Below, in pieces: positions 1 through 64,000 of a DNA stretch of 64,000 nucleotides (within the stretch, counting starts at the first letter, position 1; each line of letters begins with the position of its first letter). Position numbers and translations under genes: made by a program. The notes below the pieces were generated by a model. The model saw only the letters and a program-made list of their open reading frames with translations. It did not search any database and was not told the origin of the DNA. Origin of the DNA: a virus; IMG/VR virus record IMGVR_UViG_3300020183_000008, positions 64,001 through 128,000 of that record. The stretch is one strand, 5' to 3'.

Positions 1-464
1 GCTACTTCTTCCCAACTGAAATTTACAAATTGTCCAGTGAAAACATATTTATCCCAACTTATGCTTATAAAACCTTGAGAAATAACGATACCTTTGTCGT
101 TGTAGACACAGGCGTTGTTTCTATAAAGAGACAGTATCTCTTGAAAATTTATCATCGCAAGAGTTTTGCTTCTTTGAGATATGTTGACTCCATTTATTAA
201 ACTGAAAAAACCTCCAGTAGATGCATTTACCTGTAAAGTATCCAACTCATCTCCAAAATGCTCTTCTACAAAACCACCTCTAGTCCTAGAACGGGTGATG
301 TTTTTTCTGTACGAAAAAGTCAAAGATGTAGGGCTAATATGAAGTTCTATCGTCGGTACGATAACTTCTTTACGGTCTAAAGGATTTATTACACCAGTCA
401 TGCTGATCCGCATGGTAATCAATTTTGTTTGTGATGAAGGTCTCGCTGGTGTTCTTACCCTCAT
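1..464 (-). CDS. Tail tube-initiator / baseplate hub-like protein (partial, runs off the window)
   Basis: Not in the ORF track. ATG at 464 overlaps the tape-measure stop (ATGA) and the frame is open to base 1: MRVRTPARP...LHISPTSLTFSYRKNITRSRTRGGFVEEHFGDELDTLQVNASTG...YVFTGQFVNFSWEE. Resembles hub/tube-initiator proteins found downstream of tape measure genes in contractile tails. Confidence 0.6.
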   Translation of the reverse strand, partial: MRVRTPARPSSQTKLITMRISMTGVINPLDRKEVIVPTIELHISPTSLTFSYRKNITRSRTRGGFVEEHFGDELDTLQVNASTGGFFSLINGVNISQRSKTLAMINFQEILSLYRNNACVYNDKGIVISQGFISISWDKYVFTGQFVNFSWEEV

Positions 465-2995
465 AATTTCTTACCTTGCTCATAAATGACTTTCTTAACT
501 ATGAGCTCAAGCGGTTGATTGTTCGGAAGTTGTAAAACGGCACTCATATTTATTGTGGGTGAGGAAGTATTTTGAGCTGAGGGTTGATTGTCGGTAGCGG
601 TCACTTTAGGTAATGTCGGTGCTCCACCTGCCATCGGTGAAGCAACGGGTGTCTGAGCACCCGCATTTGCTGTAGCGACCGGAGTAATTGTTTTATTTTT
701 TGCTGTAACTTTTGCTCTTTTAGATGTTAATGTAGAACCTGTAATCTGAGCCATGTTTTTAGTCAGATTAGAGTATTGTTTCTCAGTGACAGCGCCGCTT
801 AAATAATCTGATGCTCCTTTGGCTTCGGGATTCATCTGGGCTATTTCTTTTTTGAGCTCCTCTTGGGCAATCAAAGGTCCTTCATCCTTAAACCAATTCG
901 CTGGGTTCACCGTGTTAACTAGCTTCTTACCAATTTCAACGAGAACATTGTAAGCCTTCTGCATCAAGTCAGCGATTTTATACAGAATCGAATTACCGAT
1001 GTCGGACATACCGCTCAATTTAGTAATTGTATTCGATGCTATTTCTTCTGCTTCTCTGCGGGCTTGTTCGGCTCCAACACGTTGCTGCAATTCTTTTCTG
1101 CTGTTTTGCAGAAGTTCAGCGAAATTCTGGTTGGTGCTCTCCATCATCGTGGATGTAGCTTCGAGAAAATCTCTGACATCGTTATCAGACATTCCTGTTT
1201 TTGCAGCAAGTAATTTTATCTTTTCAGCATCATTTCTCGCTGTACGCATATCTTTGAAAGTTTTGATGCCTTCTTTTTCTAGTACAGCACCGATCATCCC
1301 AAAGGAACCGAGAGCATCTTGAACAGCCGCACCTGCGTTCAAGCCGCCTTTCTTAACAACCTGTAGACTTTCCAGACGCCTTTGATCCTGATACCTCTCA
1401 GCTTCTGTGCCATAATTTCCCGCAGCTAATCTTTTTTGTATAATATCTTGCTCAATAGCAGCTTGTTTTTTTAACTCTGGACCGTACAAAGCCATCGCTT
1501 TGATACCTTCATCGACAGTCTTAGGTCCGAAATTAGCTAAAGCACTCGTCATCTTGTTCAACTGCTTGGTGGTTAAAGCACCACCTTGAGACATTTTTCT
1601 CAACGCACCTGAAAAATCTTTAGTTTGATCCATGAAAATATTGAATTGAGCAGAGACGGATTGAATAGTCGACAAAAATTGCGTTGTAGTCATACCTGAC
1701 ATTTTTATGTCTTTATTCAAAGTCGCAAAAACATCTTTGATGGTTTCAGACCCAGCCCCAAACGCTTGGAAATATTCTGCGACCATCGAACCAGCTTCGC
1801 TCATTTCAATACCGAAATTCCTGCTTGCCACTGCGGTGGTATCGATGATGCTTTGTAAACCATCAAACCCATTAGAAAGGGTTTTTAAACTTACCCCTCC
1901 GCTCATCAAAGCATTTGTGGATTCGATGATTTGGTCGCTTGTTAAGCGGAGTGTGCCTGACCCAAGAGAGCTTTCTCTCGTAGCCATGTTAACAATAGCA
2001 TTACCTATCTTTTGCATATCTCCTGATTTCATTCCGGCACTACCAAGATTCCGCGATAGTGCTTTGTTTACCTCTTTTTGACGCTCATCAGCTTCGATCG
2101 CCACCATGACAGCGGAAGCAAACCAACCTAGAAATCTCGTAGCGGTAGACACAGCAGCAGATAACTTACCGAAAATACTGGTCAATTTACCAGCAGCTTG
2201 AAGTATAGGCGAATTCGTGCTTGAAAGAGCTTTCCCTGCATCTTTCATAGCCCCACCGAATTTATTATTCGCTCCACGCAAGCCCTTTACCAACCCCTCG
2301 ACAGCATCACGGCTGTACCCACCTTTGAGAGTATCTACTGTCTTTAGAATACCCCTGCCACCAGCGGAAACAGCTCGACCCGCTTGATTCGCGAAGCGAA
2401 CCCCTTTTGTAGATGATGCAATATCCGAACTGTTTGCTCTTATCGCAGCGGTCTCTTTAGTCATTTCTTTTAGAGCTTTTAGATTTCCTCTGAGAGCTAC
2501 GGCTTCTTTTTTTCTAAGAACAACTGTATCCTCAATTTTTTCTAGCTCTTTCTGCAAAAAATCTTCACGCTCTTGATCATCTGAAATCAAATCTGATTTT
2601 ATTTTGACTTGTTGTCGTAAAGCATCACCGATAGCATCAGCGGCTATAACCAAATCACGAGTGCGTTTTATCTCGGATTCATTTTTTTGCAGTCTCTTAT
2701 ATTGCAATTTTAAGGCTGTTTTTTCACCATTGAGAGTATCATCCATCGCTGATTGAGTGGATTTCAAAGCATCTCGGTAACGGTTGGAATTTTTTCCGTA
2801 CTCATCGCCGATTTTTTTAACGCTCCGAATCAAAGAATCAACTACTTTTTTAGTTTCGCGATTTCCAAGAATAGAAGTTTTGGTTAATTCTTCGGATGTT
2901 TTTATCACATTCCTTAAAGAACGTGTGGCATCCTGCTCTTTGACTTGAAGCTCAAGTTCTAAAATTTCCTGAGTTTTTCTTTTATTATCAGCCAT
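461..2995 (-). CDS. Tape-measure-like protein
   Basis: 844 aa, long helical/coiled-coil, Ala/Gly-rich hydrophobic middle, low-complexity tail ending in INMSAVLQL...KKVIYE; sits directly upstream of a hub-like gene. Confidence 0.55.
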   Translation of the reverse strand: MADNKRKTQEILELELQVKEQDATRSLRNVIKTSEELTKTSILGNRETKKVVDSLIRSVKKIGDEYGKNSNRYRDALKSTQSAMDDTLNGEKTALKLQYKRLQKNESEIKRTRDLVIAADAIGDALRQQVKIKSDLISDDQEREDFLQKELEKIEDTVVLRKKEAVALRGNLKALKEMTKETAAIRANSSDIASSTKGVRFANQAGRAVSAGGRGILKTVDTLKGGYSRDAVEGLVKGLRGANNKFGGAMKDAGKALSSTNSPILQAAGKLTSIFGKLSAAVSTATRFLGWFASAVMVAIEADERQKEVNKALSRNLGSAGMKSGDMQKIGNAIVNMATRESSLGSGTLRLTSDQIIESTNALMSGGVSLKTLSNGFDGLQSIIDTTAVASRNFGIEMSEAGSMVAEYFQAFGAGSETIKDVFATLNKDIKMSGMTTTQFLSTIQSVSAQFNIFMDQTKDFSGALRKMSQGGALTTKQLNKMTSALANFGPKTVDEGIKAMALYGPELKKQAAIEQDIIQKRLAAGNYGTEAERYQDQRRLESLQVVKKGGLNAGAAVQDALGSFGMIGAVLEKEGIKTFKDMRTARNDAEKIKLLAAKTGMSDNDVRDFLEATSTMMESTNQNFAELLQNSRKELQQRVGAEQARREAEEIASNTITKLSGMSDIGNSILYKIADLMQKAYNVLVEIGKKLVNTVNPANWFKDEGPLIAQEELKKEIAQMNPEAKGASDYLSGAVTEKQYSNLTKNMAQITGSTLTSKRAKVTAKNKTITPVATANAGAQTPVASPMAGGAPTLPKVTATDNQPSAQNTSSPTINMSAVLQLPNNQPLELIVKKVIYEQGKKL

Positions 2996-3099
2996 TCAAC
3001 CACCGATTCTTGGAGTTCAAATGATAAATAAATTAGCCTTTTATAATCAAATCATTTTTTGAGCCATTCGAGAGAATCCACTCTCAAAGGAGTATTTAT

Positions 3100-4215
3100 A
3101 TGCGGTTGCTTTCAGTTTTATCCATGATCCTAATTACAGGATGCGCTACACCACCGCTGTCTATGAAACCAGTTGATGCGCAAGTCCCTGAGTTGAAATT
3201 TTCTTATTACAAAAATGGTTTGTTCAAATCTGCATACGGGCATGCTGGAAATCATTTTAAAGAAGGTGAACCTAAGATTTTCAAAGTCAAAGTCAACAAA
3301 TTTGGAGGTTCCTGTAAATTAAGGTACATCGATGGTAACGATGATGTTACTAAAGATTGCACAGGTATGTCTGAAGTTACTTTAGACATGGGTACCCATT
3401 ACCAAGATCAACCTGAAGTGATTGGAATTTCTGTATCTCAAGAAAAATTAGGTATTCAACAAGGTTATTTCTACAGTTTGATGAGAAAAGAGCGTGAGGC
3501 TCTCCCCGTTGATTTTCGATGCCCGTACTCCGAGTCTTTAGGAGATTTAGCTGTTTGCACGAGACCATCTTCCTACGCGTTCAAAGTTAAAACAATCATA
3601 ACAAATGACTTGCAAGGTGATTTGTTACAGACGTTCGTTTGTAACGATGGTTCTAAATTCGAATCAATCACTCCGATTACAGGTGTAGGAGAAAAAAGTC
3701 TCGAATTTACTGTTAAAAACCCAACCTTTTGCACGGTTGGTTTAGGACTGAGGCAAGGTAAAAAACCCGATGGTTCACACACCATTCTTCAAGCAAAATC
3801 TATTTTTGTAAGATTCTATGACCCTCTTTACATTCCTCTAGGAGTACCCAATCTAATCATGGATGGTGGGGTTAGAAAAGTATGCACAGGAGATACCTAC
3901 GCAGCGTATACACTGTTCAACCAAGATGGTGCCTACGTGGAACCACAAACGTGTTTCAATGCACCGGGTTTTTTTGAATTTTTTGCGTGGGATTCGATAG
4001 GTAGATTTTCGTTTAAATCTAGTGATTCTTTTTCCTTATCTTTACAGAGACAAGAAGGCTGGGACTTTTACGAAAAAGCTAAACCTTGGATTAAAAAAAA
4101 TATGCCTAAATGCAAAACAGATGAATGCACCAAAAAAGAATATGCTAAACTCATAAAAAATCCCAAAATGGTCACAGCTATCGAAAACTGGGATTCTTCA
4201 GTTCTCTATAAATAA
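3100..4215 (+). CDS. Cys-rich lipoprotein of unknown function
   Basis: Signal peptide with lipobox (MRLLSVLSMILITG-C); AGGAG RBS; many Cys residues. Confidence 0.7.
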   Translation: MRLLSVLSMILITGCATPPLSMKPVDAQVPELKFSYYKNGLFKSAYGHAGNHFKEGEPKIFKVKVNKFGGSCKLRYIDGNDDVTKDCTGMSEVTLDMGTHYQDQPEVIGISVSQEKLGIQQGYFYSLMRKEREALPVDFRCPYSESLGDLAVCTRPSSYAFKVKTIITNDLQGDLLQTFVCNDGSKFESITPITGVGEKSLEFTVKNPTFCTVGLGLRQGKKPDGSHTILQAKSIFVRFYDPLYIPLGVPNLIMDGGVRKVCTGDTYAAYTLFNQDGAYVEPQTCFNAPGFFEFFAWDSIGRFSFKSSDSFSLSLQRQEGWDFYEKAKPWIKKNMPKCKTDECTKKEYAKLIKNPKMVTAIENWDSSVLYK

Positions 4216-4224
4216 GGATATCTT

Positions 4225-4482
4225 ATGTCAGAAACTATGCTCGAAATTCTTCAGAGATATGCAGCTCAGTTGATAACTGTATTTGGTGGTATCAGCCCTG
4301 CACTCGGGGGTATCGCTACTTTAGTTATAGCGGCACTTATCGCATATTTCTCAGTGAAAGCCAAAAAAGAAAAGACTGAAGAGCAAAATAAAAAATCAGG
4401 TGAGACTATAGGGGATAGGACTGGTAAAGATCAAGATACTGTAGGGCAAGTTCAAGATAAACTCGATGACTTTTTAAAGTAG
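4225..4482 (+). CDS. Small membrane protein (possibly lysis-related)
   Basis: Hydrophobic segment ALGGIATLVIAALIAYFSV followed by a charged tail; AAGGA RBS. Confidence 0.55.
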   Translation: MSETMLEILQRYAAQLITVFGGISPALGGIATLVIAALIAYFSVKAKKEKTEEQNKKSGETIGDRTGKDQDTVGQVQDKLDDFLK

Positions 4483-4503
4483 GATCGAATATTCGATCCT
4501 ACT
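4478..4503. terminator. Perfect 26-bp palindrome between convergent genes (bidirectional terminator-like)
   Basis: AGTAGGATCGAAT|ATTCGATCCTACT; contains both stop codons. Confidence 0.55.
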
Positions 4504-4834
4504 GTATTTCTACCTTCCGACCTATTTTTTTGAGTACCAAAGGAATAAAAATACTCAAAACACCATTCTCTAAAGTTGCTTTCAATTCATCTATCGAAAG
4601 TTTATTAGAGTCAAGATGATAGGTTTTAGTAAATTTAGTTTTTCTTAGACTTGGTTTGTTGTCTGATTTTCTTTCTGCTACAACAGTTAAAAAACTACCA
4701 TTCACCTCAATATTGATATCATCTTTACGGAAGCCCGCCATTTCAATTAAAATATGGCAACCATCCACAGCTTCAAAAATTTCATCTTGAGAAACAGGTC
4801 TATCAAAATTAAATTTTACAGCATCGTAAAACAT
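4499..4834 (-). CDS. Small heat-shock protein (Hsp20/alpha-crystallin)
   Basis: EMAGFRKDDINIEVNGSFLTV; F-x-K-T-Y-x-L; ATLENGVLSIFIP; C-terminal VEI motif. Confidence 0.88.
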   Translation of the reverse strand: MFYDAVKFNFDRPVSQDEIFEAVDGCHILIEMAGFRKDDINIEVNGSFLTVVAERKSDNKPSLRKTKFTKTYHLDSNKLSIDELKATLENGVLSIFIPLVLKKIGRKVEIQ

Positions 4835-4879
4835 AAACTTCCCTCCCTGTTTTTTAACATGGGTCTGAAATTTAAATTG

Positions 4880-5161
4880 TCAAATTACTTCTATTAAAAA
4901 AACCGAAGATACAGTGAATACCTGATAGTCCTTGTTTACTTGTTTAACTACCTGAACGGTATCTGCTGCAAATTGAAAAGGTTTTTCTGAGAATTTAGTC
5001 CCGCTTACTTTCAGTTGTAAACCTTTATATTTAACTTCATCGATTGTAATCTCTTTTCCGCTTGTATCAACAAGGATACCAGAAACCTTAAACCCAACTG
5101 GGATTAAACCTTGCTTATTTGGATTTAACGATTTTAATTTTGTAACTAAAACTTCAGGCAT
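4880..5161 (-). CDS. Hypothetical protein
   Basis: 93-aa ORF in a co-oriented run, overlapping the upstream stop. Confidence 0.6.
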   Translation of the reverse strand: MPEVLVTKLKSLNPNKQGLIPVGFKVSGILVDTSGKEITIDEVKYKGLQLKVSGTKFSEKPFQFAADTVQVVKQVNKDYQVFTVSSVFLIEVI

Positions 5162-5486
5162 TCCGACCTCGAAGATGTCTTACTATGTTGATGAGATTTG
5201 TTTGTAATTCTTCTTCTGTCGCAAAACCCCGTTGAACTAAAAGACCCTCTAACACAAGAATTGAACCCCGAATCACTTCAGATTCAGACATATTCATTTC
5301 TCTGATAGTTTCCTTCAAAATGTTTCTACGCTCTTCCCCTAGAATCACTTTGATGGTTTCTATACGTTCTTTTAGTTTGATTATTTTGACAGTATCATCA
5401 CCTGATGGGTTGGTCTTTGATTCCAATTCCGTCAGTTCTTTTTTCGTTTCGGATAAAACCGTTTTGATTCGAGTTTCTGTTAGCAC
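5154..5486 (-). CDS. Hypothetical coiled-coil protein
   Basis: 110-aa ORF, GTG start, co-oriented with neighbours. Confidence 0.55.
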   Translation of the reverse strand: MLTETRIKTVLSETKKELTELESKTNPSGDDTVKIIKLKERIETIKVILGEERRNILKETIREMNMSESEVIRGSILVLEGLLVQRGFATEEELQTNLINIVRHLRGRNA

Positions 5487-5497
5487 ATAGTATTATA

Positions 5498-6364
5498 TCA
5501 CTCTTCTTCAAAAATCCGAGTGAACAATTCAGCGACAGGTCCTCTTTCTACTTTCAACAAATGAATGTGACCAGTGATGGGTGATTTTTTGAAGAAATCG
5601 TTTTCAATCACCCGTAATAAACCAGGCTGAAATCCTTTGGTTTTCACATCAACCTGATTGTAGTCACCTGTGATAATCAAACGGCAACCTTCACCAACAC
5701 GCGTACCGAGAGTTTTCATAACGTGATCATCGATATTTTGAGCTTCATCAAGATAAACGATAGTGCGTTCACCAAAACTCACACCTCTCATGAGTTCGAG
5801 AGGCATAAATTCGATAACGCCTTTGGATTGCATGATCTCAAAATAACTTTTTCCTTTTTCTCCAGTCAATTTGTCAAAAAGATATTTGAAATTGATCAAG
5901 AAAGGTGAAAATTTTTGGTTTTCATCCCCAGGAACAGTGCCAAAATATTTTGAATTACCTACGATTTCCATCGGTTTTGATATAACAACCTTATCGACGT
6001 AGCCACCTGTAATAAGCTCTGTCAAATAAGCACCGATAATCAAGGATTTACCTGTACCTGCTTTCCCTGTTACAGTGACAACTTGAATACCTTCATCATT
6101 TAACAGATCAAACAACATGACCTGTTCTTTATTTTTAGGTCTGATGTCGAAAAAATTGGGATTTTGGTCTCTTAAAATTACGATACGGGAATTATCCGTT
6201 GAAACCTTAGCGAGGGCAGATGAATGAGAATCCGATTTTATAACTAAATATTGGTTTGGAAAAAATCCTTCTTTATCTTTTAAATCTACAAAACCATCCT
6301 GATACAATTTATCTAATTCAGGGAAATTCTCGACTACTCTAACTCCAGTATAGCGTTGACGCAT
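5498..6364 (-). CDS. phoH: PhoH-family ATPase
   Basis: GKAGTGKS, MRGVSF, DEAQN, TRVGEG, GDYNQVD motifs. Confidence 0.92.
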   Translation of the reverse strand: MRQRYTGVRVVENFPELDKLYQDGFVDLKDKEGFFPNQYLVIKSDSHSSALAKVSTDNSRIVILRDQNPNFFDIRPKNKEQVMLFDLLNDEGIQVVTVTGKAGTGKSLIIGAYLTELITGGYVDKVVISKPMEIVGNSKYFGTVPGDENQKFSPFLINFKYLFDKLTGEKGKSYFEIMQSKGVIEFMPLELMRGVSFGERTIVYLDEAQNIDDHVMKTLGTRVGEGCRLIITGDYNQVDVKTKGFQPGLLRVIENDFFKKSPITGHIHLLKVERGPVAELFTRIFEEE

Positions 6365-6420
6365 TTAATCCCTTCCTGACCGAAGATTGTTGATAGCTTC
6401 GATCTTCCAAGAAGAGCTTT

Positions 6421-7563
6421 TCAAAGGTCAATTATTTTCCTAATATCTTTGAGCATGGAATCACGTGCTTCATTCAGAACACCTGAGCTTATATTCAGGG
6501 TGGTTGTAATCTGTTTTTTCGTTTTTCCATTCAGTAACATTTGAAGCACCTTGTAATTTATATCTGATTTGGTGTTCAAATAATATGTACCTCGGTCAAA
6601 TTCAATAAACTCAGGATGCTGTTCACGCATCAAATGAATCATGTACCAAGCCAAATTTCTAGCAAAATTAAAACTCAAGTAGCTTTTTGTTATTGCGATG
6701 TAGTATTGATTATTTTTTCTACGTTCTTGATGAATAATTTCTTCGATGTACCCTTTTTCCAACAAAGAATTTATAACTTGATGGCTGAAGCCCTGAGATA
6801 TCATCTCCATATAAGACGGCTTCTCTTGCTTCAAAAAATTGTAAAGATTTAATTCATCTTTTGTCAGACTTTTTGTTTCAATCGTGACTTTTCTTACACC
6901 AGCCACGTTTGCCCAATTCGTAGTTTCTGAGCAGATAGGCAATTTAGTTTGCCAATTTTTCCAAAAACTATTCCACACGATGTGTTTGATGTCTTCTTTT
7001 TTAGCGTGGTACGGATTTTCCATCGAAAAAGAAAAATGCTGAGAAACGTACCTCTCAACATCATCTATAGTCCGAGGTTCAGAAAGCAATACCCACGCTT
7101 GATGTTCAAGTGTACCTAACTTATGTGGGTTGCTAACTTTGAAAACAAATTTATCTTTAACAAGATCCCTGATTTTATCATCTAGTTGAACATCACAAAA
7201 TGCATCAGTGGGTTTTTGATCATCAGAAGTGAAATCTTTGATTTCGATCAAACTAGCATCTGAGTCATCAAACATAGGTGTGTCGATACACATCGCGTAG
7301 GTCGTTGGATCTTTATCGTTCTTAACTTTTTTAGATTTCAGAAATTTGAACAGATATGTGTAGAGGTAAGTGGAGAATTTAGCTTTTGAAGGATCGTAGG
7401 TATCAAAAAATTTCTTTTCCAAAAGATGGGCGTAGACATCATTTTTGACTTCAGGTAGATCTTCGATGTTGATGTACTTACGAAAGGATTTACAGAGAAT
7501 CCTTTCCAAATCTTTGTCGTATTTTTTAACAAACTCTTCCAAAGTTTTACACGGTTTTAACAT
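6421..7563 (-). CDS. Sigma70-family-like factor with a large central insertion
   Basis: Region 2-like FDTYDPSKAKFSTYLYTYL; C-terminal region 4-like HTH (VLQMLLNGKTKKQITTTLNISSGVL). Confidence 0.65.
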   Translation of the reverse strand: MLKPCKTLEEFVKKYDKDLERILCKSFRKYINIEDLPEVKNDVYAHLLEKKFFDTYDPSKAKFSTYLYTYLFKFLKSKKVKNDKDPTTYAMCIDTPMFDDSDASLIEIKDFTSDDQKPTDAFCDVQLDDKIRDLVKDKFVFKVSNPHKLGTLEHQAWVLLSEPRTIDDVERYVSQHFSFSMENPYHAKKEDIKHIVWNSFWKNWQTKLPICSETTNWANVAGVRKVTIETKSLTKDELNLYNFLKQEKPSYMEMISQGFSHQVINSLLEKGYIEEIIHQERRKNNQYYIAITKSYLSFNFARNLAWYMIHLMREQHPEFIEFDRGTYYLNTKSDINYKVLQMLLNGKTKKQITTTLNISSGVLNEARDSMLKDIRKIIDL

Positions 7564-7623
7564 CCTTGTCCCTCGCTAAAACCTCGACCTTGAGGTTTGA
7601 TTTTGATGCCCTACTAAATTTTG

Positions 7624-10299
7624 CTATAGTTTGTAGTGTCTTGCAAGTATGTCAAAACGGATAGCATCAAGTTTTTTTCTAACGAGAGGTACACCATCAG
7701 GCTTGAGGATTACAGCCTCATTGTTTCCACCGGCAGATTCCTCTAAAATCATATTCAATAAAATAAGGTCTCGTTTAGTGATGACACGATTCAAAGTGTA
7801 CGAATAGGGTTTCCAACTCAAAGGAATCTTGGACAACTCGGAGAGCAGTTCCTCGGAATTTAGACTTTGAATCCCTTTTTCCGTGTAAACTTTAGGAGGA
7901 GAAAGTTTTAAATAAGTTTCTATAGCTTGTTTAATTGCATCTTCGCCACTGATACCGCTTTCAGATGCTATTTTAAAAACATCGTAAGCCTTGGAAACAC
8001 TAGCTTGCTCCGTGGTTACAAGCGGTGCAATATCATCAACTGAAACTTCAGAGATGGGGTCATCTTCAACGGGTTCAAATTTTTCAGTTTCGATGATTTT
8101 CGTATCTTCTTTTACCGATTCACTCTTTTGTTCATCTGATTTTGTCAGATTTTCAGGGTCTAACCCAAACTGACGCGCTTTCATTTTGCGCAAACTTGTA
8201 TTTAATTTTGAAAGAAGATGCGGATTTTTTTCAAAAAACTCATAGTCAACATCCCAAGAGTCACCCACCTCACAGTCCATAGACAGCGGAACTTGCCACT
8301 TCAGAGTCGATTGAAGAACTCCGGAAAGGGACATGATGTTCATCAAATTTGGAAGATGCACATCTAGTTTACTTTCAAGAACTTCAAAGACTACTTCATC
8401 GTGTACCGTGAGCAAAAGGCGGACTTCATCGTTCACCTGATCGGCATACTCTTGAGTCTTAATCATGGCGAGTTTCATAATATCACCACCCGATCCTTGA
8501 ATCGGAGTGTTCGTCGCTAATCTCTCTGCTTTAGCGATTTCAATTCTATTGTCTAGATCCTTGAAAAATCTCTCTACAGACCTGCGTCGACCAAAAGGGG
8601 TTTCACAATATTTATTCTTCTTAACTTCCTTTTTTACCTTGTCGATCCACTTTTGCAGGTTTTTTAACCCACCCATCATTTTTTGTTGGTATTCGCGTGC
8701 TTGATCACGCGAACACCCAACGGCACCTGCAATCGCTGAAGGTCCCCCGCCGTACAAGGTCTGGAAATTCAGGGATTTACTGATATCTCTTTGTTCAGGT
8801 TCAACTTTTTTGGTATTAAAAACCAGAGATGCTGTTTCAGTGTGAAGGTCTCCATCACCTTCATTGAATGATTTAATCCACACAGGTTCTTGGGATACGT
8901 TCGCAGCCACGCGCAATTCTTCACCTGAATAGTCTATCGCAACCATTTTATAACCAGATCGAGCTACGAAACATGACCTCAAAAAATAACCAGAACCATA
9001 GATGTCCATGATTTGTTCATCAGTCATCCCTTTAATTTTCTTTTTCTTGGCGGGTTTCGTCATCGCCTGAATATTAACACCAGCGAAACCCACATCAGGA
9101 TCTCCACCAGAACAAGAAAATCTACCTGTTTCTGTACCTAGCTGTCTAAAATCAAATTTCGTACAACTGTCTTTATCAACATTTTTGATCAAGTTATCAA
9201 CGTAGGTTCCAAGTGTTTTAACGATATCCCGTTGTTTTAAAATCAACGGAATTAAAGGACACCTGTCTTTAAACTTTGATAATGTTTTTTCGTCCGTGTG
9301 GATGGTCTCTCTACCATCTTCATCCACACCTTGCAGAGGAAGATGGTAATCTTCGATCAATATTTTTGCTACAGCTTTAGGGGAACTTAAATTTATAGGC
9401 TCACCAACTAAATCATTAGCCTCGGTTTCAACCTTTAAAAGAGCGTTAGCGAGAAAAGACCTTTTTTCCTGTAACAGCTCTGTGTTGACGGAAACTCTAT
9501 TCTTAGCCATCTCACGCACAACACGGATAGTTCTGCGCTCCATCCAATAAATAACCGGCTGTTCTTGCTCGATGTATTTCAATCTCTCAAACACATGCCA
9601 TGTGCACACGGCATCTGAACAGCCATAGTAAAGAGTATCTTTTTTATTGGGATCGAGAAGATAAAACTTGACCTCTGAACCGTGAAATAGGTCACGAATT
9701 TCTATCATCTCCATTCCAAGAAGATTCTTAGAAAGATCTTTTAAGCCGTGACCATGACTCGATGCATCCTTCAACTTCGAAAGAATAAAAGTATCGTGCC
9801 AAGGAATAGTTGGAGCATCAATTTTCTGACCAGTAGGAAAGGCTAAAGGTGATTTAGTTTCACCTATCTGGCGAATATTGAAACCCCAATTTTCAAGAAT
9901 CGCATGGTCGTACCCGCAGTTATGATAAATCGTAACACAGCTATCAAGTATTTCTTGAATTCGGATTTTTACATCATCAAAATTTAAATTCCACGTATCG
10001 GAACGGATGAATTCACCTTCATCTTCCATGCCGTGGTTTACGGGCACATAATAACCTGCAACTCCATCGTAGGACAAACAAAACCCTGCGATGAAAGTCT
10101 GAGGTTTGCCATCGATGACTCGAACATCTAAACCAGATGTTTCCAAGTCGATGACACAACAGCCTGATTTTTTGCTACCCTCAACAATTTCATCAAGTAC
10201 AGAGATATCCTTGACACACAAGAATTTCTTAGTGCGCATCCAAGGATACTTTTCCTCAAGAGGGCGATCCATCGTTTCCGAATCAAATAGTGAGTTCAT
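7624..10299 (-). CDS. polA: Family A DNA polymerase with 3'-5' exonuclease and a C-terminal extension
   Basis: ExoI DLETSG, ExoII HNCGYD, ExoIII YGCSDA; TETGRFS; motif A DYSGEELR, motif B KSLNFQTLYG, motif C VHDEV; no 5'-3' exonuclease domain. Confidence 0.95.
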   Translation of the reverse strand: MNSLFDSETMDRPLEEKYPWMRTKKFLCVKDISVLDEIVEGSKKSGCCVIDLETSGLDVRVIDGKPQTFIAGFCLSYDGVAGYYVPVNHGMEDEGEFIRSDTWNLNFDDVKIRIQEILDSCVTIYHNCGYDHAILENWGFNIRQIGETKSPLAFPTGQKIDAPTIPWHDTFILSKLKDASSHGHGLKDLSKNLLGMEMIEIRDLFHGSEVKFYLLDPNKKDTLYYGCSDAVCTWHVFERLKYIEQEQPVIYWMERRTIRVVREMAKNRVSVNTELLQEKRSFLANALLKVETEANDLVGEPINLSSPKAVAKILIEDYHLPLQGVDEDGRETIHTDEKTLSKFKDRCPLIPLILKQRDIVKTLGTYVDNLIKNVDKDSCTKFDFRQLGTETGRFSCSGGDPDVGFAGVNIQAMTKPAKKKKIKGMTDEQIMDIYGSGYFLRSCFVARSGYKMVAIDYSGEELRVAANVSQEPVWIKSFNEGDGDLHTETASLVFNTKKVEPEQRDISKSLNFQTLYGGGPSAIAGAVGCSRDQAREYQQKMMGGLKNLQKWIDKVKKEVKKNKYCETPFGRRRSVERFFKDLDNRIEIAKAERLATNTPIQGSGGDIMKLAMIKTQEYADQVNDEVRLLLTVHDEVVFEVLESKLDVHLPNLMNIMSLSGVLQSTLKWQVPLSMDCEVGDSWDVDYEFFEKNPHLLSKLNTSLRKMKARQFGLDPENLTKSDEQKSESVKEDTKIIETEKFEPVEDDPISEVSVDDIAPLVTTEQASVSKAYDVFKIASESGISGEDAIKQAIETYLKLSPPKVYTEKGIQSLNSEELLSELSKIPLSWKPYSYTLNRVITKRDLILLNMILEESAGGNNEAVILKPDGVPLVRKKLDAIRFDILARHYKL

Positions 10300-10330
10300 C
10301 CAAACAAGATAAATTCAAAAGTTGGAAAAA

Positions 10331-11014
10331 TCAAAGCGTTTCAAAACAACAAACCAAATCCGATTTTGTTTGATTTATGAGCATCGAGTGTTCAGACAGT
10401 CCTTGGTGAGCTACCCAAGTTGGGTTATCCCCTACGAGGTGCTTAATGTGAAAAGAAACAGCGAATTTCTTTCGAGCCTTAAATATCGGGTTAGGTATCT
10501 TGAAAGAATACCAACCATCAAGAAACTCGGAAAGATGGATATCGTACGTTCTCAGTAACTTACCACCAAAGTCGACATCAAAAATCGTCAAGGTAGCTAA
10601 ACCAGCACCACCTTTTTTCACGCGCATTCGCCATTCTGAAAAGGTATCTTGCTCATGCTTGAAAAGTATTGTAAACTTATGATTTTCTTGCATTTTAACA
10701 TCGGAAAAACCAACTGACTGGAAAGCTCCGAGAGATGATGACCTATGCAAAGAGTGCAGTATTTCAGCCGCTCTACCGTGACTATCATCCACCCATTCAA
10801 ATAACTTTGAATATTTTGCAGACAAAATAGTTATCTTATCAACCGTAGTTTTCGCGAATAAATTTTTTTGACCTACAAGCAGAACCTTGTCGTATCGATA
10901 GGCATCAATAGCAGAAGGATTTATGAATTTCTCGACTTGTATTCGAGAAGAGAGTTGCTTCTCAATCTCGCTCTCTTGGTCATACGGATAAATGACTGCA
11001 ACGAGTTTATTCAT
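10331..11014 (-). CDS. Hypothetical protein in the glycosylation cluster
   Basis: 227 aa, overlaps the upstream gene; beta-rich C-terminal half. Confidence 0.55.
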   Translation of the reverse strand: MNKLVAVIYPYDQESEIEKQLSSRIQVEKFINPSAIDAYRYDKVLLVGQKNLFAKTTVDKITILSAKYSKLFEWVDDSHGRAAEILHSLHRSSSLGAFQSVGFSDVKMQENHKFTILFKHEQDTFSEWRMRVKKGGAGLATLTIFDVDFGGKLLRTYDIHLSEFLDGWYSFKIPNPIFKARKKFAVSFHIKHLVGDNPTWVAHQGLSEHSMLINQTKSDLVCCFETL

Positions 11015-11699
11015 AAAGGGCTTTCAACCAAATATGTAAATTATTGTAATGAAGACGCTGAGATAAACAACGCAGCCTAGATCTTTCTAAGTCCCCAGAG
11101 ATGTCCATACCCATCCTCAAGATGTCTAAGCGGGTCAAAGCATCTGAAATCGTGGAAAAGGGTAACATCCAAGGACTGAGGCAATGTAAAGATCTAAGGA
11201 TTTCAGCGACACCATCGAAATCATGTACGAGAAAAGGCTGTTTTCTGATGATTGCATTTAAGAGTTGTTTTTTGCCAACATAGCCCGACTCCAGAATAAT
11301 ATGAATGCCTTGAGAGGGTGCTCGAATTTGCTCGACCGGAATCGATGGGTGAATAGCTTGTCTAACTTCGAGATAGGTCTCATCAAATACAGATAACATA
11401 CCTATTTCATTGAATAAACTTTCCCACCTTCGAATCAATCGAGATGGGGCTTCACAGATTGCGCGATCTAATCTGTAATTCTCTTCAGCCTTTTGATAGT
11501 CAACCGTGATTGGGTAGCTAAAACCAACTAATTTCTCTTTCTCAGGTTCAAATTCTATGTGTTTAACCCCTTTGATTTCAAAACCAACGGTCGCATCGTA
11601 GGGGACGAAAGGCTGTCTAAACTCAGCATCAACATCATGTAAACTGTTGAGAAAAGACAAAAAACTCTTATTGAAATGTGGAGCAACCCCGAGTTTCAT
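11007..11699 (-). CDS. Hypothetical protein, possibly a degenerate glycosyltransferase
   Basis: Start chosen at 11699 (GGAGG RBS, ATGA overlap); only weak GT-B-like features. Confidence 0.45.
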   Translation of the reverse strand: MKLGVAPHFNKSFLSFLNSLHDVDAEFRQPFVPYDATVGFEIKGVKHIEFEPEKEKLVGFSYPITVDYQKAEENYRLDRAICEAPSRLIRRWESLFNEIGMLSVFDETYLEVRQAIHPSIPVEQIRAPSQGIHIILESGYVGKKQLLNAIIRKQPFLVHDFDGVAEILRSLHCLSPWMLPFSTISDALTRLDILRMGMDISGDLERSRLRCLSQRLHYNNLHIWLKALYE

Positions 11700-12700
11700 A
11701 GAATCGACCTCCATTTTTTTACAAAAGTTGAGAAAGGTCTTTTTTCCTCTACAGATCTTCTAGCTCTTTTCCCTAATCTTATTGAAACTTCTGGGTTTTT
11801 TATAAGAAACAAGAGATAATTTCGCACTTCCAAAAGATTCAGGGCACTGTAACCGGTGATTCCGTGAAGAATAAGGTCGCTATTCCAGATTCCATTCCCA
11901 ACAACAGGCACACCGCAACTCATCGATGTCAGAGTTGACAGTGATGTAGGGTAACCATCCTGCAAATCTAAACAAGCGTTGTATTGAGAAATGGTATCTA
12001 GTCCAGAATACCAAAAATGGTAGGCTGTCTTGTTTTCATCAGCTTGAATGTTCGGAAGAACACTTCGAAACTGATTTAATGAATCTTGCCCGTAGAGGTC
12101 TACAGGTAGATCCAAAGAAACTAAAGCGGAATAATGATAGCCACTCCCATGTGGATCAGATGGAGGTGCAGGGTGAATAATCAGAGATCTGTTTATTTTA
12201 TTTACGCTGAAAGGGAAATTTACTAATTCAAAAGAAGGCTCAATGACTACAGAATTTTCAAATCCCCACGCCTTTTGGCATGAGACCGATGGGACAACCA
12301 CTAAGCGATCACCGATGATCGTTTTTATGTTGGTAAATAGTTCATCGTCGAGCGGTAAGTCTTTTTGAAAAAAACTTTGCACGTTGAATCGGTCTTTCCG
12401 AGGGGGAGCACCGTGACAAACAAAAATGATTTTTTTAAATTTAGACTTAGCCAAATTTAAAAACTCAGCAGACATTTTGTCTTTAGCTTCACGGCTCAAA
12501 TGACCTAAGCCTAAACAATTATCATCAAAATGAAGAATGAGCGTTTCTTTACTCAATTCGCAGTCTTCGAAGTCTACGCTTCCTGCAAAATTATTAGGTC
12601 GCGCTTGATAGTCCCAATCTATCGATTTACAGAGAATCCAAAATTTGTCGATTTTATTTAATTCATATTGATATATCGGGTCGAATAGGTTTGTAAGCAT
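11696..12700 (-). CDS. GT-B (GT4-like) glycosyltransferase
   Basis: C-terminal LTSMSCGVPVVG...LILHGITGY...LGKRARRSVEE pattern of Glycos_transf_1-type domains. Confidence 0.75.
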   Translation of the reverse strand: MLTNLFDPIYQYELNKIDKFWILCKSIDWDYQARPNNFAGSVDFEDCELSKETLILHFDDNCLGLGHLSREAKDKMSAEFLNLAKSKFKKIIFVCHGAPPRKDRFNVQSFFQKDLPLDDELFTNIKTIIGDRLVVVPSVSCQKAWGFENSVVIEPSFELVNFPFSVNKINRSLIIHPAPPSDPHGSGYHYSALVSLDLPVDLYGQDSLNQFRSVLPNIQADENKTAYHFWYSGLDTISQYNACLDLQDGYPTSLSTLTSMSCGVPVVGNGIWNSDLILHGITGYSALNLLEVRNYLLFLIKNPEVSIRLGKRARRSVEEKRPFSTFVKKWRSIL

Positions 12701-12703
12701 GAT

Positions 12704-13531
12704 TTATTTTAGATATTCGTGCAGATGATCTTGCCAAGGATACAATCTCACACCATTTTGGATACTTTTATCGACATTCAGGACGCTGTTCTTAGGTCTC
12801 TTCGCAGGACGCACGAAGTCTTCTGATGAACAAGGCACCACTTTAACAGGATGATTTTTTAAAATATCTTTAGCAAAGTCGTACCAAGAGCAAAAATTAC
12901 TTGAAGCCACGTGCCATTTCCCTTCGGCACCTTGATCTAATAACCAAGAGACAGCTCGCGATACCATTTTCGTACTCGTAGGTCTTCCAAATTGGTCACT
13001 GACGACCTTAATCTCTTTATTATTCGCAGCAATATTTAACATCGTTTTAACAAAATTCGGACCATTGCGACCAAAAAGCCACTGTACTCGAATCAACAAA
13101 GATTTAGCTGAACAAGATTCAATAGCTGTTTCACCGAAAAGTTTACTTTTCCCGTAATTGTTAATCGGATTTCTTTCATCATCTTCTCGATAGAGTGATG
13201 TGGTATTTCCATCAAAAACATAATCTGTGGAAAAATGAACGATCTTTGAATTAACTTTTTCGCAGGCTGATGCGAGATGATAAACACCTAAACCATTAAC
13301 ATCATAACAAAGCGAGTTAATTTCACACTCATCAACTTTTGTAAAAGCGGCGCAATTCAAAACAATTTCAGGGCGAATGTTGAAAAGAGCGGATTCGACT
13401 TCTTTTTTATTTGTAATATCTAATTGTTTTTTTGAAAGGCTATAAGTTTGATATTTACCATTCAAAACAGGCAGCAAATCGAAAGCCAACATTCCATCTG
13501 CACCTGTGAGTAGTAGTTTAGGCTTACTCAT
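12704..13531 (-). CDS. rmlD: dTDP-4-dehydrorhamnose reductase
   Basis: TGADGMLA, NCAAFTKVDECE, STDYVFDG, YGKSK, DQFGRPT, AKRPKNSVL. Confidence 0.92.
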   Translation of the reverse strand: MSKPKLLLTGADGMLAFDLLPVLNGKYQTYSLSKKQLDITNKKEVESALFNIRPEIVLNCAAFTKVDECEINSLCYDVNGLGVYHLASACEKVNSKIVHFSTDYVFDGNTTSLYREDDERNPINNYGKSKLFGETAIESCSAKSLLIRVQWLFGRNGPNFVKTMLNIAANNKEIKVVSDQFGRPTSTKMVSRAVSWLLDQGAEGKWHVASSNFCSWYDFAKDILKNHPVKVVPCSSEDFVRPAKRPKNSVLNVDKSIQNGVRLYPWQDHLHEYLK

Positions 13532-14495
13532 TTCTGCCCCAAAAATTTTCGTAGGTTTTTTCTAACCAATTTCGATTATCTTTGTACCAATTCAAGGTTT
13601 TTGATAACGCTTCATCAAGATCTGTACGCGGTGCCCAACCCAATTTTTTTAATTTTGTGCAATCGACTGAATATCGAAAATCATGTCCTTTTCGGTCTTC
13701 GATAAAATTAAGATGCAAATACAAACCAGATAATCTCTGAACAGCGTGCAAAATATCTAAGTTGGATCTCTCGTTATCTGAGCCGATGTTATAGGTTTCG
13801 CCTATTTCACCTTTTTCAGACAATAAAATAATTGCATCAGCTAAATCTTCAACAAAAAGCCATTCGCGAACATTCAACCCATTTCCATAAACAGGGACAG
13901 GTTTGCTGTTCATCATCAAATAAAGTGCTCGGGGTAAAAGTTTTTCAGGGAGCTGCCTCGGACCAAAACAATTCGAAGGGCACACGTTAATTACAGGTAG
14001 CTTGTGCGTTTCCCTAAAAGCATTAGCGAACAATAATTGAGATGCTTTACTCGCTGAATACAAATTCCTAGGTGCGATCGGAGTAGTTTCTGTGAAACAC
14101 CCATCATGAGTTGGGAGATGCCCAAAAATCTCATCGGTAGCAAAGTTGATGACCTTAGGTACTTCGGTCTCCCTACAAGCCTCAAATAGATAAGATGAAC
14201 CTAAAACATTTGTTGTAATAAAATCTTCAAAATTAGATATGGATTTATCCACTGAAGACTCAGCCGCAATGTGTACGACTAATTCATAAGGACCGAAGTT
14301 TGAAAAAACGTGTTCAATGTTGTCTTTTCTTCTAAGGTCAGCCTTAAAAAATTTTACATCTAACCCAGAAATATGCTCTTTGAACCCGCTGTAAGATAGA
14401 GTATCAAAAACATGAACTTCATACCCTTGATCCAAAAATCTTCGCACCACGGTGGAACCAATAAATCCGCAACCACCTGTAATCAAAACTTTCAT
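13524..14495 (-). CDS. rmlB: dTDP-glucose 4,6-dehydratase
   Basis: TGGCGFIG, AAESSVDKSI, TDE, YSASK, PEKLLP, DRKGHDFRY. Confidence 0.93.
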   Translation of the reverse strand: MKVLITGGCGFIGSTVVRRFLDQGYEVHVFDTLSYSGFKEHISGLDVKFFKADLRRKDNIEHVFSNFGPYELVVHIAAESSVDKSISNFEDFITTNVLGSSYLFEACRETEVPKVINFATDEIFGHLPTHDGCFTETTPIAPRNLYSASKASQLLFANAFRETHKLPVINVCPSNCFGPRQLPEKLLPRALYLMMNSKPVPVYGNGLNVREWLFVEDLADAIILLSEKGEIGETYNIGSDNERSNLDILHAVQRLSGLYLHLNFIEDRKGHDFRYSVDCTKLKKLGWAPRTDLDEALSKTLNWYKDNRNWLEKTYENFWGRNE

Positions 14496-14849
14496 TCAAT
14501 CACCATCCCACACACCATCAGGTCTAATTTGAGCTAAAGCTAGCAAACCGTAAAGGGACTGTTTTGCATTACCTTCTGTCGGTTTCCAATAATCGACATC
14601 AGTATCATCTTTTAGTTGGGCTATAGCTTTTTTTATAACAGGCAAGCTCTCTGCCCCAGTCATCCCATAAATTGCTCTTATCCCTTTTTCTCCAAAAATT
14701 TTGTAAAAAAATGGCGCATAATTATAAGTGATGTTGAGATGAAGCCTGTCATTATTGATAGCATAGGCGCCACCTCTAATTTGATGAGGACTCTCTGAAT
14801 GTAAAACTTCTTTTGTCACAGGGTCTATGAGAGACAAGTCATAGCTCAT
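14496..14849 (-). CDS. Hypothetical phage protein
   Basis: 117 aa (NITYNY...DYWKPTEGNAK...PDGVWDGD); tightly packed between rmlA and rmlB. Confidence 0.65.
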   Translation of the reverse strand: MSYDLSLIDPVTKEVLHSESPHQIRGGAYAINNDRLHLNITYNYAPFFYKIFGEKGIRAIYGMTGAESLPVIKKAIAQLKDDTDVDYWKPTEGNAKQSLYGLLALAQIRPDGVWDGD

Positions 14850-14852
14850 AAA

Positions 14853-15722
14853 TTACCTTTGCCATTTTCTGAGAGTTTTTGAGTAGTAGCTCATTTCATG
14901 TAGAACCTGATCTTTGTTATTTCCGCTTTCTACACAATTTTGCCACTTCTCTATTGAACTAAGAGGAATTGAAAGACCATTATCGATAGAAAACAACTTC
15001 AATCGAGGTGGAGGGTTGTTTTTGATAAAATTAGCCGCTTCTAACAACGATTCTGGAGAACCCATGTCCGTCCAATACCCATGAACAGTTGTAGATTCGA
15101 GGCGACCTTGCTCAAGATAGGCTTGAATAATATCTGTTACTTCTAGCTCACCTCGACCTGAAGGCTTGATCTTCTCAATAATATCAAAAACATCAGAGTC
15201 AAAAATATAAGCACCGACGACTGCGAGATTTGACTCAGGTTGTTTTGGTTTTTCGATGACTTTTAAAACTTTTCCAGATTCGTCCACAGTCGCAACTCCG
15301 AACGCTTTTGGGTCATCCACAGGTTTTAAAAGAATCTTTCCACCACCTCGATAGGTAGAGACGAACTCTGCTAAAGAATCTTCAAAAAAGTTGTCGGCAA
15401 GAATAACGCAAACAGGACTATTACCAACGAAAGGTCGGGCACAGCGTAAAGCATCTGCGATACCACCCTCACGATGTTGATACCCGAAATTGACGCTGTT
15501 CAATCCAAATTCTTTACCATTACCAATATACTCAATGACTTTCCCTGAATTTCTTGATCCTACAACGGCAACGACATCTTTGATCCCAGCTTCAACTAAA
15601 TTAGATAGAGGATATTCAATCATGGCGCGATCAAAAACATAAATCATGTGTTTGTTTACAACACGGTGAGTGTAATACGACATTCGTGTACCTAATCCAC
15701 CTGCGAGAATAACACCTTTCAT
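14853..15722 (-). CDS. rmlA: Glucose-1-phosphate thymidylyltransferase
   Basis: MKGVILAGGLGTRM, LADN, EKPKQPESNLAV, SGRGELEVTD, WTDMG; start at 15722 (AGGGGG RBS, ATGA overlap). Confidence 0.92.
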   Translation of the reverse strand: MKGVILAGGLGTRMSYYTHRVVNKHMIYVFDRAMIEYPLSNLVEAGIKDVVAVVGSRNSGKVIEYIGNGKEFGLNSVNFGYQHREGGIADALRCARPFVGNSPVCVILADNFFEDSLAEFVSTYRGGGKILLKPVDDPKAFGVATVDESGKVLKVIEKPKQPESNLAVVGAYIFDSDVFDIIEKIKPSGRGELEVTDIIQAYLEQGRLESTTVHGYWTDMGSPESLLEAANFIKNNPPPRLKLFSIDNGLSIPLSSIEKWQNCVESGNNKDQVLHEMSYYSKTLRKWQR

Positions 15723-16861
15723 TTTTGACCCCCTAAAATTTCGGTATAAGTCTGTTCCCAAAGTTTGTAGTTTTTACTGATATCGTAATCAGCTTCAGCG
15801 GTTCTTCTACCGTTTTCAGAGATCATATTGTGAAGCAAAGGATCTCGAATTAAATCTTGGATATATTGATACCATTCAACGGCGATACCTCTCGAATCTT
15901 TTTCATCTGAAGCCAAAAATCCGTTCACACCATGAGTGATGGTTTTTGTATAGTTCTCAATATTGGATGCTACACAGGCAGCACCAAAGGAAAAAGACTC
16001 GATTACCTTCAAATTACTTTTTGCATAATTGAACGGCAAATTGACGATAGGGCAGACAGAAATCGTCGGTCCTAAACGGATAAGATATTGCAGACAGGCA
16101 TGAAAATAATGAACAGGTATAGGATCCAAAACATAAAGCTGATTTGGATAAGGCTTCATCATTTTGAGAAAGTCAGCGGTACAACAACCGACCTTAACGA
16201 AAGCCACATCAGGGTTTTTTTCAGCTAACTCGGCTAAAGTTTGATCGATAATCGCAAGGTCTTTACTATGCGTGGGAGACCCCCACCAAATCACTTTCGT
16301 TTTCCCTTTTAGTCGAGCGAACATGGATTCTTGTGAAAGCACCTGTTGATGAACAGAGCGTGAAATAGAATTAGGATCCTTGAAAACTAAGTATTGTAAC
16401 CAGCGATTATCAGGTTGCCTCATAGCTTCAAGAGCTTTTAAGTCCATCGAATTCGGCAAAACATAAATGTTCTTATTGATACCTAAATGAACTTTTCTCA
16501 AATAATCAGTAGAAACTGTACAAGCATCAACTAGACCAATAAAGTTTAAAATCTTTTGTTTTTTATCTTTATAAAAATCATGTGCTGCGTTCCATTCAGG
16601 GATTTCAGTCATAAGGTCATCGCACTCGAAAAAAACAGGCTTACCTAGAGATTGAGCGAGCTGAACATAAGGAACAACGGCATCTTGATATTGCTTCTGT
16701 ACAATAACCACATCAGCCCATCGGATTTCATCTTCATCGTAACGATGAGAAACCCTGACGAGGTGACCTGCTTTTGCTAGGTACTTAAATGGTAACTGGA
16801 TACGAAAAAGACCGCACCCATCGAATCCTGAAATATAAGCAAGAATTTTCATAATCACCAC
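15719..16861 (-). CDS. Glycosyltransferase (GT-B, phage type)
   Basis: GCGLFRIQLP, ECDDL, VSTDYL, LPNS, WWGSPTH, KSNLKVIE, HGVNGFL. Confidence 0.85.
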   Translation of the reverse strand: MVIMKILAYISGFDGCGLFRIQLPFKYLAKAGHLVRVSHRYDEDEIRWADVVIVQKQYQDAVVPYVQLAQSLGKPVFFECDDLMTEIPEWNAAHDFYKDKKQKILNFIGLVDACTVSTDYLRKVHLGINKNIYVLPNSMDLKALEAMRQPDNRWLQYLVFKDPNSISRSVHQQVLSQESMFARLKGKTKVIWWGSPTHSKDLAIIDQTLAELAEKNPDVAFVKVGCCTADFLKMMKPYPNQLYVLDPIPVHYFHACLQYLIRLGPTISVCPIVNLPFNYAKSNLKVIESFSFGAACVASNIENYTKTITHGVNGFLASDEKDSRGIAVEWYQYIQDLIRDPLLHNMISENGRRTAEADYDISKNYKLWEQTYTEILGGQK

Positions 16862-16887
16862 TATAACATGAGTTTTTCTGGATTCAA

Positions 16888-17547
16888 TCAGAACAGGACG
16901 CTTAACTTGTTGCCTCTTATATTTTCAACATAACCGCATCGGGAAATCAAAGTATAACGGGTCTTTTCGACCACCAAAGGACTTACTGAATGACAAAACG
17001 TAGGAACCACATTACAGATTGATACAAGCACTCCGTGTTCAGCTACAATCTCTTGCACTCTATCAATACTATCTTTGATTCCCCACCACGTTTTGTCTAG
17101 TTTCCACGAGCCACACAAAAGATTACCACCGTACTCAGAAATCCACTTTTCCGAAGTCAAAAATAAACAATTCGTGACGTGAAGACCCTCATGTACATCA
17201 TTGTGAAAGGGAAGGTGTACACCTTGTTTATGCTGGTGAAGTAGCGTGGTACGCTGCGAAAAGTCACCGTATAACAAACGCCAATAATCAAAATAAGGCT
17301 GTGAAAGTATTGAATCCCATATAGAAGTAATCTCAGATGGGGGTTTGTTATCCGATGTTTTTTTGCTGAAAGCACTGTCCCAGTCAGGTATTTGAGGATT
17401 AGACTTCTTAGTCTTCGACTCTTCTCTGAAATTTTGGCTTTCTGCAATTTTTAGAAATTCATCTGCAAAAGACTTTTTTAAACGGGTTGCAGTCCAACCT
17501 TTTGAAAAGAAATGGTCTGCATCAAATAATTCGTCTTGCAACATCAC
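16888..17547 (-). CDS. 2OG-Fe(II) oxygenase (prolyl-hydroxylase-like)
   Basis: HxD (FHND), W-x4-GG-x-L, distal His (HSVSP) and 2OG-binding Arg (RYT). Confidence 0.82.
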   Translation of the reverse strand: MMLQDELFDADHFFSKGWTATRLKKSFADEFLKIAESQNFREESKTKKSNPQIPDWDSAFSKKTSDNKPPSEITSIWDSILSQPYFDYWRLLYGDFSQRTTLLHQHKQGVHLPFHNDVHEGLHVTNCLFLTSEKWISEYGGNLLCGSWKLDKTWWGIKDSIDRVQEIVAEHGVLVSICNVVPTFCHSVSPLVVEKTRYTLISRCGYVENIRGNKLSVLF

Positions 17548-18055
17548 TTAAACCGATCTTAGACCGCAGCGTTTTTACCATATCCATGTTTTCAGTCTCT
17601 TCTGCTTTGTCCAGAACGTAAAAAGATTTCGCGTATTTCTCTAAGCCAAGGTCTTTCTTTTTTTCAATCAACTGCTTTTCAGTAATTCGCAAAAGATCAG
17701 CCAAAGATAAATCACGAATAGAAGGGGTTTGCTGCGGTCGAGATTCTCGGCTTACAGGAGAATCTTCGACACCATCCCACTTAACACCAAATTGTTTTTC
17801 TAACAGATAACAAGAATCTCTGAAATTTACTTTTTTGTATTCTGAATAAAAACCAATGATATCGTAGGCAACCCCGCAAGCAAAACATTTAAACAATTCG
17901 TTGCGGTAAATGCGAGCAGATGGTTTTGAATCTTGCCCGTGAAAAGGGCACCTCATTTGAAAATCACCATCCGCGCTCGATGGTAATAAATTCAATAAAG
18001 ATAAAACATCAGTCATGTGAACGTGATTTTTGATGTTCTTAACTCTATTTTTCAA
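17522..18055 (-). CDS. Stand-alone DnaG-type CHC2 zinc-finger protein
   Basis: CPFHGQDSKPS...FKCFACG; no TOPRIM domain. Confidence 0.85.
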   Translation of the reverse strand: MKNRVKNIKNHVHMTDVLSLLNLLPSSADGDFQMRCPFHGQDSKPSARIYRNELFKCFACGVAYDIIGFYSEYKKVNFRDSCYLLEKQFGVKWDGVEDSPVSRESRPQQTPSIRDLSLADLLRITEKQLIEKKKDLGLEKYAKSFYVLDKAEETENMDMVKTLRSKIGLSDVARRII

Positions 18056-18091
18056 GGATGTTATCCCTATTCTAAAGAATATTTAAAAACT

Positions 18092-19627
18092 TCAAAGAGA
18101 TATCTCTTGCACTCCGGATGACAGAGGTATCTCATCTCCTTGATCACGATACATAATCTGACGACAAGCGAGTTTTGTATCACTAATGAAAGGTGAAAAA
18201 ATCTCACCATGACGGTTTTTGATACAACCTATGTGAATCTGGTTATTCTGCCTTAAATCATGATTCAAATAGGTATACAAAACAGCATCAGCCGAGCGTT
18301 CAGCTTCATTGGCATAAGAAAGGTGATACGTTGAATAAATAGGTCTATCGGTTTGAGCAACATCAATCCGAGCAGAGTCCGATTCCGATTTTTTAACGGC
18401 TTCTTTTTTACCTTCGCGGTTGATCTGAAAAGGGCTTATGATCGCTATCCCTCTATTGTCATCGAAGGTTTGAGCCACTCTTTTTAGTTTTTTCATGATT
18501 GAGTTCAAGTTATGACTTTCACTCATACCAGGTTTCCAGTCATCAGCGAACATCAAGCCTGGGTAGTCGATAACCATCAAATCGATGGGATCTTTTCTAT
18601 GAATAGCCATAGCTTTGGATGCCAATAAATTGGGTGTACAGTCCTGATTCGGTTCCCAGATATGAAGTTTTCCGTACAAATTATCCGGATCACGTCCCGA
18701 TTCTAAGCCGCGAGAGGACCAATCGCGGAGAGCAAACTTGTAAAGAGCCTCTCTTTGACCCCAAAGCATAGCCGATTTAATTTGATCATAGACAACATCA
18801 ACCTTCTTTTCACAATTCGCCTGAAGCTCAGGATTGTTCGCATGTAGGCAATAAAAAATATCCTGTACGTTTTCTTTACTCATTTCCAGAGAAACAAACA
18901 TACAAGAATAACCAGATGTTACAGCGTGATAAACCCAATTCATAGCAAGGGTTGTTTTACATTCACCTACGGCACCAGCGATAACCACTAATTGTTTTCG
19001 GTGTATGCCTTTAAGAGCATTGTCGAGGGGGGATAGACCTGAAACAATCCCCCACTGAGCCATTTTATTTTTATTCGCTAACTCGTAGCGTTTAATAGCC
19101 GATTCGACGCCTTCAGTCATCTCAACGTGAGTTATCTCATCACTCTCTGTTTGAAAAAACTGATCTGTACTATGAAGCAAAAACTCGACTGCATCTTTGA
19201 CACCTTTACGGGTTTTTTGACCTTTAGGTGCAACGTATTTGTCGTTTGCAATCTCAACAGCTTCTTGAATAGTTTTATTGAATATTCTTTGATGACATTC
19301 TTTTTGAACAACATCATGTAAATATCGAAAACCAGCGCCAATCTGAGCAGAATATTCATGGATGAGATTTAATTCATCCATCAATTCAATCGAAGTGCTC
19401 CCGCGAGTTTCGAAAGCTAAATTTAGAATTGAGAACGTCGGTAAATCGTTATTCTCTTGAACATAGTCAATTACAAATTTTAAAATCTGACCGTAATCTG
19501 GATTCAATACTTCTAATTTGGGAGTTGGGTATTCCAGAAGTTTTACATGATTTTCACCAAGATCTTCACGGTCATCTTTTTTGATGAGGCAGCGCAAGTA
19601 TTTACGCGATGAATCACTGATGCTCAT
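18092..19627 (-). CDS. dnaB: DnaB-like replicative helicase
   Basis: SGLSPLD, Walker A GAVGECKT, SLEM, VIDY, QINR, ERSAD, KNRHG. Confidence 0.9.
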   Translation of the reverse strand: MSISDSSRKYLRCLIKKDDREDLGENHVKLLEYPTPKLEVLNPDYGQILKFVIDYVQENNDLPTFSILNLAFETRGSTSIELMDELNLIHEYSAQIGAGFRYLHDVVQKECHQRIFNKTIQEAVEIANDKYVAPKGQKTRKGVKDAVEFLLHSTDQFFQTESDEITHVEMTEGVESAIKRYELANKNKMAQWGIVSGLSPLDNALKGIHRKQLVVIAGAVGECKTTLAMNWVYHAVTSGYSCMFVSLEMSKENVQDIFYCLHANNPELQANCEKKVDVVYDQIKSAMLWGQREALYKFALRDWSSRGLESGRDPDNLYGKLHIWEPNQDCTPNLLASKAMAIHRKDPIDLMVIDYPGLMFADDWKPGMSESHNLNSIMKKLKRVAQTFDDNRGIAIISPFQINREGKKEAVKKSESDSARIDVAQTDRPIYSTYHLSYANEAERSADAVLYTYLNHDLRQNNQIHIGCIKNRHGEIFSPFISDTKLACRQIMYRDQGDEIPLSSGVQEISL

Positions 19628-20472
19628 GTTCGCGCTCCACTTCTCAACTGCTTACCACCCACCTGTTTCGCATTTCGAGCAGGTTTCTGCTTATCTAGAT
19701 TAGGTTCATCTTGTTTGTCTTCCGCAGGAACAATACAAGATACATCGCCAATCGTGATAGTTACAAAATTATCACTACCTATTTCTTTTATATTTTTGTC
19801 CCCGACGTTTGGATTTGTAACCCATCGAGTTGGATTCCAAAACCAAATGGGCAGCGATTTAGATTTTCTATGTAAAATCAATTCTTCGACGTGGGATTCA
19901 TCGGCTATGTTCGAATAGCCTTTTTTAGACAAGTCAAAAACAAGAAGATGCTTATCATCGAACATTCCAAAATCAGAACGACCGCTTTTTTCATCGAATT
20001 TTTTAGACCTCAACATGAGAACATCAATAAATTGTATGTTAAATTTTCGGACTTTGTTCTTAAAAACCAAAAACTCAGTAAACGCCTGTAAATGCGACAG
20101 AAACAACGCGTATTCTGCCACAATAAAAGCATTCTTTATTTTCCCTTTTTTCAAATGACCAAATTCATAAACTGAAAATAGTTTAGAAAGTTCAGTTTCA
20201 TCAGGTCTCTGAAAAATACAGGAGTTCATTTCAATCGTGAAATACTTTCTCAGATAGTATTCACGCTCTTCTTGGCAAGGTTGGTATTTCCCTTCGTAAG
20301 GATTACCGGAAACGTAGTCAAAATGCTCATACCTGTGTTTACCGCAATGTGGGCACAAAGACTGAGGTGATATAAGACTTTTCTCATCAGGAACGAAATC
20401 CGGATTGCTCTTGCGCTTTTCCGCAATCGCTCTCTCTTCATCTTTGGGTGTCCAAACGAAACCACGTTTCAT
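19624..20472 (-). CDS. Degenerate DnaC/DnaI-like helicase loader
   Basis: N-terminal CPHC...PC; LLVFDL; ELILHRKSKSLPIWF; overlaps the dnaB start; no intact Walker A. Confidence 0.5.
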   Translation of the reverse strand: MKRGFVWTPKDEERAIAEKRKSNPDFVPDEKSLISPQSLCPHCGKHRYEHFDYVSGNPYEGKYQPCQEEREYYLRKYFTIEMNSCIFQRPDETELSKLFSVYEFGHLKKGKIKNAFIVAEYALFLSHLQAFTEFLVFKNKVRKFNIQFIDVLMLRSKKFDEKSGRSDFGMFDDKHLLVFDLSKKGYSNIADESHVEELILHRKSKSLPIWFWNPTRWVTNPNVGDKNIKEIGSDNFVTITIGDVSCIVPAEDKQDEPNLDKQKPARNAKQVGGKQLRSGART

Positions 20473-22214
20473 AGTTTTTGCCTCGCAGCTTGAACCATCT
20501 CAGTAAACAAGCTGTCCGTAACATCGCCTTCAAAAGCTAGTTCACCTGTTTGAGTTTCCCCAAATACTGAAGCGACTAGCCCTTGCTTCTTTTTCAAAGT
20601 CTTCAAAACATATTCATCGATCGTTTTTCGATTGATCAAGTGTAAAACAAGAATGGATGTATGCCTAGAGCCGATACGTTGGGCTCGACCGACGAGCTGC
20701 AAGTAATCACCGTAAGACCACGGATTGTCGTAAAAAATGAAAGTTGAAGCGATCTGTAGATTTATCGACTCAGAACCAGCGCGGTTGATGAAAATAACAT
20801 TTACACCGCTATTTTCATCTTGAAAAATCTCTTTGTTTTTATTTCTTTGTTCCGCGCTTTCATCCCCTGTGATACGAGTCATCTTCAATTTTTTCTTAGC
20901 GAACAACTCTTCAAAACGGTCAATCATTTTTTTGAAGTTCGTGAAAACAATAACTTTTTCATCTATTAAGTCTTCTTCCAAAAGTCGAAATATCTCTTCT
21001 TCTTTCGAACTATCACCTGATATGCCAACAAGATTGGGTGAATTAGATATTTGCTGACAATAAATCAAAGCAGCGACTTTCTCGACTTTCTTCTCTTCAC
21101 CTGTATCTAGTACAAGTAGCCCCTCTAAAGCATCTTTGTAGGCTTTTACTTGACTTTCAGTCATGTCCAGAAGGACTTCTTTAGAAATCAGAACAGGTAA
21201 TTCTTTTGCAACATCTTCTTTTTTTCTACCCAAAAAATAAGGGTCAATTACTTGCCTGAATTGCACAAGATTCTTGTACCCTACAACTTTGGGGATTTTT
21301 CTACGTACACCACCTATGACCATAGGGAGCAAAACGACTTTGCAGTAGTCATCCTTGAATTTTGTAGCATTACCGAAAAGTTGGGGGATGATTGCCTTAT
21401 AAATTGCGTAGGCTTCTTCGAGACGATTTTTGATGATTGTTGCCGACAGTCCGTATGACCGCGAAGCCCTCTTACTCGTTTCAGCGACCGCTCTAAAAGT
21501 GAGCGTGTTTGTGCTCTTAAAATAGCTCGCTTCATCGAACACAACCATAAAATTACCAAGAGCAGCACTTAAATCATCAAACTCTTCAATCAGGGTGTTG
21601 TAATTTACAACAAACATATCGCAGTTTTTTTCAACCAAACGGTTAAGCTGAAACAGACGACTTGCTTTACCAGTTAAAGCGACGCATCTGAGATTACCAT
21701 CGCTATCTTTACCTTTCTTGAAGAAAGGCACGTTCGCTGATGCAGAGAAGTCTTTACTGAGGGCTGTCAAAGAAAGGTCTACAAGAACCTTGATGGGCTT
21801 CCCACCCTTGTCTCGTTTTTCAACCCCACCTGTTTTTATTTTGCTCCATTCATCGGAGTCCGCAGAAATCTGGATTTCCCCTGATGCGATCACACCTGTA
21901 TTTATATTTTGCAAGAATTTATCGCATTCGCTTGCCCACTGGTAGAGTGCGGATTTTGACGCCACAACAAGCAGCTTTAAATTTGGGTCTTTTTCTTTAA
22001 GGTAAGCGTAACCACTCAATATCTGTAAAGTTTTTCCAAGACCAGTTCCATCTCCGATCACCATACGAGGTAAGGAGAGAAGATGATAAACACCGATCGC
22101 TTGATAATTTCGCAGCTTCACTTCATCTTTAATGTAAATGCACGGCTTTAGCTGCAAGTTATCAGCTTGTCGAACCTGTTTAAGTCTGTCATAGTAATTC
22201 GGCGGAGGAATCAT
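20469..22214 (-). CDS. SNF2-family helicase
   Basis: LRNYQ, GDGTGLGKT, FDEAS, SAT, ESINLQ, QLVGRAQRIG. Confidence 0.92.
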   Translation of the reverse strand: MIPPPNYYDRLKQVRQADNLQLKPCIYIKDEVKLRNYQAIGVYHLLSLPRMVIGDGTGLGKTLQILSGYAYLKEKDPNLKLLVVASKSALYQWASECDKFLQNINTGVIASGEIQISADSDEWSKIKTGGVEKRDKGGKPIKVLVDLSLTALSKDFSASANVPFFKKGKDSDGNLRCVALTGKASRLFQLNRLVEKNCDMFVVNYNTLIEEFDDLSAALGNFMVVFDEASYFKSTNTLTFRAVAETSKRASRSYGLSATIIKNRLEEAYAIYKAIIPQLFGNATKFKDDYCKVVLLPMVIGGVRRKIPKVVGYKNLVQFRQVIDPYFLGRKKEDVAKELPVLISKEVLLDMTESQVKAYKDALEGLLVLDTGEEKKVEKVAALIYCQQISNSPNLVGISGDSSKEEEIFRLLEEDLIDEKVIVFTNFKKMIDRFEELFAKKKLKMTRITGDESAEQRNKNKEIFQDENSGVNVIFINRAGSESINLQIASTFIFYDNPWSYGDYLQLVGRAQRIGSRHTSILVLHLINRKTIDEYVLKTLKKKQGLVASVFGETQTGELAFEGDVTDSLFTEMVQAARQKL

Positions 22215-22219
22215 AAGTC

Positions 22220-23188
22220 ATGAATAACGGAAGCGACAACAACTTACAAGAAGCTAATGTGGACAATCTTTACGATGGTAATGAAATCAGGGCTGTACAA
22301 AAAATAGCACAAGAATCCGTAAATAAAATTTCGGTAGATAAAAATCTGATTGGGGATAACCTTTACGAATTCTGGTTCTCCCCTGACTCTGAAAAAGATG
22401 TGCGTGAAATCTTAGCTGACTGTATCAGTAGAACAAAATGGGATTCGCTTCTTTCAAAATATAAAGATGGTTCGGTGAGTTCAGATGAGGTGATCGATGC
22501 CCTTTTGCTTTCACACCTGACCGTTTTAAATGAAGAGACTCAAAACCCGTTTGCGACCACAGAGGAAATCGTAGATCGGGCTTTAGAATCAAAAATCAAG
22601 GGCAAATTAGGCAGAAAATTGATCGCAAACACGATTGATACTCTAGCTGAGTCTAATCTGCTAAATGCGAATCCTGAGGCATTAAAGCTACTGGTAGACC
22701 AATCTCTGACAAAATCAGATGCACGTGTTGAAGAAAAACAGCTTTTAATTCCTGAGTTGAAAGAAGCGATGCCTGCTCTTGTGGACAACAGCTTCAATAA
22801 ATACTTAAACAGTATTGCTGTGGCTGATGTTATCAGAGATATCACATCGGAAGAACTAATCAGCCGCCTTTCGGATCAAGACGATTCATACTTTTCACCC
22901 GTGCACCATCTAGTTTTTGATTTAGGCTGGGAAGCACCATCTCGACTCAAAGCGGATGAAAAATGCCTATCTTTGTACGTTGCTGAATTAGACAGAGCTT
23001 GGGTAGATGAATCAGCATCAAACATCAAAACTTCGGACAGAAGAATCACAAGATACCTTGTAAGAGATGTGAAGCGTGGTGATGTAGATGTGTTAGGGAA
23101 AATAACAGATGCTCTAAACGAGGCTTACAGAAATCGATTGCTTGAAAAATCAAATTTTACAAAAGTTCTGTGGGAAAGAGGGCTTTAA
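22220..23188 (+). CDS. Hypothetical acidic helical protein
   Basis: 322-aa ORF, an isolated plus-strand gene. Confidence 0.65.
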   Translation: MNNGSDNNLQEANVDNLYDGNEIRAVQKIAQESVNKISVDKNLIGDNLYEFWFSPDSEKDVREILADCISRTKWDSLLSKYKDGSVSSDEVIDALLLSHLTVLNEETQNPFATTEEIVDRALESKIKGKLGRKLIANTIDTLAESNLLNANPEALKLLVDQSLTKSDARVEEKQLLIPELKEAMPALVDNSFNKYLNSIAVADVIRDITSEELISRLSDQDDSYFSPVHHLVFDLGWEAPSRLKADEKCLSLYVAELDRAWVDESASNIKTSDRRITRYLVRDVKRGDVDVLGKITDALNEAYRNRLLEKSNFTKVLWERGL

Positions 23189-23519
23189 GTCGAGGATCCT
23201 TACGGATTCGATCTTGCACAGTAAGAAGAGTTTGATGAAGTTCGGGGTAATGAACCCGAACTTTTTCCATATAGGGATCCTGATGCTGCGATTGAATTTC
23301 ACCTAACTTATTTTTTAAATCCTGAATTTCAGAATCAAGATCGCTCTGAACTTTCACTTTAGATGCTGTAGCTTTCTTGAGCCGCTTCTGATGATGTTTT
23401 ATATTTTCCAGAATTTGATAAAATTCGTGGTAAGAATCATGAACTTTGATGATGAAACTTTGAATGTTAGCAATACTCAATCGAAGAGGGCTTGAAATTA
23501 GCTCACAGCAAGCTAACAT
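23157..23519 (-). CDS. Hypothetical coiled-coil protein
   Basis: 120-aa ORF; start uncertain. Confidence 0.5.
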   Translation of the reverse strand: MLACCELISSPLRLSIANIQSFIIKVHDSYHEFYQILENIKHHQKRLKKATASKVKVQSDLDSEIQDLKNKLGEIQSQHQDPYMEKVRVHYPELHQTLLTVQDRIRKDPRLKALFPTELL

Positions 23520-24483
23520 TCATAATTCTCCTAACAATAGACCTTGCAATCTTTGCCCTGAAAACTCTTCTCAAATCATCAGAATCTAATTCAAGATTCA
23601 AAACGATTCTTCTAAGTTCAGCGGTATATTTTTCCAAAAACTTTTTGGCAGCGTAACTTTCAAGTTTTAAATTTGTTTTTAAATTTTCCATGATTTCCGA
23701 TGATGAATCGGACTCTTTAATTATGTCAAATACTTTAACATAACGAGGATCTTCATTTTCTAGTTTTTCTAAAATTTGATTTTTCAAAAACTTATCATCA
23801 ACGGTAACATCATCAACAACATCTTGAATATGATGAGAATCACTTACGGTAGAACTTTGCTCATCACCTTTATCAAAGTTTCCGAATGACTTTGCATGGT
23901 CGATAAACTTATCTTTGTTTTCTTTGATAAAATTCTTTGCTTTATTTACAACAGAAGTTGTCCAGAAACTAATAAATTCAGGTTCATCTTTACCTTTAAA
24001 TTTATTAAAGATATTTGGACGAGGTTTATCACTAAGCATCTTGTCCAAATCGATGTCTTTTTTCATAGTTTTGAAAGGTTTTTTCTCACCTGTGAAACAC
24101 ATCTCGATGAATTTTGAATCAAAATCAAAATGATCTAAAATTTTTAGGATATTTTTATCTTGTTGAATTTTATCTAATGAAAAACCCTTAGATTTCATCT
24201 GAAGAACAATATTAGGAATCAGAGTCTCAGCAAGATATTTTCGATGATAATTTTCTAAAGGCTTGCCCGGTGATTTAACAATAAGTTGTTGAATCACACC
24301 TAGAACAAGGTCATCGATTGTCATACCACCTTTAAGGTTGGACAAATCAAATTTTTTCCTGATGGCACCAATCGCTAACTTGTATAGATCCGTAGAATCA
24401 GAAATCGGCAGCCCTAAACTTTGAGCTTCATTTTTCAAAGTTTCCGCGATTTTTTCCGCTTGAATTATGGCTGTCTTTTTCAT
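23503..24483 (-). CDS. Possible second, divergent sigma-like factor
   Basis: Region 2-like FNKFKGKDEPEFISFWTTSVVNKAKNFIK; region 4-like LKNQILEKL...RYVKVFDIIKESDSSSEIME. Confidence 0.4.
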   Translation of the reverse strand: MKKTAIIQAEKIAETLKNEAQSLGLPISDSTDLYKLAIGAIRKKFDLSNLKGGMTIDDLVLGVIQQLIVKSPGKPLENYHRKYLAETLIPNIVLQMKSKGFSLDKIQQDKNILKILDHFDFDSKFIEMCFTGEKKPFKTMKKDIDLDKMLSDKPRPNIFNKFKGKDEPEFISFWTTSVVNKAKNFIKENKDKFIDHAKSFGNFDKGDEQSSTVSDSHHIQDVVDDVTVDDKFLKNQILEKLENEDPRYVKVFDIIKESDSSSEIMENLKTNLKLESYAAKKFLEKYTAELRRIVLNLELDSDDLRRVFRAKIARSIVRRIMNVSLL

Positions 24484-27400
24484 AATTTTCCTAACAACCG
24501 ACCTCTGATTTTGAAAACATCAAACGAATTGTCAGCGGAGAAGTTTGAATTAGTAACTTCAACACTTTGACCTTCGCAGAATTTTGTTTCCACTTTCAAC
24601 AGATACTCACCTTTACGGAAATGACCTGTAGGATCTTCGATCACTTGCTCTAAGAAATATAAAACGGCTTGTTTTTTGGTCTCAGCGATGACATCAGCAC
24701 CCACCGAATAATAGTTAGACCCTTTAAAGGTACCCCTATCATTATTTACGTTATCTTTAGAAATATAATTCTCTCGACCCATAACGTGAGGCATACCAAA
24801 CTCAGGATCAAGATTAGATCCGGAAACGATAGAGATGTCAAAAGCATAAGCGCGGTCTTTAAGGAAATGAATGCCGAAACCATCGCTTATTGGTGCCATG
24901 CCTGAATTTGAAGTGAATCGCATCAGAAGTTTAGTGAATTCAGAATACCAAATATCGTTGTTAGAAATCTCTAAAGATGAATTAACATCTTCTAGGTAAG
25001 GATTAACAAACCCGACCCCTCTCAAAACATCAGAAGAACTTTGAAAGTTTAACTGTAAGTTAACTGAGTTTACAGTAGTTGATGTGGCTGTACCTGTCGT
25101 ACGTTGAGTGAATACAAGTCTGTTCCAACCCGTTGAGAGCTCATCACTCACTCTGTACACATGATCACCACCGCTAGTTTTGAGCAATAAAGACACGTTC
25201 AAAACTTTAGTCGGATCTGGCATATAGACCCAAAACACAAGTTGCTTGTTATTCAACAATGTACCTGATGAATCGATGACATCAGAGAAATCAGAAGATG
25301 CCAAAGACCCTCTTGTGATTTCACCGACAGCACTCGATGTTCCTGTTTTGCTGAATCGAATAGTGTCCGAATCGAACATCCTTCGAGTATTATCATTCAG
25401 GACTACGTTTGTCGTATTTGCGTTATCAGCCGTCCAGTTTTGACGAGATTCAAAACTACTTAGAGCAATATTCTGACTTAGTGTAAAGTCGGCGTTTAGG
25501 CTGATACCTTTATGCCAAGTGTAACTTTTCGCTCCAAGCGGATCATTTTTAAGATCTGAATCTTTATCAGCGAAGGCTTTTGGTAGTTTTGTGATAATAG
25601 GAGCGAATTTTTTCGGTATTGTTTCATTCGTACCGCTCGTGCCACTTGTATGCACAAAAAATCCATCGCAACGACTGACGATCTTAGTTTTGATGTAGCT
25701 ATTTGCGTTATTACCGAACGAAGTCAGGCTTGTAATACCTTGATACGGGTTGTAATCATAAAAAATCTGAAGTCTTTGGTTTATGGCTAGAGGGTAGGCA
25801 CGATTTACTACAACTTCAACCTTTGAGTTAGCACTGCTTCCAACGGGTGTACTCAAACTCAAAAGGACTGTCGAACCTTTGATTTCAGAAACACACTCCG
25901 TCTGAACACCATCGATAAAACAAACACTCGAAAAAAGATTCAACCCTGCTACTTCAGACTGTGTTGAAAAAACGATGTTCCCAGCGTTAAATCCAACCTG
26001 AGTTAAATTTGAACCCGCAACCACAGTTTTGCTTAAAATTTCTACAGTTGAAAACTCATCGATAGATTTATTTAATTCTTGAAATCTAACCGCGCTAGTA
26101 GCAAGACCTACTCCGATTAAAGCGGATGATCCTAAAGCGATAGCGTTGTTAAAAGTAATCGTAAACGTGTTATCAAAATTCCGTCTAATTTCGTTGATTG
26201 CTAGAGGAGAAGATGTGCGAGTGATCTGGACGTTGTTCACTTTCACCCAATGAACGTGGGTGATGGGTGTACCGCCATGTGTAGCGGAAATTGTGTAACT
26301 CTGAGAACCATCCCCTGACACTGTGATGAAGCCTAAAGTCGTAAAGGCATAATCCTCGCTGAACCCGATGATGTAATCATGCGCGGATGCAGAAGTAGTC
26401 AAAGATGAAGTCTTAATACCATCAGCATCATTCTTAGATACGAAGCTGAAATTTGTATTATCTCGGACTTCATAAACTTTATGAACTTCTTCTGGGACAA
26501 AAGATAATCCGTAACCCGCAGGGAAAGATATATCAAATTCAGCTACTAATTCTTGTGTTGTAACACCAGATGGAATCGATGAAACAGAACAAATCAAAGT
26601 TGAGTTGCCTAGAGGAACCGTAGAAACTGGAACCTCGACACGAGATTCTAAAGCACCTGAACGAACTAAAGCATAAAGTTTTAGGTCACGTCCACCAAAC
26701 ACGGTGCCCGCAGGGTTAGATGCGACTACGTTGATTACGAATTGGTCATTGACTGCCCAAGAATTCAATGAATTTACAACGGTTCGGTCGCTTAAATTGA
26801 TTTTTTGAGATGTAAATTGAAGATTTTCTGAATCAGAAATGATGCGACGTTGAGCGTTAGGTTGAGCTACATCCAAAACACCTGTCTGATCTACGGCTGA
26901 CATACCATCAATATGAAGACCTAACCCGTTGTAGTTCAAATCCGAACTCAAAGGGCTTTGAATCAAAGCAGTGTTGAGAGTACCTTCCAAAAGAGCCGTA
27001 AAATTGTTTTCGAGAAATTCATCAAATACTGGTTTAGTGACGATAAAATTTCTCATGTCCTGTAGGTCACGAGGCTCGATTTTATCACTAAAAAGATGGT
27101 CAGGGCGATCAGATGTTACATCTGCGATAACTCGACCTGCACCATTTAAATTCAAAAGGCTGAAAGGTGCAGCGTTTCTGCGATGGATTCTGAATAAAGG
27201 AACAGCGTAAACGTAACCATCAACTGTCCCTAGGGTGTTGCGGGATGCACTCGTCCCATCACCTGAAACAAAAATACCTGAATCTTCATCGTGCCGAGAA
27301 AATGCATAAGCCGTGGGATAAGCCATCGACCCTTGAGCAAACACGGTAGATGAATCAGTCACACCATCAGGGTGCGCTCCGAAATTGACCCCCTGAACTG

Positions 27401-27989
27401 TGCGAATTCTGTACTGAAGCTGAACACGCGAAGTTGTAGATGTGCCGATAGGAGAAAAATAAATATCATCTTCGAGGGGTGTGATGCCACTCTGTACATT
27501 ACCATAAGGATAAATTGTGTTCGTGCTAGGTTTACCTTGAGAAACTAAGGGTTCTAACTGCATGTACCACAATTCGAGAATAACCAAATCTTGCCGAGCA
27601 CCCGTGCCTGGAGCAGGTGGTAAGGTGATCACTAATTTCGAGGGATCATTGGTATTTGTCCCACCAATCTCAACAAAGTCACCGAGAAGATTGAACCTAA
27701 AAGGTTTATCCAAACTATTTTTAACGATGAATGTATTAGGTGTATTTGTAAAGTTCACCCCGTACTGCTCACCACTTTGGTCATAGCCAACACTAAAAGG
27801 ATTATTAGCTGGTAGGAACCCTGAAGGGTAAATAGAACTAAATGCATCTCTCGAAAGAGATGATGAGAGGTCCCCGAGGAAATTCAGTTCTGAGTCGAGC
27901 GGTGGTTTACTCGGTTTGAATATAACACTCCGATAGCTCGAATCGCCTTTTTCAAGTGTTCTTGTTGTTCCGTTGTAGTTTCTCATCAA
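24480..27989 (-). CDS. Large virion structural (baseplate/tail) protein, paralog 1
   Basis: 1169 aa, beta-rich; N-terminal VIFKPSKPPLDSELN, GTVDGYVYAVP...HRRN, DRPDHLFSD shared with its neighbour. Confidence 0.7.
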   Translation of the reverse strand: MMRNYNGTTRTLEKGDSSYRSVIFKPSKPPLDSELNFLGDLSSSLSRDAFSSIYPSGFLPANNPFSVGYDQSGEQYGVNFTNTPNTFIVKNSLDKPFRFNLLGDFVEIGGTNTNDPSKLVITLPPAPGTGARQDLVILELWYMQLEPLVSQGKPSTNTIYPYGNVQSGITPLEDDIYFSPIGTSTTSRVQLQYRIRTVQGVNFGAHPDGVTDSSTVFAQGSMAYPTAYAFSRHDEDSGIFVSGDGTSASRNTLGTVDGYVYAVPLFRIHRRNAAPFSLLNLNGAGRVIADVTSDRPDHLFSDKIEPRDLQDMRNFIVTKPVFDEFLENNFTALLEGTLNTALIQSPLSSDLNYNGLGLHIDGMSAVDQTGVLDVAQPNAQRRIISDSENLQFTSQKINLSDRTVVNSLNSWAVNDQFVINVVASNPAGTVFGGRDLKLYALVRSGALESRVEVPVSTVPLGNSTLICSVSSIPSGVTTQELVAEFDISFPAGYGLSFVPEEVHKVYEVRDNTNFSFVSKNDADGIKTSSLTTSASAHDYIIGFSEDYAFTTLGFITVSGDGSQSYTISATHGGTPITHVHWVKVNNVQITRTSSPLAINEIRRNFDNTFTITFNNAIALGSSALIGVGLATSAVRFQELNKSIDEFSTVEILSKTVVAGSNLTQVGFNAGNIVFSTQSEVAGLNLFSSVCFIDGVQTECVSEIKGSTVLLSLSTPVGSSANSKVEVVVNRAYPLAINQRLQIFYDYNPYQGITSLTSFGNNANSYIKTKIVSRCDGFFVHTSGTSGTNETIPKKFAPIITKLPKAFADKDSDLKNDPLGAKSYTWHKGISLNADFTLSQNIALSSFESRQNWTADNANTTNVVLNDNTRRMFDSDTIRFSKTGTSSAVGEITRGSLASSDFSDVIDSSGTLLNNKQLVFWVYMPDPTKVLNVSLLLKTSGGDHVYRVSDELSTGWNRLVFTQRTTGTATSTTVNSVNLQLNFQSSSDVLRGVGFVNPYLEDVNSSLEISNNDIWYSEFTKLLMRFTSNSGMAPISDGFGIHFLKDRAYAFDISIVSGSNLDPEFGMPHVMGRENYISKDNVNNDRGTFKGSNYYSVGADVIAETKKQAVLYFLEQVIEDPTGHFRKGEYLLKVETKFCEGQSVEVTNSNFSADNSFDVFKIRGRLLGKL

Positions 27990-30900
27990 TCAACCTTCGT
28001 TCTGACTTTGATAATACGATCAGTTGGATAAAAGAGTTCAGCCGCACCTAAAATTCGGTTCGCTTCATTCTTCTGCCCTGTAGTCGATACAACCACCGCA
28101 TTGTTGTTAATTATTAGGGAATTAGCTTTACCTTGTTTTAATAAATTAAATTCAGGGGTTGAAACCCACTCTGCGGATGCAGTGGATGTCAGGGTGAATA
28201 ACAACAATTCGTTTTTGTAAATCCCGCGACCTACTGCGATGCCATAAACTATGTTCATAGTATTTTGACCTGTGCGGTACATGATCTTCACTTCAGAAGA
28301 CACAGCAGGTGCGTTTTTCAAAATGATCGTGTTATCCCTACCTCTAATTTCATCAATACTCTCAGGATCTAATTCTACCCCATCAACAAATACTTTAAGG
28401 TCGGGCATGTATATTTCATAGCAATCAGTGATATTTGTTCCTGAAAAAGCTGTTTTCAAATTCAAAAAGCTATCACTCTGAACAGTATGAACAGTGTACC
28501 AAGTCGTTGTCCCGAAAGGTCTGATTTTCATCCCAGGTACAAGAACTCGCGTGAAAAAACTACCGACCCCATTCACGGTTCTTTGTCCATTTTGAAAAGT
28601 AGCCACTTCATCAGGAATAAAAAGTCTACTTAGACAATAAGTACCGTAAATGTTCAGTATAGGCTCGCGAGTAGTAAATATCTTATTTGTCCCTGTGGTC
28701 TGAACGCTAAGATCCTCTTCGATCAGATCTGAAAATTTTCCACCTTGAATACTTATTTTCGGTGAAATTAAAGCTAAACCACGTCTTGGATAATTAGGAG
28801 ATGAAGAACTTGAAATCTTTTTGAAAACAAGACGGTCACCTTCCTCCAAGGGTTTAGTTTCGGGAAAATAAGAAAACGTGTAGTGAAATTTATTGGTAGC
28901 ACCTTTGTTTTCGACAGCGAAAGATGACACGTTTCTACTTGTGAATTCATAATCGTAGTCGGTGGAATTGATTGGAAGGCGTATTGTTTTTCCAACCTCG
29001 TGGTCGTTTCGAACAACACCCCCTGTGCCATTCGATGTTACGATCACATCATTTGATAAATACACCAAGTCAGCTTCCAACTCTTCATCATCAGATAAGG
29101 TATTCGAAAGACCTTGGTAAGGAATTGATGAATAAAGAATTGAGTAAAGGTCTGTGCCTAAAGGAGCGTAACTGCCTAGAACAGGAATTCGAACGGTCTT
29201 TCCTGCGGGAGGGGCAGTTAGAAAACTAACCGTTAAACTTATTGTATTTAAACCTGTGATAGTATCGATTTCTAACCAGGCACCATCTGTAGTCAAAGAA
29301 TCAGAAATGAAACAACCATACTTATAGGTGTTTGGTGTATCCTGATAACCAGCCAAGGCGTATACATACTCCATCCTGTTACCAGTCGAGGTCGCTTGCC
29401 TGATTGTGTAGTTTTTTTGATCAGCTACGGTGGTGATAGTCAAATAAGTCGTTCGGACAAAGTTTACCAAACCTCTATTTGGTGTGATGACCTCACAGCC
29501 CGTACCACCTAGCAACAGAGTAATTTTTATTACATCCGTGCTCGCCGGAAAGTAGGATGCGAAATTCACCTCGTAACTACCATCTGATTTTCTGGTTATT
29601 TTTGCATTTTGACCGAAGCCGAGAGGCAAATCAGCAGCGGTGTCAGCCTTCTGTACTCGCATGACAGTCAACACAGCCATGTTATCGATGGTAGCAGGGA
29701 CGGTCACTTTTGAAGTCCCGTTACCTACAGTATGCCAAACCCGTTCTACCAAACCACCTTTAATATCTTCTCTTGCTGTAGTCGGATTGATGAAATTAGA
29801 GGCAGGTCGAATGAAAGCACTGTCCAAGTATCCGTTAATGGTTCTTGTTACAGCGAGATTTCTGATTTTTTGATCCCGAGACCATAAGACTTCTTTTGAG
29901 GTCAAATCATCACGAACAGAATAAAAATCCGTAGGTAAATAGGATAGACCAGAACCCGCAGGTAACACTAAATCATACTCAACAAGAAGGGGTTTGCCTA
30001 GAATATCGTTGTTGTTAAGTGGTTTAAACGTAACTTTATTTTTCTTTAGCCTATCCCCAAGATTAACCCAACCAGAAATGCCCACCGATGTGTCAGCCGA
30101 TATTTCCGAACCCGTCGTAGCGTTGGTTACTTTAGGAATCTTCTTTAACCCGATGAAGGGGTTGTAATCTTGGTAGTCATCTGAGTCAGCACTCGTATAA
30201 AAAACAGGAGGTTCAATCTCTAACCTACCGTTCACTAAACTACCCGCTGTAATGTACTGAACTACACGCTCAGTCATTTCGTTATCAGTGAAGGATCTAC
30301 GAATTCCATTTGGTTTTCGTAGCATATTGTCCGCAATACCTGATCTTTCAGTTGTGGAAATACCATCGACCTGAAGATTTTTTGCGGAAAATAATTCAGA
30401 TGTGCCACCAAGAGAAAGACGATTAGGTAACCCATCCAAGATATCTCTTAGAGATTTGTCAGCGAGTGAGGGGTAATTTATATTGAAGTCGACCACATGA
30501 CGAAGGTCCTCAATTTCATGGTCTGCGATTTCATCTACGAAAAGACCATCAGGACGATCGCTTACAAGGTCTTCAATTTTTTTATTTCCACCGTTCAAAT
30601 TTGTTGAACTGTACGCTAAACGATTTCTACGGTGAATCGCACAAACAGGTAATGCATAGACATACCCATCAACGGTACCTAATGCACTCGTATCTGTATT
30701 TGTGCCACCTCCAGCAATAAAATGACCTTGAGGTGTTTTAACAAAATTTTTACCGATGATAGGACTTGTTTTTGCTCCTTGCGCAAAAACAGCGGGATGG
30801 TCTACACCTTCTCGAAATGATAGAAAATCCACACCTTCGACTACACGGTAACGATACTTGATTTGAGTACGTTTCGTCGTTTCGCGACCGATGTTAGAAT

Positions 30901-31417
30901 CAACTAAATCATTTGCGATCGGAGTACCTGCGTACTGCGAGTTTCCATATTTTGGAATGTAGGAATCACTTGAAATAACCTCTTCCCACACCTCAAGGAA
31001 AACCAAATCTTCTCGACTGCCGATGGATGGACCATCACCGATGATGAAGAAACTTGAGTTCTCATCACCATTGCCCAACATCTGCCAAACATTCTGCGTC
31101 GCATTAGCTTGGAACTGATTAGTTCCCCCGCCAACGTGAAACACATGCCCGTTTATCAACACAGTAGGGTTAGGAATGGAAATCGTATGTTTCCACACAT
31201 TCGTTCCACTCGAAGGACGACCTGTAATTGGACCTTTGATAACGAAACCACTCGTCGTTATCGCGGATACCAAGTTTCGGAGATTTTCCACACCGATCGC
31301 CTGAACAAGGTTCCACTCACTGTCGAGAGGAGGACGAAGAGGTTGAAAAACGACTCCTGTAAAGGATCTGTCTTCCGCTGGAAGCACTCTACTGGTTTTG
31401 TTTCCTAAATTCCTCAA
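27986..31417 (-). CDS. Large virion structural (baseplate/tail) protein, paralog 2
   Basis: 1143 aa, TTG start; VVFQPLRPPLDSEWN, GTVDGYVYALP...HRRN, DRPDGLFVD; tail-fibre-type module VNGVGSFFTRVLVPG...VQSDSFL. Confidence 0.7.
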   Translation of the reverse strand: MRNLGNKTSRVLPAEDRSFTGVVFQPLRPPLDSEWNLVQAIGVENLRNLVSAITTSGFVIKGPITGRPSSGTNVWKHTISIPNPTVLINGHVFHVGGGTNQFQANATQNVWQMLGNGDENSSFFIIGDGPSIGSREDLVFLEVWEEVISSDSYIPKYGNSQYAGTPIANDLVDSNIGRETTKRTQIKYRYRVVEGVDFLSFREGVDHPAVFAQGAKTSPIIGKNFVKTPQGHFIAGGGTNTDTSALGTVDGYVYALPVCAIHRRNRLAYSSTNLNGGNKKIEDLVSDRPDGLFVDEIADHEIEDLRHVVDFNINYPSLADKSLRDILDGLPNRLSLGGTSELFSAKNLQVDGISTTERSGIADNMLRKPNGIRRSFTDNEMTERVVQYITAGSLVNGRLEIEPPVFYTSADSDDYQDYNPFIGLKKIPKVTNATTGSEISADTSVGISGWVNLGDRLKKNKVTFKPLNNNDILGKPLLVEYDLVLPAGSGLSYLPTDFYSVRDDLTSKEVLWSRDQKIRNLAVTRTINGYLDSAFIRPASNFINPTTAREDIKGGLVERVWHTVGNGTSKVTVPATIDNMAVLTVMRVQKADTAADLPLGFGQNAKITRKSDGSYEVNFASYFPASTDVIKITLLLGGTGCEVITPNRGLVNFVRTTYLTITTVADQKNYTIRQATSTGNRMEYVYALAGYQDTPNTYKYGCFISDSLTTDGAWLEIDTITGLNTISLTVSFLTAPPAGKTVRIPVLGSYAPLGTDLYSILYSSIPYQGLSNTLSDDEELEADLVYLSNDVIVTSNGTGGVVRNDHEVGKTIRLPINSTDYDYEFTSRNVSSFAVENKGATNKFHYTFSYFPETKPLEEGDRLVFKKISSSSSPNYPRRGLALISPKISIQGGKFSDLIEEDLSVQTTGTNKIFTTREPILNIYGTYCLSRLFIPDEVATFQNGQRTVNGVGSFFTRVLVPGMKIRPFGTTTWYTVHTVQSDSFLNLKTAFSGTNITDCYEIYMPDLKVFVDGVELDPESIDEIRGRDNTIILKNAPAVSSEVKIMYRTGQNTMNIVYGIAVGRGIYKNELLLFTLTSTASAEWVSTPEFNLLKQGKANSLIINNNAVVVSTTGQKNEANRILGAAELFYPTDRIIKVRTKVD

Positions 31418-31517
31418 ACTCTTTCTCCCTTTACACTCTTACGCGATGCAATTATCAAAACTTTACGAGTTCAGGATTTCTGATCAACTAAGCATAGTTC
31501 TTAGAATTATTGCTTAA

Positions 31518-31796
31518 TTAGCAGAACACAGCTCCCGAATACCTTCCGTTCGATATATAAAGCGTAACTCCATAAAGGGTGAAATCCATTTTTTGCACAC
31601 ACTCAGGGCAAAGAAAAGCATCGAAATGCTCGAAGTCCCCAACGATGCCTTCACCGATAGGATCTCCATCTTTATAGACGTTCCCAACAACACCTAACCC
31701 CAAAGTATGTACTTCCACATCACCTTGGTAGGAGCATCTTGAGCACGACCATCCCTTACACACAAATACACTTGTTTTTATCTTCGGAAGTTCCAT
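31518..31796 (-). CDS. Small zinc-ribbon protein
   Basis: CSRC and CPEC pairs. Confidence 0.6.
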   Translation of the reverse strand: MELPKIKTSVFVCKGWSCSRCSYQGDVEVHTLGLGVVGNVYKDGDPIGEGIVGDFEHFDAFLCPECVQKMDFTLYGVTLYISNGRYSGAVFC

Positions 31797-32020
31797 CCTA
31801 AGATGATAGCAAATTTAATACAAACACAATTCTCATTTCAAAAACATCCACAAAGATGTCTGAAATAAATTTATGCTCATAAGAAACTACTCACTCTGGT
31901 CGCTCATATCAGAGAATTTCGACTCACCTCGTATCCCTTTTGGAGCTTGGCATCGAGTCTACAGTTAAGAGGGTTTTCTAGCTTCAGGAGCTCAAGCATC
32001 CTGTCCTAACTGTTTGTTTT

Positions 32021-32077
32021 TACTGTTTCTTATAGATGTTTTTCTTCTTTTCCTATTTCAGTTTTTTGTCTTTGTTT
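32021..32077 (+). repeat. Partial (57-bp) third copy of the 94-bp block
   Basis: TACTGTTTCTTATAGATGTTTTTCTTCTTTTCCTATTTCAGTTTTTTGTCTTTGTTT; 2 mismatches to the copies at 33002 and 33176. Confidence 0.9.
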
Positions 32078-32444
32078 TTTTTCGAACTTTCGGGGCTTCA
32101 CTTTTCATCGTGTCCGTCCAACCACGAGGCTTTCACCTCGATTCTCCGAGCATCTCGACGAGCTTTCATTTCTAAAAGCGGGGCGAGTGTCTTCTCTGGT
32201 CCATCCGTTTCACAGGTAACTTCTTGGGTCGTCGACCCTTGTCGCTACGAGCTACCCACCGCAGACACCCAACTTAAACTATCGTTCGGTGACGCTACAG
32301 GAGATGATGTTATCGGCTGTGCCCTGACCTAGTTCAGATGATGCTGTAAAGATTGCACAGGGATGAAATAGTTCACCCCTTCGAACCAACAGCCTATGCT
32401 CCCACAAGACTGACCTACATGAAGACCATTACTTCAGAAAGTGA

Positions 32445-32793
32445 TGGTAGTGAACATCACCCATTTCCATAAACCTTTTGCCCTTAACTTCTCAGGTAAA
32501 CAGTAGCGGAATTCAATCCATTCCCATAAACCTAGATACGCTTCTATGAAGACCATCAATCAAGAAGGTAACAGTAGCGGAATTCAACCCATTCCCATAA
32601 ACCTTTCCCACCAACTTCTCCAAGATAAACAGTAGCGGAATTCAATCCATTCCCATAAACCCTAGATACGCTCCTACGAAGACCATTAAAGACAAGAAGG
32701 TAACAGTAGCGGAATTCAATCCATTCCCATGAACCTTTGACTTAACTTCTCTGAAGGATTGCAGTAGCGGAATTCAATCCATTCCCACAAACC
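32445..32793. repeat. Array of 32-bp direct repeats with alternating A/B spacers
   Basis: CAGTAGCGGAATTCAATCCATTCCCATAAACC at 32501, 32572, 32630, 32704, 32762 (0-1 mismatch each) plus a degenerate copy at 32445; spacers of 25, 39, 26, 42, 26 bp. Confidence 0.93.
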
Positions 32794-32903
32794 TTAGATA
32801 CGCTTCTGCAAGTGTTACTTGCTTACAGAATGAACTCTGTCTTTCGGTAAACTAACTATCAAGAATAGATACCTGTTCACACATTGTTCATCTGAACGAT
32901 TAC

Positions 32904-32933
32904 ATAATAGACAGACAATTTCGGCGGAGTCAA
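32904..32933 (-). promoter_or_regulatory. Leftward sigma70-like promoter containing the TCCGCCGAA motif, pointing into the repeat array
   Basis: Minus strand TTGACT-N18-TATTAT (TTGACTCCGCCGAAATTGTCTGTCTATTAT). Confidence 0.5.
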
Positions 32934-33001
32934 TAACTCATCTAAGATTTTCAAAATAAATATACTTGACTACTTTTGATGCATTTAATCGAGGGCAGTC
33001 T

Positions 33002-33269
33002 TACTGTTTCTTATAGATGTTTTTCTTCTCTTCCTATTACAGTTTTTTGTCTTTGTTTCAAAGAAACAAAGTAAGAGGGTAAGATCTATATCTATTTATA
33101 TTTATATTTATAATGATCTAAAATATAGCATTTTATGTTTGATTACTTTTATAGCACTATGACATGATAGATACCTACTGTTTCTTATAGATGTTTTTCT
33201 TCTCTTCCTATTACAGTTTTTTGTCTTTGTTTCAAAGAAACAAAGTAAGAGGGTAAGATCTATATCTAT
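33002..33269 (+). repeat. Two identical 94-bp direct repeats (33002-33095, 33176-33269) flanking an AT-rich tract
   Basis: Each has a pyrimidine-rich half, a 9-bp inverted repeat CTTTGTTTC-AAA-GAAACAAAG and a purine-rich half. Confidence 0.93.
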
Positions 33270-33314
33270 AAATATTGAGTAAAGGATAGTTCATAGGAGA
33301 AGAGAAGAGGATAG

Positions 33315-33362
33315 GGATACCTCATAGGATACCTCATAGGATACCTCATAGGATACCTCATA
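33315..33362 (+). repeat. Tandem repeat (GGATACCTCATA)x4
   Basis: Four perfect 12-bp units, flanked on both sides by GAAGAGAAGAG. Confidence 0.95.
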
Positions 33363-33431
33363 GAAGAGAAGAGTAGCTCATAGGGTGAGATAAATCGTTC
33401 ATCCTTTTCAACCTACGGATGGGGGTGAAAG

Positions 33432-33974
33432 GTGAGTGCTTTAAAGGCAGAACTCAAAAGAGTTGTGAAATTCGCTGAAAGCCTAGGACTCAAGGTGCAT
33501 TTCATAGATGCGTATAAGCGCGATTACCACGGTTGTTATATGCACCCTGAGAAATTCGAACCTGGCATAATCGAAGTTTGTAAAACCAGAAGAACCACCA
33601 TCACTTTTCAAATCATCACCTTGCTTCATGAGATAGGTCACCATCTTGACTTCATCGAATCAGGGAAGATGCCAGATTCCTATAATCTCATCGATTCCGA
33701 TGACTGTCCCGATTGGGCTAGGAAATCAATCTTTAAAGCGGAAAGGCGTGCCTGTAAGCACGCTGAAAAGCTGTACTGGACTTTGAGACTCCGAGTTCCT
33801 TTTTGGAAGGTCAAAATGGAATTGTCTTTGGATATTTTCCTGTACCGCATGTTCAAAAATACAGGGGACTATCCAACCACGAAACAGTATGAAAGTTTTC
33901 GGCGGAATTGGAAAAAGAGGTTTAAGGAAAGATATTCAAAAGATACACCCCCAAGGAGTAAACTGATTGATTGA
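33432..33974 (+). CDS. HEXXH zinc metallopeptidase, ImmA/IrrE-like
   Basis: TLLHEIGH with a downstream E-x-x-A (ERRA); GTG start after GGGGG. Confidence 0.65.
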   Translation: MSALKAELKRVVKFAESLGLKVHFIDAYKRDYHGCYMHPEKFEPGIIEVCKTRRTTITFQIITLLHEIGHHLDFIESGKMPDSYNLIDSDDCPDWARKSIFKAERRACKHAEKLYWTLRLRVPFWKVKMELSLDIFLYRMFKNTGDYPTTKQYESFRRNWKKRFKERYSKDTPPRSKLID

Positions 33975-33999
33975 CTTTCCGCCGATTTGACCTTAGCCT
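33971..33999 (+). promoter_or_regulatory. Putative promoter of the dksA-holB-holA block, with a motif variant in the spacer
   Basis: TTGACT-N17(TTCCGCCGATTTGACCT)-TAGCCT. Confidence 0.4.
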
Positions 34000-34018
34000 T
34001 TTTAAAAGAGGTACAATC

Positions 34019-34558
34019 ATGTCAAAGCGTGTGAGTAAGAGCAGTCTAAAAACTGTTTCTAAAAATTCTGTAAAAAAACCATCTCAAGCAAAACCATCCG
34101 TGAAGGGTTCATCTGCACATCTCAGCAGCCCTAAAAAGGTATCAAACAAGCCCAAGGGTGAGGTTAAAAAAACTTCGAAGGTGGTTTCCCCTGTCACAGA
34201 CAAACAGGGGTATGTGCCAAAAGTAAAAGAATTAAAAAGTGAATTGAAACAACATCTGCTTAACGAAAAGGCTGATATTGAAAAAAGAATCTCCGCGATT
34301 CAATTCAGACCCTCTGAATCAACGGGTGATTTCGGGGATATTAGTTCAGCCCTCTCGGATGAGGGTCTTCTTTTGATCGAACGTGACCGGTTGATCGATC
34401 AGCTTGAAAAGGTTAAACAGGTTTTAAACAGACTAACGACAAACAAGTATTTTGCGAACTGCGATGATTGCGGGGAAGAGATCGAGTATAAACGTCTTAT
34501 CTTCATCCCGACAGCTCGTCGTTGCGTTCATTGTCAACAAAACGCAGAGAGAAAATGA
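34019..34558 (+). CDS. DksA/TraR C4 zinc-finger protein
   Basis: Coiled-coil tip GDFGDISS; CDDCGEEI..RL..IPTARRCVHCQ; Lys/Ser-rich N-terminal tail; start at 34019 after AGAGG. Confidence 0.9.
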   Translation: MSKRVSKSSLKTVSKNSVKKPSQAKPSVKGSSAHLSSPKKVSNKPKGEVKKTSKVVSPVTDKQGYVPKVKELKSELKQHLLNEKADIEKRISAIQFRPSESTGDFGDISSALSDEGLLLIERDRLIDQLEKVKQVLNRLTTNKYFANCDDCGEEIEYKRLIFIPTARRCVHCQQNAERK

Positions 34559-35196
34559 CGCCGATTCAAGCGATTTATGCAAGAATGCCTGTCAAACCCA
34601 AAAGTACATTACTTGTGGGTAATCGAAGCGCAGATGATTTCACAAAAACTTATTTTTCCGATGCAGATTCACTTTACATCGATCACTTGACTAGCGAGAA
34701 AGCTGAAGAAATGATCTACTTCTCATCTTTAGCCCCTCGGGGAGATCGAAGAGTTGTGGTAGTCAATAATCTTTGCCACTCCAGAAAAGACATTCAAGCG
34801 ACTTTGCTCAAAGCGATCGAAGATTCCCCTGAACGTAGTTTTTGGGTTTTATCCGTAAAAAACCGTAACCGCATCTTGGAGCCTATCATCTCTCGATCAT
34901 TTATCATGGATTGGGTTCAGTCATCCGCTGAAAACGCTCTTTTTACATCAGAACTCAAGCAACTAATTTCAAGTAAAAATTATCTTGACCTATTTAAACT
35001 TCATTTCAAAATATCTGAAATGGCTGGCAAAGATTTGGAACAAATTAAAAATTTACATCTATCTTGTTTAGCGGAATTGATGTTTTTAGTTCCCACTGAA
35101 ACAGCTAAAAAAATTCAGCATTTAAGGCAAGAAATTATAGCTCAAAATAGGACTGAAGTGAGTTTCAAATCAGCTTTGCTTGAGGTCTTGTCATGA
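34555..35196 (+). CDS. holB: DNA polymerase III clamp-loader delta'-like subunit
   Basis: APRGDRRVVVV...QATLLKAIED...ILEPIISRS (SRC-like); ATGA overlap start. Confidence 0.7.
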   Translation: MTPIQAIYARMPVKPKSTLLVGNRSADDFTKTYFSDADSLYIDHLTSEKAEEMIYFSSLAPRGDRRVVVVNNLCHSRKDIQATLLKAIEDSPERSFWVLSVKNRNRILEPIISRSFIMDWVQSSAENALFTSELKQLISSKNYLDLFKLHFKISEMAGKDLEQIKNLHLSCLAELMFLVPTETAKKIQHLRQEIIAQNRTEVSFKSALLEVLS

Positions 35197-36155
35197 AAAT
35201 AAACGATGCTCTTGGTAATATTCCTCAAGCATCGGTATTTCTAAGCTACGGTACAAATTTATTTGCAAAATGGCAGTTAAGAAAAAAACTTGAAAAGATT
35301 CACAGTGCGCTTCCGCGCTCAGTAATTTTCGGAGATGATCCTAACTTATTCGAAAAGGCTGAATGTGGTGGTCTAATCCCTGAGCCAAAGTTGGTAATTA
35401 TTGAAGATTTTTCAGAGATAAAAAATAAAAAATTATTTTTCGATCTCATCGAAAGATCGGCTGAAGGTTCTATTTTTTTACTTCAAAGCGCAAAAAAAGA
35501 AAAAATTGCAACAACTAAGAGCGTTGTAGAGATTGAATGCTCAGACTCGAAGCAAAACGAACGAGAATTTGTTCAGACAGTGAGAGACTGGTTAAAAAGT
35601 TCTAGTTTCACTTTAAATGACAACGCTTTGAAAAAAATCTTCTCTCTGACGAATGGGGATTTGTTCCACGCTTTCAACGAAATACAAAAGGTTGCAATTT
35701 ACGCCCACGCTACAAATTCAGCTCACATTTCTTTAGATGAACTTCGTTGTTTGATGGGTCCTCGTTTTGATACAGACCCTTTTGCCTTTTCAACTTTTTA
35801 TCTGCAAAAAAATTCGAAAATGGCTCTTAACGAATTACACACTTGGAAAATCACTGATGTGCAGCTTCAGCTTCACAGCCAATTCAAAGCTATTGAAAAA
35901 GCCTTGCTCGCTTTGGTCTGTAAGAAAAAGAATATGAAAATAGAAAAAATCACAGCGGAAACAGGCATTCCTTTTTGGTATTTCAAATACTCCTTTCCCG
36001 AGATTGAATCAAAATGGTCGGAGAAAGAATTGATCGGTGCTCTCAAAGACTGTACCATCGCAATTCATAAATCTAAAAAGATTGTGAATATTGCTGTACC
36101 GATAATGATGGAGAGCGTTCTGCGAAGATGTAAATTCGGCGGAACAGTGGAGTAA
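35193..36155 (+). CDS. holA: DNA polymerase III clamp-loader delta-like subunit
   Basis: FLSYG, GLIPEPKLVII, ALKKIFSLTNGDL..AFNEIQK, ISLDEL, DPFAF pattern. Confidence 0.72.
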   Translation: MKINDALGNIPQASVFLSYGTNLFAKWQLRKKLEKIHSALPRSVIFGDDPNLFEKAECGGLIPEPKLVIIEDFSEIKNKKLFFDLIERSAEGSIFLLQSAKKEKIATTKSVVEIECSDSKQNEREFVQTVRDWLKSSSFTLNDNALKKIFSLTNGDLFHAFNEIQKVAIYAHATNSAHISLDELRCLMGPRFDTDPFAFSTFYLQKNSKMALNELHTWKITDVQLQLHSQFKAIEKALLALVCKKKNMKIEKITAETGIPFWYFKYSFPEIESKWSEKELIGALKDCTIAIHKSKKIVNIAVPIMMESVLRRCKFGGTVE

Positions 36156-36158
36156 AAA

Positions 36159-36845
36159 ATGGAAATTTCTAAAGATTTTTTTGTAGGTGGGGGTTGGCAC
36201 CCTTCAAATGACCTACTCGACTCCGACTTCCCTGAATGGTTTTATAAGGAAACAGTTTTTCAAACTGAAAAGAAAAAACAAGTTTATCTTGATGGGCATA
36301 CTTTCAATTTGCCTTTAGAAAGTCATTCCTACGTTTTTCGATGGATCATGCCCCAAAAACCAAACATCTATAAGCCTGATTGGGAAATCCCAAATGATTA
36401 CAGGATGGCTTCTGTCCTAAGATTTACTGTAGGTGAGTGGTTTGGATTGACGGAACAAGACTTAAACGAAGTGCGCGAAGGTCGAGCTAACCTATCAAGA
36501 GATAAACTCGCGCACATTTCGAAAGTGCTTGAAAACTCGTTTCTGTTTAATGGGTTGAAAATACCCTACATCGAAGTTCGGTGTGATTGGGTGTCAGACA
36601 AAGAACTACAAAATTTTATCGATTTCCATCAAGGGAAAACTGCTGAACAAGCGTTCTTAATTACAAAAAACGTAAAAGAGTCACAAATTAAACAAAAACG
36701 TGAGTTATTACGAAGTGTCACAGACACCTTACGTTCCAAACCCAATTTCCTTTCAATTTTGAGGGATGTGGTGGGTGAAAAAATCTCGGTCGAAGATGCA
36801 GTCGAGATGACAGGTAACTCAGGTATTTTTCAAAAGGGTGTGTGA
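36159..36845 (+). CDS. Hypothetical protein
   Basis: 228 aa, GGAG RBS, overlaps the nrdA start. Confidence 0.65.
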   Translation: MEISKDFFVGGGWHPSNDLLDSDFPEWFYKETVFQTEKKKQVYLDGHTFNLPLESHSYVFRWIMPQKPNIYKPDWEIPNDYRMASVLRFTVGEWFGLTEQDLNEVREGRANLSRDKLAHISKVLENSFLFNGLKIPYIEVRCDWVSDKELQNFIDFHQGKTAEQAFLITKNVKESQIKQKRELLRSVTDTLRSKPNFLSILRDVVGEKISVEDAVEMTGNSGIFQKGV

Positions 36846-39160
36846 TGCAGATTGTAAAACGTAATGGAAAAAAAGAAGACGTTAAGTTCGACAAAATCCT
36901 GCAACGAGTGAAAAATCTTTCGGATGGTTTGAAAGTTGAGCCTGTAGCTGTTTCTCAAAAAGTTGTAGCTGGTCTTGTTGATGGTATTTCATCGACCAAG
37001 ATTGATGAGTTGTTGGCAGAAACCGCAGCCGTGCTCACAACCGAGCACCCTGACTACGCTTGTTTGGCTGCAAGAATTTCAGTATCCGCCTTACATAAGG
37101 TCACAGCTTCGTCGTTCTACCAAACGATGAAACAGCTTTATAAAGAAGGTGTCCTTTCAGATCAGTTCATCGAATTTTTGCGCGGAAATGGGCAAAAGAT
37201 TGATGCCATGCTCGATTATGAGCGTGACTTTAATTTTGAATACTTTGGTTACAAAACACTAGAAAAAGGCTACCTGCAAAAGATCAATGGGAAGATTGTT
37301 GAGAGACCTCAACATCTATTTATGCGCGTTGCCGTTGGTGTCGCCGGTTTGGGTGGTGGCACTCTGGATGATGTGAAAGAACTGTACGAAATGATTTCGA
37401 ACGGTTTGTACACTCACGCGACACCTACGCTGTTCAATGCGGGTACAAAAAGACCTCAACTTTCGAGTTGTTTCCTTACATCCATGAAATCTGACAGCAT
37501 CGAAGGCATATATGACACTCTTAAAGAGTGCGCTTTAATTTCAAAAAATGCAGGTGGTATCGGTCTTCATGTTCACAATATTCGTGCTACAGGCAGCCCT
37601 ATCCGTGGAATCAACGGCACGAGCGATGGTATCATCCCGATGCTCAAAAACTTCAATGAGACTGCACGATATGTAAATCAAGGTGGTCGTCGTAAGGGAT
37701 CATTTGCAATTTATCTCGAACCTTGGCACGCGGATGTCGAGGCTTACCTTGACCTAAAAAAGAATACAGGGAAAGAAGAAATGCGGGCGAGAGACCTCTA
37801 TCTTGCTCTGTGGATTCCAGATCTTTTCATGAAGCGTGTCAGAGAAGATGGAAACTGGACTTTGATGTGCCCTGATGAATGCCCTAACTTGCCTGATGTT
37901 TGGGGTGATGAGTTTGAGAAACTCTACACCAAGTATGAATCTGAAAATCGCGGTCGCAAAACCATCAAAGCGCGAGAATTGATGGCGAAAATCATCGAAG
38001 CTCAGATTGAAACAGGTGTACCTTATATTTTGTTCAAAGATGCAGCGAACGCTAAGTCAAACCAACAAAATCTTGGCACCATCAAGTCATCGAATTTGTG
38101 CTGCGAAATTATTGAATACTCAGATCCAACAGAAACCGCTGTTTGTAACTTGGCAAGCATCTGTTTGCCTAAGTTTGTCAAAAATGGGGCATTTGATCAT
38201 GAGGCTCTCGGCAAAGTCGTGCGTGTTGCGACTCGGAATTTGAACCGTGTTATCGACATCAACTATTATCCGACACCCGCTACTAAAAAATCGAATGATA
38301 GGCATCGCCCGATTGGATTGGGTGTGCAAGGTCTGGCTGATGTTTTCTTTATGTTAGGTCTGCCATTCGAATCTGTAAAAGCACAAGAGTTGAATCAGCA
38401 AATTGCTGAAACGATTTATTTTCACGCTGTCACTGAATCGGTTGAACTTGCGAAAGAACAGGGAGCCTACGCGACCTTCCAAGGGTCACCTGCATCTCAA
38501 GGAAAACTTCAGTATCATCTTTGGGGTGTAACTCCCACGATGAAATACGACTGGAAAGGTCTTGAGAAAAATGTTGTTGAATTTGGACTGAGAAACTCTC
38601 TCTTGGTCGCACCCATGCCTACAGCTTCAACCGCTTCTATTTTTGGCAACATCGAGTGTTTCGAAGCTATTACCTCAAACCTCTATAAGAGAATGGTTTT
38701 GGCAGGGGAGTTTGTTCTGGTAAACAAATATCTTGTAGCCGACCTTGAAAAGCTGAATCTCTGGAACAAAGAGATGCGGGATCAAATCATCGCTGAAGGT
38801 GGTTCAATCGCAGGTGTCTTCGAAATCCCCGATGAAATCAAACAAGTGTATAAAACTGTTTGGGAAATTAAAAACCGAACAATCATCGACATGGCTGCGG
38901 CACGTGGTCCTTTTGTTTGCCAAAGTCAGTCTATGAATCTCTGGTTTGCAAAACCGACGTTTGGGGCAATCAACTCCGCGTTGTTCTATTCATGGGAGCG
39001 TGGATTAAAGACAGGTAGCTACTATATCCGAACGAAACCCGCTCTTGAAGCAGTAAAAGTCACGACAAACACTAAAACAGATAAACCTGAATATACGGCT
39101 CAAGAAGCTATCGTATGTTCTCTCGACAACCCAGAAGACTGTGTTGCTTGCTCTTCATAA
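36842..39160 (+). CDS. nrdA: Ribonucleoside-diphosphate reductase class Ia, alpha subunit
   Basis: ATP cone (IVKRNG), ATPTLFNAG, SSCF, SNLCCEI, VCNLAS, GSYY, C-terminal CVAC. Confidence 0.97.
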   Translation: MMQIVKRNGKKEDVKFDKILQRVKNLSDGLKVEPVAVSQKVVAGLVDGISSTKIDELLAETAAVLTTEHPDYACLAARISVSALHKVTASSFYQTMKQLYKEGVLSDQFIEFLRGNGQKIDAMLDYERDFNFEYFGYKTLEKGYLQKINGKIVERPQHLFMRVAVGVAGLGGGTLDDVKELYEMISNGLYTHATPTLFNAGTKRPQLSSCFLTSMKSDSIEGIYDTLKECALISKNAGGIGLHVHNIRATGSPIRGINGTSDGIIPMLKNFNETARYVNQGGRRKGSFAIYLEPWHADVEAYLDLKKNTGKEEMRARDLYLALWIPDLFMKRVREDGNWTLMCPDECPNLPDVWGDEFEKLYTKYESENRGRKTIKARELMAKIIEAQIETGVPYILFKDAANAKSNQQNLGTIKSSNLCCEIIEYSDPTETAVCNLASICLPKFVKNGAFDHEALGKVVRVATRNLNRVIDINYYPTPATKKSNDRHRPIGLGVQGLADVFFMLGLPFESVKAQELNQQIAETIYFHAVTESVELAKEQGAYATFQGSPASQGKLQYHLWGVTPTMKYDWKGLEKNVVEFGLRNSLLVAPMPTASTASIFGNIECFEAITSNLYKRMVLAGEFVLVNKYLVADLEKLNLWNKEMRDQIIAEGGSIAGVFEIPDEIKQVYKTVWEIKNRTIIDMAAARGPFVCQSQSMNLWFAKPTFGAINSALFYSWERGLKTGSYYIRTKPALEAVKVTTNTKTDKPEYTAQEAIVCSLDNPEDCVACSS

Positions 39161-39168
39161 GGTGATTT

Positions 39169-40095
39169 ATGACAGATAATAGATATTCTATTTTTCCAAT
39201 CAAGCATTCAAATTTGTGGGAAGCCTTCAAAGTTCATCAGCGTGCGATCTGGACTCTTGAAGAGCTAGATTTTGCGAGAGACCTACAAGATCTTCCAAAA
39301 CTCACAGCGGGTGAATTACATTTTGTTACTTGGGTGCTAGCATTTTTTGCTCAATCAGATGGAATTGTGAATGAAAATTTGGCAATCCGTTTCTATAAAG
39401 ATGTAGAAATTCCAGAAGCTCGCGCCTTCTACACAATGCAAATGCTCATCGAGACTGTACATGCTGAAACGTATGGCAAGTTGATCGAGACTTATGTTTC
39501 TGACTCTCAAGAGCGGAATAAGTTGTTCAACGCGATCGAAAATATCCCAACTATCGCCGAAAAAGCGAAATGGGCGATGAAGTGGATTGATTCACAAGAA
39601 AACTTTGCAAAACGATTAGTCGCATTCGCTGTTGTTGAAGGCATTTTTTTCAGTGGGAGTTTTTGCGCGATTTTTTGGTTTAGAAAGCGGGGCTTACTTC
39701 CAGGTTTAGCGAGTGCCAACAATTTGATTGCTCGTGATGAAGGTTTGCATTGGGTTTTTGCAGCCGAACTTTTCAAAGAGATGGGCTTGAAACTAAGTGT
39801 TGAAGATTTCAGAACGATCGTGACCGAAGCGGTCGAAATCGAACGTCATTTCATCACCGATGCTTTGCCTGTCAGCCTGATTGGAATGAATGCAACTCTC
39901 ATGGCACAATATATTGAGTACACAGCGGACAGATTGTGCGAAAAATTTGGTTACGAGAAAATTTACAAAGTAGAAAACCCATTTGATTTCATGGCTTTAT
40001 CTGATTTAGAGCTTAAAGGTAATTTCTTCGAAGTGAGGACTACGGAGTACCAAAAGCCTTTATCGAGGTCTCTTGATTTCGACTCTGATTTTTAA
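39169..40095 (+). CDS. nrdB: Ribonucleotide reductase class Ia, beta subunit
   Basis: FFAQSDGIV, ETVHAETY, EGIFFSGSF, RDEGLH, NFFE. Confidence 0.96.
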   Translation: MTDNRYSIFPIKHSNLWEAFKVHQRAIWTLEELDFARDLQDLPKLTAGELHFVTWVLAFFAQSDGIVNENLAIRFYKDVEIPEARAFYTMQMLIETVHAETYGKLIETYVSDSQERNKLFNAIENIPTIAEKAKWAMKWIDSQENFAKRLVAFAVVEGIFFSGSFCAIFWFRKRGLLPGLASANNLIARDEGLHWVFAAELFKEMGLKLSVEDFRTIVTEAVEIERHFITDALPVSLIGMNATLMAQYIEYTADRLCEKFGYEKIYKVENPFDFMALSDLELKGNFFEVRTTEYQKPLSRSLDFDSDF

Positions 40096-40110
40096 GTCGA
40101 GTTTAATTTT

Positions 40111-40143
40111 AGGGTGTTTTTCATCCTGAAAAACACCCTTTTT
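40111..40143 (+). terminator. Intrinsic terminator after nrdB
   Basis: 13-bp stem AGGGTGTTTTTCA-TCC-TGAAAAACACCCT followed by a T-run. Confidence 0.75.
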
Positions 40144-40156
40144 AATAGGTAATCTT

Positions 40157-40903
40157 ATGAAAAGTGCTGAGAACTACATAGAGATTCTGAGAAGGTATAA
40201 CAGCTCTTACTACACTTCGAGAGAACCTGAAGTATCAGATCAAGAGTACAATGCTATCAAAAATGAATTTAGACAGCACTACCCAGACCACCCTTTTCTT
40301 CGCGGGGTAGGGGTCACATCAACCCAAACCGAGGCATCAACTTCGGTTTCTGCAAATCACTCCATCGCGATGGTTTCTCTGAAATCTATTTCAGAAGAGG
40401 GTGAGTTTCGCTCTTGGGCGAACGATGTATCTAACGATGGGATTTTCTGTGTGTCGGAGAAAATCATAGGTCAGTCATTCAGTGTTTCTTATTTACAAGG
40501 GAAATTCTACCAAGCTATTACTAAAGGTGATGGTAAAACGGGTATCGATATTTCTAAAGATTTGCGACAAAAATTGCCATTTGGTTTGCCTGTATCGATA
40601 TCAGTAGTCCTTCAAGGGGTCACTTCACCCCAAGGTCTTTATTTTTTTGATTTGCTTGGAAGTATGGTGTTTCATGTGGAACATCAAAAATTTGATTACA
40701 TAAAAAACATTTTGAAACTACAGACTCCGTTTTACAAGAAAGCAGCGTTAGAGGAAGTTGTTTCTATTTATAAGAGCTACAAAAAAAACAGACCCTCATT
40801 CTTGGATGGAATCATCATCACAGTCGATTCAAAGATACAGCAAGAAATGTTAGGTATTGATAAAGATCCACCCGATTATAAAGTGAATTTTAAACTTAGC
40901 TAA
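40157..40903 (+). CDS. Truncated NAD-dependent DNA ligase-like protein (domain Ia plus adenylation domain only)
   Basis: YYTSREPEVSDQEY, MVSL, EKIIG, TKGDGKTG, DGIII; ends at motif V with no OB/Zn/HhH/BRCT domains. Confidence 0.8.
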   Translation: MKSAENYIEILRRYNSSYYTSREPEVSDQEYNAIKNEFRQHYPDHPFLRGVGVTSTQTEASTSVSANHSIAMVSLKSISEEGEFRSWANDVSNDGIFCVSEKIIGQSFSVSYLQGKFYQAITKGDGKTGIDISKDLRQKLPFGLPVSISVVLQGVTSPQGLYFFDLLGSMVFHVEHQKFDYIKNILKLQTPFYKKAALEEVVSIYKSYKKNRPSFLDGIIITVDSKIQQEMLGIDKDPPDYKVNFKLS

Positions 40904-40951
40904 TTTCGGCGGATACTTGTTTATAAGAGCTTCATGTGAGATAAAAATTAC

Positions 40952-42607
40952 ATGAACGACATAGAAATTCATGAAAAAGTCCAAGCAATTCTTCATGAGC
41001 ATGGAAGTGAAAGCGACCGTGCTATTCTTAAATTTGAGCAGAACATAAGCACTTTTATAACGAATGTTTACATCAATTACCCTTCAGGTCTGTCATGGAA
41101 CGCTACCCATGCTTTGGGTCAAGAGTTTGCAAAATCGACTGAGGTAGAAGGGCATTTGCTTTTCTTTTTGAACAACAAAATCGCATCCGAAGGGCATACC
41201 TGCTACCCCTTGAGTTTGCTTTTCGGAGCCATGAAATACAACTTTCCGTATCTGAAAAACGAAAAAGTTGATTTAGAGAATGCGCTTAGAAAACTTATAG
41301 ACCTAGGGAAAGTTGTAATAAAAAACAAAACCGTGTGGATACAACATTCCTACTCCGATGAATCCAAAATTCTCAGTGGTTTAAGAGATGTAGTGAGTCG
41401 ACCTTCAGATGTAGAAGTTCCTTTGGATGCCTTCACAGCGGGTTTGACTGAAATGCAAGCATCGGTCATCCGCTCACTCAGTAAATCAAGAATGGTAATT
41501 TTGGATGGTTACCCTGGTACCGGAAAAACCTACTTGTCTGCGAAAATTTCTCAGGTTCTTGAAGCCGATGGATTTCAGGTAACTCTGCTTGCTCCAACGG
41601 GTCTCGCTGCAAAAAATCTAAAAGACCGCTGCAATAAACACGCATCAACCATCCATTCTTTTGTCCTATCTCAAAAAAATAAAGAAAAATCTTTGCAAGG
41701 TAGACACGCATTTCTCATCGATGAGTTTTCGATGGTTGACACGCGTATCTTCTCAGATTTTTTTGAAGTCATACAAGATTGTGAACCGTTTTTAGTTCTT
41801 GTCGGTGATACGAATCAACTTCCATCTGTAGGTGGTGGAAACCTTCTTTCTGAAATCATATCTTTGAAACAAATACTAAATTTCTCTTATACTCAGCTAA
41901 CTGAAATCATTCGTCAAAAAACTGGTAGTGAGATTGCTCAAAATGCAGCTTTGATTAGGTCGGGTAAAACAAATTTAATCAACGCTTCTGAATTTAAGTT
42001 TTACGAAATGAATGAACGAGAAATACCTAATTTGATTTTGAAGTCAGCGCAAAAACTGATGGCTGAGAAGAGAAATTTTGTAGTTCTATCACCTGTGAAA
42101 AAAGGCTCATGTGGTGTAGATTTTTTGAATATCAAGTTGAAAGAGATATTCAATCCACCTGCAATAGAAAAAAGAGAATTAAACTCTTGGCGTGAAGGTG
42201 ATCGAATCCTGGTCAATAGAAACTTTTACGATTTAGGTTTGGTTAATGGTGATATCGGTCACATAAAAGAAATTCTAGCGAACAATAATATGATTATTTC
42301 GGTCGCAGGAAAAGAGTTTCAAATAAACAACGAAGTGATCGTAAATTTGAAATTATCCTACGCAATCACGGTTCATAAATCGCAAGGGTTGGAATTCGAG
42401 ACAGTAATAATGCCTTTCGTAGATGCGTTTGGAACCATGTTAAAAAACAGGCTACTTTACACTGCTATCACACGAGCTAAACAAAAATGTGTTGTATTTG
42501 GTTCATCTTCAGCATTGTCGAAAGCAATTCGAAACACCAAAGATCAAGATAGATTTACAGGACTGCGTTTGCTTGAGACTGGGAAGCCTTCGTGGAGTAA
42601 GACATGA
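40952..42607 (+). CDS. RecD2/TraA-like SF1B helicase
   Basis: GYPGTGKT, APTGLAA, TIH, IDEFSM, VGDTNQLPSV, SYAITVHKSQGLEF, YTAITRAK. Confidence 0.93.
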   Translation: MNDIEIHEKVQAILHEHGSESDRAILKFEQNISTFITNVYINYPSGLSWNATHALGQEFAKSTEVEGHLLFFLNNKIASEGHTCYPLSLLFGAMKYNFPYLKNEKVDLENALRKLIDLGKVVIKNKTVWIQHSYSDESKILSGLRDVVSRPSDVEVPLDAFTAGLTEMQASVIRSLSKSRMVILDGYPGTGKTYLSAKISQVLEADGFQVTLLAPTGLAAKNLKDRCNKHASTIHSFVLSQKNKEKSLQGRHAFLIDEFSMVDTRIFSDFFEVIQDCEPFLVLVGDTNQLPSVGGGNLLSEIISLKQILNFSYTQLTEIIRQKTGSEIAQNAALIRSGKTNLINASEFKFYEMNEREIPNLILKSAQKLMAEKRNFVVLSPVKKGSCGVDFLNIKLKEIFNPPAIEKRELNSWREGDRILVNRNFYDLGLVNGDIGHIKEILANNNMIISVAGKEFQINNEVIVNLKLSYAITVHKSQGLEFETVIMPFVDAFGTMLKNRLLYTAITRAKQKCVVFGSSSALSKAIRNTKDQDRFTGLRLLETGKPSWSKT

Positions 42608-43170
42608 ATGAAAGTCGAATGAATGAGATAATCTTAGATATAACAAAAATGCAGATTGATTTATCAGGGAATCAAGCTGACATCACTCGTTATTATTTGA
42701 CTCAAATTCTTGCAGTTGGGAATGCTCATCTGAACAGATGTTCTGAGTTTCTTAATGAAGCCGTAGATTCTATTCGAAAGCTAGAACCTGTTTTAGACAA
42801 TTCTGAAGATCAGCTTTCTCTATCTGAAGATGACCTTTATTTAAACGACAATCAGGTTCAACAACTTTCGAGTCAAAGATTGAAAGATGCTTTTGTTCGA
42901 CAAAAAACTAAAGATCTTCGTCACCGTGTTATTGAGTTAAGGTCTAAAAAGAAGAGCCTCACCAATTTAGTAAAGATTATTGAAAACCGTATGAAATCTA
43001 TTCAGAACACGATTGTTTCTGTAAAGAAACAATTCGAAAGTACGATGATGACCGCGAAATATCTTAACTTTGATCCCACGGCAGTCGAAACACCGATAAA
43101 TACAATTCATTCCGACCCTGCGCTCATCGATCCTATCGAGGATCCAGCTCTATCTGATTTGTTAGGCTAA
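42604..43170 (+). CDS. Coiled-coil protein, possibly a UvsY-like recombination mediator
   Basis: All-helical, 188 aa, within the recombination cluster; similarity is only an impression. Confidence 0.4.
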   Translation: MNESRMNEIILDITKMQIDLSGNQADITRYYLTQILAVGNAHLNRCSEFLNEAVDSIRKLEPVLDNSEDQLSLSEDDLYLNDNQVQQLSSQRLKDAFVRQKTKDLRHRVIELRSKKKSLTNLVKIIENRMKSIQNTIVSVKKQFESTMMTAKYLNFDPTAVETPINTIHSDPALIDPIEDPALSDLLG

Positions 43171-43233
43171 TGACGTAATAAGTACAAGTGGTTCCGGTAT
43201 TGACTATAATCAAGTAAGTAGAGGGAACCATAA

Positions 43234-43707
43234 ATGGAACTTACTAAGAAAAAAAAGGAAAAGAGGGCTGAAGGTGAGCACACCGAGGGTTACTTGCGAA
43301 TCCTCGAAAGACGCAAACGTGAAGCTAGTTATAAATTGTATAAAAAGATGGAGATCGTAGACTTGCTTACAGGAGTCTGTGATTTACCAAAAGCAAAAAT
43401 TGGAAATGTTTTTGATGCTTTCTGTGATTTACTTGTGGAAATTTCACACACAGAAAGCATCATCCAATTTCCAAAATTCGGTCGAATCATCTTTGAACCT
43501 AAGTTTCAAAGACGCATTTTTAATCCAAAGCTAGATCGCACTGTTATTTACCAGAACCCTCGCATCACTCTTCGATTGTCAGCGAGGTTGAGAACTTTGC
43601 TTCGAAAGCAATTCCGGAGAAACTGTTATCAGCTCTATGAGTTGAACGGTTTAACTCCAAGTGTTTATGTTAGATCTGAAAGAAAAAAGAAGGGCGCTGA
43701 TGAATAA
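43234..43707 (+). CDS. HU/IHF-family DNA-binding protein
   Basis: KMEIVDLL...VFDAF...IQFPKFGRI...RRIFNPK...LRLSARLR, with N- and C-terminal extensions. Confidence 0.75.
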   Translation: MELTKKKKEKRAEGEHTEGYLRILERRKREASYKLYKKMEIVDLLTGVCDLPKAKIGNVFDAFCDLLVEISHTESIIQFPKFGRIIFEPKFQRRIFNPKLDRTVIYQNPRITLRLSARLRTLLRKQFRRNCYQLYELNGLTPSVYVRSERKKKGADE

Positions 43708-46036
43708 AGATCAGATCAAGTTTGAAGAGGAATTGCCTTTGATGCCTATTAGGGATGTAGTCATGTTTCCGAACATGATTATACCTTTTTTCGTAGGCAG
43801 AGAAGAATCCATCCGTTCTATCAACTTCGCCTTGCAGCACACCCACCGAGTTGTGATTTGCGCGTCGCAAAAAGATATCTTGAATGATAAACCGTCTCCT
43901 TCAGACATCTATGAAATCGGTACTGCTTGTTTAATCGTCCGCACCAAAAATGTACCTGATGGACGGGTTAAAATTTTGGTTCAAGGGCTAGGTAAAGTAA
44001 AAATAACCGAGTTTGTGTCATCCAATCCTTATGTAGTTAAATATGAAAGGATAGATGAACCCGCCGATTCTCAAGAGGATCCTGAAACAATCGCTATCGT
44101 ACAGCTCGTGAAAGATAACATCACTCAGCTTATCGATCTCGGGAAGTTTATTACTGCCGAGGCTCCAGCTATCCTTGAAGAAACAGATGCAGGTAAACTT
44201 GCAGATTTACTTGCGGTAAATCTAACCCTCAAGGTCTCTGAAAGCTACGCTCTTCTTGAAGAAATTTCCCCTAAGAAACGACTAGATATCATTAACAAGC
44301 ATCTTGTAGCTGATATTGAAATCCACAAAATTCAGCAAAAAATAAAAAACACTACAAAAGAAGAGATGACTAAAACTCAACGCGAGTATTATTTGCGTGA
44401 GCAACTCCAATCTATTCGCAAAGAGCTAGGCGAAGTAGAAGACAAGGAAGGTTATTCGAAAAAAATCAAAGATGCGAAAATGCCTCCTGAAGCTGAAAAA
44501 GAAGCTCTGAAACAAGCTAAGAGGTTGGATTCTTTAAGCCCTGATTCTTCCGAAAGCGGCTTGATTAAACATTATCTTGATTGGATGGTCGAGGTTCCTT
44601 GGTCAATCTCTACTGAAGATGATACAAGCATTTTGCATAGCCGAGAAATCTTGAACGAAGACCATTTCGGTCTTGAAGATGTGAAAGAAAGAATTCTTGA
44701 ATTCTTATCAGTAAGAAAACTTAAAGCTGATAGTAAAGGTCCTATCTTATGTTTTGTTGGACCCCCTGGTGTTGGTAAAACTAGCATCGGTCGATCTATC
44801 GCTAAATCTCTCGGACGCAAGTATATTCGCTGTTCTTTAGGTGGTGTCCGTGATGAGGCTGAAATTAGAGGTCATCGTCGAACCTATATTGGTTCCATGC
44901 CAGGAAAAATCATTCAAAGCCTAAAACAAGCAGGTAGCAATAACCCTGTTTTTATCTTGGATGAGATTGATAAGATGGGGCGTGACTTTAGAGGTGATCC
45001 ATCAGCGGCTTTGCTCGAAGTTCTTGACCCTGAGCAAAACAGAGAATTTAAAGACCATTATCTAAATGTACCTTTTGATGTAAGCCAAGTTTTTTTCATC
45101 GCCACAGCAAACTCGTTGGATACGATTCCAGGACCTTTGCTAGACCGCATGGAAGTCATCAAGGTATCAGGTTATACTGATCGTGAAAAACTTGAAATCT
45201 GTAAACAATACCTTTTGCCTAAACAGCAAACAGAAAACGGTTTGAGCGATAAAGTTATTGAATTTACAGAATCAGCGATTCAAAAGATTATTCGAGGTTA
45301 TACGCGAGAAAACGGTTTGCGTAATCTTGAAAGGCTTGCCTCTAAAATTTATCGTAAAATTGCCCTGAAAGTCGCTGAAGATGGTGTTGATGGTAATTTC
45401 AAGATCGATGCTGAGGATATTCCGACCTACTTAGGTAGTGTGAAGTATCTCGATGATGACTTGGCTGAAAAAGATTTGGTAGGGGTTGTCACAGGTCTGG
45501 CTTGGACAAGCGTTGGTGGTGAAACTCTGGAAATGGAAGCTATTAAAGTTCCAGACACTACCTTCAACATCAAGGTCACAGGTCAGCTTGGTAGCGTTAT
45601 GAAAGAATCATCAGAGATATCTTTCAGTGTTGTCAAAAGCAAACTCTCTGAATTAGGTGTGAACATCGAGGATCACAAAAACACTTCCATCCACGTTCAT
45701 GCCCTTGATGGAGCCGTGCCAAAAGATGGACCTTCGGCGGGAATCACGATGGCTGTCGCTATAGCGAGTGTCTTGTCTGATCGTCCGATCAGCAGGGATG
45801 TAGCCATGACGGGTGAGCTCTCGTTAACAGGAAGGGTTATGATCATCGGTGGGGTGAAGGAAAAACTAATCGCCGCCGCAAGGAAAGGCTGCAAGAAAGT
45901 CCTCATCCCTAAAGATAACTTCAAAGACTTGGAAGATGTTCCCAAAGAGGTTCTCTCAGCTTTAGAGGTGGTTCCTGTGAGTACGATAGATGAAGTATTC
46001 AGCCACTCTCTGAGCAAAAAAAAGAAAAAGGGGTGA
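43700..46036 (+). CDS. lon: ATP-dependent Lon protease (LonA)
   Basis: LPLMPIRD N-domain, GPPGVGKT, LDEIDK, GLAWT, KDGPSAG, IGGVKEK; ATG at 43700. Confidence 0.97.
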   Translation: MNKDQIKFEEELPLMPIRDVVMFPNMIIPFFVGREESIRSINFALQHTHRVVICASQKDILNDKPSPSDIYEIGTACLIVRTKNVPDGRVKILVQGLGKVKITEFVSSNPYVVKYERIDEPADSQEDPETIAIVQLVKDNITQLIDLGKFITAEAPAILEETDAGKLADLLAVNLTLKVSESYALLEEISPKKRLDIINKHLVADIEIHKIQQKIKNTTKEEMTKTQREYYLREQLQSIRKELGEVEDKEGYSKKIKDAKMPPEAEKEALKQAKRLDSLSPDSSESGLIKHYLDWMVEVPWSISTEDDTSILHSREILNEDHFGLEDVKERILEFLSVRKLKADSKGPILCFVGPPGVGKTSIGRSIAKSLGRKYIRCSLGGVRDEAEIRGHRRTYIGSMPGKIIQSLKQAGSNNPVFILDEIDKMGRDFRGDPSAALLEVLDPEQNREFKDHYLNVPFDVSQVFFIATANSLDTIPGPLLDRMEVIKVSGYTDREKLEICKQYLLPKQQTENGLSDKVIEFTESAIQKIIRGYTRENGLRNLERLASKIYRKIALKVAEDGVDGNFKIDAEDIPTYLGSVKYLDDDLAEKDLVGVVTGLAWTSVGGETLEMEAIKVPDTTFNIKVTGQLGSVMKESSEISFSVVKSKLSELGVNIEDHKNTSIHVHALDGAVPKDGPSAGITMAVAIASVLSDRPISRDVAMTGELSLTGRVMIIGGVKEKLIAAARKGCKKVLIPKDNFKDLEDVPKEVLSALEVVPVSTIDEVFSHSLSKKKKKG

Positions 46037-46039
46037 TTT

Positions 46040-46885
46040 GTGGCGGAGATTTACAGGGATAATGAAGGTGTAGTTCTCAAAAAACTCGGCAAACCTGTTC
46101 GCAGAACTATTGTGGACAAAAATACACGAGTTTCTGATGATTTTGACCTGACTACCCCTGAAGAAGAATCGACTCGACCTGTCGGCAAAAGGACTTTGAT
46201 TGCAAACGAAGGTCCTTCCTCAGATGGAAAGATAGATTTCAAAGTTAATCCTGACTGTTTTGACTATCTTTTGCAGTACCACGAATCCTATAAACACCCT
46301 AATGATGCTGAAGGTTACAAGGCGACATCTGAAAAAGTCTGTAATAGTTTCAATAAAATTTTCAAAAGTCAGATGACTCCACCTGAACTAGCTTCTGAAC
46401 TTAATTCGCGTCTTGGGGTATCTGTAGGTGGAACAACACCACCGACAGTCTTAGGGGCAGAAGCCATTAAAAATAGACAAGTCGGTCAGCGATTAAAGCC
46501 ACAAGAAGAACCGAGGCAAGAGCAGCAAAAATCGGAATCTTCCGATGATATTCTTTTTACACCGTTGAAAGTCGAGCGGCTGAGTACCGTTTCGGGTGGT
46601 AAAGTTTTATTGTCAGGTGAACGCTATGAAATTTGTAAAATTTTGAATTGTCCCCATATCTGTGTTGTTTCTCGAAACAAAGGTAAGCTGACTCAAAACG
46701 GTCTGATGCACGCAGCTTGCTCGAATTCAGAGCAAGGGGAAATCGACAAAAAAACTTGCCCGCAAGAAGCACCCCGAAACGACAAAGAAGAATTGGCTTA
46801 TCAACTATTCTTTCAAACATTTGGTGATGAAATGAAAGCTCGAAAGATGCTTTTCATATCTAAAGAGGTATTTTCACCAAAGTAA
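46040..46885 (+). CDS. Hypothetical protein with a Cys-containing C-terminal domain
   Basis: 281 aa, GTG start. Confidence 0.6.
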   Translation: MAEIYRDNEGVVLKKLGKPVRRTIVDKNTRVSDDFDLTTPEEESTRPVGKRTLIANEGPSSDGKIDFKVNPDCFDYLLQYHESYKHPNDAEGYKATSEKVCNSFNKIFKSQMTPPELASELNSRLGVSVGGTTPPTVLGAEAIKNRQVGQRLKPQEEPRQEQQKSESSDDILFTPLKVERLSTVSGGKVLLSGERYEICKILNCPHICVVSRNKGKLTQNGLMHAACSNSEQGEIDKKTCPQEAPRNDKEELAYQLFFQTFGDEMKARKMLFISKEVFSPK

Positions 46886-46888
46886 CTT

Positions 46889-46945
46889 TCCGCCGAAATT
46901 TATTTTTGGTGAGGTATTGATTTTTCCGCCGAAATCACGGACGAT
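46889..46945 (+). promoter_or_regulatory. Two TCCGCCGAA motifs and a putative promoter upstream of SSB
   Basis: Motifs at 46889 and 46925; TTGATT(46917)-N17-GACGAT. Confidence 0.5.
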
Positions 46946-47056
46946 AAAAAAGGTAAGGGAATTGCCAAGGTCGAAGAGTGATGATCTTTGACTAAACTCA
47001 CTATGACCAAGTGAGATTCCGACAAAGACTAACGGTCAAAAGTCAAGAGGTGAATC

Positions 47057-47716
47057 ATGTCATCATCAGTTCAGGAAATGTCGTTCGATGATAGCTCTCT
47101 AGCATCTGCACAGGTAGACCGCTTTAAGGGCACTAAAGATGTTACGGATCGTATCGCTTTTGTTCATCTGAACCCGCAGAAAAAACCGGTCATCAAATCA
47201 GCGAATGTGGTATACATCGAAGGTGCTGGTTACTGCATCGCAAATGAAGCGACTGAAAAATTGGGTTATACGAGCGCATCTCAGCGGTTTGTGGCGATTA
47301 TTGCGCACTATACAACTGATCGTCTCGGAAAGCTCAAAACCCCGTTCACGGAAAACAGCGTGAACTTGAAATACTACATCTTCTCTAAGGCGAAGGCTGA
47401 ACGCCTTAGTGCTATCAACTCCGAGTTCCCTCTTTCGGAACACGATCTTTTGGCAAAATGCACGGAAGCTACTTACCAGAAGATTGACTTTACGCCTTGT
47501 AAAGAGGCTGCGTGGAAACTCAAGCCTGAGATCAAGAAATTGGTCGAGGAGCAAGTCGCTGTTCTTGCCAAGAACATGGACCGCGAGCTTGGGCGTACAT
47601 GGACGGTTGAGGAGTTGAAAGCTAAGTTAGGACAAGCCTCGGAATCTGAAGAACCTGATTCTGCTTCAACAGTTAATCAGAGTTCAGCAGCAGACGATAT
47701 CCTAGCTTCCCTTTAA
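47057..47716 (+). CDS. Probable single-stranded DNA-binding protein (gp32-like)
   Basis: Acidic tail ending DDILASL; strong GAGGTG RBS; C-ending codon bias; adjacent to ruvC/recA. Confidence 0.6.
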   Translation: MSSSVQEMSFDDSSLASAQVDRFKGTKDVTDRIAFVHLNPQKKPVIKSANVVYIEGAGYCIANEATEKLGYTSASQRFVAIIAHYTTDRLGKLKTPFTENSVNLKYYIFSKAKAERLSAINSEFPLSEHDLLAKCTEATYQKIDFTPCKEAAWKLKPEIKKLVEEQVAVLAKNMDRELGRTWTVEELKAKLGQASESEEPDSASTVNQSSAADDILASL

Positions 47717-47728
47717 ACCAAGGATGGG

Positions 47729-47756
47729 GATGGGTGCTCTGAAAGGAGCACCCATC
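47729..47756 (+). terminator. Strong hairpin after SSB (terminator or mRNA-stabilising stem)
   Basis: GATGGGTGCTC-TGAAAG-GAGCACCCATC; the U-tract is short and displaced. Confidence 0.6.
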
Positions 47757-47766
47757 AGGGGTTTTC

Positions 47767-48429
47767 ATGCGAGTTATTGGCGTTGACCCATCACTAACCA
47801 ATCTTGGTTATTGTGTCTTAGATTCCAAAGATGGATTGCTTGAAAAAGGTAAATTTCAGACATCACCGGAAGATGGTCTGAACATACAGCGGTATTTCTT
47901 ACAAGCGAAACGCATGTCTGAACTTATTCGCAAGTATGATATCAAGTATCTAGCATCCGAATCACCAATCATGCGTGATTTTTCAACCGAAATATTGTTT
48001 GGATTACAAAGTTTTCTTCAAGGTGTTTATTGGGCTCACGGCTTGAAAGTTGTGTTTTTAGCACCAACTCAAGTGAAAAGTTACGCTTGCCCTAACACCA
48101 AAGGAAAAGTTTTCAAATCCGACATGGTAAAAGCCGCTCGGTTGGATCTAGGGATGGCTGATAATGCTCGCCTTGCTAACGATGTCGCTGATGCCTTCTG
48201 GATAAGTAAGATAGGATTTCGTTTTTGGTCTTACATGGAAGGTGAAATCAAAGAATCCGATTTAACCAAGAAGGAACATGACATGTTTCTTCAACAACAT
48301 GAGTATACACGGGGTAAGAAAAAAGGTTTTGTCGAAAAGAAGGGGATTGTTTTCCGCCGAAATGAGATCTACTATCTTTTCGATGAAATTCCCTACCCTG
48401 ATGCAGACTTTCTAAGGAGAAACCGATGA
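47767..48429 (+). CDS. ruvC: RuvC-like Holliday junction resolvase
   Basis: IGVDPSLTNLG, ASE, PTQVK, KSDM, DVADA. Confidence 0.85.
   Translation: MRVIGVDPSLTNLGYCVLDSKDGLLEKGKFQTSPEDGLNIQRYFLQAKRMSELIRKYDIKYLASESPIMRDFSTEILFGLQSFLQGVYWAHGLKVVFLAPTQVKSYACPNTKGKVFKSDMVKAARLDLGMADNARLANDVADAFWISKIGFRFWSYMEGEIKESDLTKKEHDMFLQQHEYTRGKKKGFVEKKGIVFRRNEIYYLFDEIPYPDADFLRRNR
48347..48375 (+). promoter_or_regulatory. Putative recA promoter with TCCGCCGAA in the spacer
   Basis: TTGTTT-N17(TCCGCCGAAATGAGATC)-TACTAT, ending 50 bp before the recA ATG. Confidence 0.5.
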
Positions 48430-49625
48430 GCAGCAAGAAAAAAGGCATGTCTGATGTTATTGCAGGTTTGACCAAGGAATTTGGGTCAAGCGTATTGGTG
48501 GATTTTAACGAGAAACTTGATTTTATTTATACGGGTTCGATCATCCTGAATAAAATTTTGGGCATCCCTGGTTACCCAAAAAAAAGAATCTCAGAAATTT
48601 ACGGACCTGAATCATCGGGTAAATCAACTTTGGCGATGATTGCAGCCGCAAACGTATTAAATGAAGGTGGCAACGTCGTTTATCTTGATTATGAAGGTTC
48701 TTTTGTAGTCGAGTATGCGCAGACGTTAGGATTCCCTGTAGATCTTATAAATGACCACGACCGTTTTATTCTTGTAAATCCGGAAGACCTTGAAAAAGGT
48801 TGGCAGGTGGTACGCACCCTTTTGGAAAGTGCTGCGAAGATTGACCTGATTATCATCGACTCTCTTGCTGCAATGACACCAAGGGCTTTGCTCGAAGGTG
48901 ATCCAGAGAAAACTCCTCAAGTCGGTCTTCAGGCTCGTAAGATTGGAATGTTCCTCGCTGAAATCAGCAAAACCATTATCGATACCAACACTGCTTTGCT
49001 GATCGTGAATCAAATTCGTAACAGAATTAAATCGAGTCCTATGGACTTCGGACCCGACACTGACAGTCCAGGTGGAAGGGCTCTAAAATTTTATGCCACG
49101 CTGCGTCTTGAATTGTCCCCTGGACGCAAGGAATCGCGTGAGGCTATTAACCCTGTGACTGGTATTAAAGATGATGTTCCTTTCGGGACTTTCGTCAATG
49201 CCGTGTGCCGTAAGAACAAGTTAGCTACTCCCTTCCGTAAGGGCTCGTTCTTCCTTGAATATGGAATCGGAGTGGATAATTTACGTAGTTTGGTTGACCT
49301 TGCGGAAAATCTTAAAATCATCACTCGCAAAGGTTCATACTACTTCCTCGATCCAAGTTTCCCTTTGGTCATGGACAGCAATTTGATGGCAGGTGATGAA
49401 CCTAAATTTCAAGGTTCAGAGAAGCTATACCAATACTTTGCGACTCACTCAGACATGCGTGAGAAACTAGCAGACCGCGTTCTGTTAGATCCAGATGAAA
49501 ACGTGAAACGGGAGACGTTGGCTGAAGATAAAAAACACAGCTACACACAAGCTGAAGTCGCCCACGATCAAGAAAACGTAAAGTCTGTAAAACGTAAATC
49601 AAAAGATGCGGCTAAAGAAGCATGA
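48426..49625 (+). CDS. recA: RecA recombinase
   Basis: EIYGPESSGKST, IIDSLAAM, VGLQAR, NQIR, PGGRALKFYA, KNK. Confidence 0.95.
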   Translation: MSSKKKGMSDVIAGLTKEFGSSVLVDFNEKLDFIYTGSIILNKILGIPGYPKKRISEIYGPESSGKSTLAMIAAANVLNEGGNVVYLDYEGSFVVEYAQTLGFPVDLINDHDRFILVNPEDLEKGWQVVRTLLESAAKIDLIIIDSLAAMTPRALLEGDPEKTPQVGLQARKIGMFLAEISKTIIDTNTALLIVNQIRNRIKSSPMDFGPDTDSPGGRALKFYATLRLELSPGRKESREAINPVTGIKDDVPFGTFVNAVCRKNKLATPFRKGSFFLEYGIGVDNLRSLVDLAENLKIITRKGSYYFLDPSFPLVMDSNLMAGDEPKFQGSEKLYQYFATHSDMREKLADRVLLDPDENVKRETLAEDKKHSYTQAEVAHDQENVKSVKRKSKDAAKEA

Positions 49626-50902
49626 AAGATGTTTTAAAGGTAGAGTTGGAAAACATCCAAGCGGTGAAAAAAGCCTCGATTGAAATCGAAGGCTTCACCG
49701 CTGTGGTTGGGCGTAGTAACTCTGGTAAATCATCATTGATTCGAGGTATGCACGCAGCCTTAACAAATAAGAGCCCCAAAACTCTGTTTCGCACAGGTAC
49801 AAACCAAAGCTCGGTAAAAATCGAGGATGTTGCTAAAAATATTTCCATCGAATGGAAAAAAGGCGACAAGATAAACGCATACCTAATCAATGGCAAAGAA
49901 TTTACCAAAGTTGGCAAAGATGTTCCAAAAGATGTAGAAGAATTTGGATTTAAAGATATCCGTGTAAATGATGAACCTCTTGAAGTTCAATTTGCAAGGC
50001 AGCACGAATACATTTTCTTATTAAATAGATCCGGTGGGTTCATCGCTGATTTTATATCAAAAATCACCAAAGCTGATGTACTAACTGGTGCTGTGAAAGA
50101 TTGCGAATCTGATATAAGAAAATGTAATGAAAATATTAAATCTTCTCAAAAAGAAAAGGATCGTTTAGACCTACAACTCCAACGATTCATTTCTGTTGAC
50201 AAGATAGATACTGATTTAGATGAAACAATCAAAGATATAAAAAAGTCAATAACTTTACATGAAGATGTAATTTTCTTAGATGCATCCCTTCGATCTTTTG
50301 AAGATTTTCAAAACCAAATTAAAAAACTTAAAAATCTACCTGAAATTTTGTTTGTCGATTTTGACATCAACGCTATTGAAAACATCGATTGCTATATTCA
50401 AGGTAGAGATGATTTGAAGGCTGAACTCTCTGTTCTGTCAAAAATACCTGATGTGCCAAAAGCTGAATTTAACCTTCAGTCGCTTCTCAGTATTGAGTCT
50501 TGGGTACTCGAAAGAGATATTCAAAAAAATAAATATGTACCGCTAAAAACTTTAAATGATTTTTCTGTTCCAAGTCTTGATTTTAAATTAGCAGATCTGG
50601 AATTGATCGAGATCACTTATAAATCTTTGAAATCAAGAATTCCGAATCTGCCTGATGTACCTGAATTAGAAACAGTCTCCGAAAAAATATCAGACATCAA
50701 TAACATCGAGTTATTCAGAAAAGATTACACCTCAGTCGAAGCGGACATAATTTCTATCCAAAAACAGTTGAAAGATACATCAGACCAAATCAAAAACTTC
50801 TTTGATCAAAAGAAAAAGATGCAAAAAGATTTAGGTGACTGCCCAACCTGTGGAAGAGGTTTCGATGGTGAAGAAAAAGACTGTTCTACTCACAGTGGGT
50901 GA
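49622..50902 (+). CDS. SbcC/Rad50 N-terminal half (Walker A, coiled coil, zinc hook)
   Basis: GRSNSGKS, Q-loop (FARQ), coiled coil, terminal CPTC. Confidence 0.85.
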   Translation: MKDVLKVELENIQAVKKASIEIEGFTAVVGRSNSGKSSLIRGMHAALTNKSPKTLFRTGTNQSSVKIEDVAKNISIEWKKGDKINAYLINGKEFTKVGKDVPKDVEEFGFKDIRVNDEPLEVQFARQHEYIFLLNRSGGFIADFISKITKADVLTGAVKDCESDIRKCNENIKSSQKEKDRLDLQLQRFISVDKIDTDLDETIKDIKKSITLHEDVIFLDASLRSFEDFQNQIKKLKNLPEILFVDFDINAIENIDCYIQGRDDLKAELSVLSKIPDVPKAEFNLQSLLSIESWVLERDIQKNKYVPLKTLNDFSVPSLDFKLADLELIEITYKSLKSRIPNLPDVPELETVSEKISDINNIELFRKDYTSVEADIISIQKQLKDTSDQIKNFFDQKKKMQKDLGDCPTCGRGFDGEEKDCSTHSG

Positions 50903-51827
50903 TGTTCATCTCGCAGATCGGACACCTGCATCCAGAAAAGATGATTACAAAGCAGAAACATTTAATGAACTTAGAATGATAGCTAGGGTTGCAGCCAAGC
51001 AAAATGCATCGGCTGTGTTGTTTACTGGTGACATTTTCCACGAGAAAAGTGCCAAAATGAACAGCCATTCTCTTGTTCGAGAAGCCATGTCCGTTTTTTC
51101 TTCGTTTCCTTGCCCATGCTATTCTATCGTAGGAAATCACGACATCTCCTACAACCGTATGGAGACCCTTGAAAAACAACCCCTTGGTGTCTTATTTGAG
51201 AGCGGTGCTTTGAAAAGGCTAACTCGCGAGCAAATAGGTGAATTCGAGGTCGTCGGTGTCGATTTTGATGAAAATGTTACTTATGAAACTTTGAAACCCA
51301 AGAAAACAGACCCAGAGCGCAAGTTAGTTACGGTGTGTCATGTATACGCTGAACCCACGGAAAGAGATCTTTTCGGTGAACCCATTTATGGTTATGATAA
51401 AATATCTGAAAATACTGATGTGGATGTCTATGTTTTTGGTCATTACCACCACGACCAAGGTATTGTGAAAATAGGTGATAAATCTTTTGTAAACATCGGA
51501 GCCCTATCGAGAGGATCTTTAAATAAAGAGAATCTAGATCGTGATGTGAAAATAGGAAAAATAAGCATCACAAATGGAAAAGTTATTTGTGAAGAGATAA
51601 ACCTTCCTGTTAAGTCCGGTGTTGAAATATTCGATGTCGAAAAGAAAAAATCCATAGAAGAAAAAGAGAACGAAATAGAGCAATTCGTTTCTTCTCTAGG
51701 TAAAGCGAATTTATTCGAGTCTTTATCATCTTTAGAAAATACGATAAAATCTATGGAGCTTGAAAAGAACGTAAAAAATCGCGTTGAGCAATACTTAAAC
51801 AATCGCGGTGCAGGCATCAATTTATGA
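50865..51827 (+). CDS. SbcD/Mre11 metallophosphoesterase nuclease
   Basis: GDVH, GDIFH, GNHD, CH, GHYH, NIGALSR; ATG at 50865 after GAGGT. Confidence 0.9.
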   Translation: MVKKKTVLLTVGDVHLADRTPASRKDDYKAETFNELRMIARVAAKQNASAVLFTGDIFHEKSAKMNSHSLVREAMSVFSSFPCPCYSIVGNHDISYNRMETLEKQPLGVLFESGALKRLTREQIGEFEVVGVDFDENVTYETLKPKKTDPERKLVTVCHVYAEPTERDLFGEPIYGYDKISENTDVDVYVFGHYHHDQGIVKIGDKSFVNIGALSRGSLNKENLDRDVKIGKISITNGKVICEEINLPVKSGVEIFDVEKKKSIEEKENEIEQFVSSLGKANLFESLSSLENTIKSMELEKNVKNRVEQYLNNRGAGINL

Positions 51828-52645
51828 AAAAAATGTATCTCACTTATAGTCGTATGAAAGACTACAGTGAATGCCCTAAACGCTACAAATTTAGGTACAT
51901 TGATAAATTGAAAATACCTGAGGATCTGTACTACGCTTGCTCAGGAACGATCAAGCAAAAGATAGTTGAGCTACTGTATAATGAAGACTGGTTTTTTCGA
52001 GAACAACCTCAAATCATTAAAAACCACTTTAAAAAAAGCGTCCCTAATTTATTCAATGACTGGCTCAAAAGTGTTGAAAAAGAGGGGAATCATGTTGATT
52101 TTAAAAGATATGATAGAAGCCCTGATGCTTTGATATCTGAAATCACAAATGGTGTTGACCAAATATTTAACATCATAAAATCAGCCAAACTTTTAGTATC
52201 TCCTGCGGAAAACAACCGATCAGAGGTTGATGGGGTATTCGAAGGGAAAAATTTTACTTTGAAAGGTCGTATCGACCTTGTAATCGGCGACAGAAGAAAC
52301 AGCCCTGTTATCATCGATGGGAAAGATACGATCCTAGAAAAAGGTGAAGATTACAACGATCCGGATCAACTCTACGCGTATGCCTTGATGAACGAGTACC
52401 AATACGGTGTTTTACCAAGCAAATTAGGTTTCATGATGTTTCGGTTCAACAAAATGCGTTGGATCGACCCCAGAGTGGGATTAAAAACATTCGAAGAAAA
52501 AGCGGAAAAAATAGCCGAAAGGATGCTCAATAATGACTTTCAGGCTTCTGTAGGTGATGCTTGCTTGTGGTGTAAATTTAAGCCAAAATGTAAAGAATAT
52601 CAAACTTGGATGTCATCACAAGGAATCAAAGAAGACACTTTATAA
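51824..52645 (+). CDS. PD-(D/E)XK Cas4/AddB-like exonuclease
   Basis: ECPKRY, GRIDL, IIDGK, QLYAY, CLWCKFKPKC (four-Cys Fe-S pattern). Confidence 0.85.
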   Translation: MKKMYLTYSRMKDYSECPKRYKFRYIDKLKIPEDLYYACSGTIKQKIVELLYNEDWFFREQPQIIKNHFKKSVPNLFNDWLKSVEKEGNHVDFKRYDRSPDALISEITNGVDQIFNIIKSAKLLVSPAENNRSEVDGVFEGKNFTLKGRIDLVIGDRRNSPVIIDGKDTILEKGEDYNDPDQLYAYALMNEYQYGVLPSKLGFMMFRFNKMRWIDPRVGLKTFEEKAEKIAERMLNNDFQASVGDACLWCKFKPKCKEYQTWMSSQGIKEDTL

Positions 52646-52654
52646 GGTGGAATT

Positions 52655-52942
52655 ATGCAGACTGTAAAAGAACTTTCCGAAAAATATCAAAGTCTATTGA
52701 AAAATATTGAACAAGCGAATGAAATGAAGGTTAGGCTTGAAGAGCGTAAAAAAGCGGCTGAAAAAAACCTTCGTGCTTTAGTTCAGAAAGTCACCGAAGC
52801 TGGATATGATATTAAGAATTTAGATAAGATTAGGGAAGAGAAAATCGCTGAATTAAAAAATCTAGTTGAAACGAAAGAAAAAGAGATCACTGAAGTGATG
52901 TCCCGACTCAACTCGATCTCAGCGGAAACATCAGCGGAATGA
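52655..52942 (+). CDS. Coiled-coil protein, possibly a middle segment of the split SbcC
   Basis: 95 aa of heptad-rich helix directly before the SbcC C-terminal half. Confidence 0.55.
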   Translation: MQTVKELSEKYQSLLKNIEQANEMKVRLEERKKAAEKNLRALVQKVTEAGYDIKNLDKIREEKIAELKNLVETKEKEITEVMSRLNSISAETSAE

Positions 52943-52943
52943 G

Positions 52944-53606
52944 GTGAGTATGCTTGAGTCGTTGAAAATCAACCCATCGGAACTTTTGAAACAGACTCAA
53001 GATGCCAAGTTAGCCTTAGCTCGTATAAAAGGTGATAGGGATTCTATTCTTAGAAGACAAAATTTAGCTGAATCGGAAATCGAAACTCTCAAAAAAGAGC
53101 AGGTTGAATTATTAAAAGCCAAAGCAGTTTTGGATGACCTTGTAAAGAGTTTTATAGGTTTTCAGCTAGAACGTATCAAAGAGTATGTCGGTTTCGGTCT
53201 GAAAACTGTAATACCCGACCAAGAGTTAGATTTTGAATGCGAGGTATCTACCAAGATGAACAAACCTTGGGTGGAATTCCTCACAATAAATTCTGATGGT
53301 ATCTCAGCGAATGCCTTAGATGGTTTCGGCGGTTCAGTAGCTCAGATTGAGTCTCTGATTTTGAGAGTTCTCGCTATACTACAACTCAAACTATACCCTC
53401 TGATTGTATTGGACGAGAGTTTGAATGCGGTTAGCGAGGAATACCTTCCAAACCTTTCACATCTTTTGAGAGAATTATCAAAACAACTAGGTGTGAAAAT
53501 TTTACTCGTGACCCATAATAAAGAGATCCTTTACTCAGCAACAAGAATATACAAGGCGAGTGAAAAACACGGTAGTCTTCACATTGAAGAGGTACATGAA
53601 AGGTGA
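52944..53606 (+). CDS. SbcC/Rad50 C-terminal half
   Basis: Coiled coil, then signature-like FGGS, Walker B LIVLDE, H-loop LVTH. Confidence 0.85.
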   Translation: MSMLESLKINPSELLKQTQDAKLALARIKGDRDSILRRQNLAESEIETLKKEQVELLKAKAVLDDLVKSFIGFQLERIKEYVGFGLKTVIPDQELDFECEVSTKMNKPWVEFLTINSDGISANALDGFGGSVAQIESLILRVLAILQLKLYPLIVLDESLNAVSEEYLPNLSHLLRELSKQLGVKILLVTHNKEILYSATRIYKASEKHGSLHIEEVHER

Positions 53607-54049
53607 AAACACCATCGGAAATTTCATCAAAAATAAAACAGGTAAGATTTGAATACCTAAAAGCCGCTTACCAAATTGAATTAACACGGCATCCTTGTAA
53701 CTGTATTTACAACCGAAAGGTCACGCTTCACGGTGAAGGTGAAGTTGTGACTCGACTTTGTGGTTTTTATTCTGATGATAAAAACTACATCGTTTGTGAT
53801 ACCGAGGATAGTGCTCGGAATTGCGATGCTTTCGTGTGCAAGAAATCTAAAAAGCAAGTTCGAGAGCAACTTGAAAAAGACATGATTGAAAACTCGCACA
53901 AGTACCCTGAATTATTGGCTCTTGAGTGGGTTTTAGAAAAGAAAAGCCCTATATTTTTGATTACTAAATTTGATGTTATAGTGAGCGAAATTAAAAGGCT
54001 GTTCGTAAATACAAAAGCTAAAATTCAAAAATTCTGGAGAAAAAAATGA
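53603..54049 (+). CDS. Cys-rich hypothetical protein
   Basis: PCNCIYN...LCG...VCD...NCDAF. Confidence 0.65.
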   Translation: MKTPSEISSKIKQVRFEYLKAAYQIELTRHPCNCIYNRKVTLHGEGEVVTRLCGFYSDDKNYIVCDTEDSARNCDAFVCKKSKKQVREQLEKDMIENSHKYPELLALEWVLEKKSPIFLITKFDVIVSEIKRLFVNTKAKIQKFWRKK

Positions 54050-54579
54050 ATCTAAATAGACAGCAAAGGCGGGCAGCTAACTCCAAAGGTGTTATGCCAA
54101 ATTTTCAACCACCAGCCGATTTATCCTTGAAATTGGGTGGTATCGTTGAACAACTTCAAGCCTTGCATAAACAAAACCTAAAAATAACTGAATTTAATCG
54201 CAAACTGTTCGGGAGTTTTACCAAGCTCAAAGAATCTCTCGAAAGAAAAGGTGTTATTACTCAACAAGACTTTGATGAAGTCGAGTCTCTGTATTTGAAC
54301 ATGCTCCCTCGTCGAGAGGCTAAAATCAGAGAAATTAACGCTTCAGAAATGACAGATGACATGAAAATTAAATTCTGCATCGATGATTTTAATTCGCGTG
54401 TTCACGGTTACGATAAATACAACATCATTCCTGTTAGAGATTTGAATATTGCACCAGGTCTTGTGGTCGAATATCTAACAACCAACGGGTACATCTCCGA
54501 CAATTTAAAAGTAATGGCTGTGAGTATGGGTGTTCCTGAAATGATGATCTCTAGGAAAGAAGAAGCGCGACAGACATGA
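54046..54579 (+). CDS. Hypothetical protein
   Basis: NRQQRR N-terminus; ATGA overlaps on both sides. Confidence 0.65.
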   Translation: MNLNRQQRRAANSKGVMPNFQPPADLSLKLGGIVEQLQALHKQNLKITEFNRKLFGSFTKLKESLERKGVITQQDFDEVESLYLNMLPRREAKIREINASEMTDDMKIKFCIDDFNSRVHGYDKYNIIPVRDLNIAPGLVVEYLTTNGYISDNLKVMAVSMGVPEMMISRKEEARQT

Positions 54580-54809
54580 AATACAATTTGACGATCGTTG
54601 ATAAAAACCCTGATATAAAAAATTTTATTTATGCTGGTGTTTCTGAATCTTGTTTATTGCAAGTGAAAGAAGATTTCAAAAACAAAAATCCAGTTCTTCA
54701 TTTTAAGTACGATGAGGGTGAAGTTTTAGTATCGGTATCTGAAATTCACTCGTTGGTTATCTCTGACTACTCAAATGATCTGGATGACACCTTGGAAGGC
54801 GAAATTTGA
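54576..54809 (+). CDS. Hypothetical protein
   Basis: 77 aa, translationally coupled. Confidence 0.55.
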   Translation: MKYNLTIVDKNPDIKNFIYAGVSESCLLQVKEDFKNKNPVLHFKYDEGEVLVSVSEIHSLVISDYSNDLDDTLEGEI

Positions 54810-55072
54810 TGGATATTTCCGCAATAAGAAACAGGGTGCTCGCTATTCAAGAAGACCTTCATTATTTCGATGAAATCCTAAAAAGTAAAGCTAGGTATGA
54901 AGTTAATCTTTGGGGAATTCGCGAGCAGAAACAATTCCCTGATGAAAATATTGAAGAATTAAATCAAGCTGAAGTGGAGCTTTCTCGCAGAATTGCTAAT
55001 TGTCAGTCTCTATTAGAGAAGACACGAGAAAAACTATTAAAAGCTCTTGGCGTGAGAAGTGAAAAAGGATGA
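54806..55072 (+). CDS. Hypothetical protein
   Basis: 88 aa, helical, coupled. Confidence 0.55.
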   Translation: MMDISAIRNRVLAIQEDLHYFDEILKSKARYEVNLWGIREQKQFPDENIEELNQAEVELSRRIANCQSLLEKTREKLLKALGVRSEKG

Positions 55073-55262
55073 AGTGCTAAAATTTGTTGAGAAGTGTAAG
55101 CACTGTGAGAAATGTGCGAAACCCACCCTATTTCTTGAATACGATGGTTTAGTCATCTCTGGGTGTGATGATCACATGGTCGAACTGGGTGAGTTGTTAA
55201 GAGAAACTGGGTATTATGACAAGTATCTTAATATTGACACAATACCAGAGTCGGATAACTGA
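55059..55262 (+). CDS. Small Cys/His-rich protein
   Basis: CKHCEKC...GCDDH. Confidence 0.5.
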   Translation: MKKDEVLKFVEKCKHCEKCAKPTLFLEYDGLVISGCDDHMVELGELLRETGYYDKYLNIDTIPESDN

Positions 55263-55271
55263 GGTGTCGTT

Positions 55272-55622
55272 TTGAAAATTTTGATCCTATCAAGAGATAA
55301 AATTAGTCAGAATCTATTCAGGTCTAGGATTAAAAATATTTCAAACTACCAATTAGTTGGAACGAACAGCAATCAAACCGCAGAAGACATCAAGCAAAGA
55401 CTAGACTTAGCAAAAAACGATGTGATTTTTTTTCACGCACTTAAAAAATCTTTTTTTGTGACCGAACCTGATTGGTTGCCCGAACCTGTAGCGGACTACC
55501 CGAAAATTCTATGGGGTCAGTGTGATTTGATACTGTACACAAAAACTCTGTTTCAGGGTGGTGGTTACGCGGTGTTGAAAGGTTCAATTCAGGAATCAGG
55601 TTTAGTCATCGAAGAAGAATGA
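55272..55622 (+). CDS. Hypothetical protein
   Basis: 116 aa, TTG start after GAGGTG. Confidence 0.55.
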   Translation: MKILILSRDKISQNLFRSRIKNISNYQLVGTNSNQTAEDIKQRLDLAKNDVIFFHALKKSFFVTEPDWLPEPVADYPKILWGQCDLILYTKTLFQGGGYAVLKGSIQESGLVIEEE

Positions 55623-55843
55623 CTCAATACATCAAAATCAAAGACTTTTTAACAAATTACCCCTTTAGACTTGACCTAGGCTTGCCTTCGAGCCATTCTA
55701 ATCCCAATCTACGCACGGTTAAAATAAGCTGCAAGATCGAGCATTTATTTCAAATGTCTTATTCATTCAGCGTTGCAGAATCGAGACCTGTGAAAGGTAG
55801 GAAATGATCTTACCATATTACAGCATATTGAAAGGGGTAATGA

Positions 55844-56401
55844 ATGTTATTCGAAACTCAGGTCGATGTGATTCTATTAAGAATGTCTGTGCTAAGAGAT
55901 GAAGATGGGGATCCCGTTGTGGAAAGAGGTCGCCCCAAAACAGAAATTAAAGTGATGCTGTACGATACCGGTGATGGTTATATGTTACCAGGTAGCGCGA
56001 TACCTGAAATCCCACCAGAGGAATGCGAAGGTTGTGACCCTTTTGATGACAATGCTCCGTGCGAAGCTGTAGCGATGGCTTTAGTCGAACAGTTGTCTGG
56101 TTTAAGTCCTCTCTACATTGAGGACAATGCTTTTCATCAGTTCACATGGAAAAATTGCACAGATTACAGCACAAAACCAGTTTCAGGCAAGGCTGTTCTT
56201 TACTATTACGGATTTGTTCAAGAAGAAACCGAGAGTGAATATAGTGCCGTGGAAGCTGTGCTTGCTGAAAAAGGTTCATCGATCCGATTTTTTTCAGAAG
56301 ATGAGTTGAAAAAACCTCATTTTCCTTGGTCGGGTGGTGACAAAGATGAAGAGACCATTCAAGAAATTCTAAGGTTATTCAAGCCTCATCTTGAACACTA
56401 G
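55844..56401 (+). CDS. Acidic protein with a possible degenerate Nudix fold
   Basis: VDVILL...VMLY...YMLPGS...AMALVEQLSG; the Nudix box is not intact. Confidence 0.45.
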   Translation: MLFETQVDVILLRMSVLRDEDGDPVVERGRPKTEIKVMLYDTGDGYMLPGSAIPEIPPEECEGCDPFDDNAPCEAVAMALVEQLSGLSPLYIEDNAFHQFTWKNCTDYSTKPVSGKAVLYYYGFVQEETESEYSAVEAVLAEKGSSIRFFSEDELKKPHFPWSGGDKDEETIQEILRLFKPHLEH

Positions 56402-56410
56402 GATCCTCTT

Positions 56411-56923
56411 GTGCCTAGCAAAAAAGAAATACACTACACAATTAGCCCTAAGAATGTCGATGAAATAGACTTCAGGTCTATCATCGAAACTCTTGCAACA
56501 CGTTTGCGAATGAAAAGAAACGGTGCTCTTGTATCTCTTTTGAGAAATACAGAATTCGATGGTCGATTTTTCCGTTTCATTTATTTTGAGGCTGATACTT
56601 GGAAGGTTTATGTTCTTTGTCCAAAATGTAGAGAGAAAAAACTAAAATTATACAAACTCGACGATGAATATGCTTGCGAAACTTGTCATCACCTTTCTCG
56701 ACCTACCCGAAGAAGCCCACCAAGAATATCGCAAATTTATTCTAAATATGTACGACCACTAAGACTTTTGAAAGAAATAGAATCAAAACTCTTGGATCCT
56801 CAAGTGGTTCTTAGTGACAGGCAGCGTTCGATACTTGAAAACAAAGCTGCAAAAATTAGAAAAACGATGCCTGAATACATTCAAGCGTTACGGGAAGAAA
56901 TACTTGATAAATTAAGTGATTAA
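56411..56923 (+). CDS. Zinc-finger, basic, putative DNA-binding protein
   Basis: CPKC...LY...ACETCHHL. Confidence 0.6.
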   Translation: MPSKKEIHYTISPKNVDEIDFRSIIETLATRLRMKRNGALVSLLRNTEFDGRFFRFIYFEADTWKVYVLCPKCREKKLKLYKLDDEYACETCHHLSRPTRRSPPRISQIYSKYVRPLRLLKEIESKLLDPQVVLSDRQRSILENKAAKIRKTMPEYIQALREEILDKLSD

Positions 56924-56962
56924 ACAACTAATCTATAATTTTTATGGTTGCGTGAGAGGTGA

Positions 56963-57238
56963 ATGACCATGAAAATAAAGCGAGTGGCTTACAAAGTCGC
57001 TGTGAAATATCTGAGCGAAATATCAGAAATGATTGATCCTTCAGACAGTTTAAAAAAAGATGAATCAGCGAAACCCTCTGATTTGATCATGCAAAAAGAT
57101 AAGGTTCTATATCACCATCTCAAAGGTGGGGGTGATACAGAAGACTTTGAAAAAACTCCTCAGTTCGATAAAATCAATTACCTTGTTAGATACTACATCG
57201 ATAATGAAGGAAAAAAACGCAAAAAGGATTCTTTCTGA
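56963..57238 (+). CDS. Hypothetical protein
   Basis: 91 aa, GAGGTG RBS. Confidence 0.6.
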   Translation: MTMKIKRVAYKVAVKYLSEISEMIDPSDSLKKDESAKPSDLIMQKDKVLYHHLKGGGDTEDFEKTPQFDKINYLVRYYIDNEGKKRKKDSF

Positions 57239-57798
57239 TGGCTTTATCAAACCTCGCTATGCGCGATTACATCCACTTGAAAAAAGGTGATACGCTCACT
57301 TGTGTGGCTGATCAGCTATTGCTTGATCAAGGTTGGAAGGGTGGAACTTTTCTGTCCTTTGCAAACGCTCTTATCGTAGATGGTAAAGCTGTACCTACAG
57401 TAACAGTATCCGATGGTATTTATGGTGGACCTTTAGCTCTTTGGGGTAGCGATGAACCTGAAGACAGGCAGACATCCTACACTGAGCAATATAAGCGATA
57501 CCGTTATGTGCAATGCACCTACGGTAATCAGATTTTCTTAACAAGAAATTTTGAGACCGTTTCTTTTTTTGAGCGAACAGGGTTATCTGTTTTAACAGAC
57601 AAGTATGGGCAAACGCACTCAGCCTTGAACACCACATCTTACGATTTGGAATATAAAGCAGGGCAGCTTTTATACGTGTCTGATAGAGGTTACCTGACAG
57701 CCGAAAAAATATGCGAAGGGTCGGTTCAATGGGGTATCGTTTTCGCAGAGCCGAATGAAGAAAATTCATATTTTCTAGGTGTGGCAAACACTAATTGA
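57238..57798 (+). CDS. Probable virion structural protein
   Basis: YKAGQLLYVSDRGYLT...GIV resembles head-decoration-type modules. Confidence 0.45.
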   Translation: MALSNLAMRDYIHLKKGDTLTCVADQLLLDQGWKGGTFLSFANALIVDGKAVPTVTVSDGIYGGPLALWGSDEPEDRQTSYTEQYKRYRYVQCTYGNQIFLTRNFETVSFFERTGLSVLTDKYGQTHSALNTTSYDLEYKAGQLLYVSDRGYLTAEKICEGSVQWGIVFAEPNEENSYFLGVANTN

Positions 57799-57821
57799 AC
57801 TTTCAGTGAAGAATCCTCAGA

Positions 57822-59162
57822 TTACGCCATTATGTCCTCAAAAGTCACCGTTCTCCCCTTCTCAGCAGGGTAATTTCGATCTGAGGGTTTTTCTGATGGT
57901 ATCAGAGGTGATACCTGAGAGGGTCTTTCTGTTCTCGTATTGAACGGTGGTGCAGGTTCTAATGCTTTCAATCCAACTTTATATGCGGTGTCTCCGAAAT
58001 CTAATTGTTGGAGTTGGAACATCTGCTGAAAAATAGCCCCGCGTTGACCTACATAATTTATAGATCCAACCGAAAACCTTTCACCTGTTGCTCGAACAAC
58101 GATATCCCTTTTGTTGAGCATCGGAGAAGGTCCTGTCCACGAATCGAAGGTATAATTCACTCGGAGACCTATCTCAGTCAATTCAATGTTTTTCTCAGCA
58201 TCAGGTGGAGCTATGATAATCTCAAAAGGACCTTCGTAACCACCTACGATGTTAGTACCGAAACAGATGGGGCAATCATGTGGTGAGTTTTCGTGAGTTT
58301 CAGAATACTCAGCGCAATTTTGACCGTTCCATTTTCTAATATAAACCTGAACACGCTCACCGCTTTGCTCAAGTATCCAACGGTTTCTACGTATAGACTC
58401 TTTCCAGATCCAATCGGTTTTTTCTTGTTGGAACAAGGTAACTGCTTTACACGAATTCAACTCGGACTCTAGTATTTGACCTTCGGTATCAAGAGCTACC
58501 GTTGTCAGCTTATAGAATATGCGATTGTGCAGAGATGTTGAAACTTTATTCGAATTGACTTTGTAGCTGATGGTCAAAGATCCTGAGATCGCAGTTGGTA
58601 GTCTTGGCGGTAAAACTTTTTGTGTTTGTGGATCCAAAATACCAGTGCTGATTAAGATAACATCACCTGTTCTAGGTTCAATTCGCAGAATCGGTACCTC
58701 TAGTAAACCTAAACCATCACCGTTATCGACTTTAACAATTACATCTCTAGTTGTAGCGTAGGGGGCATCCAAATTATCCGAAACGATTGGGTAGAAACGT
58801 GTTTTGAATCTCCATTCCCCTTGAGCATTTAAACCAGGGTCTAAATTCACAACGGACTCATCTTGAATGACTGTGTTTGTAGTGTGGTCGCGGTAGACAC
58901 CAACACCCAAAGGATCGCTGTTCAATTTTTGATATGGTCCTGCTTCAGAATCAAAACTGCGATAAATATTTACCCCGAGGATCGCACTGAAGATGGTGTT
59001 TTCAGGAATGAGTTTGGGGTCATCCCATCTAACATCGAGAACACCGTTGATATAAGGTGATAAAACAAACACATTCATAGGCGGCAAAGGGAGAGATGCG
59101 GAGGGCTTAGGCTCCGTTCTGTCAAATGGTTTGTTTGTCTTGTAGACCTCGTTGAATCGCAT
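57822..59162 (-). CDS. Probable head-completion/neck structural protein
   Basis: Fn3-like N-terminus (VRWDDP, GVNIYRS); CPICFGTNIVGGY; RDIVVRATGERFSV. Confidence 0.55.
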   Translation of the reverse strand: MRFNEVYKTNKPFDRTEPKPSASLPLPPMNVFVLSPYINGVLDVRWDDPKLIPENTIFSAILGVNIYRSFDSEAGPYQKLNSDPLGVGVYRDHTTNTVIQDESVVNLDPGLNAQGEWRFKTRFYPIVSDNLDAPYATTRDVIVKVDNGDGLGLLEVPILRIEPRTGDVILISTGILDPQTQKVLPPRLPTAISGSLTISYKVNSNKVSTSLHNRIFYKLTTVALDTEGQILESELNSCKAVTLFQQEKTDWIWKESIRRNRWILEQSGERVQVYIRKWNGQNCAEYSETHENSPHDCPICFGTNIVGGYEGPFEIIIAPPDAEKNIELTEIGLRVNYTFDSWTGPSPMLNKRDIVVRATGERFSVGSINYVGQRGAIFQQMFQLQQLDFGDTAYKVGLKALEPAPPFNTRTERPSQVSPLIPSEKPSDRNYPAEKGRTVTFEDIMA

Positions 59163-59487
59163 TTAATTTCCTTGCAAGTTCTTCACACTCGTCAATTTTA
59201 TTTGCTAAGTATTCAAAAACCGAATTCACTTCTTCCGGAGTAGCTTTACGGTTCAGCATCTCTTTTTCGTAAATTCTGTCTTTATAGAAAAATCCAATTT
59301 GCGAGTTAGCGCAAAGAAATGAAGAATTTTCTTCAAATTCGACTTTTTCTACGAAAAATCCACATGTCAAAGCAGAAAATTTATCTAAATCAACAATAAC
59401 TTTGTCTTTTCCTTGTTGTCGGATAACTTGAGCCATCCAGAATACGAATGAGCTAATCGACATCAAAAGGTACGAGATGGTATTCAT
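59122..59487 (-). CDS. Hypothetical protein
   Basis: 121 aa, coupled to uvrD. Confidence 0.5.
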   Translation of the reverse strand: MNTISYLLMSISSFVFWMAQVIRQQGKDKVIVDLDKFSALTCGFFVEKVEFEENSSFLCANSQIGFFYKDRIYEKEMLNRKATPEEVNSVFEYLANKIDECEELARKLNAIQRGLQDKQTI

Positions 59488-61193
59488 GAAGTTATGATAT
59501 CCAAAAAAGTATTTTTTGCAGGTATACCTTTGAAAGTCGTTTTAGGAAAAGATATAAATAAACGTGTCCTAGCTCTGGTGATCGCAACGTAATACAAACG
59601 GAGTTCTTCCTCTTGGTCTACTCGATGAAACTCAAAGCGATCGTTTCTCAGAGATGGGAAAAGACCATCGTAAACCCCGATGATGAAAACATTGTCCCAT
59701 TCAAGACCTTTGCTTGAATGAATTGTGGTGAGGGTGACACCTTCAGATGTTTTTTCATCGACCGAAAACATGATATCAGTCACGAATTTTTCTAAATCTT
59801 TTTGAGATGATGCGTATTCAAGAAATCTTTCTACCGCAAGGTCTCTCGGTTGGTCTGGGTATTTTTCTTTCACGTAGGGAATGTAAAATTTCTTTACTTC
59901 TTTAAGAAAAGTGCTTGTATCCCTATCAGAAAAAACATTTTGCAATTCTTTAATTGCCTCGTTTTTTACATTTTTAATTCCTGACTTAACGATTTCATCA
60001 GCAATTTGACTGCCTTTTACTTTTCCAATTTTCGGCAACATCCTAGCAATTCTAGTCCAAGCTATCGTATCTTTTGGGTTTGCATAACATCTCAAAAAAC
60101 AAATCACGTCTTGGATATGGTTTGCTGTAAGAAGGCTCTGTCCGCTCCAAACCGAAAAAGGGACTTGTTGAGATGTGAGTCTTAGCTGCATTTGCTGAGA
60201 TGCGTGATGCGACCTATACAGGATCGCCATCGAATCCCAACTGTGACCTTCGCGACGCAATTCAGCCATTTTGTTGTAAACCCAAGCTGATTCATCACCG
60301 CTATTGTCAGGTCTAGCTACGATTATTTTCGGAGCATCAGGTTCATTCCGTATAGGTACAAGTTCTACCTTTTCGGTCGATGTGAGTTTCCGAACCACCA
60401 AATTTGCGACCCTACAGACCTCTTGAGTCGACCTGTAATTTACTGACAAAGGGTAGTCGATGCACCCCTCGTTCGACCAATCTTGGAATGACTCCAGCGA
60501 TGCTCCGCGCCAACTATACAGACATTGCGCTGCATCACCGACAATAAAAAGATTGCGTTTAGGGTTTATCAAAGCCTTGGTAATCTCAGATTGAATAACC
60601 GAGTTATCCTGAGCTTCATCGACTAGAACTAATTCGAGATTTAACTTGATAACATCTTTGCGCAAAAGAAGTAAGAAGTCTTCAAGCAGGTCATCATAAT
60701 CTTTTAGATTTTTATCAATTTTATACGCTTTAAATTCAGTAGCTAATTTGGCAAGATCAGGATCTTTTATAGCCTCGTTCTTGTTTCTCGATGAACTAAT
60801 CAGAGCTACCAACTCAGAATTTTTACCTTCCCAACCCATGCGTTCAGCTAATTCACCGACAACATCGTGAACATCATTTTCAGACATCAGTGTATATTTA
60901 AATAATTTTTTCAGGTAATTGTGCGCAAAAGAGTGGAAGGTACCAGAGTAAACTTTTTCAGCGGAGTCACCTATGATTTTTTTGAGTCGAGTTTTTAACT
61001 CAGACCCCGCTTTTTTGGTAAAAGTTAAAGCGACTATTTTCGATGGATTTACACCCCTTTTAATTTCGTATGCTATTTTTGCAGTAAGCAAGGTTGTCTT
61101 ACCTGACCCTGCTCCCGCAATAACGCGCACGACACCAGAAGGGGCTTTTACAGCCGCTAATTGTTGAGAATTTAATTTTGAGAAAATACTCAT
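59484..61193 (-). CDS. UvrD/PcrA/Rep SF1A helicase
   Basis: AGAGSGKT, TFT, TFHS, VDEAQD, GDAAQCLYSWRGA, NYRS, TIHSSKGLEW, YVAITRAR. Confidence 0.95.
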   Translation of the reverse strand: MSIFSKLNSQQLAAVKAPSGVVRVIAGAGSGKTTLLTAKIAYEIKRGVNPSKIVALTFTKKAGSELKTRLKKIIGDSAEKVYSGTFHSFAHNYLKKLFKYTLMSENDVHDVVGELAERMGWEGKNSELVALISSSRNKNEAIKDPDLAKLATEFKAYKIDKNLKDYDDLLEDFLLLLRKDVIKLNLELVLVDEAQDNSVIQSEITKALINPKRNLFIVGDAAQCLYSWRGASLESFQDWSNEGCIDYPLSVNYRSTQEVCRVANLVVRKLTSTEKVELVPIRNEPDAPKIIVARPDNSGDESAWVYNKMAELRREGHSWDSMAILYRSHHASQQMQLRLTSQQVPFSVWSGQSLLTANHIQDVICFLRCYANPKDTIAWTRIARMLPKIGKVKGSQIADEIVKSGIKNVKNEAIKELQNVFSDRDTSTFLKEVKKFYIPYVKEKYPDQPRDLAVERFLEYASSQKDLEKFVTDIMFSVDEKTSEGVTLTTIHSSKGLEWDNVFIIGVYDGLFPSLRNDRFEFHRVDQEEELRLYYVAITRARTRLFISFPKTTFKGIPAKNTFLDIITS

Positions 61194-61296
61194 AGTCTTA
61201 CTGTAATAATATGAAATAGTAGAAGTAGCAAATCCGATTTCGGCGGAACCGATATTACTCTAATTTATAGATTTCTCAGGTTCCAAAGGGGAAAAA

Positions 61297-62550
61297 ATGA
61301 GCGTATCAAGAGAATCATTTGACATATCAAAAGGCTACCTCGAAGTTCAGTTCAATCAGGATGTTCCTCTTTTGGACTCAGAACTGAATGAAGCGCAAAA
61401 GATTATCCGTTCTTCTATTGAAGATACTAGAAGAGCTGGGTTCGGTACAGCATACGCAGGTGATGAATGGCGTGTTGTCGTAAGCCCTGACACGAACAGT
61501 ATTGTTGTAAAAAAAGGCACTTTTTTCCATAATGGCTACGCTGTCCGTTTGCTCCAAGATGTGACAATCGGATTTCTTACGACACCTGTGACAGATCGTG
61601 TCGATACAGTTTTCTGTGAATATTATTTTGGTACAGTTGATGCGACTCTCGATTCAGACATGCTTGATCCCGCTGTAGGGCTAGAAACATCACAGCGAAT
61701 CAAACTCTTCTTTTCTATCCGCGTAGGTGAAGGTGTTGCTTTCCCTGTACCTCAAGGTAACAGGTTTTATTTTCAGCTTGCAACACTAAGACGTGAAGCC
61801 GCAAATCCTAATATCACTGAATCTATGATTGTCGATGACCGATACAGAACAGTTCATACCTATGTTGTTAATGGAGCTGAAGTGAAATCCGCAGGTGGAC
61901 TTGCGGTTTCGGTGACATCAGGTCAAGTACGTGTAGCGGGAAACGATTACTTTGTAGAATCGAACCAACCTACGATTTCTCTGCCGGGAAATTCGACACG
62001 CTATCTCATAATGGCGGGTGAAACTATCTCTCAAGTCGCTCTATTACCTACTTCTTATCATGTGGTTCTTGCAAGAATCGTAACTGGAAGCTCAGGTATC
62101 AATATCATAGAAGATAACAGGGTGTTTCAACCTGTTATTTATGCTCAACCACGAGTGCAACCTGATGTGATTGACCCGAACCCTGAGACAGGTGTCGATA
62201 AGCAAAGTTATATGGCAGGTGAAGCCGTTCAAAAATTTGGTTTGGTTTATCTGACATCTACATCAAATGTGGTTCGCAAGGCTTCAAATATTTCAAGCGC
62301 AACAGCTCCAGTTGTTGGATTGGCTCTAACTCCTCTCGCTGCAAATAACGAAGGTTCTTTCCTACGTCGAGGTCAAGTCTATAATCCTTCATGGAATTGG
62401 ACTCTAGGACTTCCGATTTTTTTGGGATTAGATGGTAATATGACGCAAACACCACCTTCAGCGGATCTAACAATTATACAAAAAGTAGCCATGCCCGTGA
62501 CGCCATCAACGATTGAATTCAATCCTAGCTTTTTTACTGTGAGGAATTAA
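61297..62550 (+). CDS. Virion structural protein (DUF4815-like N-terminus)
   Basis: VQFNQDVPLLDSELNEAQ; ETSQRI; C-terminal AGEAV...WNWTLGLPIFLG module. Confidence 0.65.
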   Translation: MSVSRESFDISKGYLEVQFNQDVPLLDSELNEAQKIIRSSIEDTRRAGFGTAYAGDEWRVVVSPDTNSIVVKKGTFFHNGYAVRLLQDVTIGFLTTPVTDRVDTVFCEYYFGTVDATLDSDMLDPAVGLETSQRIKLFFSIRVGEGVAFPVPQGNRFYFQLATLRREAANPNITESMIVDDRYRTVHTYVVNGAEVKSAGGLAVSVTSGQVRVAGNDYFVESNQPTISLPGNSTRYLIMAGETISQVALLPTSYHVVLARIVTGSSGINIIEDNRVFQPVIYAQPRVQPDVIDPNPETGVDKQSYMAGEAVQKFGLVYLTSTSNVVRKASNISSATAPVVGLALTPLAANNEGSFLRRGQVYNPSWNWTLGLPIFLGLDGNMTQTPPSADLTIIQKVAMPVTPSTIEFNPSFFTVRN

Positions 62551-62553
62551 GAG

Positions 62554-64000
62554 ATGGCGCTAGAAAAATATCTAGTCGTAAGACCGGATGGACAAGTCGA
62601 AAAATCTAAGTCAGTTGATAAAATTGATTCTAGGTCATCATCGTTTTTCGCAGCTACCCCTTCAGTTTCACCATCTAAAGGGTTTACTATTCTTGGTGGC
62701 TACGCGGTAATCCTGAGAAATTTTGTGTCGATAAGCGATACAAACATTTCGATGGGTATCGGTGGTACTCACGAAACTGAGTCGATTCCGGCTGGGTATT
62801 GGAATCAAGCGGCTTTCAGCGTGACTCAAAATGGAACAATCGTAAAGACCGAAGGTACACCCGCTGCAACAAAAGAAGCTGTAGTGCCTCCTGTATTTCC
62901 TTTCGGGACGTTACCTATTTGTTTGGTGACTTATCAGGACAGTGGCTCTGGATCTGCGGGGACAATTAACGATCTGAATCCGGCTGAGATTATCGATAGA
63001 AGACCGTTTTTTTACGGATCCTATAATCAGCCGCTCGACTATACCGATGCGATTTCAGATTTTAAGATTGACCCTACATTTCCTGCAAGCACAGACTTGA
63101 TCGTTCGATTCGGTCATATTTATTTTTCTAACGGTCAGCTTGTTGAACTACCTGAAACAGTGCTTCCACTCGGCACAGGTGGTACGTATGAAGTACCCGC
63201 GAGCCCCGCAAATCAGTTCCGCGTGGGGGTTATTTGCCTCACCCAATATAGCTCAATCGAAATAGTTTGGTCGGATCCGAATGCTGATGATATGGCACTG
63301 GTTAGACCGAATCTGCCCCGAGGAATCATTCCCCTCGCCGCTGTGACCGTTCGGGATAACGGTTCCGCAGTCGTCGGATCGATCCGCCCAATCAGCAATG
63401 AGAACATTTCAGATACCCGACCCTCGACTTCAGCTATGTTGGGTATTCTCAGAGCAGATGACCTGAATTATGTAAAAGTTCAGTCGATGTTTCCCCCAGA
63501 TAAAAGAATTACCATCAACGGGGGAATCATTTACCCATCAGCAGGACTTCTGATTGATTATGAAACTGAAATCCTTGATTTCGGTACAGGGGTAAATCAG
63601 TTAACACCGCTGAGTAATGGTTACTGGAAACGCATTCTTATTTCATTAGATGCTGCTGGGAACACGCTTCTATTTTACTCCGCTGAAAGCAGTGACCGCG
63701 CTTCCCTAATCAACCCAATCATCCCTAAAAATGTCATACCTCTCGCGTACGTTGATGTTCAGGATGACTTTGCTGGGTTAGCCGGAAGTATCCGCCCAAT
63801 CAAAAACGAGCATATTCGGGATATCCGTCCTTGGCTTGGTGCTTCTGGCAGTGGCGCAGGCGGTGTGACACCCGCTTCATCCATTTATAGTGATTACCTT
63901 AACACATCATCTTGGGAACAAGGTTTTTATGAAGATTTCCAAGATGATGATTTGATCGATACAGATAATACGACCGGTGATGTTGATGTTTTAGTTGACA
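62554..64000 (+). CDS. Repeat-containing virion structural protein (partial, runs off the window)
   Basis: Not in the ORF track. ATG at 62554, frame open to the end (MALEKYLVVRPDGQ...); three ~135-140-aa repeats ending in I-x-D-x-R-P. Confidence 0.75.
   Translation, partial: MALEKYLVVRPDGQVEKSKSVDKIDSRSSSFFAATPSVSPSKGFTILGGYAVILRNFVSISDTNISMGIGGTHETESIPAGYWNQAAFSVTQNGTIVKTEGTPAATKEAVVPPVFPFGTLPICLVTYQDSGSGSAGTINDLNPAEIIDRRPFFYGSYNQPLDYTDAISDFKIDPTFPASTDLIVRFGHIYFSNGQLVELPETVLPLGTGGTYEVPASPANQFRVGVICLTQYSSIEIVWSDPNADDMALVRPNLPRGIIPLAAVTVRDNGSAVVGSIRPISNENISDTRPSTSAMLGILRADDLNYVKVQSMFPPDKRITINGGIIYPSAGLLIDYETEILDFGTGVNQLTPLSNGYWKRILISLDAAGNTLLFYSAESSDRASLINPIIPKNVIPLAYVDVQDDFAGLAGSIRPIKNEHIRDIRPWLGASGSGAGGVTPASSIYSDYLNTSSWEQGFYEDFQDDDLIDTDNTTGDVDVLVD

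Follow-up and report, generated by a model that had tools for sequence, protein, structure and literature searches.

A CRISPR-like phage array as a very probable expansion within a large predicted RNA that matches an upstream DNA site

The window, a stretch of 64,000 nucleotides, is part of a 155-kb virus record (G000) that is about 35% complete. Since the genomes of its relatives reach 345-484 kb, the source is regarded as a jumbo phage. The array described here is located in a 1.6-kb gap without genes between a leftward and a rightward gene arm. The leftward arm comprises two large unknown proteins, a sigma-like protein and a helicase and primase region, the rightward arm a DksA-like protein, a Pol III delta-like protein and ribonucleotide reductase. 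The intergenic region of 2,014 nt is identical base for base in three other assemblies, and an assembly artefact is therefore an unlikely origin of the array. A 326-aa protein with sigma-70-like features (window 23503-24483, minus strand) is conserved in all relatives and also in the satellite-like island described below, where its homologue gives a weak Sigma70_r2 match. The NAD ligase gene (window 40157-40903) encodes an adenylation domain only (248 aa), compared to full ligases of 620-630 aa in the relatives. Outside the window, at G000 1-19780, an open frame of more than 6,500 aa with short repeated units runs off the contig start on the minus strand.

The locus was compared with five phages that share the syntenic gap (L002, L003, L004, L008 and L038), with a bacterial contig (L006, extended by L058/L059) and with L012, a locus in the distant complete phage G001 (356 kb), in which L012 4780-5290 corresponds to G001 249116-249530. 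The distant loci L013 and L061-L063 are not syntenic and the module is absent from them; in L062, from an unrelated 199-kb phage, a small reverse-transcriptase-like ORF (4513-5364, YADD motif, 283 aa) adjoins an SSB-like gene. Protein-seeded scans with single queries found nothing, a scan of GTDB with the core motif gave two chance matches only (L014, L015), a scan of IMG/VR with the motif of the 3' domain gave 13 chance matches only, and the phage and plasmid records contained no match to the element.

The array comprises five 32-bp repeats, which start at 32501, 32572, 32630, 32704 and 32762 and show 0, 1, 0, 1 and 1 mismatches to the consensus, and a degenerate sixth copy near 32443-32474. 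The spacers measure 39, 26, 42 and 26 nt, with a further 26 nt before the first repeat, and the two types A and B alternate strictly. These re-measured values agree with an earlier sequence-only reading, which had described five near-perfect repeats, one degenerate copy and strictly alternating spacers. Its statement that no reading frame stays open across the array holds for either strand, even with one stop codon read through. The reported repeat ends and stems turned out to be less uniform: the terminal ATAAACC is present in three of the five repeats and missing from the other two, and the stem GGAAT-N7-ATTCC is found in the full repeats and lost in the degenerate copy. The repeat is absent elsewhere in the 155-kb contig and in every related locus, and had no match in Rfam and none in an exact search of IMG/VR (26-mer). 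A coding repeat under an alternative code (129/132-nt units) was rejected, with mixed stops in all six frames.

As noted in that reading, a sigma70-type promoter of the form TTGACT-18-TATTAT is directed into the array (32904..32933, minus strand), with a predicted start near 32897. Taken alone the promoter is within chance (3 found compared to 4.9 expected); a counterpart with 8-10 of 12 consensus matches lies in the same place in 8/8 related loci, among them L002, L003, L004, L008, L038, L059 and L012. From this start, a large structured non-coding RNA is predicted on the minus strand (31915..32897; alignments A3/A4, RNAalifold), the ends of which are placed by the promoter and by conservation. 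Its predicted length is about 980 nt in the window compared to about 450-620 nt in the relatives. The 5' domain is closed by a perfect 10-bp helix between 32888..32897 and 32332..32341, which is present at the equivalent position in the relatives with other letters. The conserved core (32085..32330) shows a multibranch fold with GNRA loops and invariant blocks, and a conserved 3' domain of two hairpins lies at 31915..32010, being absent in L038 and L012. For the aligned RNA, RNAalifold yielded 90 pairs, 26 of them with two-sided changes, a covariation that comes from only 6-8 related sequences and is therefore not free of shared descent. The consensus fold energy is -55.3 kcal/mol on the minus strand compared to -43.5 kcal/mol on the plus strand, and the covarying hairpins are capped by GNRA tetraloops on the minus strand. 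Rfam contained no match to the RNA, as cmscan to E 10 gave two chance matches only.

In L002, L003, L004, L006, L008 and L038 the promoter, the closing helix and the covarying core are kept and the array is absent; on either flank of the array, long invariant blocks are common to the window and the relatives. The closest relative, L038, has a 5' domain of about 130 nt, of which about 40 nt are replaced in this phage only by an expansion of about 480 nt (32345..32824, minus strand) that holds the whole array. The insertion respects the enclosing helices. Judged from these alignments, the array is very probably a 5' subdomain that was expanded in tandem and is optional in a large, so far uncatalogued phage RNA, which would run leftward from the conserved promoter. 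Of the repeat ncRNA that had been suggested before, the RNA and its minus-strand direction are retained, while the array would not stand alone but belong, as an optional domain, to a conserved RNA of larger size.

Some further observations concern the surroundings of the RNA. In L038 (3930-4150) and L001 (1-190) the conserved 3' domain is replaced by a different 3' sequence common to both, and therefore the 3' end of the RNA looks modular. Short repeated words are found 3' of the RNA end in L007 (20-160) and L002 (9500-9580), with four more in the island. In a distant relative, the contig ENA ERZ28653421, a 198-aa gene is located at the position of the RNA and may encode a protein replacing it. 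Directly 3' of the RNA in the window, a 92-aa protein (31518-31796, minus strand) contains two CxxC pairs, has no family match and is also conserved in L012 and L016; it is a possible partner of the RNA.

The RNA contains a purine-rich segment, predicted to be single-stranded (32020..32077, minus strand), which agrees in 56/58 letters with a DNA site located upstream of the promoter (33001..33058), the putative target of the RNA. A matched pair of this kind occurs in 7/7 complete cases (the window, L002, L004, L008, L038, L059 and L012), with a length of 53-59 nt in L002, L004, L008, L038 and L059 and with 75/75 identical positions in L012/G001; L003 ends with its contig after 23 matching bases of the pair, and L016 ends before the module. 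The segment is 91-100% identical to the site of its own genome, and between genomes segments and sites are mostly 52-74% identical, apart from two close pairs with 90-93%. In these comparisons, segment and upstream site change together from genome to genome. The matched pair is the sole dispersed direct repeat of at least 45 nt with copies 200-1500 nt apart in the complete 356-kb genome of G001, and in this contig the same search returned it as the sole example besides one at the contig end. As part of the RNA, the segment consists of 63-79% purines and is predicted to be 65-82% unpaired, compared to about 41% for the rest of the RNA. A mismatch at position 29-30 of the pair is found in 5/5 cases with the 3' domain and in 0/2 cases without it, the latter pairs being perfect.

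At its end, the upstream copy carries a DNA hairpin of 9 bp with a 3-nt loop (33051..33071), followed by an AT-rich stretch that is a candidate unwinding element (33078..33130). Both are found in 7/7 complete cases, the hairpin with 5-9 bp and the stretch with 69-89% AT. A 174-bp duplication, present in this phage only, adds a second copy of the target, the hairpin and the start of the AT-rich stretch (33176..33276). Further on, 12-bp tandem repeats with a GGATA core (33315..33362) are candidate iterons; GGATA repeats with 15-bp and 11-bp units occur in the same place in L038 and L058/L059, and none were seen in L002, L004 and L008. The upstream site is located at the strand switch of the genes, and the cumulative GC-skew minimum falls in the site or within about 15 nt of it in both long genomes, G001 and this contig (contig-wide minimum at 33039). 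Since the skew at fourfold-degenerate sites is weak, the minimum may mark only the switch in gene direction and is no proof of an origin.

The same module was found in an island integrated at tRNA-Glu in the bacterial contig (L058 1-12600 / L059 147-12604 / L006 1-4270; the left end lies beyond the sequence). For the neighbouring gene of the island, the nearest atlas cluster belongs to Bdellovibrionota (score 0.87), which is a lead only. Among the genes of the island are those for a serine recombinase, a resolvase and, with 25-30% identity, a homologue of the sigma-like protein of the phage. The 12.6 kb covered contain no recognisable member of a Rep, capsid or defence family; the left end, which could hold a Rep gene, lies outside. 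The full module is present, with the island's own matched pair (53/58), hairpin, AT-rich stretch and GGATA repeats, and between promoter and target lie 28-bp tandem repeats, the copy number of which varies between assemblies. From its gene content and module, the island is probably a satellite of these jumbo phages. That the island carries both the RNA and the target suggests that the module acts in cis, on the DNA of the element in which it lies. To the right of the target, the island has no gene that would lie downstream of it, which weakens the reading in which the target belongs to an mRNA leader. Altogether, the comparison of the genomes presents the array as a secondary, single-lineage expansion, and the RNA-plus-target module around it as the new element.

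We tentatively propose, at somewhat less than an even chance, that the module acts as an RNA-dependent replication origin, at which the RNA would return to the upstream site and form an R-loop with it. R-loop origins are known from phage T4. Where the DNA is left underwound after passage of the polymerase, the purine-rich segment would invade the upstream duplex and pair with the pyrimidine-rich plus strand of the upstream copy, while the displaced strand would extrude the adjacent hairpin. The AT-rich stretch would then melt, so that helicase and primase could load or the processed end of the RNA could prime. The matched pair would give each replicon, phage or satellite, its own specificity, and the folded RNA body would recruit proteins. 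The array would correspond to one docking hairpin multiplied six times and would be dispensable for the core function. Two observations speak against this explanation. RNase H (PF00075) was found neither in this contig nor in the complete relative G001. In L012 the promoter, the perfect 75-nt pair, the hairpin and the AT-rich DNA are present, but the fold before the segment is an unrelated one of no more than about 110 nt; this could be a minimal version of the module. Taken as a whole, the combination of an expanded RNA domain, a matched pair and an RNA-opened origin appears as the best explanation, with about equal chances of being right or wrong.

Another explanation for the match would be a pairing of RNA with RNA. 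A rightward transcript from about 33000 containing the complement of the segment could pair with the large RNA, in the manner of RNA I and RNA II of ColE1 or MRB plasmids, or the large RNA could silence the leader of the rightward replication operon. Such antisense control would agree with a TGACT-N12-TAnnnT word, which the window, L038 and L003 share immediately to the left of the upstream copy, and RNase III could be blunted by the mismatch that accompanies the 3' domain at position 29-30 in 5/5 cases. However, this word is absent in the island and L008, no sigma70-type rightward promoter was found at the upstream copy, there is no terminator, and the island has no rightward gene to be controlled downstream. 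Furthermore, known antisense RNAs come from the same DNA, for which a second copy is unneeded. We therefore regard antisense control as unlikely.

The site could also be recognised by a phage protein guided by the RNA, for nicking, recombination-dependent replication, concatemer resolution or the start of packaging, and a satellite would copy the module in order to be processed or packaged. While the co-varying pair, the hairpin, the capture by the satellite and the resolvase gene adjoining the site in the island are in line with this, no dedicated adjacent enzyme is conserved, and searches of this contig and of the complete relative gave no match to a reverse transcriptase, Cas1 or RAMP family. 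A search for IscB was without match, as were its controls. A guided DNA transaction of this kind is thus considered quite unlikely.

In the folding of the minus strand of the array, spacer B lies opposite spacer A around the intervening repeat. Three such arms are predicted: arm 1 (32662..32761) is a long hairpin of spacer B, the repeat 32704-32735 and spacer A; arm 2 (32533..32629) contains spacer B, the repeat 32572-32603 and spacer A; and arm 3 (32410..32500), composed of spacer B, the degenerate repeat and an A-like segment, is the weakest and alone not the MFE structure. The remaining repeat copies (32501..32532, 32630-32661 and 32762-32793, minus strand) would form linker hairpins. Unprompted, RNAalifold returned the order B-repeat-A for the three arms with 29 pairs and -10.2 kcal/mol, compared to 11 pairs and -4.2 kcal/mol for the plus strand. 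The repeat itself folds into two 4-bp stems with a 3x3 internal loop between them and a 6-nt loop. These 8 pairs are kept in 6/6 copies, in the degenerate one through five pair-preserving changes and in the last one through an A-U to G-C double change. Among the tip pairs, 8/8 substitutions in 8 pairs preserve pairing (p of about 0.06 for transitions only, 7e-5 otherwise).

The energies of the array folds are no better than those of shuffles (z -0.4 to +0.8), most of the energies of the B-A duplexes do not reach significance, and the MFE structure of the whole RNA does not contain the array arms. Because of the match with shuffles and the different full-length MFE, the B-repeat-A fold is supported, not proven. 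In this predicted structure, each 130-nt unit probably consists of a short linker hairpin and a long arm, in which B is paired with A around a second copy of the hairpin. Spacers B and A are thus probably the two strands of one long hairpin, three times over, and the alternation of the spacers would result from the pairing of B with A around the repeat. The modelled fold accounts for the strict alternation, which the CRISPR, sponge and iteron readings do not.

The array could also represent DNA iterons, as the sequence-only reading had considered, or a minisatellite that is close to neutral and that the RNA tolerates in a variable loop. It is found in one lineage only, the folding statistics are weak, and tandem repeats arise readily around the module (28-bp units in the island, 12-15-bp units with GGATA). 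The neighbourhood is indeed origin-like. On the other hand, linker and tip repeats are 31-32/32 identical despite differing flanks, the array was inserted with respect to the enclosing helices, and the substitutions in the repeats keep RNA pairs, including the double change, which favours an RNA role over iterons. Both possibilities are therefore improbable.

The proposals of a CsrA/RsmA sponge and of a repeat-mimic RNA anti-CRISPR, here as additions to the RNA, did not stand up to the comparison and are very improbable. The array comprises 13 GGA in 430 nt, five of them as ANGGA, which resembles CsrB/RsmZ, and shows CRISPR-like spacing. However, GGA is not enriched, with 3.0 per 100 nt compared to 0.7-4.2 in the array-free domain of the relatives, and is not looped, since the GGA of AUGGAU is base-paired in the supported fold. 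A CsrA family member is encoded neither in this contig nor in the complete relative, and Rfam gave no CsrB/Rsm or CRISPR-repeat match. In contrast to RNA anti-CRISPRs (Racr), the handle-like word lies on the plus strand, which is not the one predicted to be transcribed, and is lost in 2/5 copies, while promoter and structure are on the minus strand. Finally, a true or orphan CRISPR array, which is resembled in the look of 32-bp repeats and 26-42-bp gaps and had already been judged not to be a working one, is largely refuted, as the spacers are paralogous (A1/A2 identical at 35/39), are complementary to each other and have no match in phage records, the own contig or related genomes including G001, and as the Cas1 and RAMP families, to which the search was confined, were found neither in G000 (35% complete) nor in G001.

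Among known systems, we infer by analogy that the module would work most like the RNA-based replicons, i.e. ColE1 with RNA II/RNA I and the marine RNA-based (MRB) plasmids (PMC3035462). The shared features would be a non-coding origin transcript of about 500 nt (predicted here), the lack of a Rep gene in the module and a sequence-specific pairing that could set replicon specificity. Where these plasmids have their origin transcript in a Rep-free region, the RNA region described here appears ORF-free behind a conserved promoter. The differences are found in the pairing: in these plasmids the transcript hybridises to the DNA that served as its template, and the antisense RNA is made from that DNA as well, while the RNA described here contains a further copy, encoded separately, of a site that lies upstream of its promoter. 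Over the RNA, the plus strand showed neither a promoter nor a terminator for a counterpart of RNA I, and neither Rfam nor the plasmid records gave a match that would indicate homology.

The plasmid RNA motifs ARRPOF, GEBRO and PAGEV are likewise structured non-coding elements tied to replication regions; in the parts of the source consulted, they are described with 223-349 nt and without a co-varying internal copy of an upstream site (PMC5737381). The structure of ARRPOF is reviewed in PMC12990946. GOLLD and ROOL (PMC5737381, PMC12286853) are alike in size, multibranch fold, phage association and variable expansion domains. In contrast to them, the RNA described here is not located in tRNA clusters and carries a target-matching segment, and the covariance models of GOLLD, ROOL and ARRPOF gave no match (cmscan to E 10). 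Circularly permuted group II RNAs are also large and ORF-free, with a variable internal linker between conserved domains (PMC8637638). Inspection of alignment A3 revealed no D5 (AGC triad, 2-nt bulge, GNRA) and no GUGYG/AY splice sites, and the group II covariance model was without match. Group I, hammerhead, HDV-like, tmRNA, RNase P and HEARO were rejected by eye, since core elements or model matches were missing.

Diversity-generating retroelements combine a TR/VR repeat pair with a reverse transcriptase. In them, as in the module, one copy of a repeat lies in a structured RNA and the other, matching copy adjoins a DNA hairpin. Here, however, the complete relative lacks a reverse transcriptase, the target is non-coding, and the mismatches (T/C, T/A, A/T, G/C and G/T) are few, fixed in position and not adenine-specific. 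By the comparisons above, the architecture, as read from the genomes, belongs to none of the known systems, a statement that concerns the architecture, the mechanism being conditional as set out above. The combination of an RNA with a matched upstream DNA site was without description in the literature searched, a coverage in which subscription papers are mostly not included.

It is rather doubtful whether the module goes so far as to form a new class of RNA-guided origin. In such a class, an exchangeable guide of 53-75 nt would open a separate site upstream of its own promoter without Cas, RT or Rep, satellites would hijack the helper by means of their own guide-target pair, and the array would be a multivalent protein-docking expansion. 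To our knowledge, the start of replication is a largely open question for jumbo phages that possess machinery of the DnaB/Pol III type but lack an obvious initiator. The locus also cautions that a phage array of CRISPR-like appearance may, where its spacers alternate, be an expansion of hairpins. If the origin model is true, DNA would be opened naturally by means of a long guide and without Cas, and satellites would have a new way to parasitise their helpers. Should the model fail, the locus would still represent a new family of large RNAs that have their target built in.
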